Assembly: GCA_964187785.1 (NCBI GenBank)
Contig: OZ076409.1
Location: 77,438,001 to 77,502,000 of the forward strand
Reading direction: 5' to 3'
Length of the DNA stretch: 64,000 nt
From: Amphiscolops sp. MND2022
Lineage: Eukaryota
In this document: positions 1 to 64,000 of the stretch, piece by piece
Layout of the letters: every line of letters starts with the position of its first letter
Position numbering within the stretch: position 1 is the first letter of the stretch
The notes under the pieces: model-generated
What the model saw: only the letters and a program-made list of their open reading frames with translations
Database searches by the model: none
What the model was told of the DNA's origin: nothing
Translations under genes and position numbers: made by a program

Positions 1-2825
1 AACTGAAAAATTAGGCCAGTAAGTCTCCCATGTACTTTCAGCAAATTTTTTGAAGTATTAAATTATGAATGAAAGGCAAAACTTTTCACAAAAAAGAAAC
101 TTTTCCAGCATGTCATTACTGTTCCCGGGTTTCCCGACCAGGCCGATCACAATCTGACCATATTATGGCGCCATACAAATCATACAATTTTCCTAACTAT
201 GATCGGCCTGGAATCATATATGGTCCAGAGTATGATCCGCCTGGAATCATATATGGTCCAGAGTATCATCAGCATGGAATCATTTTGTTCAAAACGCGGG
301 TTGACGTGACATACAACCCAAACAAATGTTTCCAAATATTGAGAACAGCCAGCCTAATAGACTGAGGGCAATAAAACTACATTCGACCTTTTGTATCTGC
401 GAACGATATATTGCAGGTCAGAACTCCGTTAAGATCTAAGCGGAGTTGAAGACAAACTATAGTCAACTATAATCACCCAAAAATTGATGAATGCTACCTT
501 GTTTTCAATTTAGTGATTGTAATAGACCTTTGGTTGAGGTATATCTTGTAAATTCATCGGTGTATACGTTAATTTGCTACATTATCCTAATTTTGTTTTT
601 ATGGCTCCAGGCTGACCATACTCTGGGGCAAAAAGGTTTATGGTTCCAGGGTGATCATAGACTGAACCATATATGGCCCAGAATATGGTCAGGCTGGAAC
701 CATAATCTTTGCTTTTTAATGGAACTTGGCGTATCAAAGACTGGACCATATATGTCCAGGGTATGGTCAACGTGGAACCATAATGTATGATTATCGAGTA
801 TGATTGACCTGTTTAGTATGGGGGGAAACCCGAGTTTCCTAGAAATCAGACTACATTGGTTGTAGATTTAATTCCACCAACATGAAACAGTGATTGGTAT
901 CTTATTCTGCTATTTACTCGCGATTTTCTCGACAATATGTTCAATATCGATAAAAGTTGAAAATGAATCTGAATCATTATTTTGGTGCGAAAAGATCTCA
1001 AAGCAGTCGACAAACTTCCGAATTTTTTAAAAATTACAAAAGTTATACCGTTCTACAGAAAAAGAGAAAAGGATAAAACTGAAAAAAAGCCAATAAGTCT
1101 CCCATGTACTTTCAGCACTTTTTTTGAGGTATTAAATTTTAAAGAAAGGCAAAACTTTTCACGAAAAAGAAATTTTTCCAGCAAGTCATTACTGTTCCCG
1201 GGTTTCCCGACCAGGCTGATCATAATCTGACCATAATTTGGCGCCATACAAATCATACAAATTTCCATACTATGATCGGCCTGGAAGCTTATATGATCCA
1301 AAGTATGATCGGCCTGGAATCATTTATGGTCCAGAGTATCATCAGCATGGAATCATTTTGGTCCAAACGCGGGTTGACGTGACATGCAACCCAAACAAAT
1401 TTTTCCAAATATTGAGAACAGCCAGCTTTATAGGCTGAGGGCAATAGAGCTACATTCGACCTTTTGTATCTGCCAACGATACATTACAGGTCAGAACTCC
1501 GTTAAGCTCTAAGCGGAGTTGAAGACAAACTATAGTCAACTATGGTCACCCAAAAATTGATGAATGCTACCTTGTTTTCAATTTAGTGATTGTATTGGAC
1601 CTTTGGTGGAGGTATACCTTGTAATTTTATTGGTGTATGCGTTAATTGACTACATTATCCTAATTGTCTTTTCATGGCTACAGGCTGACCATTCTCTGGG
1701 GCATTAAAGTTTATGGGTCCAGGATGATCATAGACTGAACCATATATGGGCCAGAATATGGTCAGGCTGAAACCATAAACTTTGCTTTTTAATGGAGCCT
1801 AGCGTATCAAAAACTGGACCATATATGTCAAGGGTATGGTCAACCGGTAACCATAATGTATGATTATGGAGTATGATTGACCTGTTTTTGTATGGGAGGG
1901 AAAACTCGAGTTTCCTAAAAATTAGACTACAAGGATTGTAGATTCAATTCACCAACATGAAACAGTGATTGGTATCTTTTTCACTTTTTACTCGCAACTT
2001 TCTTGACAATGTGTTCAATATCGGTATAAGTTGAAACTGAATCTACATCATTATTTTGGTGAGAAAAGATCTCAAAGCAGCCAATACATTTCCGAAATTT
2101 TTTAAAACTACAAAAATTAAACCGTTCTACAGAAAAAGAGAAAAGAATAAAACTGAAAAAATAGACCAGTAAGTCTCCCATGTACTTTCAGCAAAGTTTT
2201 TAAGGTATTAAATCATAAATGAAATGCAAAATCTTTTACGAAAACGAAACTTTTCCAGCACGTCATTACTGTGCCCGGGTTTCCCAACCAAGCCGATCAT
2301 AATCTGACTATAATGTGGCGCCATACAACTCAAGCAAACTTCCATACTATGATCGGCCTGGAAGCATATATGGTCCAAAGTATGATCGGCCTGGAATCAT
2401 ATATGGTCCAAAGTATCATCAGGATGGAATCATTTTGGCCCAAACGCGGGTTGACGTGACATGCAACCCAAACAAATGTTTCCAAATAGTGAGATCAGCC
2501 AGCTTTATAGGCTGAGGGCAATAGAGCTACATTCGACCTTTTGTATCTGCGAACGATACATTACAGGTCAGAACTCCGTTAAACTCTAAGCGGAGTTGAA
2601 GACGAACTATAGTCAACTATGATCACCCAAAAATTGATGAATGCTACCTTGTTTTCAAATTAGTGATTGTACTAGACCTTTGGTTGAGGTATATCTTGTA
2701 ATTTCATCGGTGTATGCGTTAATTGACTAGATTATCCTAATTTTCTTTTCATGGCTCCAGGCTGACCATACTCTGGGGCATACTCAGGCTGATCATAGAC
2801 TGAACCATATGTGGCCCAGAATATA
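1..2825. repeat. Tandem array, ~1,075-bp unit, 2.6 copies visible (1-1077, 1078-2150, 2151-2825 truncated); runs off the left edge
   Basis: Anchor AAGTCTCCCATGTACTTTCAGC at 21, 1095 and 2171 (periods 1074 and 1076). Each unit carries 33-bp sub-repeats (TATGATCGGCCTGGAATCATATATGGTCCAGAG). Confidence 0.95.
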
Positions 2826-5100
2826 TAACAACTTATGAAGTTTATAAAATCTGTCAGTTCGTTTGTCCTAAAAAAATCAATAGTACGAAGAACTGCAGAG
2901 GAAATACTAACATCTAGAACGTGATAACTGGGGACGTAGTCCCTTGTGTTTATAAGTGGAAAGTCAGATGACAATCTTTATCAATCACTTTTCTACTGCT
3001 GCTCACTTTATAACGAGATACCGCCGGACGTAGCGAGACTAAATTTAATTATCAAAACTGATTGTGAAAGACTGAGAAACTACATTTTGAATGAAAATGA
3101 ACGAACATTTTAAGACTCATGAACGCTATTATTAACATCCTCCTTCAAATATATATTTTTGTGGCTAGTTCGATTGCACAAAACTGCTCGGACAATGTCC
3201 AAAAAAACGAGAAGAAGGACTGATTCTGTATCTACTCTACAAGAGCACAGTCGAGTCTTTGCTCTCCAAATTTTAAATGCATATTCTGCCACTTCCACCG
3301 TGAAACTCAGAATTATCTTAGTGATAGCTTTTTCTAGGTGTCTGCTTGTCATTTTTTGGACACCGCGTAACCATTTTGTGACTGAACAATTTGTCAATGA
3401 TGTTTCTATCGGTTTTTATATCTGGTCATTGGCAATTCCGATACAGTTACCACAAAATCTCAATGTTAAGTAAGCTTGATACCAAATTTAATTGTAGTAT
3501 CAATTTGTAATTTGCAAACGCGGGAGACCGCACAGTATTTCTGCTGTCATTTCGGTCTTTGTACCAAGGGTAAGCTCGTGCGCGTTGTGTCGGAAATGGC
3601 TAAGCGTTTGAGTGTGTTTCCTGCTCAATTAGGGGACGCGTGAAGAAGTCAGGGAGCACTAAAGTTTTGTAGATATTTGAGCGTTGCTTGCTTTAGATCT
3701 CAATTTGGGCCGCAAATTTTTTCAAATGTATTCGTTTGTTTAGCAACATTCTCTGTACTTGCTGTAGGAGTTCGATAAAATGCAGTTTGTCGTCCACAAT
3801 CAAACCCAGGTTGTTGTGTTTCTGGTGTCATTACAGCTCTCCGAAAAACGTTGAGGCATGCGTGTTCTCACAGTTCATAAAGATGATTGACGACTTGTAA
3901 CCATTGACTGCGATCATCCAATTTTTGCACCAGCGTTCCAATTGTTTGAGAATAGTTTGGCAGTTCAGATAAACTTGAAATTAAATATCTTCTATCACTA
4001 AGAGGTTTCCATCGTCAGCAAACTTGGAGTTGTTACAATTGAGGTGTTTAAACGTGTCGAAAACGAAGAACAAAATTGTGATTACACACTGCTTTGTAGC
4101 CGTCCATCATTGGATCCAATGTGTTGGTTTGTCAGATTACCATTTTCTATGATGAGTTTTTTGTTTTTCAGAACTCCCGATTGATGAGCGTTTGGCGCTG
4201 TCCATTGATCCATACGGAATCGAAGACCTTCTGGAAGTCAAGGGATATCAAGGCGCCACTTTTTGTGCTCATTCTAATTTCTTGACATTACATTTTCAGC
4301 ATATAAAACAACCTTACTGTGCTCTTGTGTGACTGGAATCTTTCTTGTTCTTCATCTATCAGGTTGAAGCTTCTTAGTTTGGCATATTGGAATCTTTCCA
4401 CAACTTTTCAGGAGATTGTTATCGGCTGAATCGCTGCTGACGGCGTGGTGAGTCTGCTTTACTTTGCTTCCTCCGAAAGATGACTTTTGAATAATTCCAC
4501 AGCCAGTGATTTTCGTTAAGAGCTTGTATTGAGAAGGAAGGCTTCTTTTTATCGGGGTCCTGCGTAGTTGATCATTTTGGGGTGGATGTTGCCGTTATCG
4601 AGAGACCTTCTCGATGTTTTCAAAAAACGCAGGATGCATTCCAATTCTTCGAAGGTGAAGTCGCAGTTAAACCATCTGTCACGTTCTATCTCTGGTTTTT
4701 CGTAATGAAGAAATTGTTGTAAAGTTTTTTCTACATGTAGCTTGTTTTCTACGTTGAAGCAGGTTTTCTCCAAATGTTCTCCCGTGAAATAGGTTTCCCC
4801 GAATCTATCGGTTTTGTCTTTTTCAGCAAAGTAGATCTTGTCCTCCATCAACAACGGGGAAACTCCAGCAATTACTTTGTCCGTCAAAGGCATAGCGACA
4901 TGCTCCCAAAAATCTTCTGAGGGACTATCGTTACATCCTCGATTGAGCTTTTGAAGTATTCGTTTTCTTTATCGGTTACCAGTTTCTGAACGAATTGTTG
5001 AAGCTTTCTCAAAAGCTTGAGTTTTTGCGCCGAGCTACGATGTCGGTAGATTTTTCGTGCCTTACGAAGTTCTTAAATAAAATAATTCTACTATTCACAG
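2826..5100 (-). mobile_element. Degraded, 5'-truncated non-LTR retrotransposon (LINE ORF2: RT plus C-terminal Cys/His knuckle remnant)
   Basis: Minus-strand motifs: FNCDFTFEELECILRFLKTSRRSLDNGNIHPKMI (pre-RT, ORF 4549-4893), LDFQKVFDSVW (~4210-4245), LGLIVDDKLHF (~3778-3810), IYKTLVLP, and AFKIWRAKTRLCSCRVDTESV (ORF 3110-3397). Many stops and frameshifts; the 5' boundary is approximate. Confidence 0.85.
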
Positions 5101-5116
5101 TAGATAATAATCATTA

Positions 5117-6160
5117 CAGTGCACAAGCAAGCTTTTTGCTGCTTTTCGTGGAATCCGGGACACGAAAATTGAGAAAAGTCGTGGAATCCAGGACAAAATT
5201 TCTCTTTGATGTTAAGCGTGTCTTGGATTCCACGACAGTGCTTGTCCTGGATTCCACGCCAATACTGCTGCTATAATGACATTTTTGCCGCTGCTCTCTG
5301 ATTGGTCCGCTGATTTTGAGTAATCAATTTTGTAAAGGTAGAAAATTTTAAATTTATTCAATTTTATATCAATGGAACTTGTTTTGATTGACACGAAAAG
5401 TCCCAATGTACGAATAGAGATACTCATGACTGGTACCAAAATTAAAGCATGCCATCAAATAATGGCAGATTGTCATGATCTGGCAGGTTGTTAAAAACTG
5501 GTACTAAACTTGAAAATACGAATATTTGTGTAATATAATATTCATTTTGCATGATCATTATTAGAAAGGCAGAAGAACTTAAATTAAATCAATTTTACAT
5601 CGAAGGAAATTGTTTTGATTGACACGAAAAATCCAAGAAGTACGAATAGAGATACTCGTGAGTGGTACCAAAAATGAAGCATGTCATTAAAAAATGGCAG
5701 ATTGTGATGATCTGACAGTTTGTTCAAAACTGGTACTAAACTCCAAAAAATACGAATATTTTGAGTGATATTGGTGTGTTTGTCTGAATCATTTTGACTT
5801 AATATACGAAAAGTAGTGCATAATATTAAGTTTGTTCAGTCTTCCACTTGAATTTAATTCAAGAGGAGATGTCGCGTATCGCGTCAAGCATAAATTCGTG
5901 GAATCCAGGAAATTAATGATTTCTGCAATCGGATTGGTTCATTTCGCAAAACTTACGTTTTTGTGGAATCCAGGACACCGCTGCATGCCGACAGTTCGTA
6001 CAGCTAAGCATTTGTTACTGGAATCCACGACTAAATCCGTGGAATCCGGGACAAATGACGTAATTTGCCATTTTTGCACGGTTAAAGGTATGGTCGTGGA
6101 ATCCGAGATATTGAAAGCACTATGTTGCGCTTTGAGCAAATAAGGCTTGCCTGTGCACTC
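5117..6160. mobile_element. Non-autonomous TIR DNA element (~1.04 kb), Tc1/mariner-like ends
   Basis: Left end CAGTGCACAAGCAAGC (5117) and right end reverse complement GAGTGCACAGGCAAGC (6160), both flanked by TA. Nine internal (G)TGGAATCC motifs. No transposase ORF. Confidence 0.7.
5362..5760. repeat. Internal ~230-bp-period tandem duplication inside the TIR element
   Basis: TTGTTTTGATTGACACGAAAA...GTACGAATAGAGATACTC...GGTACCAAAA...ACTGGTACTAAACT occurs twice (~5378-5530 and ~5609-5760). Confidence 0.85.
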
Positions 6161-6589
6161 TAATGATAAGCTATTGGAAATTTTTCTTCTGAATTTCACA
6201 AGTTTTGTTCATTGCTAACTTGTTCCCAAGGGCACAACTAGTAGGGTGAATAGACTTATTTTTGTCCTGAAGCGATTTTGTAATTTTATCATTCGGTGAA
6301 ATAAAACTTCTTCAAATCAGACTAAATTGGTTGGTTGTAGATTATGTAGTCAGAAATGAATTAAAAGGAGAACTAAGAAGTATCTTTTATGAAGAGAAGT
6401 CATATTGCGTTAAAATTCTTTCAATTGAACATTTTTTCATTCAAGCCTCTGATATGCCGATGAAAAGACGATCGATAATTTCCATAATCAAAAGAAAAAT
6501 AAAAACAGACAGGTGATAACTCTTCCTGCAAGAACCAAGAACAAAATAGGCCTTCCGACAGAGATTTGCCATGGAGCCCGAAAATCCAT

Positions 6590-7530
6590 GATCATGGATG
6601 AAAAGCAAATTTACGTACCCTGGATTTGAAGGAAAAAGTACTTCCAGTAGCGCGTTCTATACTAAAACAGTGAATAATTAACATAAAGATCTCAAATAAC
6701 TCGGGCATTGATGAATTTGTTCTTCGAACGGAATTGCCCACTTTTACTGCAAATCTGATATCGAAATCACAATCACCGATTTTTGCTATCTTATGCTGAT
6801 TCACACATAACTGATATCGAATGAGTGGTAAATGAATTTAGAAAGTACACAAAAAGATTGTTGCGTAGAATTTTGCAAGTTCCTCAAGTTTCAAAACTTT
6901 CCCTTCAACAGAGAGTAGTCACCACCGGAAACTTTTCCCCTTTCCCGACACGAATAGGAAATTCAGGATTCAGTGATCGGAAAATTTCAAAAATGTAGAA
7001 ATTTGTAGATTACTTTTTGTCTTTACATGCCGCTATTGTAAGAGTTTGAAAAAAATGTTTCAGGAATTTTTAAAATGTTTAATGTTAAGTTAGAACTTCG
7101 TCAAATCGCTGTAACAAATCAAGGTTTCAGACTCTTTTGTTACGGAGACTTGGATTTCCTAGATTATACCATATTGTTTCATTTTTTGCATAAAACACAA
7201 TTGAACGCATATCATTTCTAAAAACGTTCTGCGAGTCATGCAAACAATCAATTTTGGTTTTTACCGAGCCTTAACACTTTATGAAATGAATGATAGTCTG
7301 TTCAACTGGGTTCATGGAAATTTTTCATCGGTAGTTGTCCAAAACAGCTTTGCGTACCCTTCAACCGCCCAGAATAAACTGTTTTGAAGAAATCAGCGAC
7401 CCGAACGACTTCTTTCCAGAAACGGCAATCTTCAATTTCTATCGATTTGGGTATATGGTGTCAATCAATTTATCAGCTTTCCTTTTTTCTGCAAACAAGC
7501 CCAAAACATTTGCAAAAGCATCGAAGTAGG
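6590..7530 (-). pseudogene. Possible degenerate protein kinase (TK/TKL-like) remnant
   Basis: Ordered motif remnants on the minus strand: FFKTVYSGRLKGT (subdomain I-like, ~7350-7395), IAAC...FYIFE (IV/V-like), F*IH...VNQHKIAKIGD (VIb/VII-like, ~6770-6835), SMPELFE (VIII-like). Broken by stops and frameshifts. Confidence 0.4.
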
Positions 7531-7676
7531 TTTCTCCTCATTAATTTTCTGTAAAGCTTCTTCAGTTCAATTTGAACAATTAGGCAATCCGAGTTTTCAT
7601 CTCCGATTGTCAATCCGATGAGCAGGTTCATTAGAACGAGTGTTGTCAACAATATGGCGAGAATCCAATAAATAGC

Positions 7677-7869
7677 TGTTATAGACTCATAAAAAGAATG
7701 ATTGTAGGGATGCTCGAGTTAAGAATGTTGTACTTCGATCACAACTAGTATCATCAAACTATAGCAATGTAAAAAGTAGCATCAACTGAATTAAGCTTAA
7801 GTAGTCTTTTATAGATCGTGGGCAGGTACTGTCAGTCTAATTAAAGCTGTCAATACTGTCACCTCTACA
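7677..7869 (-). repeat. 3' LTR of Mag-like Gypsy (193 bp)
   Basis: TGTTATAGAC...CCTCTACA; matches 13311-13504 with roughly a dozen differences. Confidence 0.95.
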
Positions 7870-7880
7870 TTCCCCCTCTT
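7870..7880 (-). promoter_or_regulatory. Polypurine tract of Mag-like Gypsy
   Basis: + strand TTCCCCCTCTT directly abuts the 3' LTR. Confidence 0.85.
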
Positions 7881-8950
7881 CGGGATTATGGAAACCAGCC
7901 TTGATCTTCTCCAGCGCTCTTGTTTCCCTTCTTTGTTATGTTCTTGGGGCTACGGGTGAAGTGGATGATTCTCTTCTGATTCTTCGGCTTTTGTTCAAAA
8001 TGGTTCAGAGTTTATTAGAAATAATCTATTCCGCCCATTTTTTCCACTCTTTTGGCTGTCTTAAGTCTATTTGATCTGCGTATCCCTTTTTCCCCCACTA
8101 TTGGTTCTGTAGCTTCCACCCTTTTCAATACTAAAATCTACAATACCTTTGTTTACTGACGTGGAGACTTTTTGCGGCCATTCGGTTGGGGTTGTATCCG
8201 TGTTCTTAGCGATACGTTGTTGTATCAGCTCTGTACTACAACCAACCGGCGAGGAGATTGCAGGCGTTTGGTTGTCTTGCGGTATCTCCGTCTGTTCCGT
8301 CTCGTTGCCGTTGTTGTATTTGATCTCAGCCGTGACGGTAAGTTCGGTGTCGATGTCTGCGGTCATCGGTGTTTCTTCGGCTCTGGATGATTGGCTATCG
8401 GATATTATTGTAAGATCGGGATTTCTTCCGTTTGTTTGGACGGCATTGTCGGGAATGTTTTGCTTGTACTTGTTGACTGCTTGCTTTGTTCACCGAGCTT
8501 CTTATTTTCCAACATTATTCTTTTATGGGTGTCACATAGTTTTTCATTGCTGAAGCGGCCGCATCTGGTGCATCTTTTAGTTGGCTTTCTTCCCTCTTCC
8601 GCTTTCTTTGATGGCTGAAATTTAAGGAGGTTAGACGCCAGTTTTTAATGAAAGCTTTTCCTGTCAGTTGTAGTTATAAAGTGTTTACTTTCTCTAGCTG
8701 CAGTCAAAACTTGTTGGTTTTAAATCTACAATTCATGCGTTTGGCTTGGTTTCTTTCTCAAAAAATTGGTAGTTTTTAAATTTATCGCTTACCGATCTAC
8801 CCCTTTTCCTTGACTTGTTGAAAACCAGGTTATCAGCGAGTTCTCCATCAGAGTCGTGTATTGTAAAAACCTGCAGAGCTGCGGAATGTGCTAAAACGTA
8901 ATTTGTTAGTGTTTTCTTCCAATCAGCCAATAGGGAGGCGGGTTGGCCAA

Positions 8951-10105
8951 TCAAATTAGTGATAGGCGTACGTGGTTTTTTCCGTGGGGTAATTGAAAGG
9001 GTGTCATTTTCATTGTAATGTGTGGTGTCTGTAATATTGTTTTAATTGACATTTGGACGCTCTCTTCAAAAGTTAATCCGTCTTCTAAATTGGCTCTAGT
9101 TAACGATTTAATTGTACGTATTGTTCTTTCGACCAATCCGGTTCCCGTGTGTAAATTTGGAGTACACCGTATTCGATTTATATTTTCACCGCTACAGTAA
9201 TCTTTAAATTCTTGGCTTTTGAAACAAAAATAGTTGTCGGTGCGAATAGTTCGTGGCGTTACGTTATCCGTACAATATTCAGTTGAAAATTTTTTTACGG
9301 TCCGAGAGTCCGTATTTTTACAAACTTGGGCTGTTGGCCATTTGCTAAAACGATCGATAGCGACTAAAATGTAAATATCTCCGCGTGATTTTGATTTTAT
9401 TGGACCGGCGAAATCCAATTGATTTTCCTGGCCAGGTTCAGTTAAAATTTCGAGTCTATTTATTTCCGTTCGCGGTAATTGTGTTTTCAAGCTCTTACCT
9501 GCAGCTCTGCCGCTAGGGCAAATTTCTGCTTTTTCTCTGATTTCGCAGCGTAAGCCGGGCCAGCAGAATGCCTCCACTGATTGGTCCATTTTGTTGATGG
9601 ATACGTGTCGTTGGTGAAGCATGGTGATTATTGTCGACCTCATTGCCTCCGGGATAACGATTTTATCGTTATAGAACAGCAGCCCAAAACGAGTTTGCAA
9701 ATGTTCCCGGTGCGGTCGGTATGGATAGAAGATGTTCTCAGATCTTCCTGTTTCGAGGGCAATTATTGCGTCCAAGAATATTGTGTCTTGTGCCGTCTCC
9801 TCGACCAGTAGTGGTAGGTCCATTGCAAAGTCTTTCTCAGCTCTCTTAATCATCGCGGCTGTTTTTTCGTTTTGTTTTTCGAGCAATGTATTTTGTTTGG
9901 CAGTTTGTTTTTCTCTGATAAGGTTGACACTTTCGTGCTTCTTGAACTTCCTCAAGATGTTTGTCGGGCATTTTTTTAGTTGACTAACTTGACTTTCTCT
10001 GTCTGACGATGCATTAATCCATGATTCGTGGATATTTTTCTTGAACTCTCTAAGTGGCGTAGTTCCCAAGCTTTCACAATAGTGGAAGAATGGATTATAA
10101 ATCAT
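8951..10105 (-). pseudogene. Gypsy integrase region (degenerate HHCC, D-D-E core)
   Basis: LHQRHVSINKM...WPGL...C; LDFAGP; AIDRFSKW; IRTDN; GLVERTIRTIK. Part of a frameshifted pol. Confidence 0.9.
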
Positions 10106-11965
10106 GACATTGATCCGTTCAATCTCTCTTCGGCCTTATTGGGAAGGGCGCTATTCTTGCAAACGTTCGTTGTCGGGCCTCTCCTTACGATTCTGGTTTT
10201 GTTTGGCTGTAGGATTTTGTTTCTTTCAGAGCGAAATCGGCTTGTTTCTGGGGAATGTCCTTTCTTTTTGAAAATAAATTCGAGATCAATTCCGTTCACT
10301 TTGTCCATTTTCGATTTTGACGGTGAATTGATTTTGAAGTTGTCACTGTTTGCTGGTTTATTGTTGTTTCGCGGTAAGTTCTTAGTTTGTTCACACGTTT
10401 GTATACTGTGCCGTGATTGGTCGGATTTTGGTACCGATGACGGTCGATTGATGTGTTGCGTAATACTTCCGTCCGTGCGACTGAACTCGAATAAGCCGTA
10501 TATCTGATGGATGACCAACTCTTTTTCGGCTTCTTTCTTGTCGTGTGCGTACGATCGTTCGGTTCCGCTGTCGTGAGCAATCGGATGACGGCTTAAATAA
10601 TCCGTTAAGGGAATGTTCTTGCCGGCGCTAAACTGCACGTTGACGTCGAAAAGGCTCAATCGATCTAGCCACCGTGTGAGTGTATTACGCTTTAGTAACG
10701 AATGTAATGCTTGGTGGTCGGCGGGAGATTTACTTTTTCCCCAAATACGTAATACCTGAAATATTCAAGACCCCATAAAGCGCCCAACAATTCTAGTTCA
10801 TTTATGGCATGTTTCCTTTCGCAATCGGTGAGGAAGCTGCTAGCGAAGGCCACTGTCTTAAAGTTTCGCCTTCTCTCTGCCATAGGGTTGCCCCTAATCC
10901 AGTATTACAGGCATCGGTTGTTATGAAATTACTTTTTTTTGGTCGAAGTGAGGTAGGCATGGTGCCTGAGTTATTTCCTTCTTCAGTTGTTCAAAATCAT
11001 CTTTTATTTCTGTCGTCCATTCCCATTTTACATCATTCTTTAGCAGTCTTCTCATTCTGTCGGTCTTTTTGGACAAATTATTCAGAAATTTTGACAGATG
11101 TTGTATTGATCCTAAAAATGATTTTAGTTCATTGGTGTTTGTGGGAGCATTTAGTTTTGTTATGGCTTCGGTTATATATTGGATTGGCTTTACCCCGTTG
11201 TGGTTTATCTGATATCCCAACCAGGTCAGTTCTTTTTTGAATAACTCTGTTTTTCCTTCTTTGGCTCGGTAACCAGCTTCTTGTAATTTGAGTAGGACTT
11301 CGCGTAATTCTTGTTCATGATCTTCTATTGTTCCGTTTGTAACGCAAATAATATCGTCTAACCAAACCGGTGGTTTCAATTCTAAAACTTTATCTATGTG
11401 TTCTTGGAACACGGTGGGGATGTCCGACAGGCCGTACAAACCCTTCTTCAACCAGTAGTGTCCCGTGAACTCACCGTCGATGATTGAGAACACGCAATGT
11501 CTTGACGCTTCTACGGATAATTTTGCCTGTCCGTAGGCATAATCTAAGTCGAGTTTGGACATCCATATTTCGCCGCTCCTTTTTGTAATTTTTGCTGATG
11601 TTTTACTGATTAATTCCTTCATTTTTGGCATTGTCGCTTTTCTTTTTATACATGATTCGTTCAATTTTCGGGAGTCTAATGCAATCTTCACCGACTTATC
11701 TGTTTTGATTGTTATAATGGCCGGTGAGACGAAGCAATTTTCAGTCGTTTTGTCCCTTTTTTCGAAATGCCCCTTTTCAATTTGTTTTTCCAATTCGTTC
11801 TTCACTATTTTTGAACATGAATGGGTACTGGTCTCCGTTTTTGTTGCATGGGTTTGGTATCTTTTTCAACTGAATGTCTATTGTTAAGCCCTTCATCGTA
11901 TGGTTCTTCTTAAAAAGATTTTCAAACTCTTCGAAAATTTTCTCACTTCTTTCATTCGCGGTCAT
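10102..11965 (-). pseudogene. Gypsy reverse transcriptase and RNase H
   Basis: ALDSRKLN, SKLDLDYAYGQ, GLYGLSDIPTVFQ, WLDDII, WLGYQIN, NELELLGALWGLEYFRYYVFG, LTDYLSR. Several frameshifts. Confidence 0.9.
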
Positions 11966-12018
11966 ATTTCGAATGATGTTTGTTTCACGATTTTCTTGCA
12001 GGCCGATCTCCAGTTTAT

Positions 12019-13277
12019 CTACCCAGTCCAGTCCCAGTAAAGGTTGTGTGTGTTCTCCTTCTCCGTGATTAGGACGGGTAGTGTTACTTTGGTTCTCTCA
12101 GTCTTGACTTCAACCATGGTTTCGCCTTTAAATTTTATTGGATTTTTGTTTACGTCAACAAAACACTTTGAAGTCGTCTTGAAGTCTTTTGGAATAATAA
12201 TTGATGGAATTATTGTCACTATAGAGCCGGTGTCAATGATGAATTCTATTGGTTTTCCCTCCACTAATGAGACAGCTTTGTGAAAATCCACACGATTTAT
12301 GCCGTTGACGGATTGAATATGGTCTATTTCTGGCCAAGACTCTATTATGCTGCCGGTATCTTCTTCGTGTATCCAGTTTACGGTCTTGGATCGGCAAACT
12401 TTCGCAAAAAGGCCTAACTTTATGTAATTATTGCATTTAGCTTTCCGTGCCGGGCAAATGAGATCGGGTGTCCAATTGGCCTTCCCACAAAAATGACAAT
12501 TTCGTTCGGTAGTTTTTTTCTTACCGGTAAAGGTAGCTTTTTCCTTTGTTACGGGTTTGGTGTATCGGACTTGTTTGTCCTCGGATGTACTTTCAGAGGA
12601 GTTTTTCCGTTGTCTCTTGAATTTGAATCGTTTGTCCCCGTAGTTGCGATAGTAGGAGTCTAACTCTATGGTTTCCAGTATTAGCTGTAGCTTCAATGGG
12701 CCTTCTATAAACTTGTCACGGGCTTTCTTGTCGTTGATGGATGCTGCGAATTGGTAGGTGATAATATCTTCAGTTGTAATAGTGCTGAATTTGCAATGCC
12801 TTTCGATATCTATCAACCTTTTCCAGCATTCGTCTAGGGTCTCGCCGTCTTTTTGTTTGATATTGAAGAATTGGGCTCTGCTATAGAATACATTTCTAGT
12901 GAGTAGAAAGGTCTTTTTGAACAGTTTCAGCAATTCTTGTAAGCTGATGTCTATGAGTTCTTTTCCTCATTGGCCCTCATAATCTCGTGTTTCGCTCTTG
13001 GGCCCAATGCCCCTAGGACGTCGCCTTTGATGTGATATGTTGTGTGTGGATCCATGGAGTCAGTTCCCTGTCCTATCAATTCTTCTAATTTCTTCTGATA
13101 TGTCAGGTCGATATATTCTGATATCTGTTCCCACCACATTCTGGGGGTGATTTTTGATAGATCAGTCTCTCTGTCCGATAGAATCGGGATTTTTTATTTG
13201 TTCCTCTCAGTCCTTTCGACTGTTGTTTGGTTTGCCACCGTTGGGTCGGTTCCATAGTTAATATTCGTGCTTTCCAT
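12019..13277 (-). pseudogene. Gypsy gag and aspartic protease
   Basis: ATG at 13277; RNVFYSRAQFFNIKQKDGETLDE (capsid-like), zinc knuckles, FIIDTGS protease motif. Frameshifted. Confidence 0.9.
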
Positions 13278-13300
13278 TTTTTTCTCGTTCTTTCTTTTAT

Positions 13301-13310
13301 GACTGCGCTA
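13301..13310 (-). promoter_or_regulatory. Degenerate primer-binding site (TAGCGCAGTC, TGGCG-type; tRNA-Ser-like by inference)
   Basis: Immediately internal to the 5' LTR; one change from a TGGCGCAGTC PBS. Confidence 0.6.
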
Positions 13311-13504
13311 TGTTATAGACTCATAAAAAGAATGGTTGTAGGGATGCTCGAGTTAAGAATGTTGTACTTCGATTACAACTAGTATCATCAAACTATAGCA
13401 ATGTAAAAAGTAGCATCAATTGCATTAAGCGTAAGTAGTCTTTTATAGTTCGTGGGCAGGTACTGTACAGTCTAATTAAAGCTGTCTAGACTATCACCTT
13501 AACA
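13311..13504 (-). repeat. 5' LTR of Mag-like Gypsy (194 bp)
   Basis: TGTTATAGAC...CCTTAACA followed by the TSD ATAGC. Confidence 0.95.
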
Positions 13505-13789
13505 ATAGCGTAAGATGCTACGATCTGAGAGTTCGGTTCTTGGAAAGATTCGTAGTTAAGGGTCAAGTACGTCATGTCAATGTAACCGTACATGGCACCC
13601 AAAATATGTAGGATGCTTTTCACGAAATTCTGCAATCGAAATTGGCCAATCTGACTTTGGGATGGATCCAATTTTACACATTTTTCTTTCCTTTCATCTA
13701 AATATCACAGTATCATTTACGATTTTCACTATTGTTTGAATGGGCGATTTTTTTCAATGCCTTCCACAAAATTAGCCAATTATATCCAA

Positions 13790-14004
13790 TCAATTTTGAA
13801 TGCATGCATGAATAACAGCATTACGTAACATGTGCGAAACAATATTTCAGCGGTTACTCTAGGAGAATTACTACTACTACTACTATAGCCTGTTTTTGGA
13901 TCTTTTTCTCTCTTAATTCTCCTAGAGTAACCGCTGAAATATTGTTTCGCCCATTTTACGTAATCAGTTCAATTGCTCTTATTCATGCATGCATTCAAGA
14001 TTGA
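13790..14004. repeat. ~215-bp foldback/hairpin with (CTA)5 in the loop (copy A)
   Basis: Perfect 37-bp arms at 13834-13870 and 13914-13950, extended by imperfect outer arms containing ATGCATGCAT. Confidence 0.9.
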
Positions 14005-16422
14005 TGTATGCGCAAGTTTCTCTTTCTTCTTCGTTTCAAAAACATCCATATTTTTGATGAAATTCTCAACTTAAGATTAATCTACGAAGTTTTTCAAGAA
14101 AAAAATTAATAATTCCAACATGAAAAAATGAAATAACTTTTACTAAAAGAAAAAACAATCAACCTGGAGTTGAGTCAAACTGGGCTTCTATGAACTCTTC
14201 GTGACGAAGGATGAATTCAGTAGCAGCTAGCGCCATAATCAACAAAAGAATGGGTATTATACTCTTCAGCAGTGTTTTCACAACAATCCAGCGGAAAGAA
14301 TATATTTGCCACAGATGACATTGCTTGCTAAGGATTCCAGTAGATTGAAGAGAAGAATTAGAATAAAAATTATAGTGGAAATACTGTTTGGTTCCTCGGA
14401 GTAGAGGACACAAATGGGAATAGAAAGAAAAACGATGCTCTGAAGACTGAATTCTTTCCAGTGATTTCTGTGCAAAAAGAGTATTTTTGGAACTCTAGGG
14501 CAGTATGTAGCAAGAGTAGTAAGAAGAAAACGACGGCTGCAATTATGAAGGTAATATTCCATGGAACCTTAGCCGCAAGTTCTCCCAGGAATTCCATGCA
14601 TAAAGATTGCACTGTATATAACGTTATAAGCAAGAAATACAGCTGAAGCCCACTAACAAGTAACAGCAATTTAAGCAGTCATTTTCCAATCCCCAAACAA
14701 TTGATACAAGTGATACGGTACCAACAAAATTACGGTAACAAAAGGCTCATTTTAAATAGTTTTGTACTAACTTCGTGTTTTGATAGAAAATATTATCATT
14801 TTCACGTTTTCTCACGTTTCACGTAACATTCCTCAATGCGCACTGAATAATCATAATTTCCGTGAAATTCGTCATGTTGGTCGCTGTTGACCTCCGATGG
14901 GAAAAAAGGTGACAACCGAAGGGTTCGTTACCCTAGGTTGTCAGCACCAGTTTCTTATCAGAATTTAGTCCGCAATTATTTAAACGACAAATATTGTGGT
15001 AGAGGGGAAGCTTCTAATGTTGGACGCTCCATCATTTTTGATCGGTTGCTATAATTAAGAACACCTCGCGAACATAAGGCGCATTTTTATTTAACAGCCA
15101 AAAAAGTGAGGAAAAAGTTCGAACGATTTTCCTCATTTGCAAAATGCGAGGCACCTTAAGCAGTTATAAAGGCTTTCTTTTAAAAGTAGAAAAAAACCGC
15201 TTCAACTTGGTCCGCACAAGTGAAAGAAGTTGCAGAGAGGAAGTTTTTTGAGGAGGCTTCTTCTGTGCTATTCTTTTTCGTTAGGAGTTTTGAGCCATAA
15301 TCAAGTAAAACTCTGGGTAATTTTTGCAGCAAACTTTTGCAAAATTCTTTACGAAAAAGCTTCGAGGCAAGATTTGTGTAATAACTCACGATTGAGAGTA
15401 GATATGCAGATAGACTAGTAAAAATGGAAGCAGTAGAATTTGCTTTGATGCAGGCTCTGTGACGTCAAGCTCCGACAAATGTATGAGAACATCTGGTTTT
15501 GATACAGACCAACAGTGATCGCTATCCATTTCATTGTCCAACAGAGAGAAATTCAATTTTATCTCCAATTCTGGATCCCTTCTACCAAGACCTGAAAATG
15601 GACAGGAAGGCAAGTTTTGGAAAACTTCGTTTTGCGCAAAACTAAGTTATTTAGTAGCGCAATTGAATGCCCAGGTTGTCGTCTGGCCATGAACTTCATT
15701 CATAATTCAAGACTCACTATGATATTGACCATGTCATGGACCATGAATAGAAATCTGTGAAGTACAGTTGACAACCCAAGAACATCCATGAGCATCCACA
15801 AAGATCCATGAACATTGAAAAGTCTTGATGAATGATTTTTCATGAAATCAATTCTTTATATTTCACCGATCTATGCAAATGGTTGACGCAAAACTGAGCT
15901 TTGAAAATTATCTTAGTAAACGCAAACAGAGTCAATGTTTGATCAGACTTTTCATCACTGGAGAAGAAGCTGTTTCTTGTTGAAAAACTGTTGACTATTG
16001 ATCTATTGTCTCTTCTCCACTTGAATATTTTATATACCGTTTGTCAACAGAGTTTAACAAAGCGGAACACTAACTTCAACATTGCGGTAGTGTCATTCCA
16101 AAAAGAAGCATTCGGGAACGTTAATTTCAACCCGAGACATTGAATTTCAACAATTATACAAAAACAGAAAATAACGGAAGAATTTGTTTTGATTGCAGAA
16201 GCTCTTCTTCCACTATACATCTTGAAATATATGTCATTGAATTATTGCACCATTCCCGGAATTTTGCAGGGTCTCTAACAGTAGATTGGTCGTTTATAAT
16301 TTTTCCCAACAATTCAAAACAGTACATTTCCAGACTTCTACCCTGAAGTTGTGGTTCCGGTAAGATAGTACAACTAAAAACTTCAAAAAAGACATTATTT
16401 TGTTCCATTGATGGCCTTAAGA

Positions 16423-16977
16423 GCGCTGTATCGGTATCCCATTATTTGAAAGCTTACGATTTTGAAACACTTTCCGTAATTGAAAGAACCTTGGAAAATT
16501 TCAAAATAGACGAGTGCATACTCCGTTGATATACTTGCGTATACGGATAAATTTTGACCACATTGGTTGGCGATCACTTGCGTAGCCTTTCTCATCTCAA
16601 AGCGTGACGAATTTTGTGGGAAAAAAACATACCGAGTTTGTCCACATATCTCTTGTTTTACCAATAACGTTTGCACTCAAAATCCAACTTTGCGTGCTGC
16701 CAATGTTTCAGGGGTGTATCTGTGAGTTGGGCTGTAACAATTCAGTTTAACGGTGTACGCAATTGCGGTGTGTATATTCGCACAAAATTCGTCACGCATT
16801 GAGAGGAGAAAGGCTACGCAAGTGATCGCCACCCAATGTGGTCAAAATTTGTCCGTATACGCAGGTATATCAGCGGAGTGTGGACTCATCTATTTTGAAA
16901 TTTTTCAAGGTTCTTTCAACTATGAAACATTTTTCAAAATCGTACCTCTTTCAAATATTTGGATACCAATACAGCAC
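16423..16977. repeat. Long imperfect inverted repeat, ~200-bp arms and ~155-bp spacer (copy A)
   Basis: 16423-16622 is the reverse complement of 16778-16977. The ORF track shows near-identical peptides on opposite strands (16395-16676 - and 16753-17010 +). Confidence 0.85.
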
Positions 16978-17478
16978 ACATTCAATCATTGTCTGTGCGC
17001 CAAATCATAGGAATGTCCAGGATGCGTTTGATCTCATATCAGTTGAAAGGCTTCATAATTACCCCCCATTCATTAACACTATTGAGATGACATCAACGTG
17101 CAGGTTGCAAGAGAGATTGCAGGGAAACGAGATGTGTTTCTTACTATACCACAATAACAACTTGTGGGTGGAAGTCTGAAATTTAACGTTTTGAAATGTT
17201 GAAGAAAATTATGGACGACTAATCGATGAACATTGACCCTGCAAAATATTGGGAATGGTATAATTGTAATTTGAACAAATTTTTTCATAAATTTATGTTT
17301 TTAATCATTTGTTGAATTTAGGTATCCTGTGTTGAAGTTTAACAAGTTCCAAAGTATTAAAACTGGAGTCCCATTTGGCGAATTCAACTGACAAAAGGTA
17401 GAATGAAATCAAGTCTGCTACGTTTTTTCAACAAACCATGCTATCAGAGTTACTTGATGGCTGACAACAAAATGTGTA

Positions 17479-17842
17479 CTAGGTGAACCAAAAAAACGGA
17501 ACTTTGAAAAATTTTCGATTTCTCAAAGTTTCAAATAATGGTCAACAAAAGTTTCACAACATCTTTGAACGACTCGGATGCTGTCAATCATTCAAGTTGG
17601 CATCTTTACGTCGTAGCGAAAGAACTTTCACGCATTAAAAGTGTGAACGAAACGACTGGTGAAGACGTCTAGGCTATTTATGATGGTTCGAACCATCCTT
17701 AGCTGAAGATGCGATTACGTAACAGGAACTTCATTCTAAAAGACTGACAGAAAAATTGAAAGATTCTCGGTCTCTTGTTTACAAATAATACGATTTAGAA
17801 GACGCAAAAATTTTGTACGTTCCGTTTTTTTGGTTCACCTAG
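17479..17842. mobile_element. 364-bp Tc1/mariner-type MITE (copy A)
   Basis: Perfect 24-bp TIR CTAGGTGAACCAAAAAAACGGAAC; TA on both flanks (17477-78, 17843-44). Confidence 0.85.
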
Positions 17843-18105
17843 TAAATGATTTTGAACAGTTCTCAAAAATGTTTGTAAATCTGTAGGAAGACTCACGCTT
17901 TGAACTCAGTGAAAGGTATAATTTATACCAGCAGTCTGCTTAAAATATAACTGTTGTATTCTCACGAATAAGATGCGTTCTAGAACTTTGAATTAAACAT
18001 TGTAACTAAAACGTCGATCAAACGTAGCATCAAAGTAAAAATGATATAACAGTTTTATATCTATAGTTTTGTTTGTAACTATAGACAGGTATACCTGTTT
18101 ATATT

Positions 18106-21100
18106 TGTGTCTCACCGATAGCCCTACGTTTCTAATGGCGGACCAGGCCGCTCCATCAGCCAAAAAATGATTAAAAAAGGAAAAATTATTATTTCCGGAA
18201 GATTTGTGTCTAGCAATTAAAACACACAGGATGCGGGAAAACAAAAAACATGTGAAAGTGTTTACAAAATGCGGGGGAAATATTCATCCAAGATTCATGT
18301 ATGATTTTACAATTTTGAACTAAAATTTGAAGTCAATAATTTGAAGGAATGACTCATCGATTTCGAATAAAATTCCATTCAGAACATAACACCGCCTGTC
18401 TTGATTTCGCAGGGAAGAAATTAACAAGAGCGTTAAACACGCAAGCGCAATAAAATAAGGCACAGTAAAAGAAATGTAAGGTTAGGGAACAAAGTCATTT
18501 GAAATCATCATTGAAATTAGCATCAAACATTTTCTTCAATTTATGCACCGGTCGATTGTAGATTCCTGTTGCGGTTTTTACTTTTACGACTCTCACAAAC
18601 TTGTCTGTGCTGGTGTAGACAAGTTGGACTTTAGCCAATGGCCACTGTAGTGGGGGAACATTGTCATCAATTACAAAAACAATTTCACCAACTATCAAAT
18701 TGGAAGTTTCTAGTCTCCATTTCTTTCTTTCTTGGAGGGAGAGTACATATTCTTTGACCCATCTTTTCCAAAAATGAGAGACCATTTTCTGTATTTGTAT
18801 CCATCTTTTTGTGGGTGAATGTGTACTGTCAGGGTTTTTCAAATCATCGGTAGTTTGGCTCAAGGGTAGATTCTCCAACTTTCCACCCAAGCAGAAATGA
18901 GCAGGAGTTAGGAAAAACTTGTCATTTGGATCTTCTGATAATGGGCAGATTGGTCTTGGATTCAAAATCATTTCAATTTGACAAAGTAGAGTACATAGCT
19001 CTTCAAAGGACAGAACTTTGTTTCCCATAACTTTTCGGAGATGTATTTTTGCGCACTTGATTGCTGATTCCCATAGGCCACGAAAGTGAGGAGCTCTTGG
19101 TGAGATGAAAAACCACTTGATGTGCAAGCCTGCTGCTTCAGCCTGCAAGGAGTCACAGTGTTCATTCCTTAATATCTTTTGCAGGTGTGCTATTTCTTTC
19201 TCCGAACCAACAAAATTTTTCCCATTGTCACTATAAAGATTTTTAGGACAACCTCTGCGAGAAACGAATCTTCTAATGGCTGCAATACATGCTGCTGTAC
19301 TAAGATCAGAGACTAGTTCCAGGTGAACTGCTTTACTGGCAAAGCACACAAAAAGTGCTAGGTAGGATTTCTCATGAGAATTCAGAGATTTCCTACAAAG
19401 GAAAGACCAGCAAAGTCTAGGCCCACGTCCTCAAAGGCTTTTATAGGAGGGTCAACTCTTGTCTTTGGAAGATCTCCCATCAAGTGGAAAACTGGCCTCG
19501 AGTTGAAGCGATTACTATTGACACAATTCATTATCATTTTTCGAACCAAATTTCTACAACTGGGAATCCAGAAACGAGTTCTAATATGAGCAATTGTTTG
19601 ACTAGTCCCACCATGGAGTGTCAGCTGGTGAGAGTTCAATACAATTAGACGTGCGAGGTGACTGTCTTAAGGAATTAGTCTTTTAAACTTGCTTTCCTCG
19701 GGCCACTTTGCATGTACTAATCTATCTCCGACACAACGAATGCCATTGTCGAGAAACGGGTATAATTTGCAGATTTGACTCGTTGGCTTAACTTGTTGTG
19801 CAGTTTCTAGAGTTCGGATTTCTTCCGAATATCGTTTCTTTTGTTCTTGGTGAATCAAAATTATGATTGACTCTGTTAACTCTGGGGCAGTAATGTAACT
19901 TGGTAAAACAACCACGTTCTTTTTCAGTTTGTCAATAAAACGTCTAGCGTAAGCAAGAACTCGGAGGACTTTGTATAAAGAGTTAAACCTCGACAAATCC
20001 ATAACATCCTTTTTGGTATCCCTGTGAGCCACAGAGGTATGAATACTGGTAATTCCTGTTGTTAGAGTCAACTTTTTCAACTCTTCAGATGTTTCAACAA
20101 TTGACAATGATTTCGGAAATTCCCCTGTTATTAACCACTTCGGACCATTCCACCAAAGGTCATGTTGGTTCATTTCGTCAAGGTTAATTCCTCGAGATGC
20201 AGGATCCGCAGGATTCTCCTCGGAACACACATGATTCCAATTGAATTTGTTTTCACTTTGAATTTCACTAATACTGTTTGAAACAAAAGTTGACCAGCGA
20301 GATGGTTCTTTCGACAACCAACACAGAACTATTGTTGAATCAGTCCACGCGAAGGTTTTCTCAATAACAACTGGCGTTTGACCAATAGACTTGATGACAG
20401 ATTGATATAACCTAGTGCCTAGCAAAGCAGCACATAATTCTAATCTCGGAACAGATTGTGTTTTCACGGGGGCTACCTTGGTTTTGGCAACAAGCAGGGA
20501 TGACTTCCGCCTGTCATGAGAATCTGTGGCAACAATATAAATACAAGCGGCATAAGCCTTTTCTGATGCATCACAGAAGAGATGCAACTCAATCTTGTCC
20601 GAGAATCCATCAAGTAATACGAATCGTTGCAATTCCACATCCTTTAAAGAGATCAATTTCGTTCTCCACTCCAAATATTGGTCGGAAAGTTCGGAAGGGA
20701 GGTGATCATCCCATGAAATTTTTGCTTCCCAAGCCCTTTGCATTAACTGTTTCAAGAAAATGGTAACTGGTGACAACCAACCCAATAGGTCAAAAGTCTT
20801 TGAAATGTCACTAGCATTTGTTTTTTGGTCAAAACCTTTGCTTTAAAGTTTTCTTTTTCGATGTGGGAAACCTTAAAAACGAAGCGATCTTCGCTGTGTT
20901 GCCAAACAATACCGAGCGTTTTTATTGTATGGTCTTTGTCTAAAAACTCCAAGTTATCATTTGCTTCGCGATACTCGGGCGGAAGGTCTAAGATAATGCT
21001 GGATTCGTTGGAAGTCCACTTGCGGAGATCGAATCTTCCTCGTTTAGGAGTTTCTACTAATTGCTTTTGGAGTATTCGGACTTCATCGATCGAAGTGGCT

Positions 21101-21160
21101 CCAGTGAGAATGCCATCGACATAAAAATCTCTCAATATAGCTCTTTGAACCTCAGTGGAT
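18106..21160 (-). mobile_element. Truncated BEL/Pao copy (3' LTR 18106-18386, integrase, RNase H, end of RT) created by the duplication
   Basis: LTR TGTGTCTCACC...TTCAGAACA preceded by ATATT; LHLFCDASEKAYAA; SDNGKNF; private frameshift near 19405; ends at the junction. Confidence 0.95.
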
Positions 21161-22672
21161 TTTCTTGCAGGCCGATCTCCAGTTTATCTACCCAGTCCAG
21201 TCCCAGTAAAGGTTGTGTGTGTTCTCCTTCTCCGTGATTAGGACGGGTAGTGTTACTTTGGTTCTCTCAGTCTTGACTTCAACCATGGTTTCGCCTTTAA
21301 ATTTTATTGGATTTTTGTTTACGTCAACAAAACACTTTGAAGTCGTCTTGAAGTCTTTTGGAATAATAATTGATGGAATTATTGTCACTATAGAGCCGGT
21401 GTCAATGATGAATTCTATTGGTTTTCCCTCCACTAATGGGACAGCTTTGTGAAAATCCACACGATTTATGCCGTTGACGGATTGAATATGGTCCATTTCT
21501 GGCCAAGACTCTATGTTGCTGCCGGTATCTTCTTCGTGTATCCAGTTTACGGTCTTGGATCGGCAAACTTTCGCAAAAAGGCCTAACTTTATGTAATTAT
21601 TGCATTTAGCTTTCCGTGCCGGGCAAATGAGATCGGGTGTCCAATTGGCCTTCCCACAAAAATGACAATTTCGTTCGGTAGTTTTTTTCTGACCGGTAAA
21701 GGTAGCTTTTTCCTTTGTTACGGGTTTGGTGTATCGGACTTGTTCGTCCTCGGATGTACTTTCAGAGGAGTTTTTCCGTTGTCTCTTGAATTTGAATCGT
21801 TTGTCCCCGTACTTGCGATAGTAGGAGTCTAACTCTATGGTTTCCAGTATTAGCTGTAGCTTCAATGGGCCTTCTATAAACTTGTCACGGGCTTTCTTGT
21901 CGTTGATGGATGCTGCGAATTGGTAGGTGATAATATCTTCAGTTGTAATAGTGCTGGATTTGCAATGCCTTTCGATATCTATCAACCTTTTCCAGCATTC
22001 GTCTAGGGTCTCGCCGTCTTTTTGTTTGATATTGAAGAATTGGGCTCTGCTATAGAATACATTTCTAGTGTGTAGAAAGGTCTTTTTTAACAGTTTCAGC
22101 AATTCTTGTAAGCTGATGTCTATGAGTTTTTTCCTCATTGGCCCTCATAATCTCGTGTTTCGCTCTTGGGCCCAATGCCCCTAGGACGTCGCCTTTGATG
22201 TGATATGTTGTGTGTGGATCCATGGAGTCAGTTTCCTGTCCTATCAATTCTTCTAATTTCTTCTGATATGTCAGGTCGATATATTCTGAGATCTGTTCCC
22301 ACCACATTCTGGGGGTGATTTTTGATAGATCAGTCTCTCTGTCCGATAGAATCGGGATTTTTTATTTGTTCCTCTCAGTCCTTTCGACTGTTGTTTGGTT
22401 TGCCACCGTTGGGTCGGTTCCATAGTTATTATTCGTGCTTTCCATTTTTTTCTCGTTCTTTCTTTTATGACTGCGCTATGTTATAGACTCATAAAAAGAA
22501 TGGTTGTAGGGATGCTCGAGTTAAGAATGTTGTACTTCGATTACAACTAGTATCATCAAACTATAGCAATGTAAAAAGTAGCATCAACTGCATTAAGCGT
22601 AAGTAGTCTTTTATAGTTCGTGGGCAGGTACTGTACAGTCTAATTAAAGCTGTCTAGACTGTCACCTCAACA
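21158..22672 (-). mobile_element. Truncated Mag-like Gypsy copy (protease, gag, 5' LTR 22479-22672) created by the duplication
   Basis: Near-identical to 11989-13504; same ATAGC flank after the LTR; ORF 21188-22138. Confidence 0.95.
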
Positions 22673-22957
22673 ATAGCGTAAGATGCTACGATCTGAGAGT
22701 TCGGTTCTTGGAAAGATTCGTAGTTAAGGGTCAAGTACGTCATGTCAATGTAACCGTACATGGCACCCAAAATATGTAGGATGCTTTTCACGAAATTCTG
22801 CAATCGAAATTGGCCAATCTGACTTTGGGATGGATCCAATTTTATACATTTTTCTTTCCTTTCATCTAAATAACACAGTATCATTTACGATTTTCACTAT
22901 TGTTTGAATGGGCGATTTTTTTCAATGCCTTCCACAAAATTAGCCAATTATATCCAA

Positions 22958-23169
22958 TCAATTTTGAATGCATGCATGAATAACAGCATTACGTAACATG
23001 TGCGAAACAATATTTCAGCGGTTACTCTAGGAGAATTACTACTACTACTATAGCCTGTTTTTGGATCTTTTTCTCTCTTAATTCTCCTAGAGTAACCGCT
23101 GAAATTTTGTTTCGCCCATTTTACGTAATCAGTTCAATTGCTCTTATTCATGCATGCATTCAAGATTGA
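22958..23169. repeat. Foldback/hairpin, copy B, (CTA)4 loop
   Basis: Paralog of 13790-14004. Confidence 0.9.
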
Positions 23170-25570
23170 TGTATGCGCAAGTTTCTCTTTCTTCTTCGTT
23201 TCAAAAACATCCATATTTTTGATGAAATTCTCAACTTAAGATTATTCTACGAAGTTTTTCCAGAAAAAAATTAATAATTCCAACATGAAAAAATGAAATT
23301 ACTTTTACTAAAAGAAAAAACAATCAACCTGGAGTTGAGTCAAACTGGGCTTCTATGAACTCTTCAGTAGCAGCTAGCGCCATAATCAACAAAAGAATGG
23401 GTATTATACTCTTTAGCAATGTTTTCAAAACAATCCAGCGGAAAGAATATATTTGCCACAGATGACATTGCTTGCTAAGGATTCCAGTAGATTGAAGAGA
23501 AGAATTAGAATAAAAATTATAGTGGAAATACTGTTTGGTTCCTCGGAGTAGAGGACACAAATGGGAATAGAAAGAAAAACGATGCTCTGAAGACTGAATT
23601 CTTTCCAGTGATTTCTGTGCAAAAAGAGTATTTTTGGAACTCTAGGGCAGTATGTAGCAAGAGTAGTAAGAAGAAAACGACGGCTGCAATTATGAAGGTA
23701 ATATTCCATGGAACCTTAGCCGCAAGTTCTCCCAGGAATTCCATGCATAAATATTGCACTGTATATAACGTTATAAGCAAGAAATACAGCAGAAGCCCAC
23801 TAACAAGTAACAGCAATTTAAGCAGTCATTTTCCAATCCCCAAACAATTGATACAAGTGATACGGTACCAACAAAATTACGGTAACAAAAGGCTCATTTT
23901 AAATAGTTTTGTACTAACTTCGTGTTTTGATAGAAAATATTATCATTTTCACGTTTTCTCACGTTTCACGTAACATTCCTCAATGCGCACTGAATAATCA
24001 TAATTTCCGTGAAATTCGTCATGTTGGTCGCTGTTGACCTCCGATGGGAAAAAAGGTGACAACCGAAGGGTTCGTTACCCTAGGTTGTCAGCACCAGTTT
24101 CTTATCAGAATTTAGTCCGCAATTATTTAAACGACAAATATTGTGGTAGAGGGGAAGCTTCTAATGTTGGACGCTCCATCATTTTTGATCGGTCGCTATT
24201 ATTAAGAACACCTCGCGAACAAAAGGCGCATTTTTATTTAACAGCCAAAAAAGTGAGGAAAAAGTTCGAACGATTTTCCTCATTTGCAAAATGCGAGGCA
24301 CCTTAGGCAGTTATAAAGGCTTTCTTTTAAAAGTAGAAAAAAACCGCTTCAACTTGGTCCGCACAAGTGAAAGAAGTTGCAGAGAGGAAGTTTTTTGAGG
24401 AGGCTTCTTCTGTGCTATTCTTTTTCGTTAGGAGTTTTGAGCCATAATCAAGTAAAACTCTGGGTAATTTTTTGCAGCAAACCTTTGCAAAATTCTTAAC
24501 AAAAAAGCTTCGAGGCAAGATTTGTGTAATAACTCACGATTGAGAGTAGATATGCAGATAGACTAGTAAAAATGGATGCAGTAAAATTTGCTTTGATGCA
24601 GGCTCTGTGACGTCAAGCTCCGACAAATGTATGAGAACATCTGGTTTTGATACAGACCAACAGTGATCGCTATCCATTTCATTGTCCAACAGAGAGAAAT
24701 TCAATTTTATCTCCAATTCTGGATCCCTTCTACCAAGACCTGAAAATGGACAGGAAGGCAAGTTTTGGAAAACTTCGTTTTGCGCAAAACTAAGATATTT
24801 AGTAGCGCAATTGAATGCCCAGGTTGTCGTCTGGCCATGAACTTCATTCATAATTCAAGACTCACTATGATATTGACCATGTCATGGACCATGAATAAAA
24901 ATCTGTGAAGTACAGTTAACAACCCAAGAACATCCATGAGCATCCACAAAGATCCATGAACATTGAAAAATCTTGATGAATGATTTTTCATGAAATCAAT
25001 TCTTTATATTTCACCGATCTATGCAAATGGTTGACGCAAAACTGAGCTTCGAAAATTATCTTAGTAAACGCAAACAGAGTCAATGTTTGATCAGACTTTT
25101 CATCACTGGAGAAGAAGCTATTTCTCGTTGAAAAACTGTTGACTATTGATCTATTGTCTCTTCTCCACTTGAATATTTTATATACCGTTTGTCAACAGAG
25201 TTTAACAAAGCGGAACACTAACTTCAACATTGCGGTAGTGTCATTCCAAAAAGAAGCATTCGGGAACGTTAATTTCAACCCGAGACATTGAATTTCAACA
25301 ATTATACAAAAACAGAAAATAACGGAAGAATTTGTTTTGATTGCAGAAGCTCTTCTTCCACTATACATCTTGAAATATATGTCATTGAATTTTTGCACTA
25401 TTCCCGGAATTTTGCAGGGTCTCCAACAGTAGATTGGTCGTTTATAATTTTTCCCAACAATTCAAAACAGTACATTTCCAGACTTCCACCCTGAAGTTGT
25501 GGTTCCGGTAAGATAGTACAACTAAAAACTTCAAAAAAGACATTATTTTGTTCCATTGATGGCCTTAAGA

Positions 25571-26125
25571 GCGCTGTATCGGTATCCCATTTTTTGAAAG
25601 CTTACGATTTTGAAACACTTTCCGTAATTGAAAGAACCTTGGAAAATTTCAAAACAGACGAGTGCATACTCCGTTGATATACTTGCGTATACGGACAAAT
25701 TTTGACCACATTGGTTGGCGATCACTTGCGTAGCCTTTCTCATCTCAACGCGTGACGAATTTTGTGGGAAAAAAACATACCGAGTTTGTCCACATATCTC
25801 TTGTTTTACCAATAACGTTTGCACTCAAAATCCAACTTTGCGTGCTGCCAATGTTTCAGGGGTGTATCTGTGAGTTGGGGTGTAACAATTCAGTTTAACG
25901 GTGTACGCAATTGCGGTGTGTATATTCCCACAAACTTCGTCACGCATTGAGAGGAGAAAGGCTACGCAAGTGATCGCCACCCAATGTGGTCAAAATTTGT
26001 CCGTATACGCAGGTATATCAGCGGAGTATGGACTCATCTATTTTGAAATTTTTCAAGGTTCTTTCAACTATGAAACATTTTTCAAAATCGTACCTCTTTC
26101 AAATATTTGGTTACCAATACAGCAC
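25571..26125. repeat. Long imperfect inverted repeat, copy B
   Basis: Paralog of 16423-16977; ORF pair 25543-25824 - and 25901-26158 +. Confidence 0.85.
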
Positions 26126-26626
26126 ACATTCAATCATTGTCTGTGCGCCAAATCATAGGAATGTCCAGGATGCGTTTGATCTCATATCAGTTGAAAGGCT
26201 TCATAATTACCCCCCATTCATTAACACTATTGAGATGACATCAACGTGCAGGTTGCAAGAGAGATTGCAGGGAAACGAGATGTGTTTCTTACTATACCAC
26301 AATAACAACTTGTGGGTGGAAGTCTGAAATTTAACGTTTTGAAATGTTGAAGAAAATTATGGACAACTAATCGATGAACATTGACTCTGCAAAAAATTGG
26401 GAATGGTATAATTGTAATTTGAACAAATTTTTTCGTTAATTTATGTTTTTAATCATTTGTTGAATTTAGGTATCCTGTGTTGAAGTTTAACAAGTTCCAA
26501 AGTATTAAAACTGGAGTCCCACTTGGCGAATTCAACTGACAAAAGGTAGAATGAAATCAAGTCTGCTACGTTTTTTCAACAAACCATGCTATCAGAGTTA
26601 CTTGATGGCTGACAACAAAATGTGTA

Positions 26627-26990
26627 CTAGGTGAACCAAAAAAACGGAAGTTAGAAAAATTTTCGATTTCTCAAAGTTTCAAATAATGGTCAACAAAAGT
26701 TTCACAACATCTTTGAACGACTCGGATGCTGTCAATCATTCAAGTTGGCATCTTTACGTCGTAGCGAAAGAACTTTCACGCATTAAAAGTGTGAACGAAA
26801 CGACTGGTGAAGACGTCTAGACTATTTATGATGGTTCGAACCATCCTTAGCTGAAGATGCGATTACGTAACAGGAACTTCATTCTAAAAGACTGACAGAA
26901 AATTTGAAAGATTCTCGGTCTCTTGTTTACAAATAATACGATTTAGAAGAGGCAAAAGTTTTGTACGTTCCGTTTTTTTGGTTCACCTAG
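26627..26990. mobile_element. 364-bp Tc1/mariner-type MITE, copy B
   Basis: Same outer TIRs and TA flanks as 17479-17842. Confidence 0.85.
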
Positions 26991-27638
26991 TAAATGATTT
27001 TGAACAGTATTCAAAAATGTTTGTAAATCTGTAGGAAGACTCACGCTTTGAACTCAGTGAAAGGTATAATTTATACCAGCAGTCTGATTAAAATATAACT
27101 TTTGTATTCTCACGAATAAGATGCGTTCTAGAACTTTGAATTAAACATTGTAACTAAAACGTCGATCAAACGTAGCATCAAAGTCAAAATGATATAGCAG
27201 TTTTATATCTATAGTTTTGTTTGTAAATATAGACAGGTATACCTGTTTATATTTGTGTCTCACCGATAGCCCTACGTTTCTAATGGCGGACCAGGCCGCT
27301 CCATCAGCCAAAAAATGATTAAAAAAGGAAAAATTATTATTTCCGGAAGATTTGTGTCTAGCAATTAAAACACACAGGATGCGGGAAAACAAAAAACATG
27401 TGAAAGTGTTTACAAAATGCGGGGGAAATATTCATCCAAGATACATGTATGATTTTACAATTTTGAACTAAAATTTGAAGTCAATCGAAGGAATGACTCA
27501 TCGATTTCGAATAAAATTCCAATCACAACATAACGCCGCCTGCCATGATTTCGCAGGGAAGAAATTAACAAGAGCGTTAAACACGCAAGCGCAATAAAAT
27601 AAGGCACAGTAAAAGAAATGTAAGGTTAGGGAACAAAG

Positions 27639-30600
27639 TCATTTGAAATCATCATTGAAATTAGCATCAAACATTTTCTTCAATTTATGCACCGGTCGAT
27701 TGTAGATTCCTGTTGCGGTTTTTACTTTTACGACTCTCACAAACTTGTCTGTGCTGGTGTAGACAAGTTGGACTTTAGCCAATGGCCACTGTAGTGGGGG
27801 AACATTGTCATCAATTACAAAAACAATATCACCAACTTTCAAATTGGAAGTTTCTAGTCTCCATTTCTTTCTTTCTTGGAGGGAGAGTACATATTCTTTG
27901 ACCCATCTTTTCCAAAAATGAGAGACCATTTTCTGTATTTGTATCCATCTTTTTGTGGGTGAATGTGTACTGTCAGGGTTTTTCAAATCATCGGTAGTTT
28001 GGCTCAAGGGTAGATTCTCCAACTTTCCACCCAAGCAGAAATGAGCAGGAGTTAAGAAAAACTTGTCATTTGGATCTTCTGATAATGGGCAGATTGGTCT
28101 TGAATTCAAAATCATTTCAATTTGACCAAGTAGAGTACATAGTTCTTCAAAGGACAGAACTTTGTTTCCCATAACCATTCGGAGATGTGTCTTTGCACAC
28201 TTGATTGCTGATTCCCATGGGCCACCAAAGTGAGGAGCTCTTGGTGAGATGAAAAACCACTTGATGTGCAAGCCTGCTGCTTCAGCCTGCAAGGAGTCAC
28301 AGTGTTCATTCCTTAATATCTTTTGCAGGTCTGCTATTTCTTTCTCCGAACCAACAAAATTTTTCCCATTGTCACTGTAAAGATTTTTAGGACAACCTCT
28401 GTGAGAAACGAATCTTCTATTGGCTGCAATACATGCTGCTGTACTAAGATCAGAGACTAGTTCCAGGTGAACTTCTTTACTGGCAAAGCAAACAAAAAGT
28501 GCTAGGTAGGATTTCTCATGAGAATTCAGAGATTTCCTACAAAGGAAAGAACCAGCAAAGTCTAGGCCCACGTCCTCAAAGGCTTTTATAGGAGGGTCAA
28601 CTCTTGTCTTTGGAAGATCTCCCATCAAGGGGAAAACTGGCCTCGAGTTGAAGCGATTACTATTGACACAATTCATTATCATTTTTCGAACCAAATTTCT
28701 ACAACTGGGAATCCAGAAACGAGTTCTAATATGAGCAATTGTTTGACTAGTCCCACCATGGAGTGTCAGCTGGTGAGAGTTCAATACAATTAGACGTGCG
28801 AGGTGACTGTCTTAAGGAATTAGTCTTTTAAACTTGCTTTCCTCGGGCCACTTTGCATGTACTAATCTATCTCCGACACAACGAATGCCATTGTCGAGAA
28901 ACGGGTATAATTTGCAGATTTGACTCGTTGGCTTAACTTGTTGTGCAGTTTCTAGAGTTCGGATTTCTTCCGAATATCGTTTCTTTTGTTCTTGGTGAAT
29001 CAAAATTATGATTGACTCTGTTAACTCTGGGGCAGTAATGTAACTTGGTAAAACAACCACGTTCTTTTTCAGTTTGTCAATAAAACGTCTAGCGTAAGCA
29101 AGAACTCGGAGGACTTTGTATAAAGAGTTAAACCTCGACAAATCCATAACATCCTTTTTGGTATCCCTGTGAGCCACAGAGGTATGAATACTGGTAATTC
29201 CTGTTGTTAGAGTCAACTTTTTCAACTCTTCAGATGTTTCAACAATTGACAATGATTTCGGAAATTCCCCTGTTATTAACCACTTCGGACCATTCCACCA
29301 AAGGTCATGTTGGTTCATTTCGTCAGGGTTAATTCCTCGAGATGCAGGATCCGCAGGATTCTCCTCGGAACACACATGATTCCAATTGAATTTGTTTTCA
29401 CTTTGAATTTCACTAATACTGTTTGAAACAAAAGTTGACCAGCGAGATGGTTCTTTCGACAACCAACACAGAACTTTTGTTGAATCAGTCCACGCGAAGG
29501 TTTTCTCAATAACAACTGGCGTTCGACCAATAGACTTGATGACAGATTGATATAACCTAGTGCCTAGCAAAGCAGCACATAATTCTAATCTCGGAACAGA
29601 TTGTGTTTTCACGGGGGCTACCTTGGTTTTGGCAACAAGCAGGGATGACTTCCGCCTGTCATGAGAATCTGTGGCAACAATATAAATACAAGCGGCATAA
29701 GCCTTTTCTGATGCATCACAGAAGAGATGCAACTCAATCTTGTCCGAGAATCCATCAAGTAATACGAATCGTTGCAATTCCACATCCTTTAAAGAGATCA
29801 ATTTCGTTCTCCACTCCAAATATTGGTCGGAAAATTCGGAAGGGAGGTGATCATCCCATGAAATTTTTGCTTCCCAAGCCCTTTGCATTAACTGTTTCAA
29901 GAAAATGGTAACTGGTGACAACCAACCCAATGGGTCAAAAGTCTTTGAAATGTAACTAGCATTTGTTTTTTGGTCAAAACCTTTGCTTTAAAGTTTTCTT
30001 TTTCGATGTGGAAAATCTTAAAAACGAAGCGATCTTCGCTGTGTTGCCAAACAATACTGAGCGTTTTTATTGTATGGTCTTTGTCTAAAAACTCCAAGTT
30101 ATCATTTGCTTCGCGATACTCGGGCGGAAGGTCTAAGATAATGCTGGATTCGTTGGAAGTCTACTTGCGGAGATCGAATCTTCCTCGTTTAGGAGTTTCT
30201 ACTAATTGCTTTTGGAGTATTCGAGCTTCATCGATCGAAGTGGCTCCAGTGAGAATGCCATCAACATAAAAATCTCTCAATATAGCTCTTTGAACCTCAG
30301 TGGATACTTCCGACAAATTGGCACATTCTCGCAAAGCTCGGATTGAATGATACGATGAGGAAGCTACGCCATAAGTAACTCGGTTCATGCGTAACGTTTC
30401 AACCGGACCACCAGCTGTAAATCTCCAGAGGATCCGATGAAAGTCTCGATCGGCTTTATCCAGCTCAACTTGCCGATACATCTTCGCTACGTCAGCTGAT
30501 AAAGCAATCTTGAAAAAACGGAATCGCACGAGAATATTGAACAAGCATCTTGAAGTTTGGGACCAACTAGCAAACAATCATTAAGTGAAAAACCAGTTGT

Positions 30601-32919
30601 CGTTTTAGCACTAGCGTCAAATACAACACGCAATTTGGTGGTTGTACTATCTTCTTTCAGCACGCAATGATGAAGCAAGAAGCAGTTTGGAGAATTATCA
30701 ATCTCCCAGGGTTGGACCTTCTCCAAGTGTCCAAGGTCAATGAATTCTTGAATGAAAGCTGAATACTTTCGAGAAAGGTCGACATTATGGCGCAAAGTGT
30801 ATTCAAGACGAATGAAACGCTTCATTGCGTTCGCTTTCGAAAGTCCTAAATTATGGGGTCCATCTTTAAATGGCATCTGTACTACGAAACGGCCGTGTTC
30901 ATTGCGTTTTGTGGTGCTATCGAAGTGCTCTCCACAACGACGCTCATCCAAAGTTAAGTGTCTAGTTTCGGGGACACTTTCTATTTCCCAAAATTTCAAA
31001 AGGAGTTGGTCAGAGTCACAATTCGGAGTGGTAGTCATGTGGGATACAACGTTGTTGCTGCCAGACGAATACACAGGACCAGACACAATCCAACCGAATA
31101 CGGAATCCCGAATGCACAAGCCGTTGTCCTTTATTTTATTAACAAGCATAATGTCTTCTATAACATCTGCACCTAGCAAGTGATCAACCTTATTAGGAAC
31201 GTTGAAAGTGGGATCAGCTAAGTTAAGATTGTTCACATGGCGCATGGTCGAAACGTCAATTTCTTTACCAGGAATGGTATTGGAGATTTTTGGTATGAGA
31301 TGAAGATTAACTTCGATAGTATCATTCAACTTCACAGGCAATAAGCCTCGAGTTTTTTGGAAATGGGAAGAACCCATTGTAGAAACATTTATTTGGCTGC
31401 GCTGAGTTGGCAGCATGAGCGCCTTTGCAACATCTTCTGTTACGAAACTGGCTTGTGAACCGGAATCTAAGAGAGCCCGCAGCTTGATCGCGTCTCCCGA
31501 TGAATTCCGAATTGTTAAAAGAGATGTAGAAAGAAAAACAGTATTTATTTCATTGTCAGCACTAATGTGCCATGTGGTGAATTGCTTTGTAGACACCATT
31601 TTGTTGGAAGTTGAATTCATACTTGAATAAGTCTTTGTAGAGGTGCGTTGATCAGGGAGCTGTTTCTGAGGTCGATGAAGCAAGGTGTGATGTTTCATTT
31701 TGCACTCACGACAAGTGAACTTAGATGGGCACGCATAAGACTAGTGTCCTGATTGGAAGCAGTTGAAACAGAGTTTTTTGTCTTTTATGAACTTATGTCT
31801 ATCAGCAAGACACATTCCTTTGAATTGTGAACAAGCGTAAAGGCGATGATCCTCTTGGCAAGATTCACACGATGAGCCTTGAACAGCATAATTCTGAACC
31901 CTTTTGGTTAGAGTTGGGTTCCCTTGGTTGCAGAGAGATGTCACACTTGATTGCGGTGTGACCTTTGAGCCACCCGATTCGAGTGCACGACTTCTTGTGT
32001 CAAGGAATTTCGACAATAATTCCCAAGACAAAACGTCAGTGCCAGGATTATCCAGCTGCCACTGCTTACACGACTCTGGATCCATCTTCTCCGTCAGAAC
32101 AAAAATTAAGATAGCATTCCAGTGCTCTACTGGTTGACCAAGTTCAACGAGTGCTCGTAAACGCTCATTGGTGAGTTCCAGAAGTTTTCTCAATCCGAGA
32201 GCGGATTCAGTTTTCAAAACTGGCTGCGACCAAATTGCTTGCAAATAAGCTTGAATGATGCTCCTTTTATTTTCTTATCGATCTTTCATCAATGCAAAGG
32301 CAATATTGTAGTTTGCGTCAGTTATCGAGATTGAACTAATGAGTCTCGCTGCTTCACCCTTCACACAGGCTTTCAAATAGTTCAGCTTCTCTGAATTGGA
32401 GAGATGGGTATTAGAATCGACGGAGGCCTTGAATAGGTCAAAGAAACTCATCCAGTCAGTGTATGATCCAGTGAATGTTGGTAACTGAAGTTTAGGCAAC
32501 TTCAATCTACTCGATGTGACAGAGCTTGATGGAGAAGGGTCTGTTGAAGACTCACGCGGAGGTCTATCGCGTTCTTTTTTGTAATTCTCAATCAATGCAG
32601 ACAACCTAGCGATGGTAACACTAGCAGAAACATGGAACTCCGTTTGCTGTTCCAGTTCATTGGCTAAATCATCTTCATGTTCTATCAATAATTCAATTTC
32701 CGCATCAAACTTATGAATCATTGCAATTCTATCTTGTAATGTCTTCGGCAAAGCTTCACCTTGAAACAATTTAGTTGAAGAGTCAATAGCAGTGACCGTA
32801 AATTCATCAACTTTCTGTTACAATCTAGTGAAAGCACCTTTGTGACCACCTCGGATGCGAGTAAGATTTCTATCTTCAGTGGCTGGTTGTACGGAAGCAC
32901 AACTTTCAGTTACAGACAT
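27639..32919 (-). pseudogene. BEL/Pao gag-pol (gag, three Cys/His knuckles, PR, RT, RNase H, IN)
   Basis: ATG at 32919; KLPKLQLPTFTGSYTDWMSFFDLF; CESCQEDH, CFNCFQSGH, CRECKMKHHTLLH; RALLDSGSQ; ADVAKMYRQV; FYVDG (YVDD decayed); LFCDASEKAYAA; VGLDFAG; SDNGKNF. Multiple frameshifts and stops. Confidence 0.95.
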
Positions 32920-33061
32920 TTTTCAGATTACAATACAACACTATCACGAACAATAAACAAAGTAAATAATCCTCAAAGTCGAGTCGGATAGGCCACCGAT
33001 GAGCTAATCGTCCAGCGACCACACCGAACTCAACCCATAGGATGAAAAAAAACTTCTAAGG

Positions 33062-33754
33062 TTAAGTTGACTTCAAACTCTGCTCAAAAAGCTTCTTCAA
33101 TCTTCTTTTCCTTTGAGAAGGTTTCTTGCTGGGACTCATTGTATTTTGGGATAAAACTTTAAGATTGTTTCGGTGCTCCAAAACAATGAACAAAGACTTT
33201 AATTCAATATCCGCTACTGGATGAAGTCGGGAATATTCATTCAAAAGAGGAATATCATTCTGTTTTCTACGAGAAAGAAGATTTTCTGTGACTCGAAAAA
33301 CAATGAAATATTGATCACGTAGATCATCAAATGCATGGGGTGCACCAATACGTTCACAAAAGACTAAGGCTGTTAAACGAGATTTATATTTTAACAATTC
33401 AGTTGCTAATTCTTCAGGGGTAAGAGCTGTATTGTTATTTGATTTATGGGGAGTCAAGGTGTTGTTCAGAATGTCATGCCAAATAACTAATTGATTCGTA
33501 TTTTTACGAATACCATGATCCAGTAGAAAAGACAATTTGACCGTATCACTTTGAACATAGGGGTTCAAGCTCAAAGAAGGAATGGCTGTGATAAAGTTTC
33601 CAAGGGTATTTCGGTTATCAAAATCCAAGTTTTGTAAAGCTCGTTTTAGTGAACTTGCACTGATAACATTTATCATGAGTGAAGTTTTCGGGTTGCTAGG
33701 GGTAAGCTGAAGGTCGATCGGGGACTTCGTGAAAATGTGACTATCTGCATCCAA
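33062..33754 (-). CDS. Extra ORF between PBS and gag of the BEL element (230 codons from TTG; 204 aa from ATG at 33676), putative degenerate SGNH-hydrolase-like fold
   Basis: Uninterrupted frame with non-repetitive composition. Motif order VISASSLKR / AIPSLSL / VIWHDILNN / LVFCER / SRLHP parallels SGNH blocks I, II, III and V. The fold call is by eye. Confidence 0.65.
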   Translation of the reverse strand: MDADSHIFTKSPIDLQLTPSNPKTSLMINVISASSLKRALQNLDFDNRNTLGNFITAIPSLSLNPYVQSDTVKLSFLLDHGIRKNTNQLVIWHDILNNTLTPHKSNNNTALTPEELATELLKYKSRLTALVFCERIGAPHAFDDLRDQYFIVFRVTENLLSRRKQNDIPLLNEYSRLHPVADIELKSLFIVLEHRNNLKVLSQNTMSPSKKPSQRKRRLKKLFEQSLKST

Positions 33755-34057
33755 AATTTTAGGAAGTAATAATAAAGGACAAACTTTCAGGGGGGTCCAC
33801 AGTTTATTTTCACCGTCGAAAAAACGAAATGCCTTTAAGTTGTAAAATGGAAAGAGCTAACCGGGGAATGACGATCAATCGTGGATGAAGCTGACACTAG
33901 CAGGTTGAAGGGTTTGCAAGTTAGTTACTTGGTAATTAGTTACTTGACAATCGAGTGTTACTTTTGTAAGGACAACTTTTAGTACAAAGTTCCGAAAAAA
34001 GTAGTTTCTTTTCGAAAGTTCAAAGTTCGTATGTCCGGGGTCTATGGCGGACCAAAA

Positions 34058-34338
34058 TGTGTCTCACCGATAGCCCTACTTTTCTAATGGCGGACCAGGC
34101 CACTCCATCAGCCAAAAAATGATTATAAAAGGAAAAATAATTATTTCCGGAAGATTTGTGTCTAGCAATTGAAACACACAGGATGCGGGAAAACAAAAAA
34201 CATGTGAAAGTATTTACAAAATGCGGGGGAAATATTCATCCAAGATACATGTATGATTTTACATTTTTGAACTATAATTTGAAGTCAATTATTTGAAGGA
34301 ATGACTCATCGATTTCAAATGAAATTCCTTTCAGAACA
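34058..34338 (-). repeat. 5' LTR of BEL/Pao element (281 bp)
   Basis: Matches 18106-18386 and 27254-27530. Confidence 0.95.
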
Positions 34339-34577
34339 ATATTTATTTGTCATAGTGGTAAATTTTTTACCAATGCCGAGTCCGAAATTTTCTGATGTGA
34401 TATCAGTTTTTTTCTCAGATCTTGTTCCAGTGGTTCTTTCAGTAATTTTAGATGTTATTGTAGTGGTTCTTCGTGTAATTTTAGATGTTTTTTTAATGTT
34501 TTCGAAATTTTCAGTTGTCATTACGGTGGTTTCCTTCGTTTTTCATATGATTCAATCCGATTTCATGATTACAATTA

Positions 34578-34758
34578 TATAATTCCATGCGATTCCTTGC
34601 ATGGAACCATATGATTCCATGCGATTCCATGCATGGAACCATATAATTCCATACGATTCGATGCATGGAACCATATGATTCCATGCGATTCCATGCATGG
34701 AAACGGCATGAAATTATCGTATGGAACCATATGGTTCCATGCATGGAATCGCATGGAA
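34578..34758. repeat. 32-bp palindromic minisatellite (~5.5 units) with a terminal inversion
   Basis: Unit TATGATTCCATGCGATTCCATGCATGGAACCA at 34578, 34610, 34642 and 34674. Orientation flips at the palindrome ATGGAACCATATGGTTCCAT (34721-34740). Confidence 0.9.
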
Positions 34759-36891
34759 GACTTTTGAATTTGGATCCGACCGAAATACGGCAGTGGTGAT
34801 ATTGATCGGATGAACTGTATGACAAAAACGAAGTAATTTACCATCGATTTTCATAGATTTAGCATGAATGAAACTTGCGATACCACGTTTTTCAGCCAGA
34901 TATGGCTGGATAATTACAAATATCCATTGATCGTCCGAAATTCCATGATTGCTGATGAATTCAATTCAATTTTCGCAGAACAATTTTCCATCTCAATTTT
35001 AGTCGGCAAATTGGAAGAAAACGCAGACCATAGTGGTTGTTTTTTAATGTGCTTTTTTGATTTTTTCCGTTATGGGCAAGAATTTTTCTTTTTGAATCTT
35101 CAGAATAGGCCGTTCTCGGCTTGTTTTAAAGTTTTTTCAGCTAATTTGATATTCGTTCCTTCAATAACTATTTTGAATTTTAGAACAAGCTCACCGTTGT
35201 AAATCATGAGTTTATCAAATACTTTCAGTGTTGTCTCGGGCCATCTCTCAACCACTATCGGAAAAACTCGTTTCACAGTTTGCATCAGAACATCTTGTCT
35301 TTCGATTTCGTCTTCTAAGAAGTCATCTCCGATTCTTGTACCTGATTCTCCGGTATGATTCTCTTTTCCTAGCACAATCGCTGTCATCTGTCAGACCAAG
35401 TATTGCCACCATAAGATGTGTTTTTTGCGGCTTCGAGTAGCCTGGGATTTTCGAGCAAGCTTTGGGGGTTGGTGCAAACAATGTCTGCTGCTTTGTCAAT
35501 ATCATTTGACGATATTATTTCTCTGATGTTGGCTTCATCAGTCGGTGAATTACAGCAGTTTATAGAAGCGTTTATTGACTGCAAAGAAGATGGTGAGGAC
35601 CATGTCATCTATTTTCCCCCTTGTTGTTCCCCCCTGGTACATCTGTTCCCACATGGTACACCTTGTTGGGAATTCCCCTCCCCCCCCCAACACGAAAGCA
35701 CATTTTGTTCTAGAATAAAAATATTTCACTGATAAGAGAATATTATATGAATGTAAATACTTAGATGATTGTCTCTACAACTGTTTGGACACTTCAGGCA
35801 AAAATCACCATAATTGTTTGATATTATTGCCCAAAATAGCAGAAATTCACGATTGGAGCAACCTAAAATCGTATAAAATGGCCCCTATTTCAGCGCAAAT
35901 TTTGTCCGCTATGTAAACTAATGAGCAACTTTTAACTGACAGTCAATGTGATGGATAGGATTATGTCGAGATCAATTAGTTTATTGGACGAAATTTTATA
36001 CGCAAACGATGTCAACATAATGTATTCGAACGTTCTGTCTTATTTCCCCCGCCGCAATTTGGGGGCGCATAGATGACATGGTCCGATGGTGAAAACAAAA
36101 TCTTTGAATCATTGCCTATCATTTCATGCGGAGAATATCAATGGAATATTTCAAAAAGTGGCATTTGTTTGGGGCTCTGAGAATATTATGCGAACATCTG
36201 ATCTAATTTGAAGGACTTTAACGAAACTCAAGTCTTGCACAGGGCGCCAATTGATCAAAATTTTGCCAGGAGAAATCTCAGTTCACATTGTTTCTCGGAA
36301 ATAGAGAAGAGAAGTTTTTAAATTATCGTTATTTCGCAGCCTTTCTTGTCACTGCTAAAACACCGCTGCTAACAGCGAAAGTATTACGCACCCTAGTCGA
36401 AGTTATAAAACATCGTTATTTTTTATAAAACATGGAAAATTCAGGGACCATGCATGGAAAAATATTGTAGGATTACTATGCAGCTTTCACTATTTGAGTT
36501 AAAACTGAAAACATTTCCACTTCTTCACCACCGCGATCATTTTGTTTTCACGCGTTTGTTTCTCAAATAAGTACCTTATGTAAACACCGTTAGTCCGACT
36601 GAGTCAAATAGCACGCTGAATATGACGCTACTTTGAAACTTATAATGTGACCGAAGTTTATTTGCATTGAAAGCGCGGTAAAATTAATGATGGTCTCAGC
36701 TGCTTTCAAAACTAGAACCGCGTCGTAATGAAACCTGCAAAACTTGGCAGCGCAAAATTGCCGCCAAATTTAGGATGCATTTTATAGGCAGCTTGATAAA
36801 ATTAAATCGAATCAGTGAAGTTTTGTTGCATGATCGTTTCTTTGAGATTTTTTTATAAAATCATGGAAAATTAGGTTGGTAACCTACAAAA

Positions 36892-37638
36892 GATAATGGC
36901 ACCCTATACCCAACAAAATTTTCGAAGTTTGACGATTTTCTGAAAATTTCGTTCAAAAGTGACGTGGCCCTCAAACATGAGTTCACGAGGTACCAGTCCC
37001 GCAAAAAATCATAAAGAGCGTGGACAAGCAAAGCCCGCGAGGCGGAAAAAGTGACACGACGGTAAAAGAAGCGTGTACAACGTCACAGAATCGAGAAATC
37101 GTAAGCCCATGCGCTAATTGCCACGGTGCCCATCGTAAATCAGACGGAACCAGCATGTCCGAGTGATTGCAGCGCCCGAACCCAGGGTTGTGTCGAACCC
37201 GAGAATCAATGCCATGCCACCCTGAGTGATTTTAGATTCGCCAGACTGGATTTTCATGCCTTTTTGATGTGTTCATTGATTTGTTTGATGAATTCTTTAC
37301 TCGAGAGCTACCTTTGTTAATGTTAATGTCATTTACGATGGATTTCCATCTGGACCATTTAATTCAGTTCTATGCAGCTTAACCCTATTTCTACAGGCTA
37401 TTACAGTGACTATTACACAGTGGATACGAGGAAAGAGCGTAATTCATTTGACTAGTAGCAGTTACAGACCGGAACTGGTCAGAAAGCATCCTTAGAGACG
37501 GTTCTCCCTTCTCGGGACCGGCATTCCCTAGGACAAAATGAACTGGAATCATGGCGATCAGTCCCGGATCATTACCCATGGCTTCAGTTCCTCCACCCTG
37601 CCTGCGTAGCGAACAAACGCTAAGCGCTTTTCGTTACA
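36892..37638 (+). repeat. 5' LTR of giant Gypsy (~747 bp)
   Basis: Colinear with 54999-55694, plus an extra segment near 37000-37040 and small duplications. Confidence 0.9.
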
Positions 37639-40263
37639 TAGGAACATCATTTTTTGGCGACCACAGAGGGATCGTCTTTGGGAAGCTTTCCTTCATGGTT
37701 TTAAAATATCTGACACTCCGGTGTTCAGCACCAAGACAGTTTCGACTCTGAAGGAGAAGCCAGAGTTTTGCTCCTATTTTAAACGATTGCATGTATTCTT
37801 GGCCACTAGATCGAAGAAAACCCAGAAATCCCGAAGAAAATGCGTTTTCAGGTTCGAAACTGGCATTTTGAGGTTAGAAAAACCGTAAATGCATGTGTTT
37901 CAATGTCATGTTATGTCAGCCCATCAGCGGGTATTTGTTTTACAGGTAATGGCCTTCGTAGCACGTGGCTACGTGTGTTAACTGGTATTTGCAGCTATTT
38001 TCAGTTTTTCGAGCCATGTATGACAGGTACCGATGAGCGACAATCCATACTCCACCAGGGCGAATGGGATGCGAAATGGAGTGTCTGGGTTCGTTGATTC
38101 CCATTTCTCGTGGAGACGTCCGCGAGGGGTGAAATTTAGTGAACAGAGAGAACTAATCCTAACAAGCCTAATGGTCCAAACCGCAAGTTTCTGGCTGGTC
38201 TGGACATGGAGAAATTGCGTGGCGAAGATGCACCCCCCTGGACCAGTGAAGTCGCCTAGATGGATCATGGTTCGCGAAAATTTTGAAATTGCACCTTTCT
38301 TCATGGGGAATCGTCGTTGCAGGTCAGTGACTCTTTTTTACAATGTAACGTCACCCAGTGAAACGCTTTTGAGCGAAGAAAACAGATATTTTTGTAAAAA
38401 AAGACGAATTTTCGTGTTTTTTGTGCATTTTCTTGGTTGGAGCCTAGGCACTCCGTAAATCCAAATTAGCACTGCCAGTATGGTGGCAAAAGTAGCCTCG
38501 AACCTCGAGAGAGCTGAGAAAACTAATGCTCAATGGTTCTCGTAACCCTTTTAGGTGAAAGAGTGGAAATATGCAGTAAAAAAGCGCGCAAATTGGGAAA
38601 AAGGGTGGAAAGCACCCTAAAATCACTATGGCACCTAGGTGTAGAACCTGGGGCACTGTTGTAAAGAAGTTTCATGAATGAATCACAACCCCAGGGTACT
38701 GGAAATAGCTTTTGCTGATCGATTTACTGGTGTAGAGACCAGAAAAAAGTGAAATTCCTGTAATTTTGGCTGTTTTTGACCCGGGCGGAGAATAGTATTA
38801 AAAGCCCGATTAACCAAACCTCTAATCAACCCCAAGAGCCTAGGCGCTCTAGATTTTTGTTTTTGCAATAAAAATAACGCATTGTGGTGAAAACCGCGTG
38901 CAAAAATTCCAATTCAGTGCTGAGAAAAGTGGAAAAAACGCACTGAATTTGATCGAATTTCCACGAAACCGGACTGTCTGATTGCCAGGGTTGGGTCATA
39001 GAATCCCAAACCCTAGCTAAAGCGTGATTACATTTTCATAACCACCACTAAAATAAACCCTTGTACCGAAAATTTGGTGGGTATAGCTCTCACCAAAGTT
39101 GAGAAAAACTCTCTAACGTTTCGACCTAAAATAGTACCGAAATAACCGAAAAAAGCCGAAATTGTAGAGCCGACGGTGTCCTACACCGAACGGGTACTGC
39201 CAATCGAAAGTTGGTGATACTGCTACGACCCGTGGATCAACACGTTAACCCCATTTACCCTGCCATAACGTTTGTAGTGTCGACCTTCTTCGCCGATTTG
39301 TGGAAAAAGTGTCGAAAAAGACTTCAGTGTTTTTTCTAAAGTGATGTCCATACCTACCCGAAGTCCTCCGCAAACCCAAGCGCTGCAATTGGACTATCCT
39401 AACGGCATTGTAGGTACCAACTGGCAGCTTGTGCCAAGTTTTGTGTCGATCGATTCGATAGTCATCGAGAAATAGCCTGAGAACGTACTGTCCAAAAAAG
39501 GGTACAAAAAGGACGTTTTTTCAAAATTTTTTGGAAAGCCCCGGATACCTTAGTCGGAGAGTGAGAACAAATTGCCGCTCTCTGACATAACTGGCACAGG
39601 TTGGCACGCAGCTAGCAAAAAAACCAGACCGCTGACTGTATCCAGTGTTCAGAAATTGTGTAATTAGATCACATTTTGACCCCTATTGATACATAGGAGT
39701 ACCGCACGTCTGTGCTCAGGGAAAACTGTGTACAAGCGTCGGAGCCCAAATCGGTGCTCGATTCTGTGTACCTACGTGTGTGTAGGATCGTCTGGCCAAT
39801 TTTGAGTCAACTCCGACCACTAGGTGACGGACACGGGCCACTTGTGTTATTTTTGACACTGTTCGAGGAAAGTCAAAAATTGTCGTAAACCCTTCCTGAC
39901 CGTTTCATAGATAGTTTAACCCCGACCTGAGTTCGTTTTCCGGTCGTGTGTGTAAAAACCTACTACGTTTGCGATTTTGAGCCCGCTACGGCCCTTGGAA
40001 GCATTTTCGACCTTCGCGAGGCATTCCGTAGTTGAAAATTGCTTAAGTCAACACCGAGACGACTGGAGGCCTAACGTAGTCTGATACACTTCAGTGGCCT
40101 CTGGGAACGGATTGGGTGACCTCAGGACACCTCATAGTCAGGTTGGACGCTCGTCACACCAGCAACGCTTCGAGGGATAGGCACGGACGAACGGCAGTAC
40201 GGCCCAGTAACTCGAAACTGGGGATACTGGTGCATCATCCTGTGACGTATCTTAGATCAACAC

Positions 40264-42600
40264 GTGGATCATAATGTTTGGGCGGGTGTAGCAACCGTAG
40301 TCCGACTGTTCACGCGTAGCACGGAGGAAGGTAGCGAACCAAATTCGTCTGACGCTACCGATCCGAGCGAACTGCAAGAGATAAGCTCGACCCAACGTGA
40401 CAGCTCAGATACTATAAGTCAGGTGAGTCTGAGAGAATGGCCACCTACGAAGTCATTATCGACTGGTTCCTCCTTTTCAGAAGCAATGAGTGACTGTGTT
40501 ACTGCCGATCAGCAACGGCGAGAAGAGCAGAATGCTATGGCCTTAAACACACCCCTATCGGAAGAGCTTATCCGCACAGGACAATGGATCCAAGACAACA
40601 GAGGCGAGTTGACATCGCCTCAAACGGCTGGATTGTGGCCCAACTCCAACCAAACAGCAGTGGAGGTGACCCCTGTGCGCGCTGGGTGCTCAGGACACCC
40701 AAGAACAACGACAGCCCAGCTAGTAAAGATACCGATGCAATCTTGGAAGGCATGACTTATGTCGGTGGGATGAACTATGCAAAGTATCGTCTGGAGGCTT
40801 GTCGAGCGAAAGCCTCCGGCAGGCAAAATACGCGTCCCCCAACATTGTATGTACAAGATGAACTAACTCATGACGGTACCGCGTCCACTACTTCATCACG
40901 AAGGTCCTATCGGGCTGTCGAGGAAGCCGCTGCCGCACGGAGTGCAATGTTGCAAGCGGAAGCTGAAGCCCAACGAGCCCTAGCACGTCTGGCCGACACT
41001 CGTGCCGAATGCAATGAACAGCACAAGGTCATGACTGCAGAATTGGAAGCCCTGCAGGACTCCGTAAAAGGTAGCCTGAGGAGCGCAACCCAGCAGACCA
41101 CAGTGCAAGCTGCGAAAGTGGACGCCTGGGCTATCGTCTGGAGGAGATGAAGGACTTATTTCTCCAGCGCGAACTCCGCGTGGAAGCACGACTGGCGGAA
41201 CTCAGTGACCAGATACGTACTCAAAGTGGAGCTGTATCTCACACAAGAACTCCTGAGGTAGAGCAAACCGAATTTGCCGAACCTATTGAGTCCACGAGTA
41301 AGATGGTGCCTATGCGCAATCCCAACCCGTCAACAACACTAAAAACAGGCCCAAAACGCAGCCCAAAGCAGTCATACCGCCACCGATAAACATGAGAGCT
41401 ACAAAAGTGCGCGTGTGCACGCCCAACCCACTCAGTGATGTACCAATGCCACCGATGACGTCGCTGACCCGAACCCGGGATCAGGGAGTAGACCCAATGC
41501 CAATCACATCGTCGACCTTTGACCTGACCGACACCAGAGCAACTGCTGGCTCACGCGCTAGCAGCACAGAGGATGAAGCCTACGCTAACGCCAGGATGAG
41601 AACTGTTGGGACTATTTCAATGTTCTTGACCGCGAGCGAAGGAATGCTCAAAGGCAAGCCTTGCGCCAGCAGTACTCGCAAGAAAGATAACGCGAATGGT
41701 GAACTATCCGTGCAAGCCACTAGAGGCAGTCAAGACAATTCGCCAGCCCCTAGTGAGGGAGCGGAAGTGATATCCCCAGAGCAGCTGCGATTCACAGCCG
41801 CCATTTCAAAGGGAATGTCCAAGGAACTGGCCCCTCTGCTGGCTGGACGTGACCAAACGCAAGCTAAGCCTAGCGTCTATAAAGGATCCAAGGAAGGTTC
41901 CATTGATGGTTGGATCATTGTGATGCGACGTTATATACAGCGTACGCAAGCCAAGGCAACTCCTGATGATAAAGCCTGGAGCATTATCGGACACCTGGAA
42001 GGTGATGCTCGCAATTACATCATCAATAAAGCCGAGTCTGAAAGGGATACCCCCGATAAAGTATTCGAATTGCTAGCTAGTCGATTTGGGACTGGAGGCA
42101 ACCGCATGCAAGTGCGCCAGGCCTTCACCACCCGGCAGCAATCCGATAGAGAAGATTGGATGCAGTATTTGGACGCACTGGAGGGGCTTCGAAGCCAAGG
42201 CTTTCCCGAAGAGCCCGTTACAACCAAACGTTACGAGATCCTCCAACGCTTCATTGAGGGCATTCGTGATCCCGTCTTACAATCTATGCATCCGAGACGA
42301 CTGTCAGCGAACCTCCCACAGTAGAATCTTGCGATTTACGACCCGACAATTGCAGCGTACTAGACCCAAGTCTGTACCGTATGACCCCAGGTATGCCATG
42401 AGATCAAGGCCTCATCCCTTTGCACCATTACCACCCAACAAGATGGTGTTTCCTCAAAGGGTTCTACCACCCCTCCCGCTAATAACGCCCCAACAAATCC
42501 GGCGGCAGCACCACCTGTCGCACGCCCTCCACTAGGCGCTTGTTTCAACTGTGGTCAGACTGGCTACTTCGCTCGAGATTGCCCCAATCGCGACCAGGCT
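40264..42600 (+). pseudogene. Giant Gypsy gag (long N-terminal extension with an Ala/Glu coiled coil, capsid-like core, zinc knuckle)
   Basis: KPSVYKGSKEGSIDGWIIVMRRY...GHLEGDARNY...LASRFG...RQQSDRED; CFNCGQTGYFARDCP at 42541-42585. Frameshifted across ORFs 40264, 40584, 41147, 41392 and 42086. Confidence 0.88.
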
Positions 42601-42654
42601 CGCAAACCTGCAGCTGCGCCAGAACCAGAAGGAGTAAAAATAATTGCTGAAGAC

Positions 42655-44085
42655 GTGACCGATGGAATTGTGGATAACTATCCTGGAATTCGCCATGGCG
42701 CTCACTGTCGCAAATTCAACCATGTTGACTCACCGTGCACTGGAAATCTTGTGATTCCAAACGAAAAAGCCAATCGCTGGGCAGAGGTAGAGTCGGCAGG
42801 GGTCGCTGCCCAACCAGTGCCACTAGAGGATGACCGTGTGCTAATGCTACACCCAGAAGAAACACCCGCGTTCTACACCCCACTGACTATCACCTGCGGT
42901 ACAAAGCAAGTCCAAACCTGCCTAGAACCAACCACGTTCGACCCTCAGGGACGAACGTTGATCTCTATTCACCTGATGTTGACTGCAGAACAATTGCGTC
43001 GACCAACATTAACGTTAGCCAAACTTTGGGTTGAACTACAAGCCCTGTACAAACGCGTGGAGATACCCCGCCCCAAAGAGTGGTATACCCCAGGGGATTC
43101 CGACACTCTCACAACCTATTCTCCCGTGCCTATCTGCGCCACTATGGCGAGAGTAGATGTGATGTTTGAAGCCTGCGTAGTGGTGGACGACTTTCCTCCT
43201 GGAATCTGCTTGGGCGCGCAGGAACTCAAGTGTTACAATATAGATCATCAAGAACCTACTGGTGAGGCACGGATAGACGAGCTCGCCTCACTCGTAGTCT
43301 CCTTTGTTGTGCCCCAGGCGGCACCAATCCCTCTGCGAGGACCCGTTGACACAGGCTCTGGCGTATCTATCCTAACCTTTTGAGCTTTCAACCGTATAGC
43401 CGCTCAAACAGGCACTGTACTGAAACCGTACCAAATTGACTTGTATGCCGCCAACGGCTGGACACTCAAAACCTTTGGGTTGGCAGAACAAATCCGCTTC
43501 CAGTTAGGAGGCTACGAACTTGAAACCAACTTCGCCGTGGAGGGTGATGCCATGGGCGTGGAGGATTTTCTGCTAGGACGTAACTTCCTCCGAACCTACC
43601 AGGTGCTCGTGGATCTAACCTCCATGAAGATTGTGGTCCGCGCGCCAGTGAAACCTGTTTGGCATCATGCACATACACAGGTAGGTGTTGCTTCCGTAGC
43701 CACTCCCGTCGCTTTAGACAGCGATTTGGTTCTACAGCCATTCGAACGAACGGTGGTCAAAGCCAAATTGGTCACCAATGATCTTGAACCGTTGATATTC
43801 CAAAATGTGATAATAAATGCGGCAATAGCTGACATATCGCTGCAAAACATTGTGTTTTCAGAGGACAGCGTTGCCACTGTCAGTGAAGCAGACCATGTTT
43901 TTGTCAGCATGCTAAACTTGACCAGTAACCCACAACGGATACCAAGGGGAACCCAACTGGCAACGTGGTTCCCGTGTCATTGGTATATCGGGCCATCCCA
44001 CAACAGTCTACACCTAAACCCACCCAACGAACTCAGGTCGATAATGACCAATTTGCGTTTGTTAACAAAATTTATGAAGAGATGA
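42655..44085 (+). pseudogene. Degenerate protease-like repeat, intact-motif aspartic protease, and dUTPase-like beta segment
   Basis: First unit ITCGTKQVQTCLE...FEACVVVDD.PPGICLGAQEL; second unit VDTGSGVSIL...F.V......DFLLGRNFL; then LVLQPFERTVVKAKL...VSMLNLTSNPQRIPRGTQLA. Stop at 43381. Confidence 0.75.
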
Positions 44086-44204
44086 ATTACGATACTAATT
44101 CACAATAAACTTCTTCTTTTGAATTCGAGTTTTTGTCCTCAACAGACCCCACCGAGGAAGGTCTTTCAGAATGCGAGGTACGTGAGCGTACGGATCCCTA
44201 ACTC

Positions 44205-45660
44205 ATGGCTCCAGTAAAGGGACCTGAGACACAGCTTAAAGAGGAGGTTCAGAACCTATGGGGTCCCAAAGCCAGCGCCTCACTAGAAAACATTTTGACC
44301 GAATTTGACGACTTGTTCATGAAATACGAGGCTGATATTGGTCGATGCACGATAGCCAAACACCCCGTTGAACTAGAACCAAGTGCAGTACCTCACCGTG
44401 AGGGTGCAAGACGCATGTCCCCCGAAAAGGCAGAACGTGACAATCAGGAGGTACGTAATTTGCTCGCATTGGGCATGATTCAGCCCTCCCTATCACCTTG
44501 GGCGAGCGGGATAGTCATGGTCAAGAAAAAGAATGGCGAGTTACGCTTTTGTTGTGACTTCCGCCCTTTGATTGAAGTTACCGTCAAAGATGCGTATCCA
44601 TTTCCTCGGATAGATGAAAACCTCGCCAGGCTGGGCAAAGCTAAAATCTACACCAGTATAGATCTAGCTTGGGCTTTCTGGCAAATCCCTGTCCGAAAAA
44701 CCGACCGTCAAAAAACTGCCTTCGCCTGCGAGCTAGGATTTTTTGAATGGCGACGCATGCCCTTTGGGATGTGCAATGCTTCTGCCACCTTCCAAAGAGC
44801 GATAGCCCGGGCGCTACGCAAGATCGTGAATCGTGAAGGTAGCATGGTAATGGCCTAAATCGATGACATCGTTATCGCCACAGAAACAGTGGAGGATCAC
44901 ATGGTACGTCTTCGTGAAGTTTTTGAATGCTTGCGTGAAGCTGGCTTCAAAACGAGAGTCGCTAAATGCGACTTCATGAAGTCCGAGATCAAGTACCTTG
45001 GTCTCGTAGTGTCAGCAGAAGGAATAAAATCCGATCTCAAGGCTATCTCAAAGCTACGTGACTGGGAAATTCTGCGTAACAAAACGGAGATGCAAAGCTT
45101 CCTAGTCTTTGCCAACTATTACCGCGAGTTTATTCCTTGGCACGCCAAATTGGTGGCTCCCTTTCATGCGATCACCGGCATCAAAGCCACTTTTGCCTGG
45201 GGATCTGAACAGCAATTGGCTTTTAACGAAATAAAAAAAGCACTCATCGATGCCACCGCTCTTGAGCAACCGGATTCCGAAGGAGAATTTGTGCTGGATA
45301 CTGATGCCAGTGCTGTCGCAATTTCAGGCATTCTTCATCAGTGGCAAGGCCCCTCGGGAGAAAGGCGCCTACGCTCCATTGTGTATGGCAGCAAAAAGTT
45401 TACTGCCACCCAAGCCAAATACGGAGCACCGAAGCTAGAAATGTACGCGGCATATCTCTTCCTTGTCAAAAACCACAGCTACTTGTGTCCACGAAAGTTC
45501 ACGTTGAGAGTGGATAATCAAGCACTTTCATGGCTAAAAACGTATTCCACGGATCAAACTCTCATTGGTAGATGGATCATGGCATTGGAAAAATACCATT
45601 TCCGTGTCGAACATAGACCACGAACACAACATCGCAATGCCAATGGTTTGTCCATACGCA
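44205..45660 (+). pseudogene. Giant Gypsy reverse transcriptase and RNase H
   Basis: SPWASGIVMVKKK, RFCCDFRPL, IDLAWAFWQI, MPFGMCNASATFQR, A*IDDI (YIDD with TAA at 44856), KYLG, LDTDAS, KLEMYA, LRVDNQAL, HRNANGLS. Confidence 0.95.
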
Positions 45661-46399
45661 CCAATGATTGCCGATTGAGAGAACGACAGCTTGAAAAACT
45701 ACCACCAGTTGCAGAACGTTGGAATATCCTATCCCAAGACGAATACGAACGGCTCCCCACCGTACCTTGGTTTGATCAGCAAGTACGGGTGATTCCTAAT
45801 CATCCCGAGTTACCGATACACTTGAAAAATCTACAACCAAACCCCCTGATCTGGTTCAACGCGTGATTCGTCGCTCAAAACGAGCAAAGAAGCGAGCTAA
45901 ACAGAACGAAGCCTTACACAGTCCACTACCCTCACCGCCACCTCCCATCCTACACGCCCTCGAAGACTTCTATCCCGATTACCCAGAGGATTGTATAGAT
46001 GTCACTGAAGAAGCACGACATGATTACTTACTACCCACGCACGCAACCAACATTGCCTCACGTACCACCTATGACGTGGCCAACACCAAAGGCGCAGCAC
46101 TACAAAATGCGCCTACCCACATCAAGCAGGCAGTAATGGCTATTCGCAGTGTGAATACTGAGCTCCACGAACATACCCACACTGTCCATGGCATCAAGGA
46201 CCTGGTGCTAGCCCAAAACCGAGACGTTCATGTCCTAGCGCTCAAAAGGTTGGTCCATGGGGAAGGCATAAGTCAAGACATCTTTCCTGAAGATGTATGT
46301 ACATTTGCCCGCAACTACTTCAAACAAAAGAAGGAGTTACTGTTCTTGAACTCAAATGGTGTTCTCTGTGTAAAATACCCGCTTTCACAGCGTCCGCTG

Positions 46400-47480
46400 C
46401 ACGAGCCATCCTGTAAGGTTTTAATGCCTCAGTTGTACCAACACGAGATCCTTTTTCGTGCGCATGATGCCATGGGACACCAAGGCATTAGTAAGGTTGT
46501 GACGCGAATACAAAGACGCCATACCTGGCCTGGGATACGCCGCACAGTTGGCGAAGACGTCAGCCAGTGTCTCACTTGCCAACAGGTTAGAGACAAGCCT
46601 GGGGATGTACGCTTCCACCTCTAAAGCATTCAAAGTGGATATTTCAATGAGTTAGTGCAATACGATCATTTGAAACTCTGTCCCACTGATGACGGTAAAA
46701 CCGGGATCCTAGTCATAATTGATCACTTTTCAAAATTCGCCAAAGCCATCCCATGCAGTCATAACGAATATGACGCCATCAACACTTCCCGACTATTGCT
46801 TCACAAGTGGTTCGCTCGTCATGGTACACCCACCCGGATGCGATCGGACAATGCTCCGAATCTAACGGCGGAAGTCTCCAATGAGTTTATGAAGGCCTCT
46901 CAGGTCACCAAGGTAACCTCCACAGCTGGCCATCCACGTACGCAAGGTTTAGTGGAACACCAAAACCGTTCTTTGCTCACATTGTTACGTGTTTTCTGTT
47001 CGCGTCGAATGCGCGACTGGGACCAGCATCTGGATGAGGTCCTTGGTGCTTAAAACTCTACACCCCATGCAACAACAGGGCTCTCACCCTACACGTTAAC
47101 CAGAGGTACAGAAAAGGCAATACCTCTCACATATTTATACCCTGAGTTTGCCACTCAGTCTTTTCCTACACACGGCGCGTATGTAGATCATGTGTTGGCG
47201 CGCCAACAAGAAATTCATGATCTGGTGCGTAGAAACACACACCAAGCTCAGCAGCGGCAGAAGCTCAAATACGACCGCGCAATAAGTGCCAAAGTCTACG
47301 CGAAAGGCGATTTGGTTTGGGTTTTATGTCGGTATGTTCCCCAGAAGGGTTCTCCCAAACTAATGCGCGCTTGGCGTGGCCCACACAGAGTGGTGCACAC
47401 CCTGCAAGCTGGACGCGTTTACATCCTTGACACAGGGCAAAAGGTCCACTTTGAGCGTCTCAAACCGCATAATAGTGGCC
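46400..47480 (+). pseudogene. Giant Gypsy integrase with GPY/F-type C-terminal motif
   Basis: AHDAMGHQG...WPGI...CLTCQQ (HHCC); QYDH; IIDHFSKF; RSDNAPN; GLVEHQNRSL; KLMRAWRGPHRV...VHFERLKP. Confidence 0.92.
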
Positions 47481-47856
47481 CCCTTGAACTTGTCGCCACT
47501 CCTCTTGACACCGGCGACGTAGCTGTAGTCATGGACCCGGAGCCCCAACACTCTATAGAACCCATTAATGATGACTGTTATAAACTTTCCTATAAAGCTG
47601 AGCAAATACTTTCAGGGCTTCGAATGCTTCGTTACCTTCTCGTCAGCGTCACTGGATGGATACGCGACTGCGCACAAAGCTGCGCGCGGGAGGAACCCGC
47701 CAGCATTACCAGCAATTCGACTACTCCCCACACAGATGAAGAGACGCATGACGAGATGCTTCCCATTCCCACCTACTCACCACAACAATTCACACCCAAC
47801 CCCAACCCGAAGCAATCACCGACCCATCGGCACCTGACTTATTATCAGATGTATCA

Positions 47857-49608
47857 ATGTTCACCGGCCTCCCGCAACTTTTTTCCGATCATGAGCCAAT
47901 GCGCTCACCTTCACCACACATTTCACAGTCAAGTAAAACTCCGGAGCTATCCCCAATGGGTACATCTGCTCCGCTGCTGACTCAACCCTCCTTGACCGAC
48001 TACCTCGGCAACTATCTTCTTTGGCCAGATCTTGCCAAAGATTTTACTGCGCCTTCTTCCCGTCCATCTACACCTTCAGAATCTATACCCTCGGCCAAGT
48101 CACCACAACCCCCACCCACCGCTCCTTCTATCAGAAGGGGGAGGGGGAGACCTCGAGAAAAAACCCATCAGCAAAAAACCAAGGGCAAAACTGTGCCCAA
48201 AGCACGAAAACTAAAACCGGACACCCAAACGGAGTCTCAGAACCGATACCAACTGAGACACAGACGACAGCCCAGATACAAATGTGGCACATGTGGCGTA
48301 CGCGGTTGCGTATGCGTGCCGGTAATGAATGAAAAGCGGGATGTTCCCACTGGAGCCCGATGTGCCCTTCAGGAGGGACGGCAACATACCGAACAAGTTC
48401 ATCGCATCATCGTACGAGCAGAAAAAACCATCTCTGGGGTGGAACGGACTGAAAAATACCCAGTCGAGACAATTTTGCAACGGATCGCTGTACCGGGCGT
48501 TGCAAAAGCACCATGTCCCCGGTTCAAAGAATGGACCAGTGATGGCAAGGGCTTAGAGTTTACGTTGCCCACTGTGGTACCTCCGGTACCTCCCTGCATT
48601 GTGTTCGGACCATTTAATTTTGAAAGAGGACCGGTGCAAATGGCCAGGTGCATCACTGCTGACCTATTACTTGATCGGTATGGAGTGGAAGTGGAACCAG
48701 GCGGTGTCTACAGCCCAGCCCCATACTGGTGGCTCATGGTAACCGCCTCCCGCGTCGACGCGTTAGTGGATCCGCAATATTTGCTACAATGCTTAGAAAG
48801 ACTCAGCACCTCCACGACAGAAAACCTGATTCTTTGTTTCCACTTGGTAGATTGGTATCGAGGCAAGGTGAAGTTCCGTTGGTGGTTAGAGCTGATCATC
48901 ACGTGTTTCACTGACTATCCGCGAATCCGTTTGCTGAACGAACGGATCCATACTTTTGAGGAACCCCTACAAGTCAAAGCAGCGATAAGCACGCTGGACA
49001 TCTGGGTTCGAGCGAACGTAGACAACCAAGCACTACCACGCTCTGTATGGCAGGATCTAGCTGGCATACAAGGTCGTTTACCACGTGTGTGTATACCTGA
49101 GGACAATGGACCTGGTCGAAAAATAGTGTATCCGGGTAATCTGCGTCCCGACACAGTAGAATACATCCCATACGATACCACTGATTTTCTACAAGCTGAA
49201 GGACATATTGCCCTGACGTGTCCAGCGGACTTGGAAACGAGTTCGGCAGCGCTACGCTACATCTTGCGGGATTGCGGACAAGAACAAGTGTTCTCATTAC
49301 GCCCGCAATTCGGAGAAATACTTACTCTGACCCCCACGATTACCAATTAACCCACCCAAACAATACACCTACTGATCACACACGCAAATCAGCGTGCGCC
49401 GTTAATAGCTGATGACTTCCCACTTTGCTTGAGGAAGTTGGTGGCATGGCTAGAGGATAGGGGATTTTCTCAGATCAATTTTCCCATACTGGACCCTGAA
49501 AGACCAGTAGACTCACTAACAAACCTGTATCGGGTGATAATGGACTTGTTCGTAGACACGAACATACACGTAGTACTGCACAACCGCGTGTACGTGTCTA
49601 GGCCTTGA
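47857..49608 (+). pseudogene. Post-integrase extension: Pro/Ser linker, AT-hook, CxxC-x3-CxC cluster, two tandem TARG1/Poa1p-like macrodomains (one premature stop at 49348)
   Basis: RRGRGRPR (48133-48156); KCGTCGVRGCVC (48280-48315); macro-like 1 at ~48598-48939; macro-like 2 at ~49156-49590. The frame reads through TAA to ...IMDLFVDTNIHVVLHNRVYVSRP* at 49608. Confidence 0.75.
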
Positions 49609-49887
49609 AGTGGGTGTTAGACCACCTTGTTGCCATCTCCCAAACTAAAGGTAGCCGTGAACCACGGTTATTCCAGATAATTTTACTGTGCTCTACACTC
49701 TACTTAAACATTAGTTACTTACTTAAACCCTATAAAGGATGCCTTCAGCATTCCTGTAATTAGTTTATCGTTGACTTTGATGATGTTTTTCGCTGACGAG
49801 TTCCCCTAGGGAACCGGTTTTAACAAGGCACAAATCAGCATCCACATAATGGCTTTAACGAGTACCTCTTTTTAGACCCATGATAAG

Positions 49888-52800
49888 ATGGCATACCATC
49901 ACACGGCTTCTGCAGCTATGCCTGCCCAACCCCAACCCCAACCCAATCAAAACGCTGTTCGAACTCAGCTAGTTAATCAAGTGCAGTTCATTGAGGAGAG
50001 ACTGCGCAATGGCATTTCGCCGGCAGCTTTGGCCGGGATCACTGCTCTCCTAGCACAGATGGAGACACAGCCCACCATACCCAGTTTAGCTGTATCCATA
50101 GTAGCCGATGTGGCAGGGTACAAACGTACAATGACCTGTCGAAGTGGAGTATGGGATGGCTATGACCTAACCCACCCTTTCCACGACGACAGATCCACTG
50201 CAGTGAGAGTCCCCAGTATACAAACGACCGTCGAATAAGAGGCTACCCTGCGAATTCCGCTTGCAAATGTGCCCATGCCACAACCTTTAAACCCGGCACA
50301 TCTAGTGATTCAGCCTCAACCGCAGATACACCCGCAATCGGGATCTCAGCCGATGTATTTGCCGAGTGCCCAACCAATAGCACCATCCTCAGCCCAAGTA
50401 GCGCCCTATGCCAGTGCTCCCGCAGCCCATGCGCCACATATGGTTCTCAGCGCCACCCCACGATTAGAGCAAGAAGCCGGCACTTCCAGTCCAATGTCCA
50501 AAGCCAGAGTACAATCAGTGCAGTCCTCCGCACCACCCTCCATGCGGTCAGGCGAAACTGCACCTGACATGTCGCACAGAACCCCTAGCGAACAAGCTGT
50601 AATCCAAGCATTGCAGGCAGTAGCAAATTACCCCGAATCCAGGGAGTTCGTAGAAACAGTATCTAGACAAATTCCAGGGTTGCAGAATCTTTTGGGAACC
50701 GGGGAAAACAAGAGGGTTGCCTGACTACGAGAGAAGGTCAAGGTCCAAGCACCGATCCACTCACTCCTAGTACCAGCGCGACCAGAAACTGAGCACCCTC
50801 GCCAATACCTGGATTGTCAACCGTATCTGATGAGGAACTTGGCCGCAAAAGGGCCTCGCCACATGAGCTGACTCAGTCGGTTGGCAACAGCGATATCCCA
50901 ACGAGCCGTCCTCCGCCAGACAAGCGAAACAGTGTATTACGCTCTGTGGTGATTCAAGAACCACCAAAAGTAGGCTACCATGGCATGTCCGAACACCAGA
51001 TGACAATGAAAGAAGTAATGGAACTATATGCTCCGAGTCCCGCATCCGTGCCAGAAAGCCCCGACAATTCCGTGCATTCGAGCTCCTCAATAGCAAAGTC
51101 TGGGAAGAAATTTACGGACCCACCGTATTATCCACAATCGGACAACGTATCAGGGTCTGTGGTAACAAGAGATGCTAATCGCATCTGGCAAGTCGCCCCC
51201 AAACTGAACGAGCGACAGTACCGTGACCGCCAAAGAATACCGACAACTAGCACCCATCAGGCTCAACTGCGAAAGCTATCGATAACTGTTCATTTGTCAC
51301 GAACCTTGCGCCCCTTCGACGCCGATACAGGCGAAGCAACGTGGGAACAACGAGTGATTAGCCGATTGACAACGGCTCACGACAACTATCTTCGTCCCAT
51401 GCAAAACAATCTACACGAACAATGCAACGCCAGATACTCGCTACGGCCAGGTGAAACCTGGGAAACCCACAGCCAGTACCCCAGGAACCTGAAAGCAATG
51501 AAGCCAATGTCGAAAGAGGCAATTCAGCGCACACGTTACTGCGTAATGATTGATTCAACTGTCCCATGCGACCTTCCTCTTGACAACGTCATTCCTGACG
51601 TATTGGTCGTAACCATGCCTTTATCGCGACTGCCCGAAATGGCAGAAGTAGCCACAGTCTTGTTCTCCCCCGAAGGTCCCCCGAACGAACCTCCACCCAG
51701 GCGAATTATTTTTGCCAATTTGAGGGACCACATGGCATGCGAAGGTCTATTGGAGAACCTGCCTCACTTGCTGCGCGAGATGTCAGCCAACGAAGCAGCT
51801 AGAAACGAGGTGATTGAAGTATTACACCGAGCGGCGACCGCGATGGAACGTACAGCAGAATTGCTCCGCACACACCTGAAAGTGCCGGCCTTGTTTGTCT
51901 CTCCCCCTGGAATGTTATATTGGGAAGGAATGTTCCAACAGTTCGTCTATATGCTAACGGAAATTTGCAGTGCTCGCAGTATTGAATTCTACTTGTGCGC
52001 GCCTAACTTGCGCGTCGGGAAAGCCGACTTACGTCCTGCTGCAGTCTCAGTACATGCATACTTGGCAGCAATATCACGCCTGTTGCAACCTGTGGAACGT
52101 CGTGGCAATGCCCAGCTAACGTGGGATGATGCGATATATTTCGACCATGGAATGCGTCTAGGCACGCTAACCTTCGATGAAACGGGGAAGCGAATTAGCT
52201 CAGAAACAACCCTAAAAGAACGCGAGAATATGCGCAGATACAACTGGCTAGTACGCGAAGCACACCCCAACACTATCAAGGCAGACCTTGCAGCAGTCTG
52301 GGATCAGCTGAACAGATGGCCACTTAACCGTGAGGTCGAACGGACCATTCCCCTAGTTCAATTCGCTGACAATACCGAACTCGTCAAAATGCCGTTGGGC
52401 ATAAGACACATCGTGGCCCATGAGGCCGTGACCCTCAGCATTTTGGTTCAAGCCAAGGAGGCCACTTACGGAGATTGGTACAATGATCGCCCAGCCACGG
52501 TCACCCTAGAAATAGCCGCACGGATCTTGTCTGTTTCTTTCTATGCAATGCTGACAAATTTTGGATTGGGTTGGCACATGGACGTCATTGCAGACGAGTT
52601 CAACCTAACCGACGGACAACTGCAAAAAATCACTGAGGTACTCAAAGAAACTTCGGTGAACGAGGTGTTAGCCCTTGCGCTAGCCGTTGGGCCTACCAAG
52701 TTCGTGGCTGGTCCGTTAGCCATCGTTGTAGATTTGGACACATCTGGTGGAGTGTTAGAATTTTACACATACCTAGTTTTGGCTCAAGGAAAGCTAGCCA

Positions 52801-54149
52801 GCTTGCTTGGGTGTGGGGAAATTCTCTTCACACAAAACGTGCACAACTACACAGAGCCTTTGTTCCGAATGAGAGCTTCCGTACAACACTGGCTCTATTC
52901 AAAACTGATCTATGCATCAGGCTTATTTGTAGGAGTGGACCAAGCTCAACCCCTACACGATCCAGACACGCAGCTGCCTCGTGAAATTCCGGGCTTCCCG
53001 ATGCCGCAACAACTGGCTGACCTGACGCTAGCCGAGGTGGAAGACTTAGTTCAGTGGTAGCTCCTGTCTTAATTCCAATCTTTGGAGCTCTTGGACTGCT
53101 ACGCTATCCAACCAAGCCTGTATCCCTAGCAGTGCATGTTGCAACGGTGTCCATCTTCACATACCTTCAGGGGAGCCCGCCTATGAGCTATGCACAAATG
53201 ATACGAGAAACATACGAAATACCCCAAGCATATACCACTATCGAGACCGAACAACAAGCAGAGGAGAATATGATGGGTGTTGTCCGTGCCCGCTCGCGCA
53301 AAGCCGCTGTTCTACCACGGTCCCATCAATTGGTACAACGCTCCTGTTGACCTGAATGGACAGCAATTCCGGGTTCCTTGGTCGTCAGATTTCATCAAGA
53401 TAGTGGTAAACTCTTGTTTACAGCTCAGCCGGCATATCCGTTCGGACTACATGTTTAAATTCATCCAGGTGCCAAATCGCTACTGGAAGGAGCCAGTGGG
53501 CTACCCTCGCGCGCGCCCAATCGGACGCGGGAAAGAACTGCTGGATCACCAATTACGGCACATAGACGTAGCCAATGTACCCAAATGGATTCACGTGGCG
53601 GCACTAGTGCGTGATCGCAACCTGTCACGTCGAATGGCCCACTTACAATACGAGCCTGCTTGGCGCCCACAAGGACGCATGATTATGTCTGGGGATATGC
53701 CGTTGTCCTTATTGGACATAGTGAACCAGGTGTTAGGCGCGGAAATGCGCGCTGAATGGGATGAGGAATGCCTCAATCTGGAAGTCAGCAATTTCGACAT
53801 ATGGAAACAAGCTTGCGCACTTTGGAAGCAAGCTGGCTGGGTATCAAAGCGTGTAGCCCTAGCAGCCAACCATCGTGCTGAAGAAGAACGCGTCGCTCGA
53901 TATGCCCCACAACCGCCACAGCCTTCTACTATGGCGATGTCATTAGAACAACCATTGACGGTAGAAGCCAATCCAAATGAAGCAGAGGTTGCAGAAGATG
54001 AAACAGCTATACCTGTAACTCCTAGTCCTTCTTTAGAACATGCAGCAGAGCTGACTCCTAATGTAGAGCTGGCAGAGCCCATCGGTGATTCACCATTGAT
54101 ACCGATGTCGAAACTGTTGTGCCTTCGCCAGTCCGACGCGCGTCTGTGA
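49888..54149 (+). pseudogene. Giant Gypsy ORF2 in the env position (~1,400 codons when stops and frameshifts are bridged): Pro/Gln-rich N-terminus, SGNH-like segment, long helical region, acidic tail
   Basis: Abutting same-strand ORFs 49888-50238, 50269-50724 (same frame), 50814-53060, 53054-53350 and 53277-54149. SGNH-like order CVMIDS / VTMPLSRL / IIFANLRDH / LFVSPPG / DLRP at 51534-52088. Confidence 0.7.
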
Positions 54150-54998
54150 GCGATGCCTCACCTCCAAGAGAAGTCTCTCCTCGAAGCAGGAACAAATCTG
54201 CTATTCAATGAACTGTTAACGCTTTAGTGAATCTGAAACTTCATCAATCAATCGAAGGAAGCTAGGCCTTCCGTAATGAAACCTCTAAAGAAACTTCACA
54301 GCCTTACTACGGTGCTGCACTCAATTGGTGCAATTTTAGTTAACTGTTGTTAGTAAGATATTTTGATTTAGATTTATGCCTCGGGTGTATGGTTATAGAG
54401 TGCGCCTGCCCCTTTTGCCAGCATTACGTTAACAAAGCTCTTGAAAAAGAAATGATCAAGTTAACAATGTCTTCTTTCAACAAACGCCTTTGGCGTTGTC
54501 CAAAAAGAAAATCCAGGTGCGAAAGCACAGCCAAGCCAAAAAAAATCTTTTAACTCTAATCGTTACCCTCCAGCTGAGTCTTGTATACTCTATCGACTGT
54601 CTGTTTGTAAAATGGAGCTTATACGCTCCTAAAAAAGATGTTTTAAACGAAAACTGCAGAAAAAACGGAACTCTACAAAAAATAGGACAAAAGACATTTT
54701 AGCAGGCACTTGCCGCAAAAGACATTTTAGTCTTCACTAGTGCTGAAAAAGGCTGAAGCCACCTTAGAAGCTCAAACTCTCGAGCTGGTGCTACGAACGT
54801 CTCGATTTTTTATGTAAAAATATTAGGTCTTGTAGTAAAATTGCAATAAGATCCGAAAAGGCGATGTCTCCAAAGTGGCTGTTCTATGCAACGGCACATC
54901 AACTTCAAGATGTATCCACAGCATGGGCAGTGTCCTGCCTTCAGACGGGAACCCCCGATGCTTGCCAGGGACGACAAGCCAGGAGCCCAGGGAGTGGA

Positions 54999-55694
54999 TG
55001 TAACGGCACCCTATGACCAACAAAATTTTCGTTTGACGATTTTCTGAAAATTTCGTTCAAAAGTGACGTGGCCCTCAAACATGAGTTCACGAGGTACCAG
55101 TACCGTGGGGCGGAAAAAGTGACACGACGGTAAAAGAAGCGTGTACAACGTCACAGAATCGAGAAATCGTAAGCCCATGCGCTAATTGCCACGGTGCCCA
55201 TCGTAAATGAGACGGAACCAGCATGTCCGAGTGATTGCAGCGCCCGGACCCAGGGTTGTGTCGAACCCGAGAACCAGTGCCATGCCACCCTGAGTGATTT
55301 TAGATTCGCCTGACTGGAGTTTCATGCCTTATTGATGTGTTCATTGATTTGTTTGATGAATTCTTTACTCGAGAGCTACCTTTGTTGATGTTAATGTCAT
55401 TTACGATGGATTTCCATCTGGACCATTTAATTCAGTTCTATGCAGCTTAACCCTATTTTTACAGGCTATTTACACAGTGGATACGAGGAAAAAGCGTATT
55501 TCATGTGACTAGTAGCAGTTACAGACCGGAACCGGTCAGAAAGCATTCTTAGAGACGAATCTCCCTTCTCGGGACCGGCATTCCCTAGGAGGACAAAATG
55601 AACTGGAATCATGGCGATCAGTCCCGGATCATTACCCATGGCTTCAGTTCCTCCACCCTGCGTAGCGAACAAACGCTAAGCGCTTTTCGTTACA
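54999..55694 (+). repeat. 3' LTR of giant Gypsy (696 bp)
   Basis: TGTAACGGCACCC...CGTTACA preceded by the PPT. Confidence 0.95.
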
Positions 55695-58600
55695 AAAACA
55701 TGTAAAAAGTTCAAGCAGTTCCAACCAGGGTAGAGAACCTGTTAGCCTTGATGATAACATCTTGAAATCTAACCATACTATTTATAGCTGACACTTGGAT
55801 ACAGTACAGTAGCGTTCTAAAATATCGCAACTCCATTGCTTATCATTGTGATTTTTAAATCCAAATATCTTAAAAACAGTCACAAATGCAGAAAATTGTA
55901 AGCTACAAAAGTTTCTTAGACTTTTATCTAGTTTACGAAAATGTTTGTTTGAAATTTCTGAGACAAAAATCACAAAAGCTAAAAATTGGATATTTTGACA
56001 AAATTCATCATATTTCCACTTTTTCTTGATTTTCACAAAGTTGAAAAAATTATTTTTAAAAATTTTCATCCAATCCTTCGTCCCCAAATCTCCCGAGGAT
56101 GCTAATATGATTTGATTGAAAAACTTTTTCGATTTTGAATAAAAAATTATCAATTTTTTAAATATAATTCTTATAGCTTTAATCTTAATACATGTTTTTC
56201 AGAGGTTATAGACAGAAAATACAGTGCATTTTTTCTGACTCGAAACAAATTATCGATCAAAACAATTCAGTAGGTTTGGGAGATTATAGGGAGTTTCCTA
56301 GTGAAAAAAAAATCCAAAAATTTTAATTCTAAGCCACTCAATTTTCGAAGACTCAAATTTCAAATAAAATTTTCTACTGTATTGTTACCATTTTTGTTAA
56401 TCACATATCAAGCGAAACAACATGGCGCAGCCAGTATAAAAAAATGTCGGAGACAAAAGACGCAATAAGGCTTCATTGGCAAGACCGTCCCTAGAAACAC
56501 GCCAAAACTGAACCAATTTCATCAATCAATTCGAAAACAGTTGAAAAATTTTTGCTACCTTTATTGAAACAAAAAAGTAGTATATCTGGTGGTGAAAGTT
56601 CATACCTTACGTAATATTGACTGACAACTAGACTAACGAATGACAGAGAAAATCTTGAAAAACCATCAGAGAAAAGGCTTGGGTTTTGACTTGGGCCTGG
56701 AGGGGGCAGCTGTAACGGAAGTTTCAAAGACTGTTAGAAGCAACGATCTAAATCAATTGGACATCAGTCAACTATACTGCTTGTTCCGATTACACTTTCT
56801 ATCGCCACGAAACAATTTCAGAGCAGAGCGTCTTTTTATTCAAAACAGAGCCAAACGAGACAATTGAAGAAGTTTGGACCGGATTTTCAGAATTCAAAAA
56901 TAATTGCGACTTTGATAATGTTTCATCAGGCAAACTTTAAGAAAACCACCGGTGACTCTGAACAGAAAACGAAATTCAGAAACAAATCCAGAAGTGGTAC
57001 ACAAACATGTGTACGAAAATTCACTCGAAACATTCTTTTACTATAGTAGAAGAATGTGAGCTAACTACCAAAACAAGAGCTGCACATTGGACTAGGAGTT
57101 GCATCTGCAGAAAATTACAAACGGGGCCACGAAAAATTGCCGGTAATTCAAGAAGGCAATGGAGAGAAAGAAGACTACTGCAACGCAATCCTTTTAGTCA
57201 ACCATGTAGTGTTCCAAAACGTTTGTGTAACCCAATTACGAAGAAAAATCCAATCCAAAACAACCAAAAACACGTCAAAGACTTTTAAACCGTTTTTTGA
57301 ATAGTCAACCGCTATCGCAGGCTGACGCCTGCGACGGACGATTTATCAAGTTAGCCTGGAGAACAATTGTCATATGCCAGCCCCTGGAGTATTGCCGATT
57401 TAAAATAAACTCCAAAACTACTATTCTATACTCACGTTGTTAATTCTGTACATGTATTGCTTTCATTAGGTATAGGATGAATTATGCTTATTTAACCAAG
57501 CGACACCATTTCGATGCTATTCTGACCTAAGGTCAGTTTGACCGCATACAAGTAATCTTATTGTTGTAGTTAATAGATATTATACAACTAGTCTGTGTTG
57601 ATGTATACGTCAATTTGTGAACCAGTACCAAAGCTCAAATGTGCAAATGAATAATGCTCGTTGAAATGTTAATCAACTTAGCAACTGTGATAATATAACA
57701 ATTAGCTGTGCTAATTTGTATAAGAAAGGAAACTCGTTCAACTGGTACTTTGATGCAGTCCAACTGATGCAATGTCCGAATTACATTTGCCAATCATGGT
57801 GCTTGTACGCTTTGTAAATATACTGCAGTCAAAAGGACTTTACGTCCGCTTTCATACTCTAGGTAGTTAGTTAGTCATTAGTACAGTTTCCGCAGCGTCC
57901 AGTGTTTGTTTAGTAGTATTTCAGAGAACATGAAGTGTTACCCACATGTAAATATTTATAATAACGTATAGTTGTTCAATTTTTTGACGTTAAATTTTCA
58001 ATACGATTCCTATTTTCAACCGCGTACGTGATACGGTGTAAACGTGAGATTGTTACTATTTACAACTAAAAAGATGTCATTCCTTTTTTCATTTTAGTGA
58101 CACCATAAGGTATGGGTGTCATGGTATTCAAAGTAAACACAGCAGGAATTTGTTGTTGATAGGGTCATTATTAATACTACTGCGATAAAACTTACTGCAA
58201 AGTACACTATTACTCTGTTTGACTTATTGTCACAGATAACTTGAAATTCAGTCCGTGAACGAAAATCAAACATTTGTTTTGCCTCAACTGGGGAGCAGAA
58301 GGCTAAAAAAAGTGTTTTAGACAATCAGACGTAATGTCAGACAAAACATGGATGTGATGCTAGTAATCGTTCGTGGGAAAGTATTGAACGCTACGAAGCT
58401 CATAGTGAGAGTGAGGTTGACCTAGTGACAATGAGACTTCAAAAAAACTGGTCATACTGGAGAAATTTTCAGGTCCCTACAAAATACCAATGTTAACGAG
58501 GATAAGGAAACTAATGCTGAAACTAGTAGAGCAATCAACTCTGAAACCTCCTCTCAAACGTCTAGAAAGTTAGACGAAATTAGATCAGACTTAAATTCAT

Positions 58601-61600
58601 ACATACGTGAGGAAATCAACTCAGCAATTGAAGAGAAAATGTTGCACAGCATTCAAATTTCAATGAGAGTACAAAATGCTGATTCTAATACAAAAGTGGA
58701 CCTTCGATCAGACGGAGCGCAACAAAATACGAACGTCGATTTTAGCCTTTGTAGACCTCCCCAAGCTCAATTTAGTTAAGAGGAGCCAGAATTGCCATCC
58801 TTGTGAGAACTCGATTGACTCTCAGGTGAGTGACGAAGGTTGCGATAAACGCTAAAACGGTCAGAACAAACAATGTCTGTCATTAGTGAATACTTGCAGG
58901 AAAACTTAAATCATCATCATTTGGATCAGATTTGACGTAAACTGCGAATTTTCAAACAGTCCGTCAAAAACATTCTAAATAACGATACACAATAATCGAT
59001 GGGAGAAAAAGGACTTCTTTTACAACAACAAAGAAACACAGAGCCTAACTACAGAATGATCCTAATGAAAGCGTGCAAATTTTTCAGGAAAAGGGACAAC
59101 CAATCACAATCACAAACAAGGATGACCATCCAGTGCGTGAAGCAACTAAAATCCAGCAGATATTTACAACGAGCAGTCAAAATTATTGAGGATTGCTTAC
59201 CAAACAGAGCAGTATTCGTTTTCCATGCTTCTGCAGGACAAGTGGGTCGAATACATCCTGATATCACAAAAACTGAATCAATAAACAGTTGAAATTTAGT
59301 CGAAATAGCCCTATATGGAGTAGTTGATATCCTGAACTTCAGAACAAATCTCCAGAAACATTGATTGCAGAGTTCAAGTCAAAAATATTCAAGACAAAAT
59401 CAGTTTTGAACCATCCAAATTGACAAATGAACTTGGACAACAAATTTTGGCCAAAATGCACTTGCACTGCTACCGAGTTTTGCACGACATACTGCGTGTT
59501 CCTCAAATGGACTGACAGTTATACCTATAAATTTCCAGGAACGTGTGGTCACAAGAATTTAAACACCCGGCTTTGTAGGAAAATACCAAAAGTTACCAAT
59601 ATGTGAAGCAACACAACACTAGGATGAAGTTGGTGAGCAATGAAAAATTAAACAAGAGGAGTGTGTACCTGGAAAATGCTTTTTCTAAAACATAAATGCA
59701 AATAAAATGAAAACCTCGACCAGGTCGGAATCAGACCCACAAGACGAATGAGATTCAATTTTTGAAATACGAAAAAAATAAATAGTTGCAACGCAAGATT
59801 TGGCCTTGGAGACCTCGGAAAGTTATGATGTGCTAAAACTTCTGTTTAAAAAAATAGATTTGGTCGAACACATAAACCAAAACAACAAAGTAAAAGTGCC
59901 TTTTATAAGAAAAGCATTGGTGTTTTTCTTATATGAAAGGAAATTCAGTGTTTTTTTAAGAAAAAGACCAACGAATCAGAAGACAATGAGTAACACGCCA
60001 CAGTTGGAACCGAGAGATCAATCTTCAAACCAAATGAATCAACATGTTTTCAACAAAATGCATTGTCTAGAAAACATATTTGCTTTCAGTTTCCTTTGTT
60101 CGATTGGTGATTGTGTGTGTCCTAGGACTGAGCAACAAGCACTTATATTGCAGTTGAATGGACAGGACACAAAACAATTTCAGGTGATATATTTTGATGG
60201 GAAGCCAAACAATAATATTACAGAGTGCTGACAAGTTCATGACATCAATACATGTAGTTGCCTTACTCCAGAAAGGATTATTGATTATAAGGAAAAGCTG
60301 CACTTCAAGATTGATGGGACGTAAACTCGTTTTGTAATCATTTCTTGCACAACATCACTCTAATTTATACGAAGTTGCAAGTAAGAGCTCGTTTTTCAAA
60401 TATGACTCAACAATAAGCTCTTTTTTGGCGTCAGTATCTTTCCACATTTCCATTCAAATTCAAACTTATTAGTTTTTGAATACCACAGACCTCATACTGA
60501 AAGGCCACTTTTTATAGAATTTCTTTCAGCCTTCCTACCAAACTTTGGAGACGATCTCGGTTGCTCCCAAAGGGTTCCACTTTTAGCTACCATATTTTGT
60601 GGAGCTTTTGTCGTTACAAGAGGACTTCGGTTTTTATCGGCATAGTGAGAATTTTCCACCAAATCATTTGATGTTGCCATAGGGCCCATCTTTGGTTAGT
60701 TTGTTTTTCTTCAACCAACTGAATGATTTTAAAAAAACCTGAAAGATCCCCTCTTTGACGTTTATCGGCACTATGGCACTGTTTCAAACAAACTTCTCAT
60801 TTTTTGTCTGAAATTGCATTTTCTCAATCTATACTCACCTATATATTTTTTCAATACTAACAGATTTTTTGACGTTATGTCCGTAGTAAATTGCGTTTTA
60901 CTAAGGAGAAAGCAAAGGTTCGTAAGTATTGCGCTAAATCTGAACGCTGATGTTATAGCCGAAGTAAATTGCGTTTTAATGAGAAGGTGGTCCATGTTCG
61001 AAAAAATCCCTCCCATATGGCCCAGTACGTTATACCCGAAATTCTGAGTGTTTTCCTAGCACGAAAGGCACCCTTTGGGTGTTTGGAAATTTGTGAGTTT
61101 TTCATATGAAACGACTTGAAAATATTTTGCATGCTTTGAGCTTTTTTCTTTTTGAGCCTTCGGTATAGCGACGGTTTGAGGTGTTCCAGTCTTGTTGATC
61201 TTTGCTCTGATATTACTTTTTCCCAAAGCGAATACATTTATTTTATTACACTAACGTAAAAATTTCGAGTCCATCTGAATGTTTTAATACAGCGCTCGAT
61301 AGGAACGCCAGATTTTCGTTAGGTTCTTTTCGAAAAAGTCAGATTTTACGCCGAAATTCACTGTGATTTCCAAAAACACGGAATTTTACAAACAAAAAAT
61401 AGATCTTCCTAATTATTTTTATTCAAGTGACAACAACTGACACACAGTTAACGTTGCTTTTTAACCAAACAAACGATTACGTATTTCTCGAAATCTGGGT
61501 GTTTCATTGGGGACATAAATTTGTGGAAAGTAAGAGTAATTAAGTCATTGAGTAAAATGCTTTCTGAATATATTTTGATTGTCGATTACACTCATAGCTA

Positions 61601-63713
61601 ACAGATTAATTCCAATCCAGTTTTGCATACAGTTTTTGTAAAGACTTACCATGTATTTCAATTTCAATTCGGTTGGTGTGGTTCCATATAAATAAATGAT
61701 AGTAGCAGCGATTAATTTGGTGAACTTCGAAGCATTTGGTGAAATATAACTTTTAAAGTACACATTTGAAAATATTTTTTGCAACTGTTGTCGAAAATTT
61801 CAGAGAATTTTGTTGCAATTTCCAATGGTTATTGCAGATCTTGATTATTGCTTCCAGTATCCAATGACAAAACAGGACAATTGTCAAAGTGCAGTGAACT
61901 TATTTCTTAAGTCTGGAATATAAAATGAATGAACAATACGAATTTTGAAGAAGTTTTGTGTGTGTGTGTAAGTATTTCCGATACTACGGGGCAAAATTTC
62001 GATTTTTGACGCTTTGGGACCAAAACTTTTTTGTGTGCTGTGAATACGAACTGACGAGTAAAGCGTAAGCCCCTGTTGTGAGGTCAGATGAAAGCCTATT
62101 GTTTATGAACAGATTGAAAATTAGAACTGATGAATGAGTAAAACAGAACTGTGCTGAATCGGACATGGCCGTTGACCACAGCGTGTAAATTCAAGCCACC
62201 GTGTGAATTTCATTCAAAAAAATGCACAGTAGAACAAATGTATGGTGTAATGGATTCATTTTGACAACTGGTGGCGTGAATTTTACCTTTGTTTGAAATA
62301 ACAAGCCGGGAAGATGAGCCCCGTGCTCATGGTTTGAACAAGTGTTTTGAATAAAACACTTGAGTAAAGTGTTTTGAAAATACGAAGAGACCTTTTTGTG
62401 AAAGATTCCATCAAAGTTACAATTCCGAAGAGTACCCATAAAACTCGAAAACCGTTGTTACTCTAAACAACAAAACGCCTAATTTTTGACGAAAAATGGG
62501 GAAACAATACACCGAAATGGATGTTGAAAAACCCAAAAAGAAACCATTTAAGTTCGCAAACGCTTTTTCCGTCAAAAAAAATTCAAGCACGGGGTATCTT
62601 TTACCAAATGGAAAACTTTTTTCCAAAACTGTGCACTGTGCCCAAAGAACCCAACGTCTTTTTGACAGGTGATAAGAAAACTCTCATCATTTCCACAGGA
62701 TTTGAAAATAGACAATGATGTCGTCCTTATTACCTACAAAACTGTTTTCCTTGATATTAAACCTTTAAAAACGAAAAAATTGTGTATTAACGTTTTCTCT
62801 TAAACCCACTCAGCGGCGTGAGGAAGAACACTCTTAGGAAGCGTCAGAAAAGAGGAATAGCAGAAGCCAGTAAAATTACTGAAATCAAAAAATCAATCAA
62901 CCTGAAACTAAACTAATTATACATTATTCTGTAAATAACTTATGTACTACGACGTTAAACATAGTCGCATCTGAAAGGAAGAAAAACAAGCAAACACGAC
63001 AGCACAATTGAGATGCGAGTAGCACACCTGGCACGCAGACCAGGAAATGATTATCGAGTATGCTGCCGGGTTGCTGCCTCTGAACTAAACAAATCAGCAT
63101 TTCTGTATGCCAAATAAATTCGAGTGAAGAACAGCACCGAGCGACCACAAGCAATTCTTCCAAGCCGCTACCGAAAGCTATGGCAGCGCCTAGTCAACCG
63201 TACGATGAGCTTTATAAATCGATGCTCTTAACTAATGATTGAGGGCAGGTGTAAATTAAAAATGTGATTGGAAAGCACTGAAAAATAGTGCAGGTGAACA
63301 ATTTGGCTTGCAATTGAGTGTGTATTATTATTTTGATGCTATTTAACACAACTGTAAGATTTTGTTATCTAACAGTGAAATCCGACTCCGGGAAAAACCG
63401 TCCGATTTAATTAATTATGTGATTGTAGTCTGTTAATGACAAAAACGTGAGATACAAAAGTTTGTTATTGAAACCACTAAGTGATGAAGAATACGACAAT
63501 CAATCAGTTAAGTGTAGTGGTGTCAATAATTTGTGATAGTTTACCTGAGTCAACCTCCCAGGCAAGGTACTGGACTCTAGTAACTGAGTACGTCCTCGAG
63601 TAATGAAGTACATATCGCTAGCTCGTAACGACAATTCAGTGCTCAAGTGCGACATTTTAATGCTGTAAGCATTAGTCCAAAGTTGGAAATGTTATTAAAG
63701 TGCAGTTTATTAT

Positions 63714-63999
63714 TTAACTTTTGTGACTAAGCTGTTCAACGTGTTTCGTTTGTTTTTGATTTTTGACTGGAAGGCAAACAACCAGTCGCCATACAGGGAT
63801 TCTGTTCCAAAAGTTTTCAGCATAAGAAAAGATGTAATCATTTAGGTTATCCGATTTCATCGAATCGAGTATTTTCTTCCTCAGTGGTGTACCCAAATGC
63901 TTTGCAGTTTTCGATGTAAATTTAAAACTTTTGCCCGCGTCAGTAACTAGGTTCATAAACTGCAGTGCTAGCCTTGGTTCTGCGTCTTCAGTTGGCGCG
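63714..63999 (-). other. Open frame entering from the right edge; possible host exon of unknown identity
   Basis: About 95 stop-free codons (APTEDAEPRLALQFMNLV...YAENFWNRIPVWRL) in AT-rich DNA. No recognisable domain. Confidence 0.25.
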
Positions 64000-64000
64000 G

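Follow-up and report, generated by a model that had tools for sequence, protein, structure and literature searches.

The minus strand of the window (the whole stretch of 64,000 nt that was analysed) harbors an LTR retrotransposon spanning positions 34338 to 27254, the features of which are collected in Table 1. It is a BEL/Pao insertion with intact ends. Indeed, its paired direct LTRs with TG...CA termini are flanked by a short AATAT target-site duplication, and its coding region exhibits the order gag, protease, RT, RNase H and integrase together with BEL-specific Pfam domains, namely DUF1759 (E-value 4e-16), a Cys array, DUF1758/aspartic protease (6e-4), RT (RVT_1, 0.03), Peptidase_A17 (3e-47), an integrase part (Integrase_H2C2/rve matches) and DUF5641 (1e-31). 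The LTR size, the domain order and the DUF1759, DUF1758, Peptidase_A17 and DUF5641 domains are those of canonical BEL/Pao elements, which are known from metazoan genomes, as described in the available part of PMC3118150. In this copy, gag and protease share one frame, and gag-pol is interrupted by five in-frame stops (near 32820, 32277, 31743, 30163 and 28814) and two frame changes (near 30490-30577 and 29900-29987), with at least seven breaks in 5281 nt. The 11-mer of the PBS-like site is repeated exactly within the LTR (34087-34097), 43 nt upstream; no tRNA gene was found in the 64-kb window.

Table 1. Features of the BEL/Pao element and of its extra ORF (positions of the window)
Feature	Position	Strand	Evidence or remark
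5' target-site duplication copy, AATAT	34339..34343	-	matches 3' copy
5' LTR, 281 bp, TG...CA	34058..34338	-	93.6% identical to 3' LTR
PBS-like site starting TGG	34044..34054	-	3 nt past 5' LTR
5' leader	33677..34043	-	stretch 33856-33677 open in frame with the extra ORF
Extra ORF, 204 aa (P0002)	33062..33676	-	SGNH-fold domain (residues 1-174) and basic tail
Ser8, block-I nucleophile position after strand 1	33653..33655	-	Ser in 91/97 rows with a residue
W66-H67-D68-x-x-N71-N72 motif after strand 3	33461..33481	-	block-III equivalent by position
His152, block-V position before last core helix	33221..33223	-	His in 95/99
Lys/Arg-rich C-terminal stretch, residues 184-195, ARM- or NLS-like	33092..33127	-	at least 8 K/R per 20-residue window in 87/101
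Predicted long RNA hairpin in the spacer between ORF and gag	32969..33043	-	z -2.06, 5/200 shuffles; best of three stretches folded
gag-pol, BEL/Pao type	27639..32919	-	Pfam domains, Cys array
PPT-like purine-rich tract	27531..27545	-	adjoins 3' LTR; direct reading of the sequence
3' LTR, 277 bp, TG...CA	27254..27530	-	93.6% identical to 5' LTR
3' target-site duplication copy, AATAT	27249..27253	-	matches 5' copy
Second copy of the BEL 3' part (3' LTR to RT)	18106..21160	-	within the 9.15-kb tandem duplication

The surroundings are rich in repeats. A 9.15-kb tandem duplication (11989-21160 and 21158-30305, 98.4% identical) has doubled the 3' portion of the BEL element along with a portion of a second Gypsy-like remnant; the duplicated BEL part does not contain the extra ORF. 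The remnant (7677-13499, minus strand) contains RT, integrase and gag/protease pieces, and its repeats of about 190 bp lie at 7677-7869, 13311-13499 and 22479-22672. Two small MITE-like elements with long terminal inverted repeats (arms of about 200 bp and of 51-90 bp) each occur twice through the duplication (16425-16975 and 25573-26123; 13789-14005 and 22957-23170). The window also carries a tandem array (1-2824, unit of about 1075 bp, copies about 90% identical) and, just outside the 5' LTR, a 32-bp minisatellite with internal palindromes (34544-34758). On the plus strand, a Ty3/Gypsy-like element of 18.6 kb (37035-55694; LTRs 37035-37638 and 55103-55694, 94% identical) has, downstream of its integrase, about 6 kb of long open frames without a Pfam match (47752-49350, 50793-53060 and 53274-54149). 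A stretch of this neighbouring element that looked SGNH-like by eye did not match the profile of the protein family described below, and its single-sequence model was of too low quality for a judgement.

Our analysis shows that the extra ORF is a real protein-coding gene inside the BEL/Pao insertion, whereas the available part of PMC3118150 describes gag and pol, and rarely env, and mentions no ORF ahead of gag. As the initial annotation had stated, the frame is separate and lies inside the LTRs, after the PBS-like TGG (34054) and before the gag ATG (32919). The frame from 33856 to 33062 (minus strand) runs for 264 codons without a stop, and its first Met, at 33676, gives a product of 204 aa which contains all five motifs quoted in that annotation, in the quoted order; 143 nt separate its stop from the gag ATG. 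The upper limit first assigned to the ORF, 33754, is merely a TTG codon. We place the start at Met 33676 because 90 of 96 aligned relatives have a Met 4-9 residues ahead of the block-I Ser. The open in-frame part of the leader (33856-33677) is not conserved among distant relatives and, since these start at the position of Met 33676, the hydrophobic N-terminal extension called as a signal peptide in P0003, P0011, P0019 and P0021 was rejected as such and regarded as translated leader. Between the LTR and Met 33676 there is a single ATG (33750); it opens an out-of-frame uORF of 25 codons, the stop of which overlaps the start of the extra ORF. Three other copies have a protein that differs at this codon, which suggests that this ATG is particular to the copy analysed here. 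When the 1139-nt internal leader was shuffled preserving dinucleotides, none of 3000 shuffles gave either an open frame of 264 codons (maximum 208) or a Met-started ORF of 204 codons (maximum 177).

The leader and the spacer around the ORF are shared with other copies. Indeed, the read-throughs of P0003, P0011, P0019 and P0021 match the window leader from 33805, and that of P0025 matches the spacer down to 32903, past the gag ATG. A nested insertion of the ORF was considered and rejected, as no bracketing repeats were found at the locus, neither terminal repeats nor a target duplication around the ORF.

The ORF product is a member of a large family that lacks annotation and consists of stand-alone proteins about 200 aa long. 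The 204-aa protein had no match in Pfam (E<=10) or NCBIfam and none better than E 0.8 in a phmmer search of the PDB, where the family profile likewise found no sequence-level match to any solved esterase. No SGNH-clan family was present among the 25 Pfam families listed of the 68 matched by 101 members at E<=1; the recurrent weak matches to TPR_ZFYVE26 (11/101) and KaiA_N (8/101) were below curated cut-offs among the matches listed. ESM Atlas gave a low recognition score and no usable match for P0002 or P0171 (first hits 0.85; alpha/beta matches of low TM only, to a model of low confidence). Phage genomes yielded no tblastn match, a viral fold library gave as best match an SGNH-domain phage protein (E 4e-3, none at 1e-3), and a scan of prokaryotic genome contigs returned 13 pattern matches, none of which was confirmed. 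A word-indexed search found 23 close relatives, 61-93% identical and all from ENA, the best of which stands for 79 member sequences; exhaustive phmmer recovered 484 clusters (50% identity level) at E<=1e-3 and 222 at 1e-10. The 186 relatives gathered, including the best 150 of the 484 clusters, fall into 33 with at least 60% identity and 153 that are more distant. Of the former, four cover 90% of the protein, one of these four having an internal deletion; of the latter, 108 are 185-235 aa long. Fewer than 40 residues lie outside the domain on either side in 176 of the 186, and no fused form of 511-2000 aa was found among 8000 candidates, which is weak evidence. The alignment used below, A2, holds 101 proteins (the query and 100 relatives selected as near full length), with a median pairwise identity of 31%.

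The SGNH fold that had been suggested from the motifs is supported by fold prediction and by three structure comparisons against solved structures. The predicted model is a flavodoxin-like alpha/beta/alpha fold with five central strands, whose best matches, among the 50 listed, are acetyl-esterases and acyltransferases. On the basis of this model, the protein very probably adopts an SGNH fold in which Ser8 follows strand 1 and His152 precedes the last core helix, and to which a Lys/Arg tail is added; the block assignments rest on order, spacing and secondary structure, not on superposed coordinates. Ser8 and His152 are among the nine near-invariant columns of A2 and occur together in 86 of the 101 proteins. 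The block-III region, whose register is assigned by position, reads WHDxxNN and not GxND (W 98/101, H 97/101, D 93/100, N71 84/101, N72 94/101); His77 (91/101), Glu158 (88/101) and Cys107 (66/101) are further conserved columns. Position 34, block II by position, is Gly in 86/101; the window protein and those closest to it have Ser instead (11/101), and Ser34 of this subfamily is found also in the nearest outgroup, P0027. The GDS motif is absent, its Asp position being Ala in 90/97 and Asp in none, and so is the triad Asp of DxxH (three positions before His152, Asp 0/100, Glu 4).

The retention of Ser and His and the loss of the DxxH Asp are thus as initially proposed. Across the family, the block-II Gly and a block-III Asn are kept as well (S, G, N and H all together in 62/101). 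Since Gly and Asn are kept and Asp-less Ser-His SGNH enzymes are active (available part of PMC9487903), the fold may be less degenerate than was thought. According to the same source, CE2 enzymes rely on a Ser-His dyad and Ser occupies block II in SpOatA, so that the missing triad Asp is not proof of inactivity. The fold matches include both CE2 esterases and the catalytic domains of OatA; these are bacterial carbohydrate enzymes, about 10% identical to our protein, and the likeness shows only that such an active site can work (PMC9487903, in its available part).

The family is strongly basic. Its pI exceeds 9.5 in 91 of 101 members, and 87 have at least eight K/R within a 20-residue window; the median net charge is +14 for the domain and +10 for the tail, versus +2 and +8 in the window protein. 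No transmembrane-like stretch occurs in 100 of the 101 members, nor is a signal peptide or membrane anchor conserved in the family.

Constraint was assessed over 51 conserved and 99 variable columns defined from the 95 other alignment rows. P0003 and P0027 differ at 12/51 conserved versus 67/99 variable columns (p 3e-7), and P0003 and P0029 at 14/51 versus 75/93 (p 7e-10); as far as the sequences go, these comparisons show that the family is under protein-level constraint. The differences of 14 close copies pooled against P0003 are instead even (86/616 conserved versus 145/969 variable, p 0.61). Judged from such substitutions, the pattern is the one shown by a gene that active elements need and that decays once a copy has been inserted. 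Purifying selection on the window copy was rejected: compared with P0003 it differs at 7/51 conserved and 3/99 variable columns, so that the p of 0.03, one of six tests, points in the opposite direction, and a frame of 612 nt would stay open with P of about 0.44 at the break density of gag-pol (at least 7 breaks/5281 nt). The open frame in this copy is therefore not evidence of selection, and the caveat to this effect in the initial annotation holds. The window copy appears to be a dead insertion drifting neutrally, and nothing suggests that the host uses it.

SGNH domains have been published in CR1, RTEX and Penelope-like elements (PMC3905857). Like the non-LTR ORF1p esterases (CR1/L2 ZfL2-1, RTEX, Neptune; PMC3905857), the protein described here is a strongly basic SGNH fold with a separate basic motif, encoded at the 5' end of a retroelement RNA. 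In the available part of that paper, the ZfL2-1 esterase has a pI of 10.8 and a low turnover and binds anionic liposomes regardless of its catalytic residues; the domain alone does not bind RNA, a separate arginine-rich motif being linked to RNA binding. The LINE SGNH domain is presented there as an enzyme of weak activity, and the ORF1p carrying it was not required in a cell assay. The same portion of the paper describes H191 as transposon-specific, the transposon-specific His/Ser pair being H191 and S228. The spacing His67-x3-Asn71 equals that of H191-x3-N195 in ZfL2-1, with the His four residues before the block-III Asn, which hints at a common origin, and Cys107 may stand for S228. On the other hand, in non-LTR ORF1p the SGNH domain lies behind a coiled coil and replaces Gag (PMC3905857), whereas here it forms an ORF of its own next to a normal Gag; the former has a full Ser-His-Asp triad and the latter no Asp; the basic motif is here at the C-terminus, and the protein is far more divergent from PAF-AH and TAP. 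The ZfL2-1 esterase structure is absent among the 50 fold matches listed, but its crystal is domain-swapped, which makes this absence uninformative either way.

A close precedent within LTR retrotransposons comes from bdelloids. The available part of PMC5408684 reports a GDSL ORF3 downstream of pol in Vesta and GDSL ORFs in Athena/Terminon elements, so that SGNH proteins are shared across retroelement classes, as here. In Vesta, too, an LTR retrotransposon has captured an SGNH ORF that is separate and specific to its family, and ORF3 has no coiled coil or transmembrane segment. It differs in being downstream of pol in a non-BEL lineage (Juno, Vesta, TelKA and Mag are listed there), whereas our ORF is upstream of gag in BEL/Pao, and in being recognised by HHpred with its invariant residues intact, whereas ours is without the Asp residues; the two are set apart by position and by published description. 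The Oskar OSK domain (PDB 5a4a), as described in the available part of PMC7250577, is likewise a divergent animal SGNH-like fold with a non-canonical active site; OSK is part of a germ-line gene of the host and is described as non-catalytic, whereas the present family is element-borne and keeps Ser and His. A Helitron-borne SGNH gene figures in the title of a reference cited in PMC7599744. By the membership tests applied, the protein has an SGNH fold but is not a canonical GDSL lipase, a LINE ORF1p esterase or a Vesta ORF3. The idea of an SGNH fold captured by an LTR element was thus borne out for the fold and for Ser/His, while the capture itself had already been published for Vesta (available part of PMC5408684). 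What is new here is the BEL/Pao host, the position ahead of gag and the distinct family; our literature search found no earlier description of a pre-gag SGNH ORF in BEL/Pao, and a Repbase or Dfam entry is possible.

How might such a protein be made and what might it do? In the RNA of the element, the extra ORF probably comes first among the cistrons. Because ten ATGs lie between Met 33676 and gag, gag would need splicing, internal entry or reinitiation; the hairpin predicted in the spacer, for which Rfam gave no match, is a candidate signal for gag translation, which the folding suggests weakly. The product would be an element-encoded accessory protein, with an SGNH pocket whose Ser-His dyad, in place of a triad, might make it a slow acyl-esterase or an acyl-chain binder. 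Its basic surface would bind anionic phospholipids and its basic tail the RNA of the element, and the Gag/RNA particle would thereby be brought to membranes, where it could be assembled or transported; such a role has been proposed for the ZfL2-1 ORF1p esterase. By analogy with the latter, we give about an even chance to the product being a slow Ser-His acyl-esterase or acyl-chain binder that tethers the element RNA or particle to membranes via its basic surface and tail.

Different readings have to be weighed against this one. The SGNH scaffold might be catalytically dead and the product, similarly to Oskar OSK, an RNA-binding or nuclear/nucleolar-targeting protein that packages or chaperones RNA or carries the particle into the nucleus, with no membrane role; we consider this possible, if rather doubtful, as near-invariant Ser8 and His152 would be needless for a pure RNA binder and the OSK match ranks 32nd among the 50 listed, below active esterases. 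The joint presence of S, G, N and H in 62 of 101 proteins, the near-invariant H67, D68 and H77 and the common E158, which could supply an acid or a substrate site, and the acetyl-esterases and acyltransferases heading the listed fold matches would all fit a true enzyme acting in trans on a host target, i.e., a deacetylase or deacylase of proteins, lipids or glycans by which host silencing would be weakened or a compartment remodelled to the advantage of the element, and a first cistron would permit its expression independently of Gag. However, there is no canonical triad, a shared fold shows no function, the substrate is only putative and no signal peptide or membrane anchor is conserved, and we regard such a role as unlikely.

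It might also be argued that the ORF is a passenger, that is, its own cassette or a small mobile unit that landed in the BEL leader and is useless to the element, its conservation coming from other contexts. This would agree with the even differences of the close copies and with relatives joined to unlike neighbours (a PHD finger in P0107, an upstream Gag Cys array in P0094). Even decay, however, is what any gene of a retrotransposon should show in dead copies, and the ORF is not bracketed by terminal repeats or a target duplication. The 33 clusters with at least 60% identity, one of which stands for 79 member sequences, show that it was amplified together with the BEL family, and constraint is seen on the branch to the nearest subfamilies; we hold this explanation to be quite improbable. 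As for a chance open frame in an AT-rich leader, the lack of a Pfam, NCBIfam or PDB sequence match and the low ESM Atlas score might speak for it, but the shuffles, the 484 related clusters and the confident fold refute it, leaving it practically no credit.

For the distant relatives, glimpses of the context come only from chance fusions, P0094 and P0107. In P0094, a BEL-like Gag Cys array (29% identical to that of the window over 45 aa, E 6e-6) lies upstream of, and joined to, a relative 86% identical to P0042, an order that might stem from a deletion, from nesting or from a different placement of the ORF. In P0107, the family member runs into a PHD finger (E 3e-9) about 50 codons later, followed by a stretch that we take to be LINE ORF1-like. 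The end of P0158 resembles, by eye, the start of a PHD finger, with no Pfam match; in P0107 and P0158, the same cassette may precede a structural ORF of another kind. One can speculate, in a wider and decidedly tentative reading, that a large accessory family of hundreds of subfamilies would serve as the first cistron before the structural gene in many BEL/Pao families and perhaps before PHD-type LINE ORF1s, being swapped between retroelement classes, and that its Asp-less Ser-His SGNH pocket and basic tail would constitute an env-independent factor for membrane targeting or cell-to-cell transfer.

The capture of SGNH proteins by retroelements is an established theme: SGNH esterases recur in LINEs, Penelope-like and bdelloid LTR elements. 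What a specialist may find noteworthy is the BEL/Pao host, the place ahead of gag, the size of the hidden family and the consistent loss of both aspartates. Where a small, soluble-looking SGNH protein stands alone next to a normal Gag, the SGNH function is uncoupled from RNP scaffolding, and the loss of both aspartates with Ser and His kept across hundreds of divergent subfamilies offers a direct test of what retroelements select for, be it catalysis, lipid capture or charge. The family is invisible to Pfam, and repeat annotation would enter the extra ORF as an untranslated leader. Moreover, the upstream gene raises the question of how the gag behind it is translated; if the family does act as a first cistron in many BEL/Pao families, as in the wider reading above, this would also imply a non-scanning route to Gag translation.

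What the first reader, a model, noticed from the sequence alone, without database searches (positions are those of the whole stretch)
36892..55694. 18.8-kb Gypsy element with several accessory modules: candidate undescribed giant lineage
Seen: paired 0.7-kb LTRs enclose a 2.6-kb leader, extended gag, doubled protease, RH-IN insertion, macrodomain-bearing integrase tail and a ~4.3-kb second ORF. Established: typical Gypsy elements, including env-bearing ones, are much shorter (the Mag-like copy here is 5.8 kb). Inference: a virus-like lineage with accessory proteins for chromatin targeting, host-defence interference or membrane interaction.
Basis: partly seen in the sequence, partly recalled or inferred. 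Interest (0 to 1): 0.75.

Follow-up and report, generated by a model that had tools for sequence, protein, structure and literature searches.

The report
Giant Gypsy clade with TARG1-like macrodomains
This is a dead copy of a large jumping gene whose intact relatives carry a domain related to an ADP-ribose-removing enzyme at the end of their integrase, and copies of its extra 1,400-residue gene are intact elsewhere; the element likely uses the ADP-ribose module to cope with, or home in on, ADP-ribose marks in its host.

Summary
The 18.8-kb element is real: LTRs are 96.8% identical. This copy is broken. An intact 3,113-aa Gag-Pol from a sister family maps colinearly on 40465-49599, so the integrase tail is no nested insert. 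ORF2 has intact 1,426-1,456-aa homologues, two of them in clusters of 581 and 657 members. RT-RH places it in a 30-row clade (100/100) with a 3-residue RT insertion. Of 12 members examined, all have a second, Asp-less protease-like domain. The last tail domain matches human TARG1 (E 2.5e-6). TARG1's catalytic residues (recalled) are lost here and kept in some distant members; two other members end in a helicase. Two distant metagenome contigs show the same layout, with a 1,800-1,900-aa third ORF. ORF2 is not env-like. A dead SGNH fold in it is suggested, not shown; folding was unavailable. The RH-IN insertion is a variable linker. Ten paper searches found no description; Repbase and GyDB were not searchable. 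Verdict: an apparently undescribed large Gypsy clade, interest 0.6.

The parts
36892..37638 (+). 5' LTR (747 nt; first two bases not TG)
37655..37672 (+). PBS-like site starting TGG, 16 nt behind the LTR; the priming tRNA was not identified by any search (likeness to an Arg tRNA is recalled only)
   Evidence: sequence
37673..40245 (+). non-coding leader, about 2.6 kb
40420..40428 (+). only perfect splice-donor match (7 of 7) on the + strand of the element; function inferred
40465..41750 (+). poorly conserved N-terminal Gag extension (15-19% identity between families), broken here
41750..42590 (+). capsid-like (PNMA) region and CCHC knuckle
   Evidence: PNMA E 0.003, zf-CCHC E 1.7e-4; PNMA E 3.3e-8 in P0231
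42880..43300 (+). first protease-like domain without the catalytic Asp motif
43330..43650 (+). aspartic protease with DTG motif
43651..44000 (+). conserved beta-rich module, perhaps dUTPase-like (weak)
   Evidence: Herpes_ORF11 E 0.033 in P0303; no PDB hit
44330..45660 (+). reverse transcriptase and RNase H, with the clade's 3-residue insertion before the YxDD motif; broken here
45660..46400 (+). long variable RH-IN linker
46420..47480 (+). integrase (HHCC, core, C-terminal part); broken here
47620..48330 (+). low-complexity integrase tail with an AT-hook-like GRP motif and a CxxC..CxC motif (motif names recalled)
48595..48936 (+). first, more degenerate macrodomain-like repeat
   Evidence: P 58.8, E 9.4e-5 against the second repeat; P 3.3 against the distant macrodomains
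49156..49608 (+). TARG1/OARD1-like macrodomain ending the Gag-Pol frame; one stop in this copy
49888..54149 (+). ORF2, about 1,420 codons, in four pieces here; conserved core with possible dead SGNH fold at about 51520-52170
54989..54998 (+). purine-rich tract (PPT) before the 3' LTR
54999..55694 (+). 3' LTR (696 nt, TG..CA)

Best explanation
This is a broken copy of a Ty3/Gypsy retrotransposon from a clade of large elements whose single Gag-Pol polyprotein ends in a TARG1-like macrodomain, which likely travels with the integrase and likely binds ADP-ribose marks on host chromatin or defence proteins. Shown: the LTRs; one 3,100-aa frame in intact relatives (Gag extension, capsid, knuckle, Asp-less protease copy, protease, RT, RH, IN, tail, macrodomain); TARG1 homology; a conserved separate ORF2. 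From established Gypsy biology: the element copies itself through an RNA packed in a virus-like particle and is integrated by IN. Inferred: the tail stays on IN, as chromodomains do in chromoviruses. In this family it is a reader, because the TARG1 catalytic Lys and Asp (recalled) are replaced, while distant members that keep them would be erasers. Inferred: ORF2 is a soluble accessory protein made from a separate, likely spliced RNA, built round a catalytically dead SGNH-like domain (about 60% for the fold) that would bind lipid or RNA during particle assembly or transport.
For: P0230 (3,113 aa; RT-RH 91% identical to the window) covers 40465-49599 in order. 45 of the 120 proteins listed are 2,970-3,115 aa long and at least 74% identical to the query in RT-RH. 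A profile of the window's last domain and four relatives finds only TARG1 structures below E 0.4 (E 2.5e-6, whole domain). It matches the C-terminal domains of distant members at P 99.1 (reversed control 0.09), and one of those hits TARG1 at 2e-26. That profile hits 61 of 120 proteins and none of the named fish, plant, algal or arachnid ones. Clade support is 100/100; the RT insertion is in 28 of 30 clade rows (2 unparsed) and 0 of 21 other rows (1 unparsed). P0336 and P0340 end in an AAA_11/AAA_12 helicase instead, so the C-terminal slot is exchangeable. ORF2: 7 of 15 and 5 of 15 listed cluster members are full length; the two families are 36-54% identical per 100 aa over residues 501-1200. 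L001 and L002 show gag, pol plus macro-like end, then a 1,808- or 1,900-aa sense ORF.
Against: No structure could be predicted and no activity or expression was tested. Macro2 is only 46% identical between P0230 and P0194, no more than the disordered tail (45%); it stands out only against P0256 (44% vs 28%). The first macro repeat is weak. The SGNH reading of ORF2 has no Pfam, NCBIfam or PDB hit, a single weak PHROG hit for P0002 (E 0.22), and no Atlas hit. Profile comparisons with the distant third ORFs are not above shuffles. The best test gave z 4.1 (0 of 300 shuffles) for L002, but an integrase control reached z 3.0 and L001 only 0.8. The ORF2 acceptor is one of 3 strict matches but is not in the top 15 of 552 under a second score, and the gag acceptor may just reflect codons. 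Linkage of the close ORF2 homologues to pol rests on this window and on two chimeric proteins among 189.
Confidence: 0.6

Rival explanations
1. The macrodomains are mainly counter-defence enzymes or decoys against PARP-type silencing in the cytoplasm, as in RNA viruses, and are not tied to integration.
For: Distant members keep the TARG1 Lys and the GCGxD loop. A helicase occupies the same slot in P0336 and P0340. ADP-ribosylation takes part in L1 silencing through SIRT6 and KAP1 (PMC4695847, passages).
Against: In this family those residues are replaced. The domain sits behind IN and AT-hook-like motifs, the place of targeting modules (recalled).
Confidence: 0.25
2. The element is an infectious, env-bearing virus-like element and ORF2 is its envelope or membrane protein.
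For: ORF2 lies in the env position. A donor site lies just before gag, as in retroviruses. A hydrophobic stretch near residue 900 reaches Kyte-Doolittle 2.1-2.3 in 2 of 3 close homologues.
Against: No family hit to any fusion protein. No N-terminal hydrophobic segment; furin-type motif only at the extreme C-terminus or absent. Peak hydrophobicity is 1.73 in P0003 and 1.73 and 1.38 in the distant third ORFs.
Confidence: 0.08
3. The accessory parts are passengers: captured fragments that are decaying, or a nested insertion peculiar to this copy.
For: This copy is broken. Macro2 conservation is modest. DNA context of the close relatives was not available.
Against: The tail is in frame in dozens of intact polyproteins. 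ORF2 stays open over 1,426-1,456 codons in families about 40% identical. The layout recurs in L001 and L002. No internal repeat or second LTR pair lies inside the element.
Confidence: 0.07

Closest known systems
Burro/GYPSM1 giant Gypsy elements of planarians (PMC6431247, passages)
   Same: Giant animal Gypsy element, very long single polyprotein with accessory domains, dUTPase-like module between PR and RT (weak here).
   Different: Burro exceeds 30 kb, with a 4,873-aa ORF carrying MATH, BIR, ankyrin, BCL2 and an in-frame env. None was found here. The passages read report no macrodomain. RT relationship could not be tested.
Vesta/Juno/TelKA elements of bdelloid rotifers (PMC5408684, passages and section 3.1)
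   Same: Third ORF behind pol that is not env; GDSL/SGNH esterase ORF3 in Vesta families; dUTPase between PR and RT.
   Different: Their LTRs are 159-551 bp and their esterases keep the catalytic residues. ORF2 here is about 1,430 aa and its putative SGNH core lacks the His. No macrodomain or doubled protease appears in what I read.
Human TARG1/OARD1/C6orf130 (PDB 4j5r, 2l8r)
   Same: Whole-domain sequence match of the last tail domain.
   Different: Fused to a retrotransposon integrase, probably duplicated; the catalytic Lys and Asp (recalled) are replaced in this family.
Ty3 of yeast (PDB 7q5b)
   Same: Best solved-structure match of RT-RH (E 1.6e-101); same domain order.
   Different: About a third of the length (recalled) and without the accessory modules.
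ORF1p esterase of non-LTR elements such as ZfL2-1 (PMC3905857, passages)
   Same: Precedent for an SGNH domain used by a retroelement to bind phospholipids.
   Different: Non-LTR host element, active enzyme; homology to ORF2 here is unproven.

Membership tests
Ty3/Gypsy (Metaviridae) | paired LTRs with PBS and PPT | tested here: met
   primer tRNA not identified
Ty3/Gypsy (Metaviridae) | order gag-PR-RT-RH-IN | tested here: met
Ty3/Gypsy (Metaviridae) | RT closer to Ty3 than to retroviruses or caulimoviruses | tested here: met
   Ty3 1.6e-101, next non-Ty3 entry 1e-46
Ty3/Gypsy (Metaviridae) | TG..CA ends and 4-6-bp target duplication | tested here: inconclusive
   5' LTR starts GA; AAAA on both sides
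Named Gypsy clades of GyDB/Repbase (Tor, CsRn1, Gmr1, Osvaldo, Mag, mollusc clades; names recalled) | RT-RH groups with the reference elements | not testable with these tools
   no reference set on hand; the outgroup is unnamed or host-labelled proteins
Burro | in-frame env and BIR/MATH/ankyrin/BCL2 modules; total length above 30 kb | tested here: not met
Vesta (GDSL ORF3) | catalytically intact SGNH ORF3 | tested here: not met
   Arg (Cys or His in single fragments) at the putative His position; fold itself inconclusive
env-bearing Gypsy (errantivirus type) | env with signal peptide, furin site and C-terminal TM anchor | tested here: not met
   (hydropathy scan only)
Chromoviruses | chromodomain behind IN | tested here: not met
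TARG1-type macrodomain | sequence homology over the whole domain | tested here: met
TARG1-type macrodomain | catalytic Lys84 and Asp125 (numbers recalled) | tested here: not met
   His or Arg for Lys in 5 of 5 rows; Asp kept only in P0307
SGNH hydrolase fold (ORF2 core) | blocks I, II, III, V in an alpha/beta fold | tested here: inconclusive
   colinear motifs; z 4.1; not significant; no fold available

The most novel reading that the evidence does not exclude
An undescribed, widespread clade of Gypsy elements of about 19-24 kb carries an exchangeable anti-host module at the end of integrase (an ADP-ribose eraser, a dead ADP-ribose reader, or a Upf1-like helicase) and a conserved giant third gene built on an SGNH domain. 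ADP-ribosylation would then be a real defence or targeting signal for LTR retrotransposons, as it is for RNA viruses.
Probability: 0.3. Interest if true: 0.8.

Novelty: new variant of a known kind. Interest (0 to 1): 0.6.

Why it matters
Macrodomains are well known from RNA viruses (recalled), but my searches found no paper placing a TARG1-like domain on a Gypsy integrase. A clade with intact and degenerate versions gives natural pairs for testing whether ADP-ribosylation restricts or guides retrotransposons. The clade is abundant where it occurs: protein clusters of 448 to 2,541 members. It can be missed by surveys that cap LTR distance, for example at 11 kb (PMC11889832, passages). ORF2 is a large conserved protein with no family match.

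Tried and rejected
No host genome is held, so copy number, target duplications and ORF2 linkage were not surveyed. No sequencing run was listed; this is no evidence on expression. The search for related loci with P0230 found nothing in metagenome or viral contigs, nor did alignment A5 in viral contigs. ESM Atlas: no usable hit for ORF2; for the tail only hits under 0.9, one with Macro in 22% of members. Single-sequence PDB search of the tail found nothing. ORF2 profiles against PDB found nothing. The dUTPase idea got no PDB hit. SGNH profile tests were not significant; the short match to the end of P0300 is weak (E 0.002). The helical region after the SGNH-like core gave z 1.8-2.0, equal to a control. 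No Rfam or tRNA hit in the window. The leader fold had no shuffle control and was not used. Rejected: RH-IN insertion as a domain; ORF2 as env; nested insertion. The host was not determined. An acoel genome paper (PMC9911081, passages) gives no element structures, and nothing ties the window to it. The DARTS paper (PMC8775202, passages) and PMC6338049 (passages) do not mention macrodomains. Supplements were not read and may list such elements.

Full report
Observation. The element spans 36892-55694. Its LTRs are 747 and 696 nt and agree at 671 of 693 aligned bases. A self-comparison finds no other repeat inside it and no second copy in the window. It is richer in G+C (43-54%) than its flanks (33-42%). 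Pfam finds a knuckle, RT, RNase H and integrase, weak capsid and protease hits, and nothing of note after the integrase. The copy is dead: Gag-Pol matches fall in 7 frame-shifted pieces and ORF2 in 4.

The integrase tail belongs to the family. A search with the tail returned 6 longer proteins, all with integrase domains. A search with RT-RH listed 120 of 439 hits; 45 of them are 2,970-3,115 aa long and at least 74% identical to the query. The nearest, P0230 (3,113 aa), covers window 40465-49599 in order. Intact relatives therefore make one polyprotein: Gag extension, capsid, knuckle, two protease-like domains, a beta-rich module, RT, RH, linker, IN, disordered tail and terminal domains.

Macrodomain. 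A profile of the window's last domain (stop read as X) and four relatives hits only human TARG1/OARD1 structures below E 0.4, over the whole domain (E 2.5e-6). It matches the C-terminal domains of seven distant relatives at P 99.1, against 0.09 reversed. Four distant proteins hit Pfam Macro, and a fragment of one hits TARG1 at 2e-26. The TARG1 catalytic Lys and Asp (recalled) are replaced in this family and kept in P0319-P0321. The domain before it looks like a second, more decayed copy (P 58.8, E 9.4e-5; only P 3.3 against the distant set). Against a strong role: macro2 is 46% identical between P0230 and P0194, the same as the disordered tail (45%); against P0256 it is 44% versus 28%.

Clade. 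I built a tree from 49 of the 120 proteins, plus P0206 and the window (51 rows, 419 columns); the rows left out were mostly near-identical family copies. The window sits in a 30-row clade at 100/100 with a stem of 0.56. A 3-residue insertion before the RT YxDD motif is in 28 of 30 clade rows (2 unparsed) and in none of 21 others (1 unparsed). All 12 clade proteins examined have a protease-like domain before the true protease (P 91.3, reversed 0.7); none shows the catalytic Asp. The RH-to-IN distance is 207-1003 aa in 10 clade proteins and 124-195 in 6 others, but the extra sequence is variable. The macro2 profile hits 61 of 120 proteins and none of the named fish, plant, algal or arachnid ones. 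P0336 and P0340 end in an AAA_11/AAA_12 helicase; P0333 and P0341 show no terminal domain by eye. The outgroup holds no named reference elements, so the clade could coincide with one already named.

ORF2. It has intact homologues of 1,426-1,456 aa at 42-51% identity, in clusters of 1, 581 and 657 members. 347 representatives match at E 0.001 or better; the 150 listed are fragments of 68-571 aa. Two of 189 ORF2-search proteins are chimeras with the pol tail. A metagenome scan kept 80 of 589 loci; 5 of 71 parsed carry the clade marker. The two long ones, L001 (21.6-kb contig) and L002 (23.8-kb contig), read gag, pol with a macro-like end, then a sense ORF of 1,808 or 1,900 aa; neither shows an LTR pair in the DNA held. 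Those two ORFs are related to each other (E 7e-11) and show SGNH-type motifs by eye, but have no Pfam SGNH hit. A chimeric clade protein, P0300, has a GDSL hit behind a truncated integrase (E 8.8e-7, below the curated cut-off). The window's ORF2 core aligns block by block with the L002 domain, with Arg where the catalytic His would be. The statistics are mixed: z 4.1 for L002, 0.8 for L001, 3.0 for an unrelated control, and profile tests are not above shuffles. I put the dead-SGNH fold at about 60%. ORF2 is not env-like: no N-terminal hydrophobic segment and no internal furin motif, though a stretch near residue 900 reaches hydropathy 2.1-2.3 in 2 of 3 close homologues.

Expression (lead only). 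The only perfect donor on the + strand lies at 40423, just before gag, and the top-ranked acceptor of 552 lies at 40480. A strict acceptor pattern has 3 matches, one 13 nt before the ORF2 ATG. That site is not in the top 15 by a second score, and the minus strand scores as high. A spliced or trans-spliced ORF2 RNA is plausible and unproven.

Mechanism. Copying through an RNA, a particle and integrase follows from Gypsy biology. I infer that the tail stays on integrase and that the macrodomain binds ADP-ribose marks, guiding or shielding the integration complex: a reader in this family, an eraser in members that keep the catalytic residues. ADP-ribosylation is linked to L1 silencing and TARG1 acts at DNA damage (PMC4695847, passages). 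ORF2 would be a soluble helper binding lipid or RNA, by analogy with the ZfL2-1 esterase (PMC3905857, passages). None of this was tested.

Novelty. Giant Gypsy elements (Burro; PMC6431247, passages) and esterase third ORFs (Vesta; PMC5408684, passages and section 3.1) are known. Ten searches gave no paper describing this clade or a TARG1-like integrase tail. I saw most results as listings only. The library lacks most subscription journals, supplements were not read, and Repbase, Dfam and GyDB were not searchable. The host is not determined. BEL/Pao and Mag-like neighbours suggest an animal (inference). Verdict: a real and apparently undescribed variant of a known kind; interest 0.6.

Noticed in passing
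window 27254-34338 (-): A BEL/Pao element carries a 264-codon frame (33062-33856) between its 5' LTR and gag with SGNH-like motifs by eye; no Pfam SGNH hit and no significant match to the other esterase-like domains.
   Followed up: partly
window about 11989-30000: Tandem duplication of about 9.15 kb at 98-100% identity, covering part of the Mag-like and BEL elements; recent duplication or assembly artefact.
   Followed up: no
window 1-3200: Three copies of a 1,075-nt unit with 33-nt sub-repeats.
   Followed up: no
window 34544-34758: About four to five copies of a 32-nt unit followed by an inverted copy.
   Followed up: no
proteins P0336, P0340: Clade members of 3,697 and 3,930 aa whose Pol ends in a Upf1-like AAA_11/AAA_12 helicase.
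   Followed up: partly
L002 9403-15102: The third ORF has a weak IBR (half-RING) hit at residues 851-901, E 7.6e-4, below the cut-off.
   Followed up: no
L001 3730-3765: A donor-like site followed by the top-ranked acceptor just before gag, the same arrangement as in the window.
   Followed up: partly
protein P0231: Carries a tandem duplication of the whole Gag region in one frame.
   Followed up: no
window 37639-37654: The PBS-like site lies 16 nt from the LTR, further than usual for Gypsy elements (recalled); unexplained.
   Followed up: no
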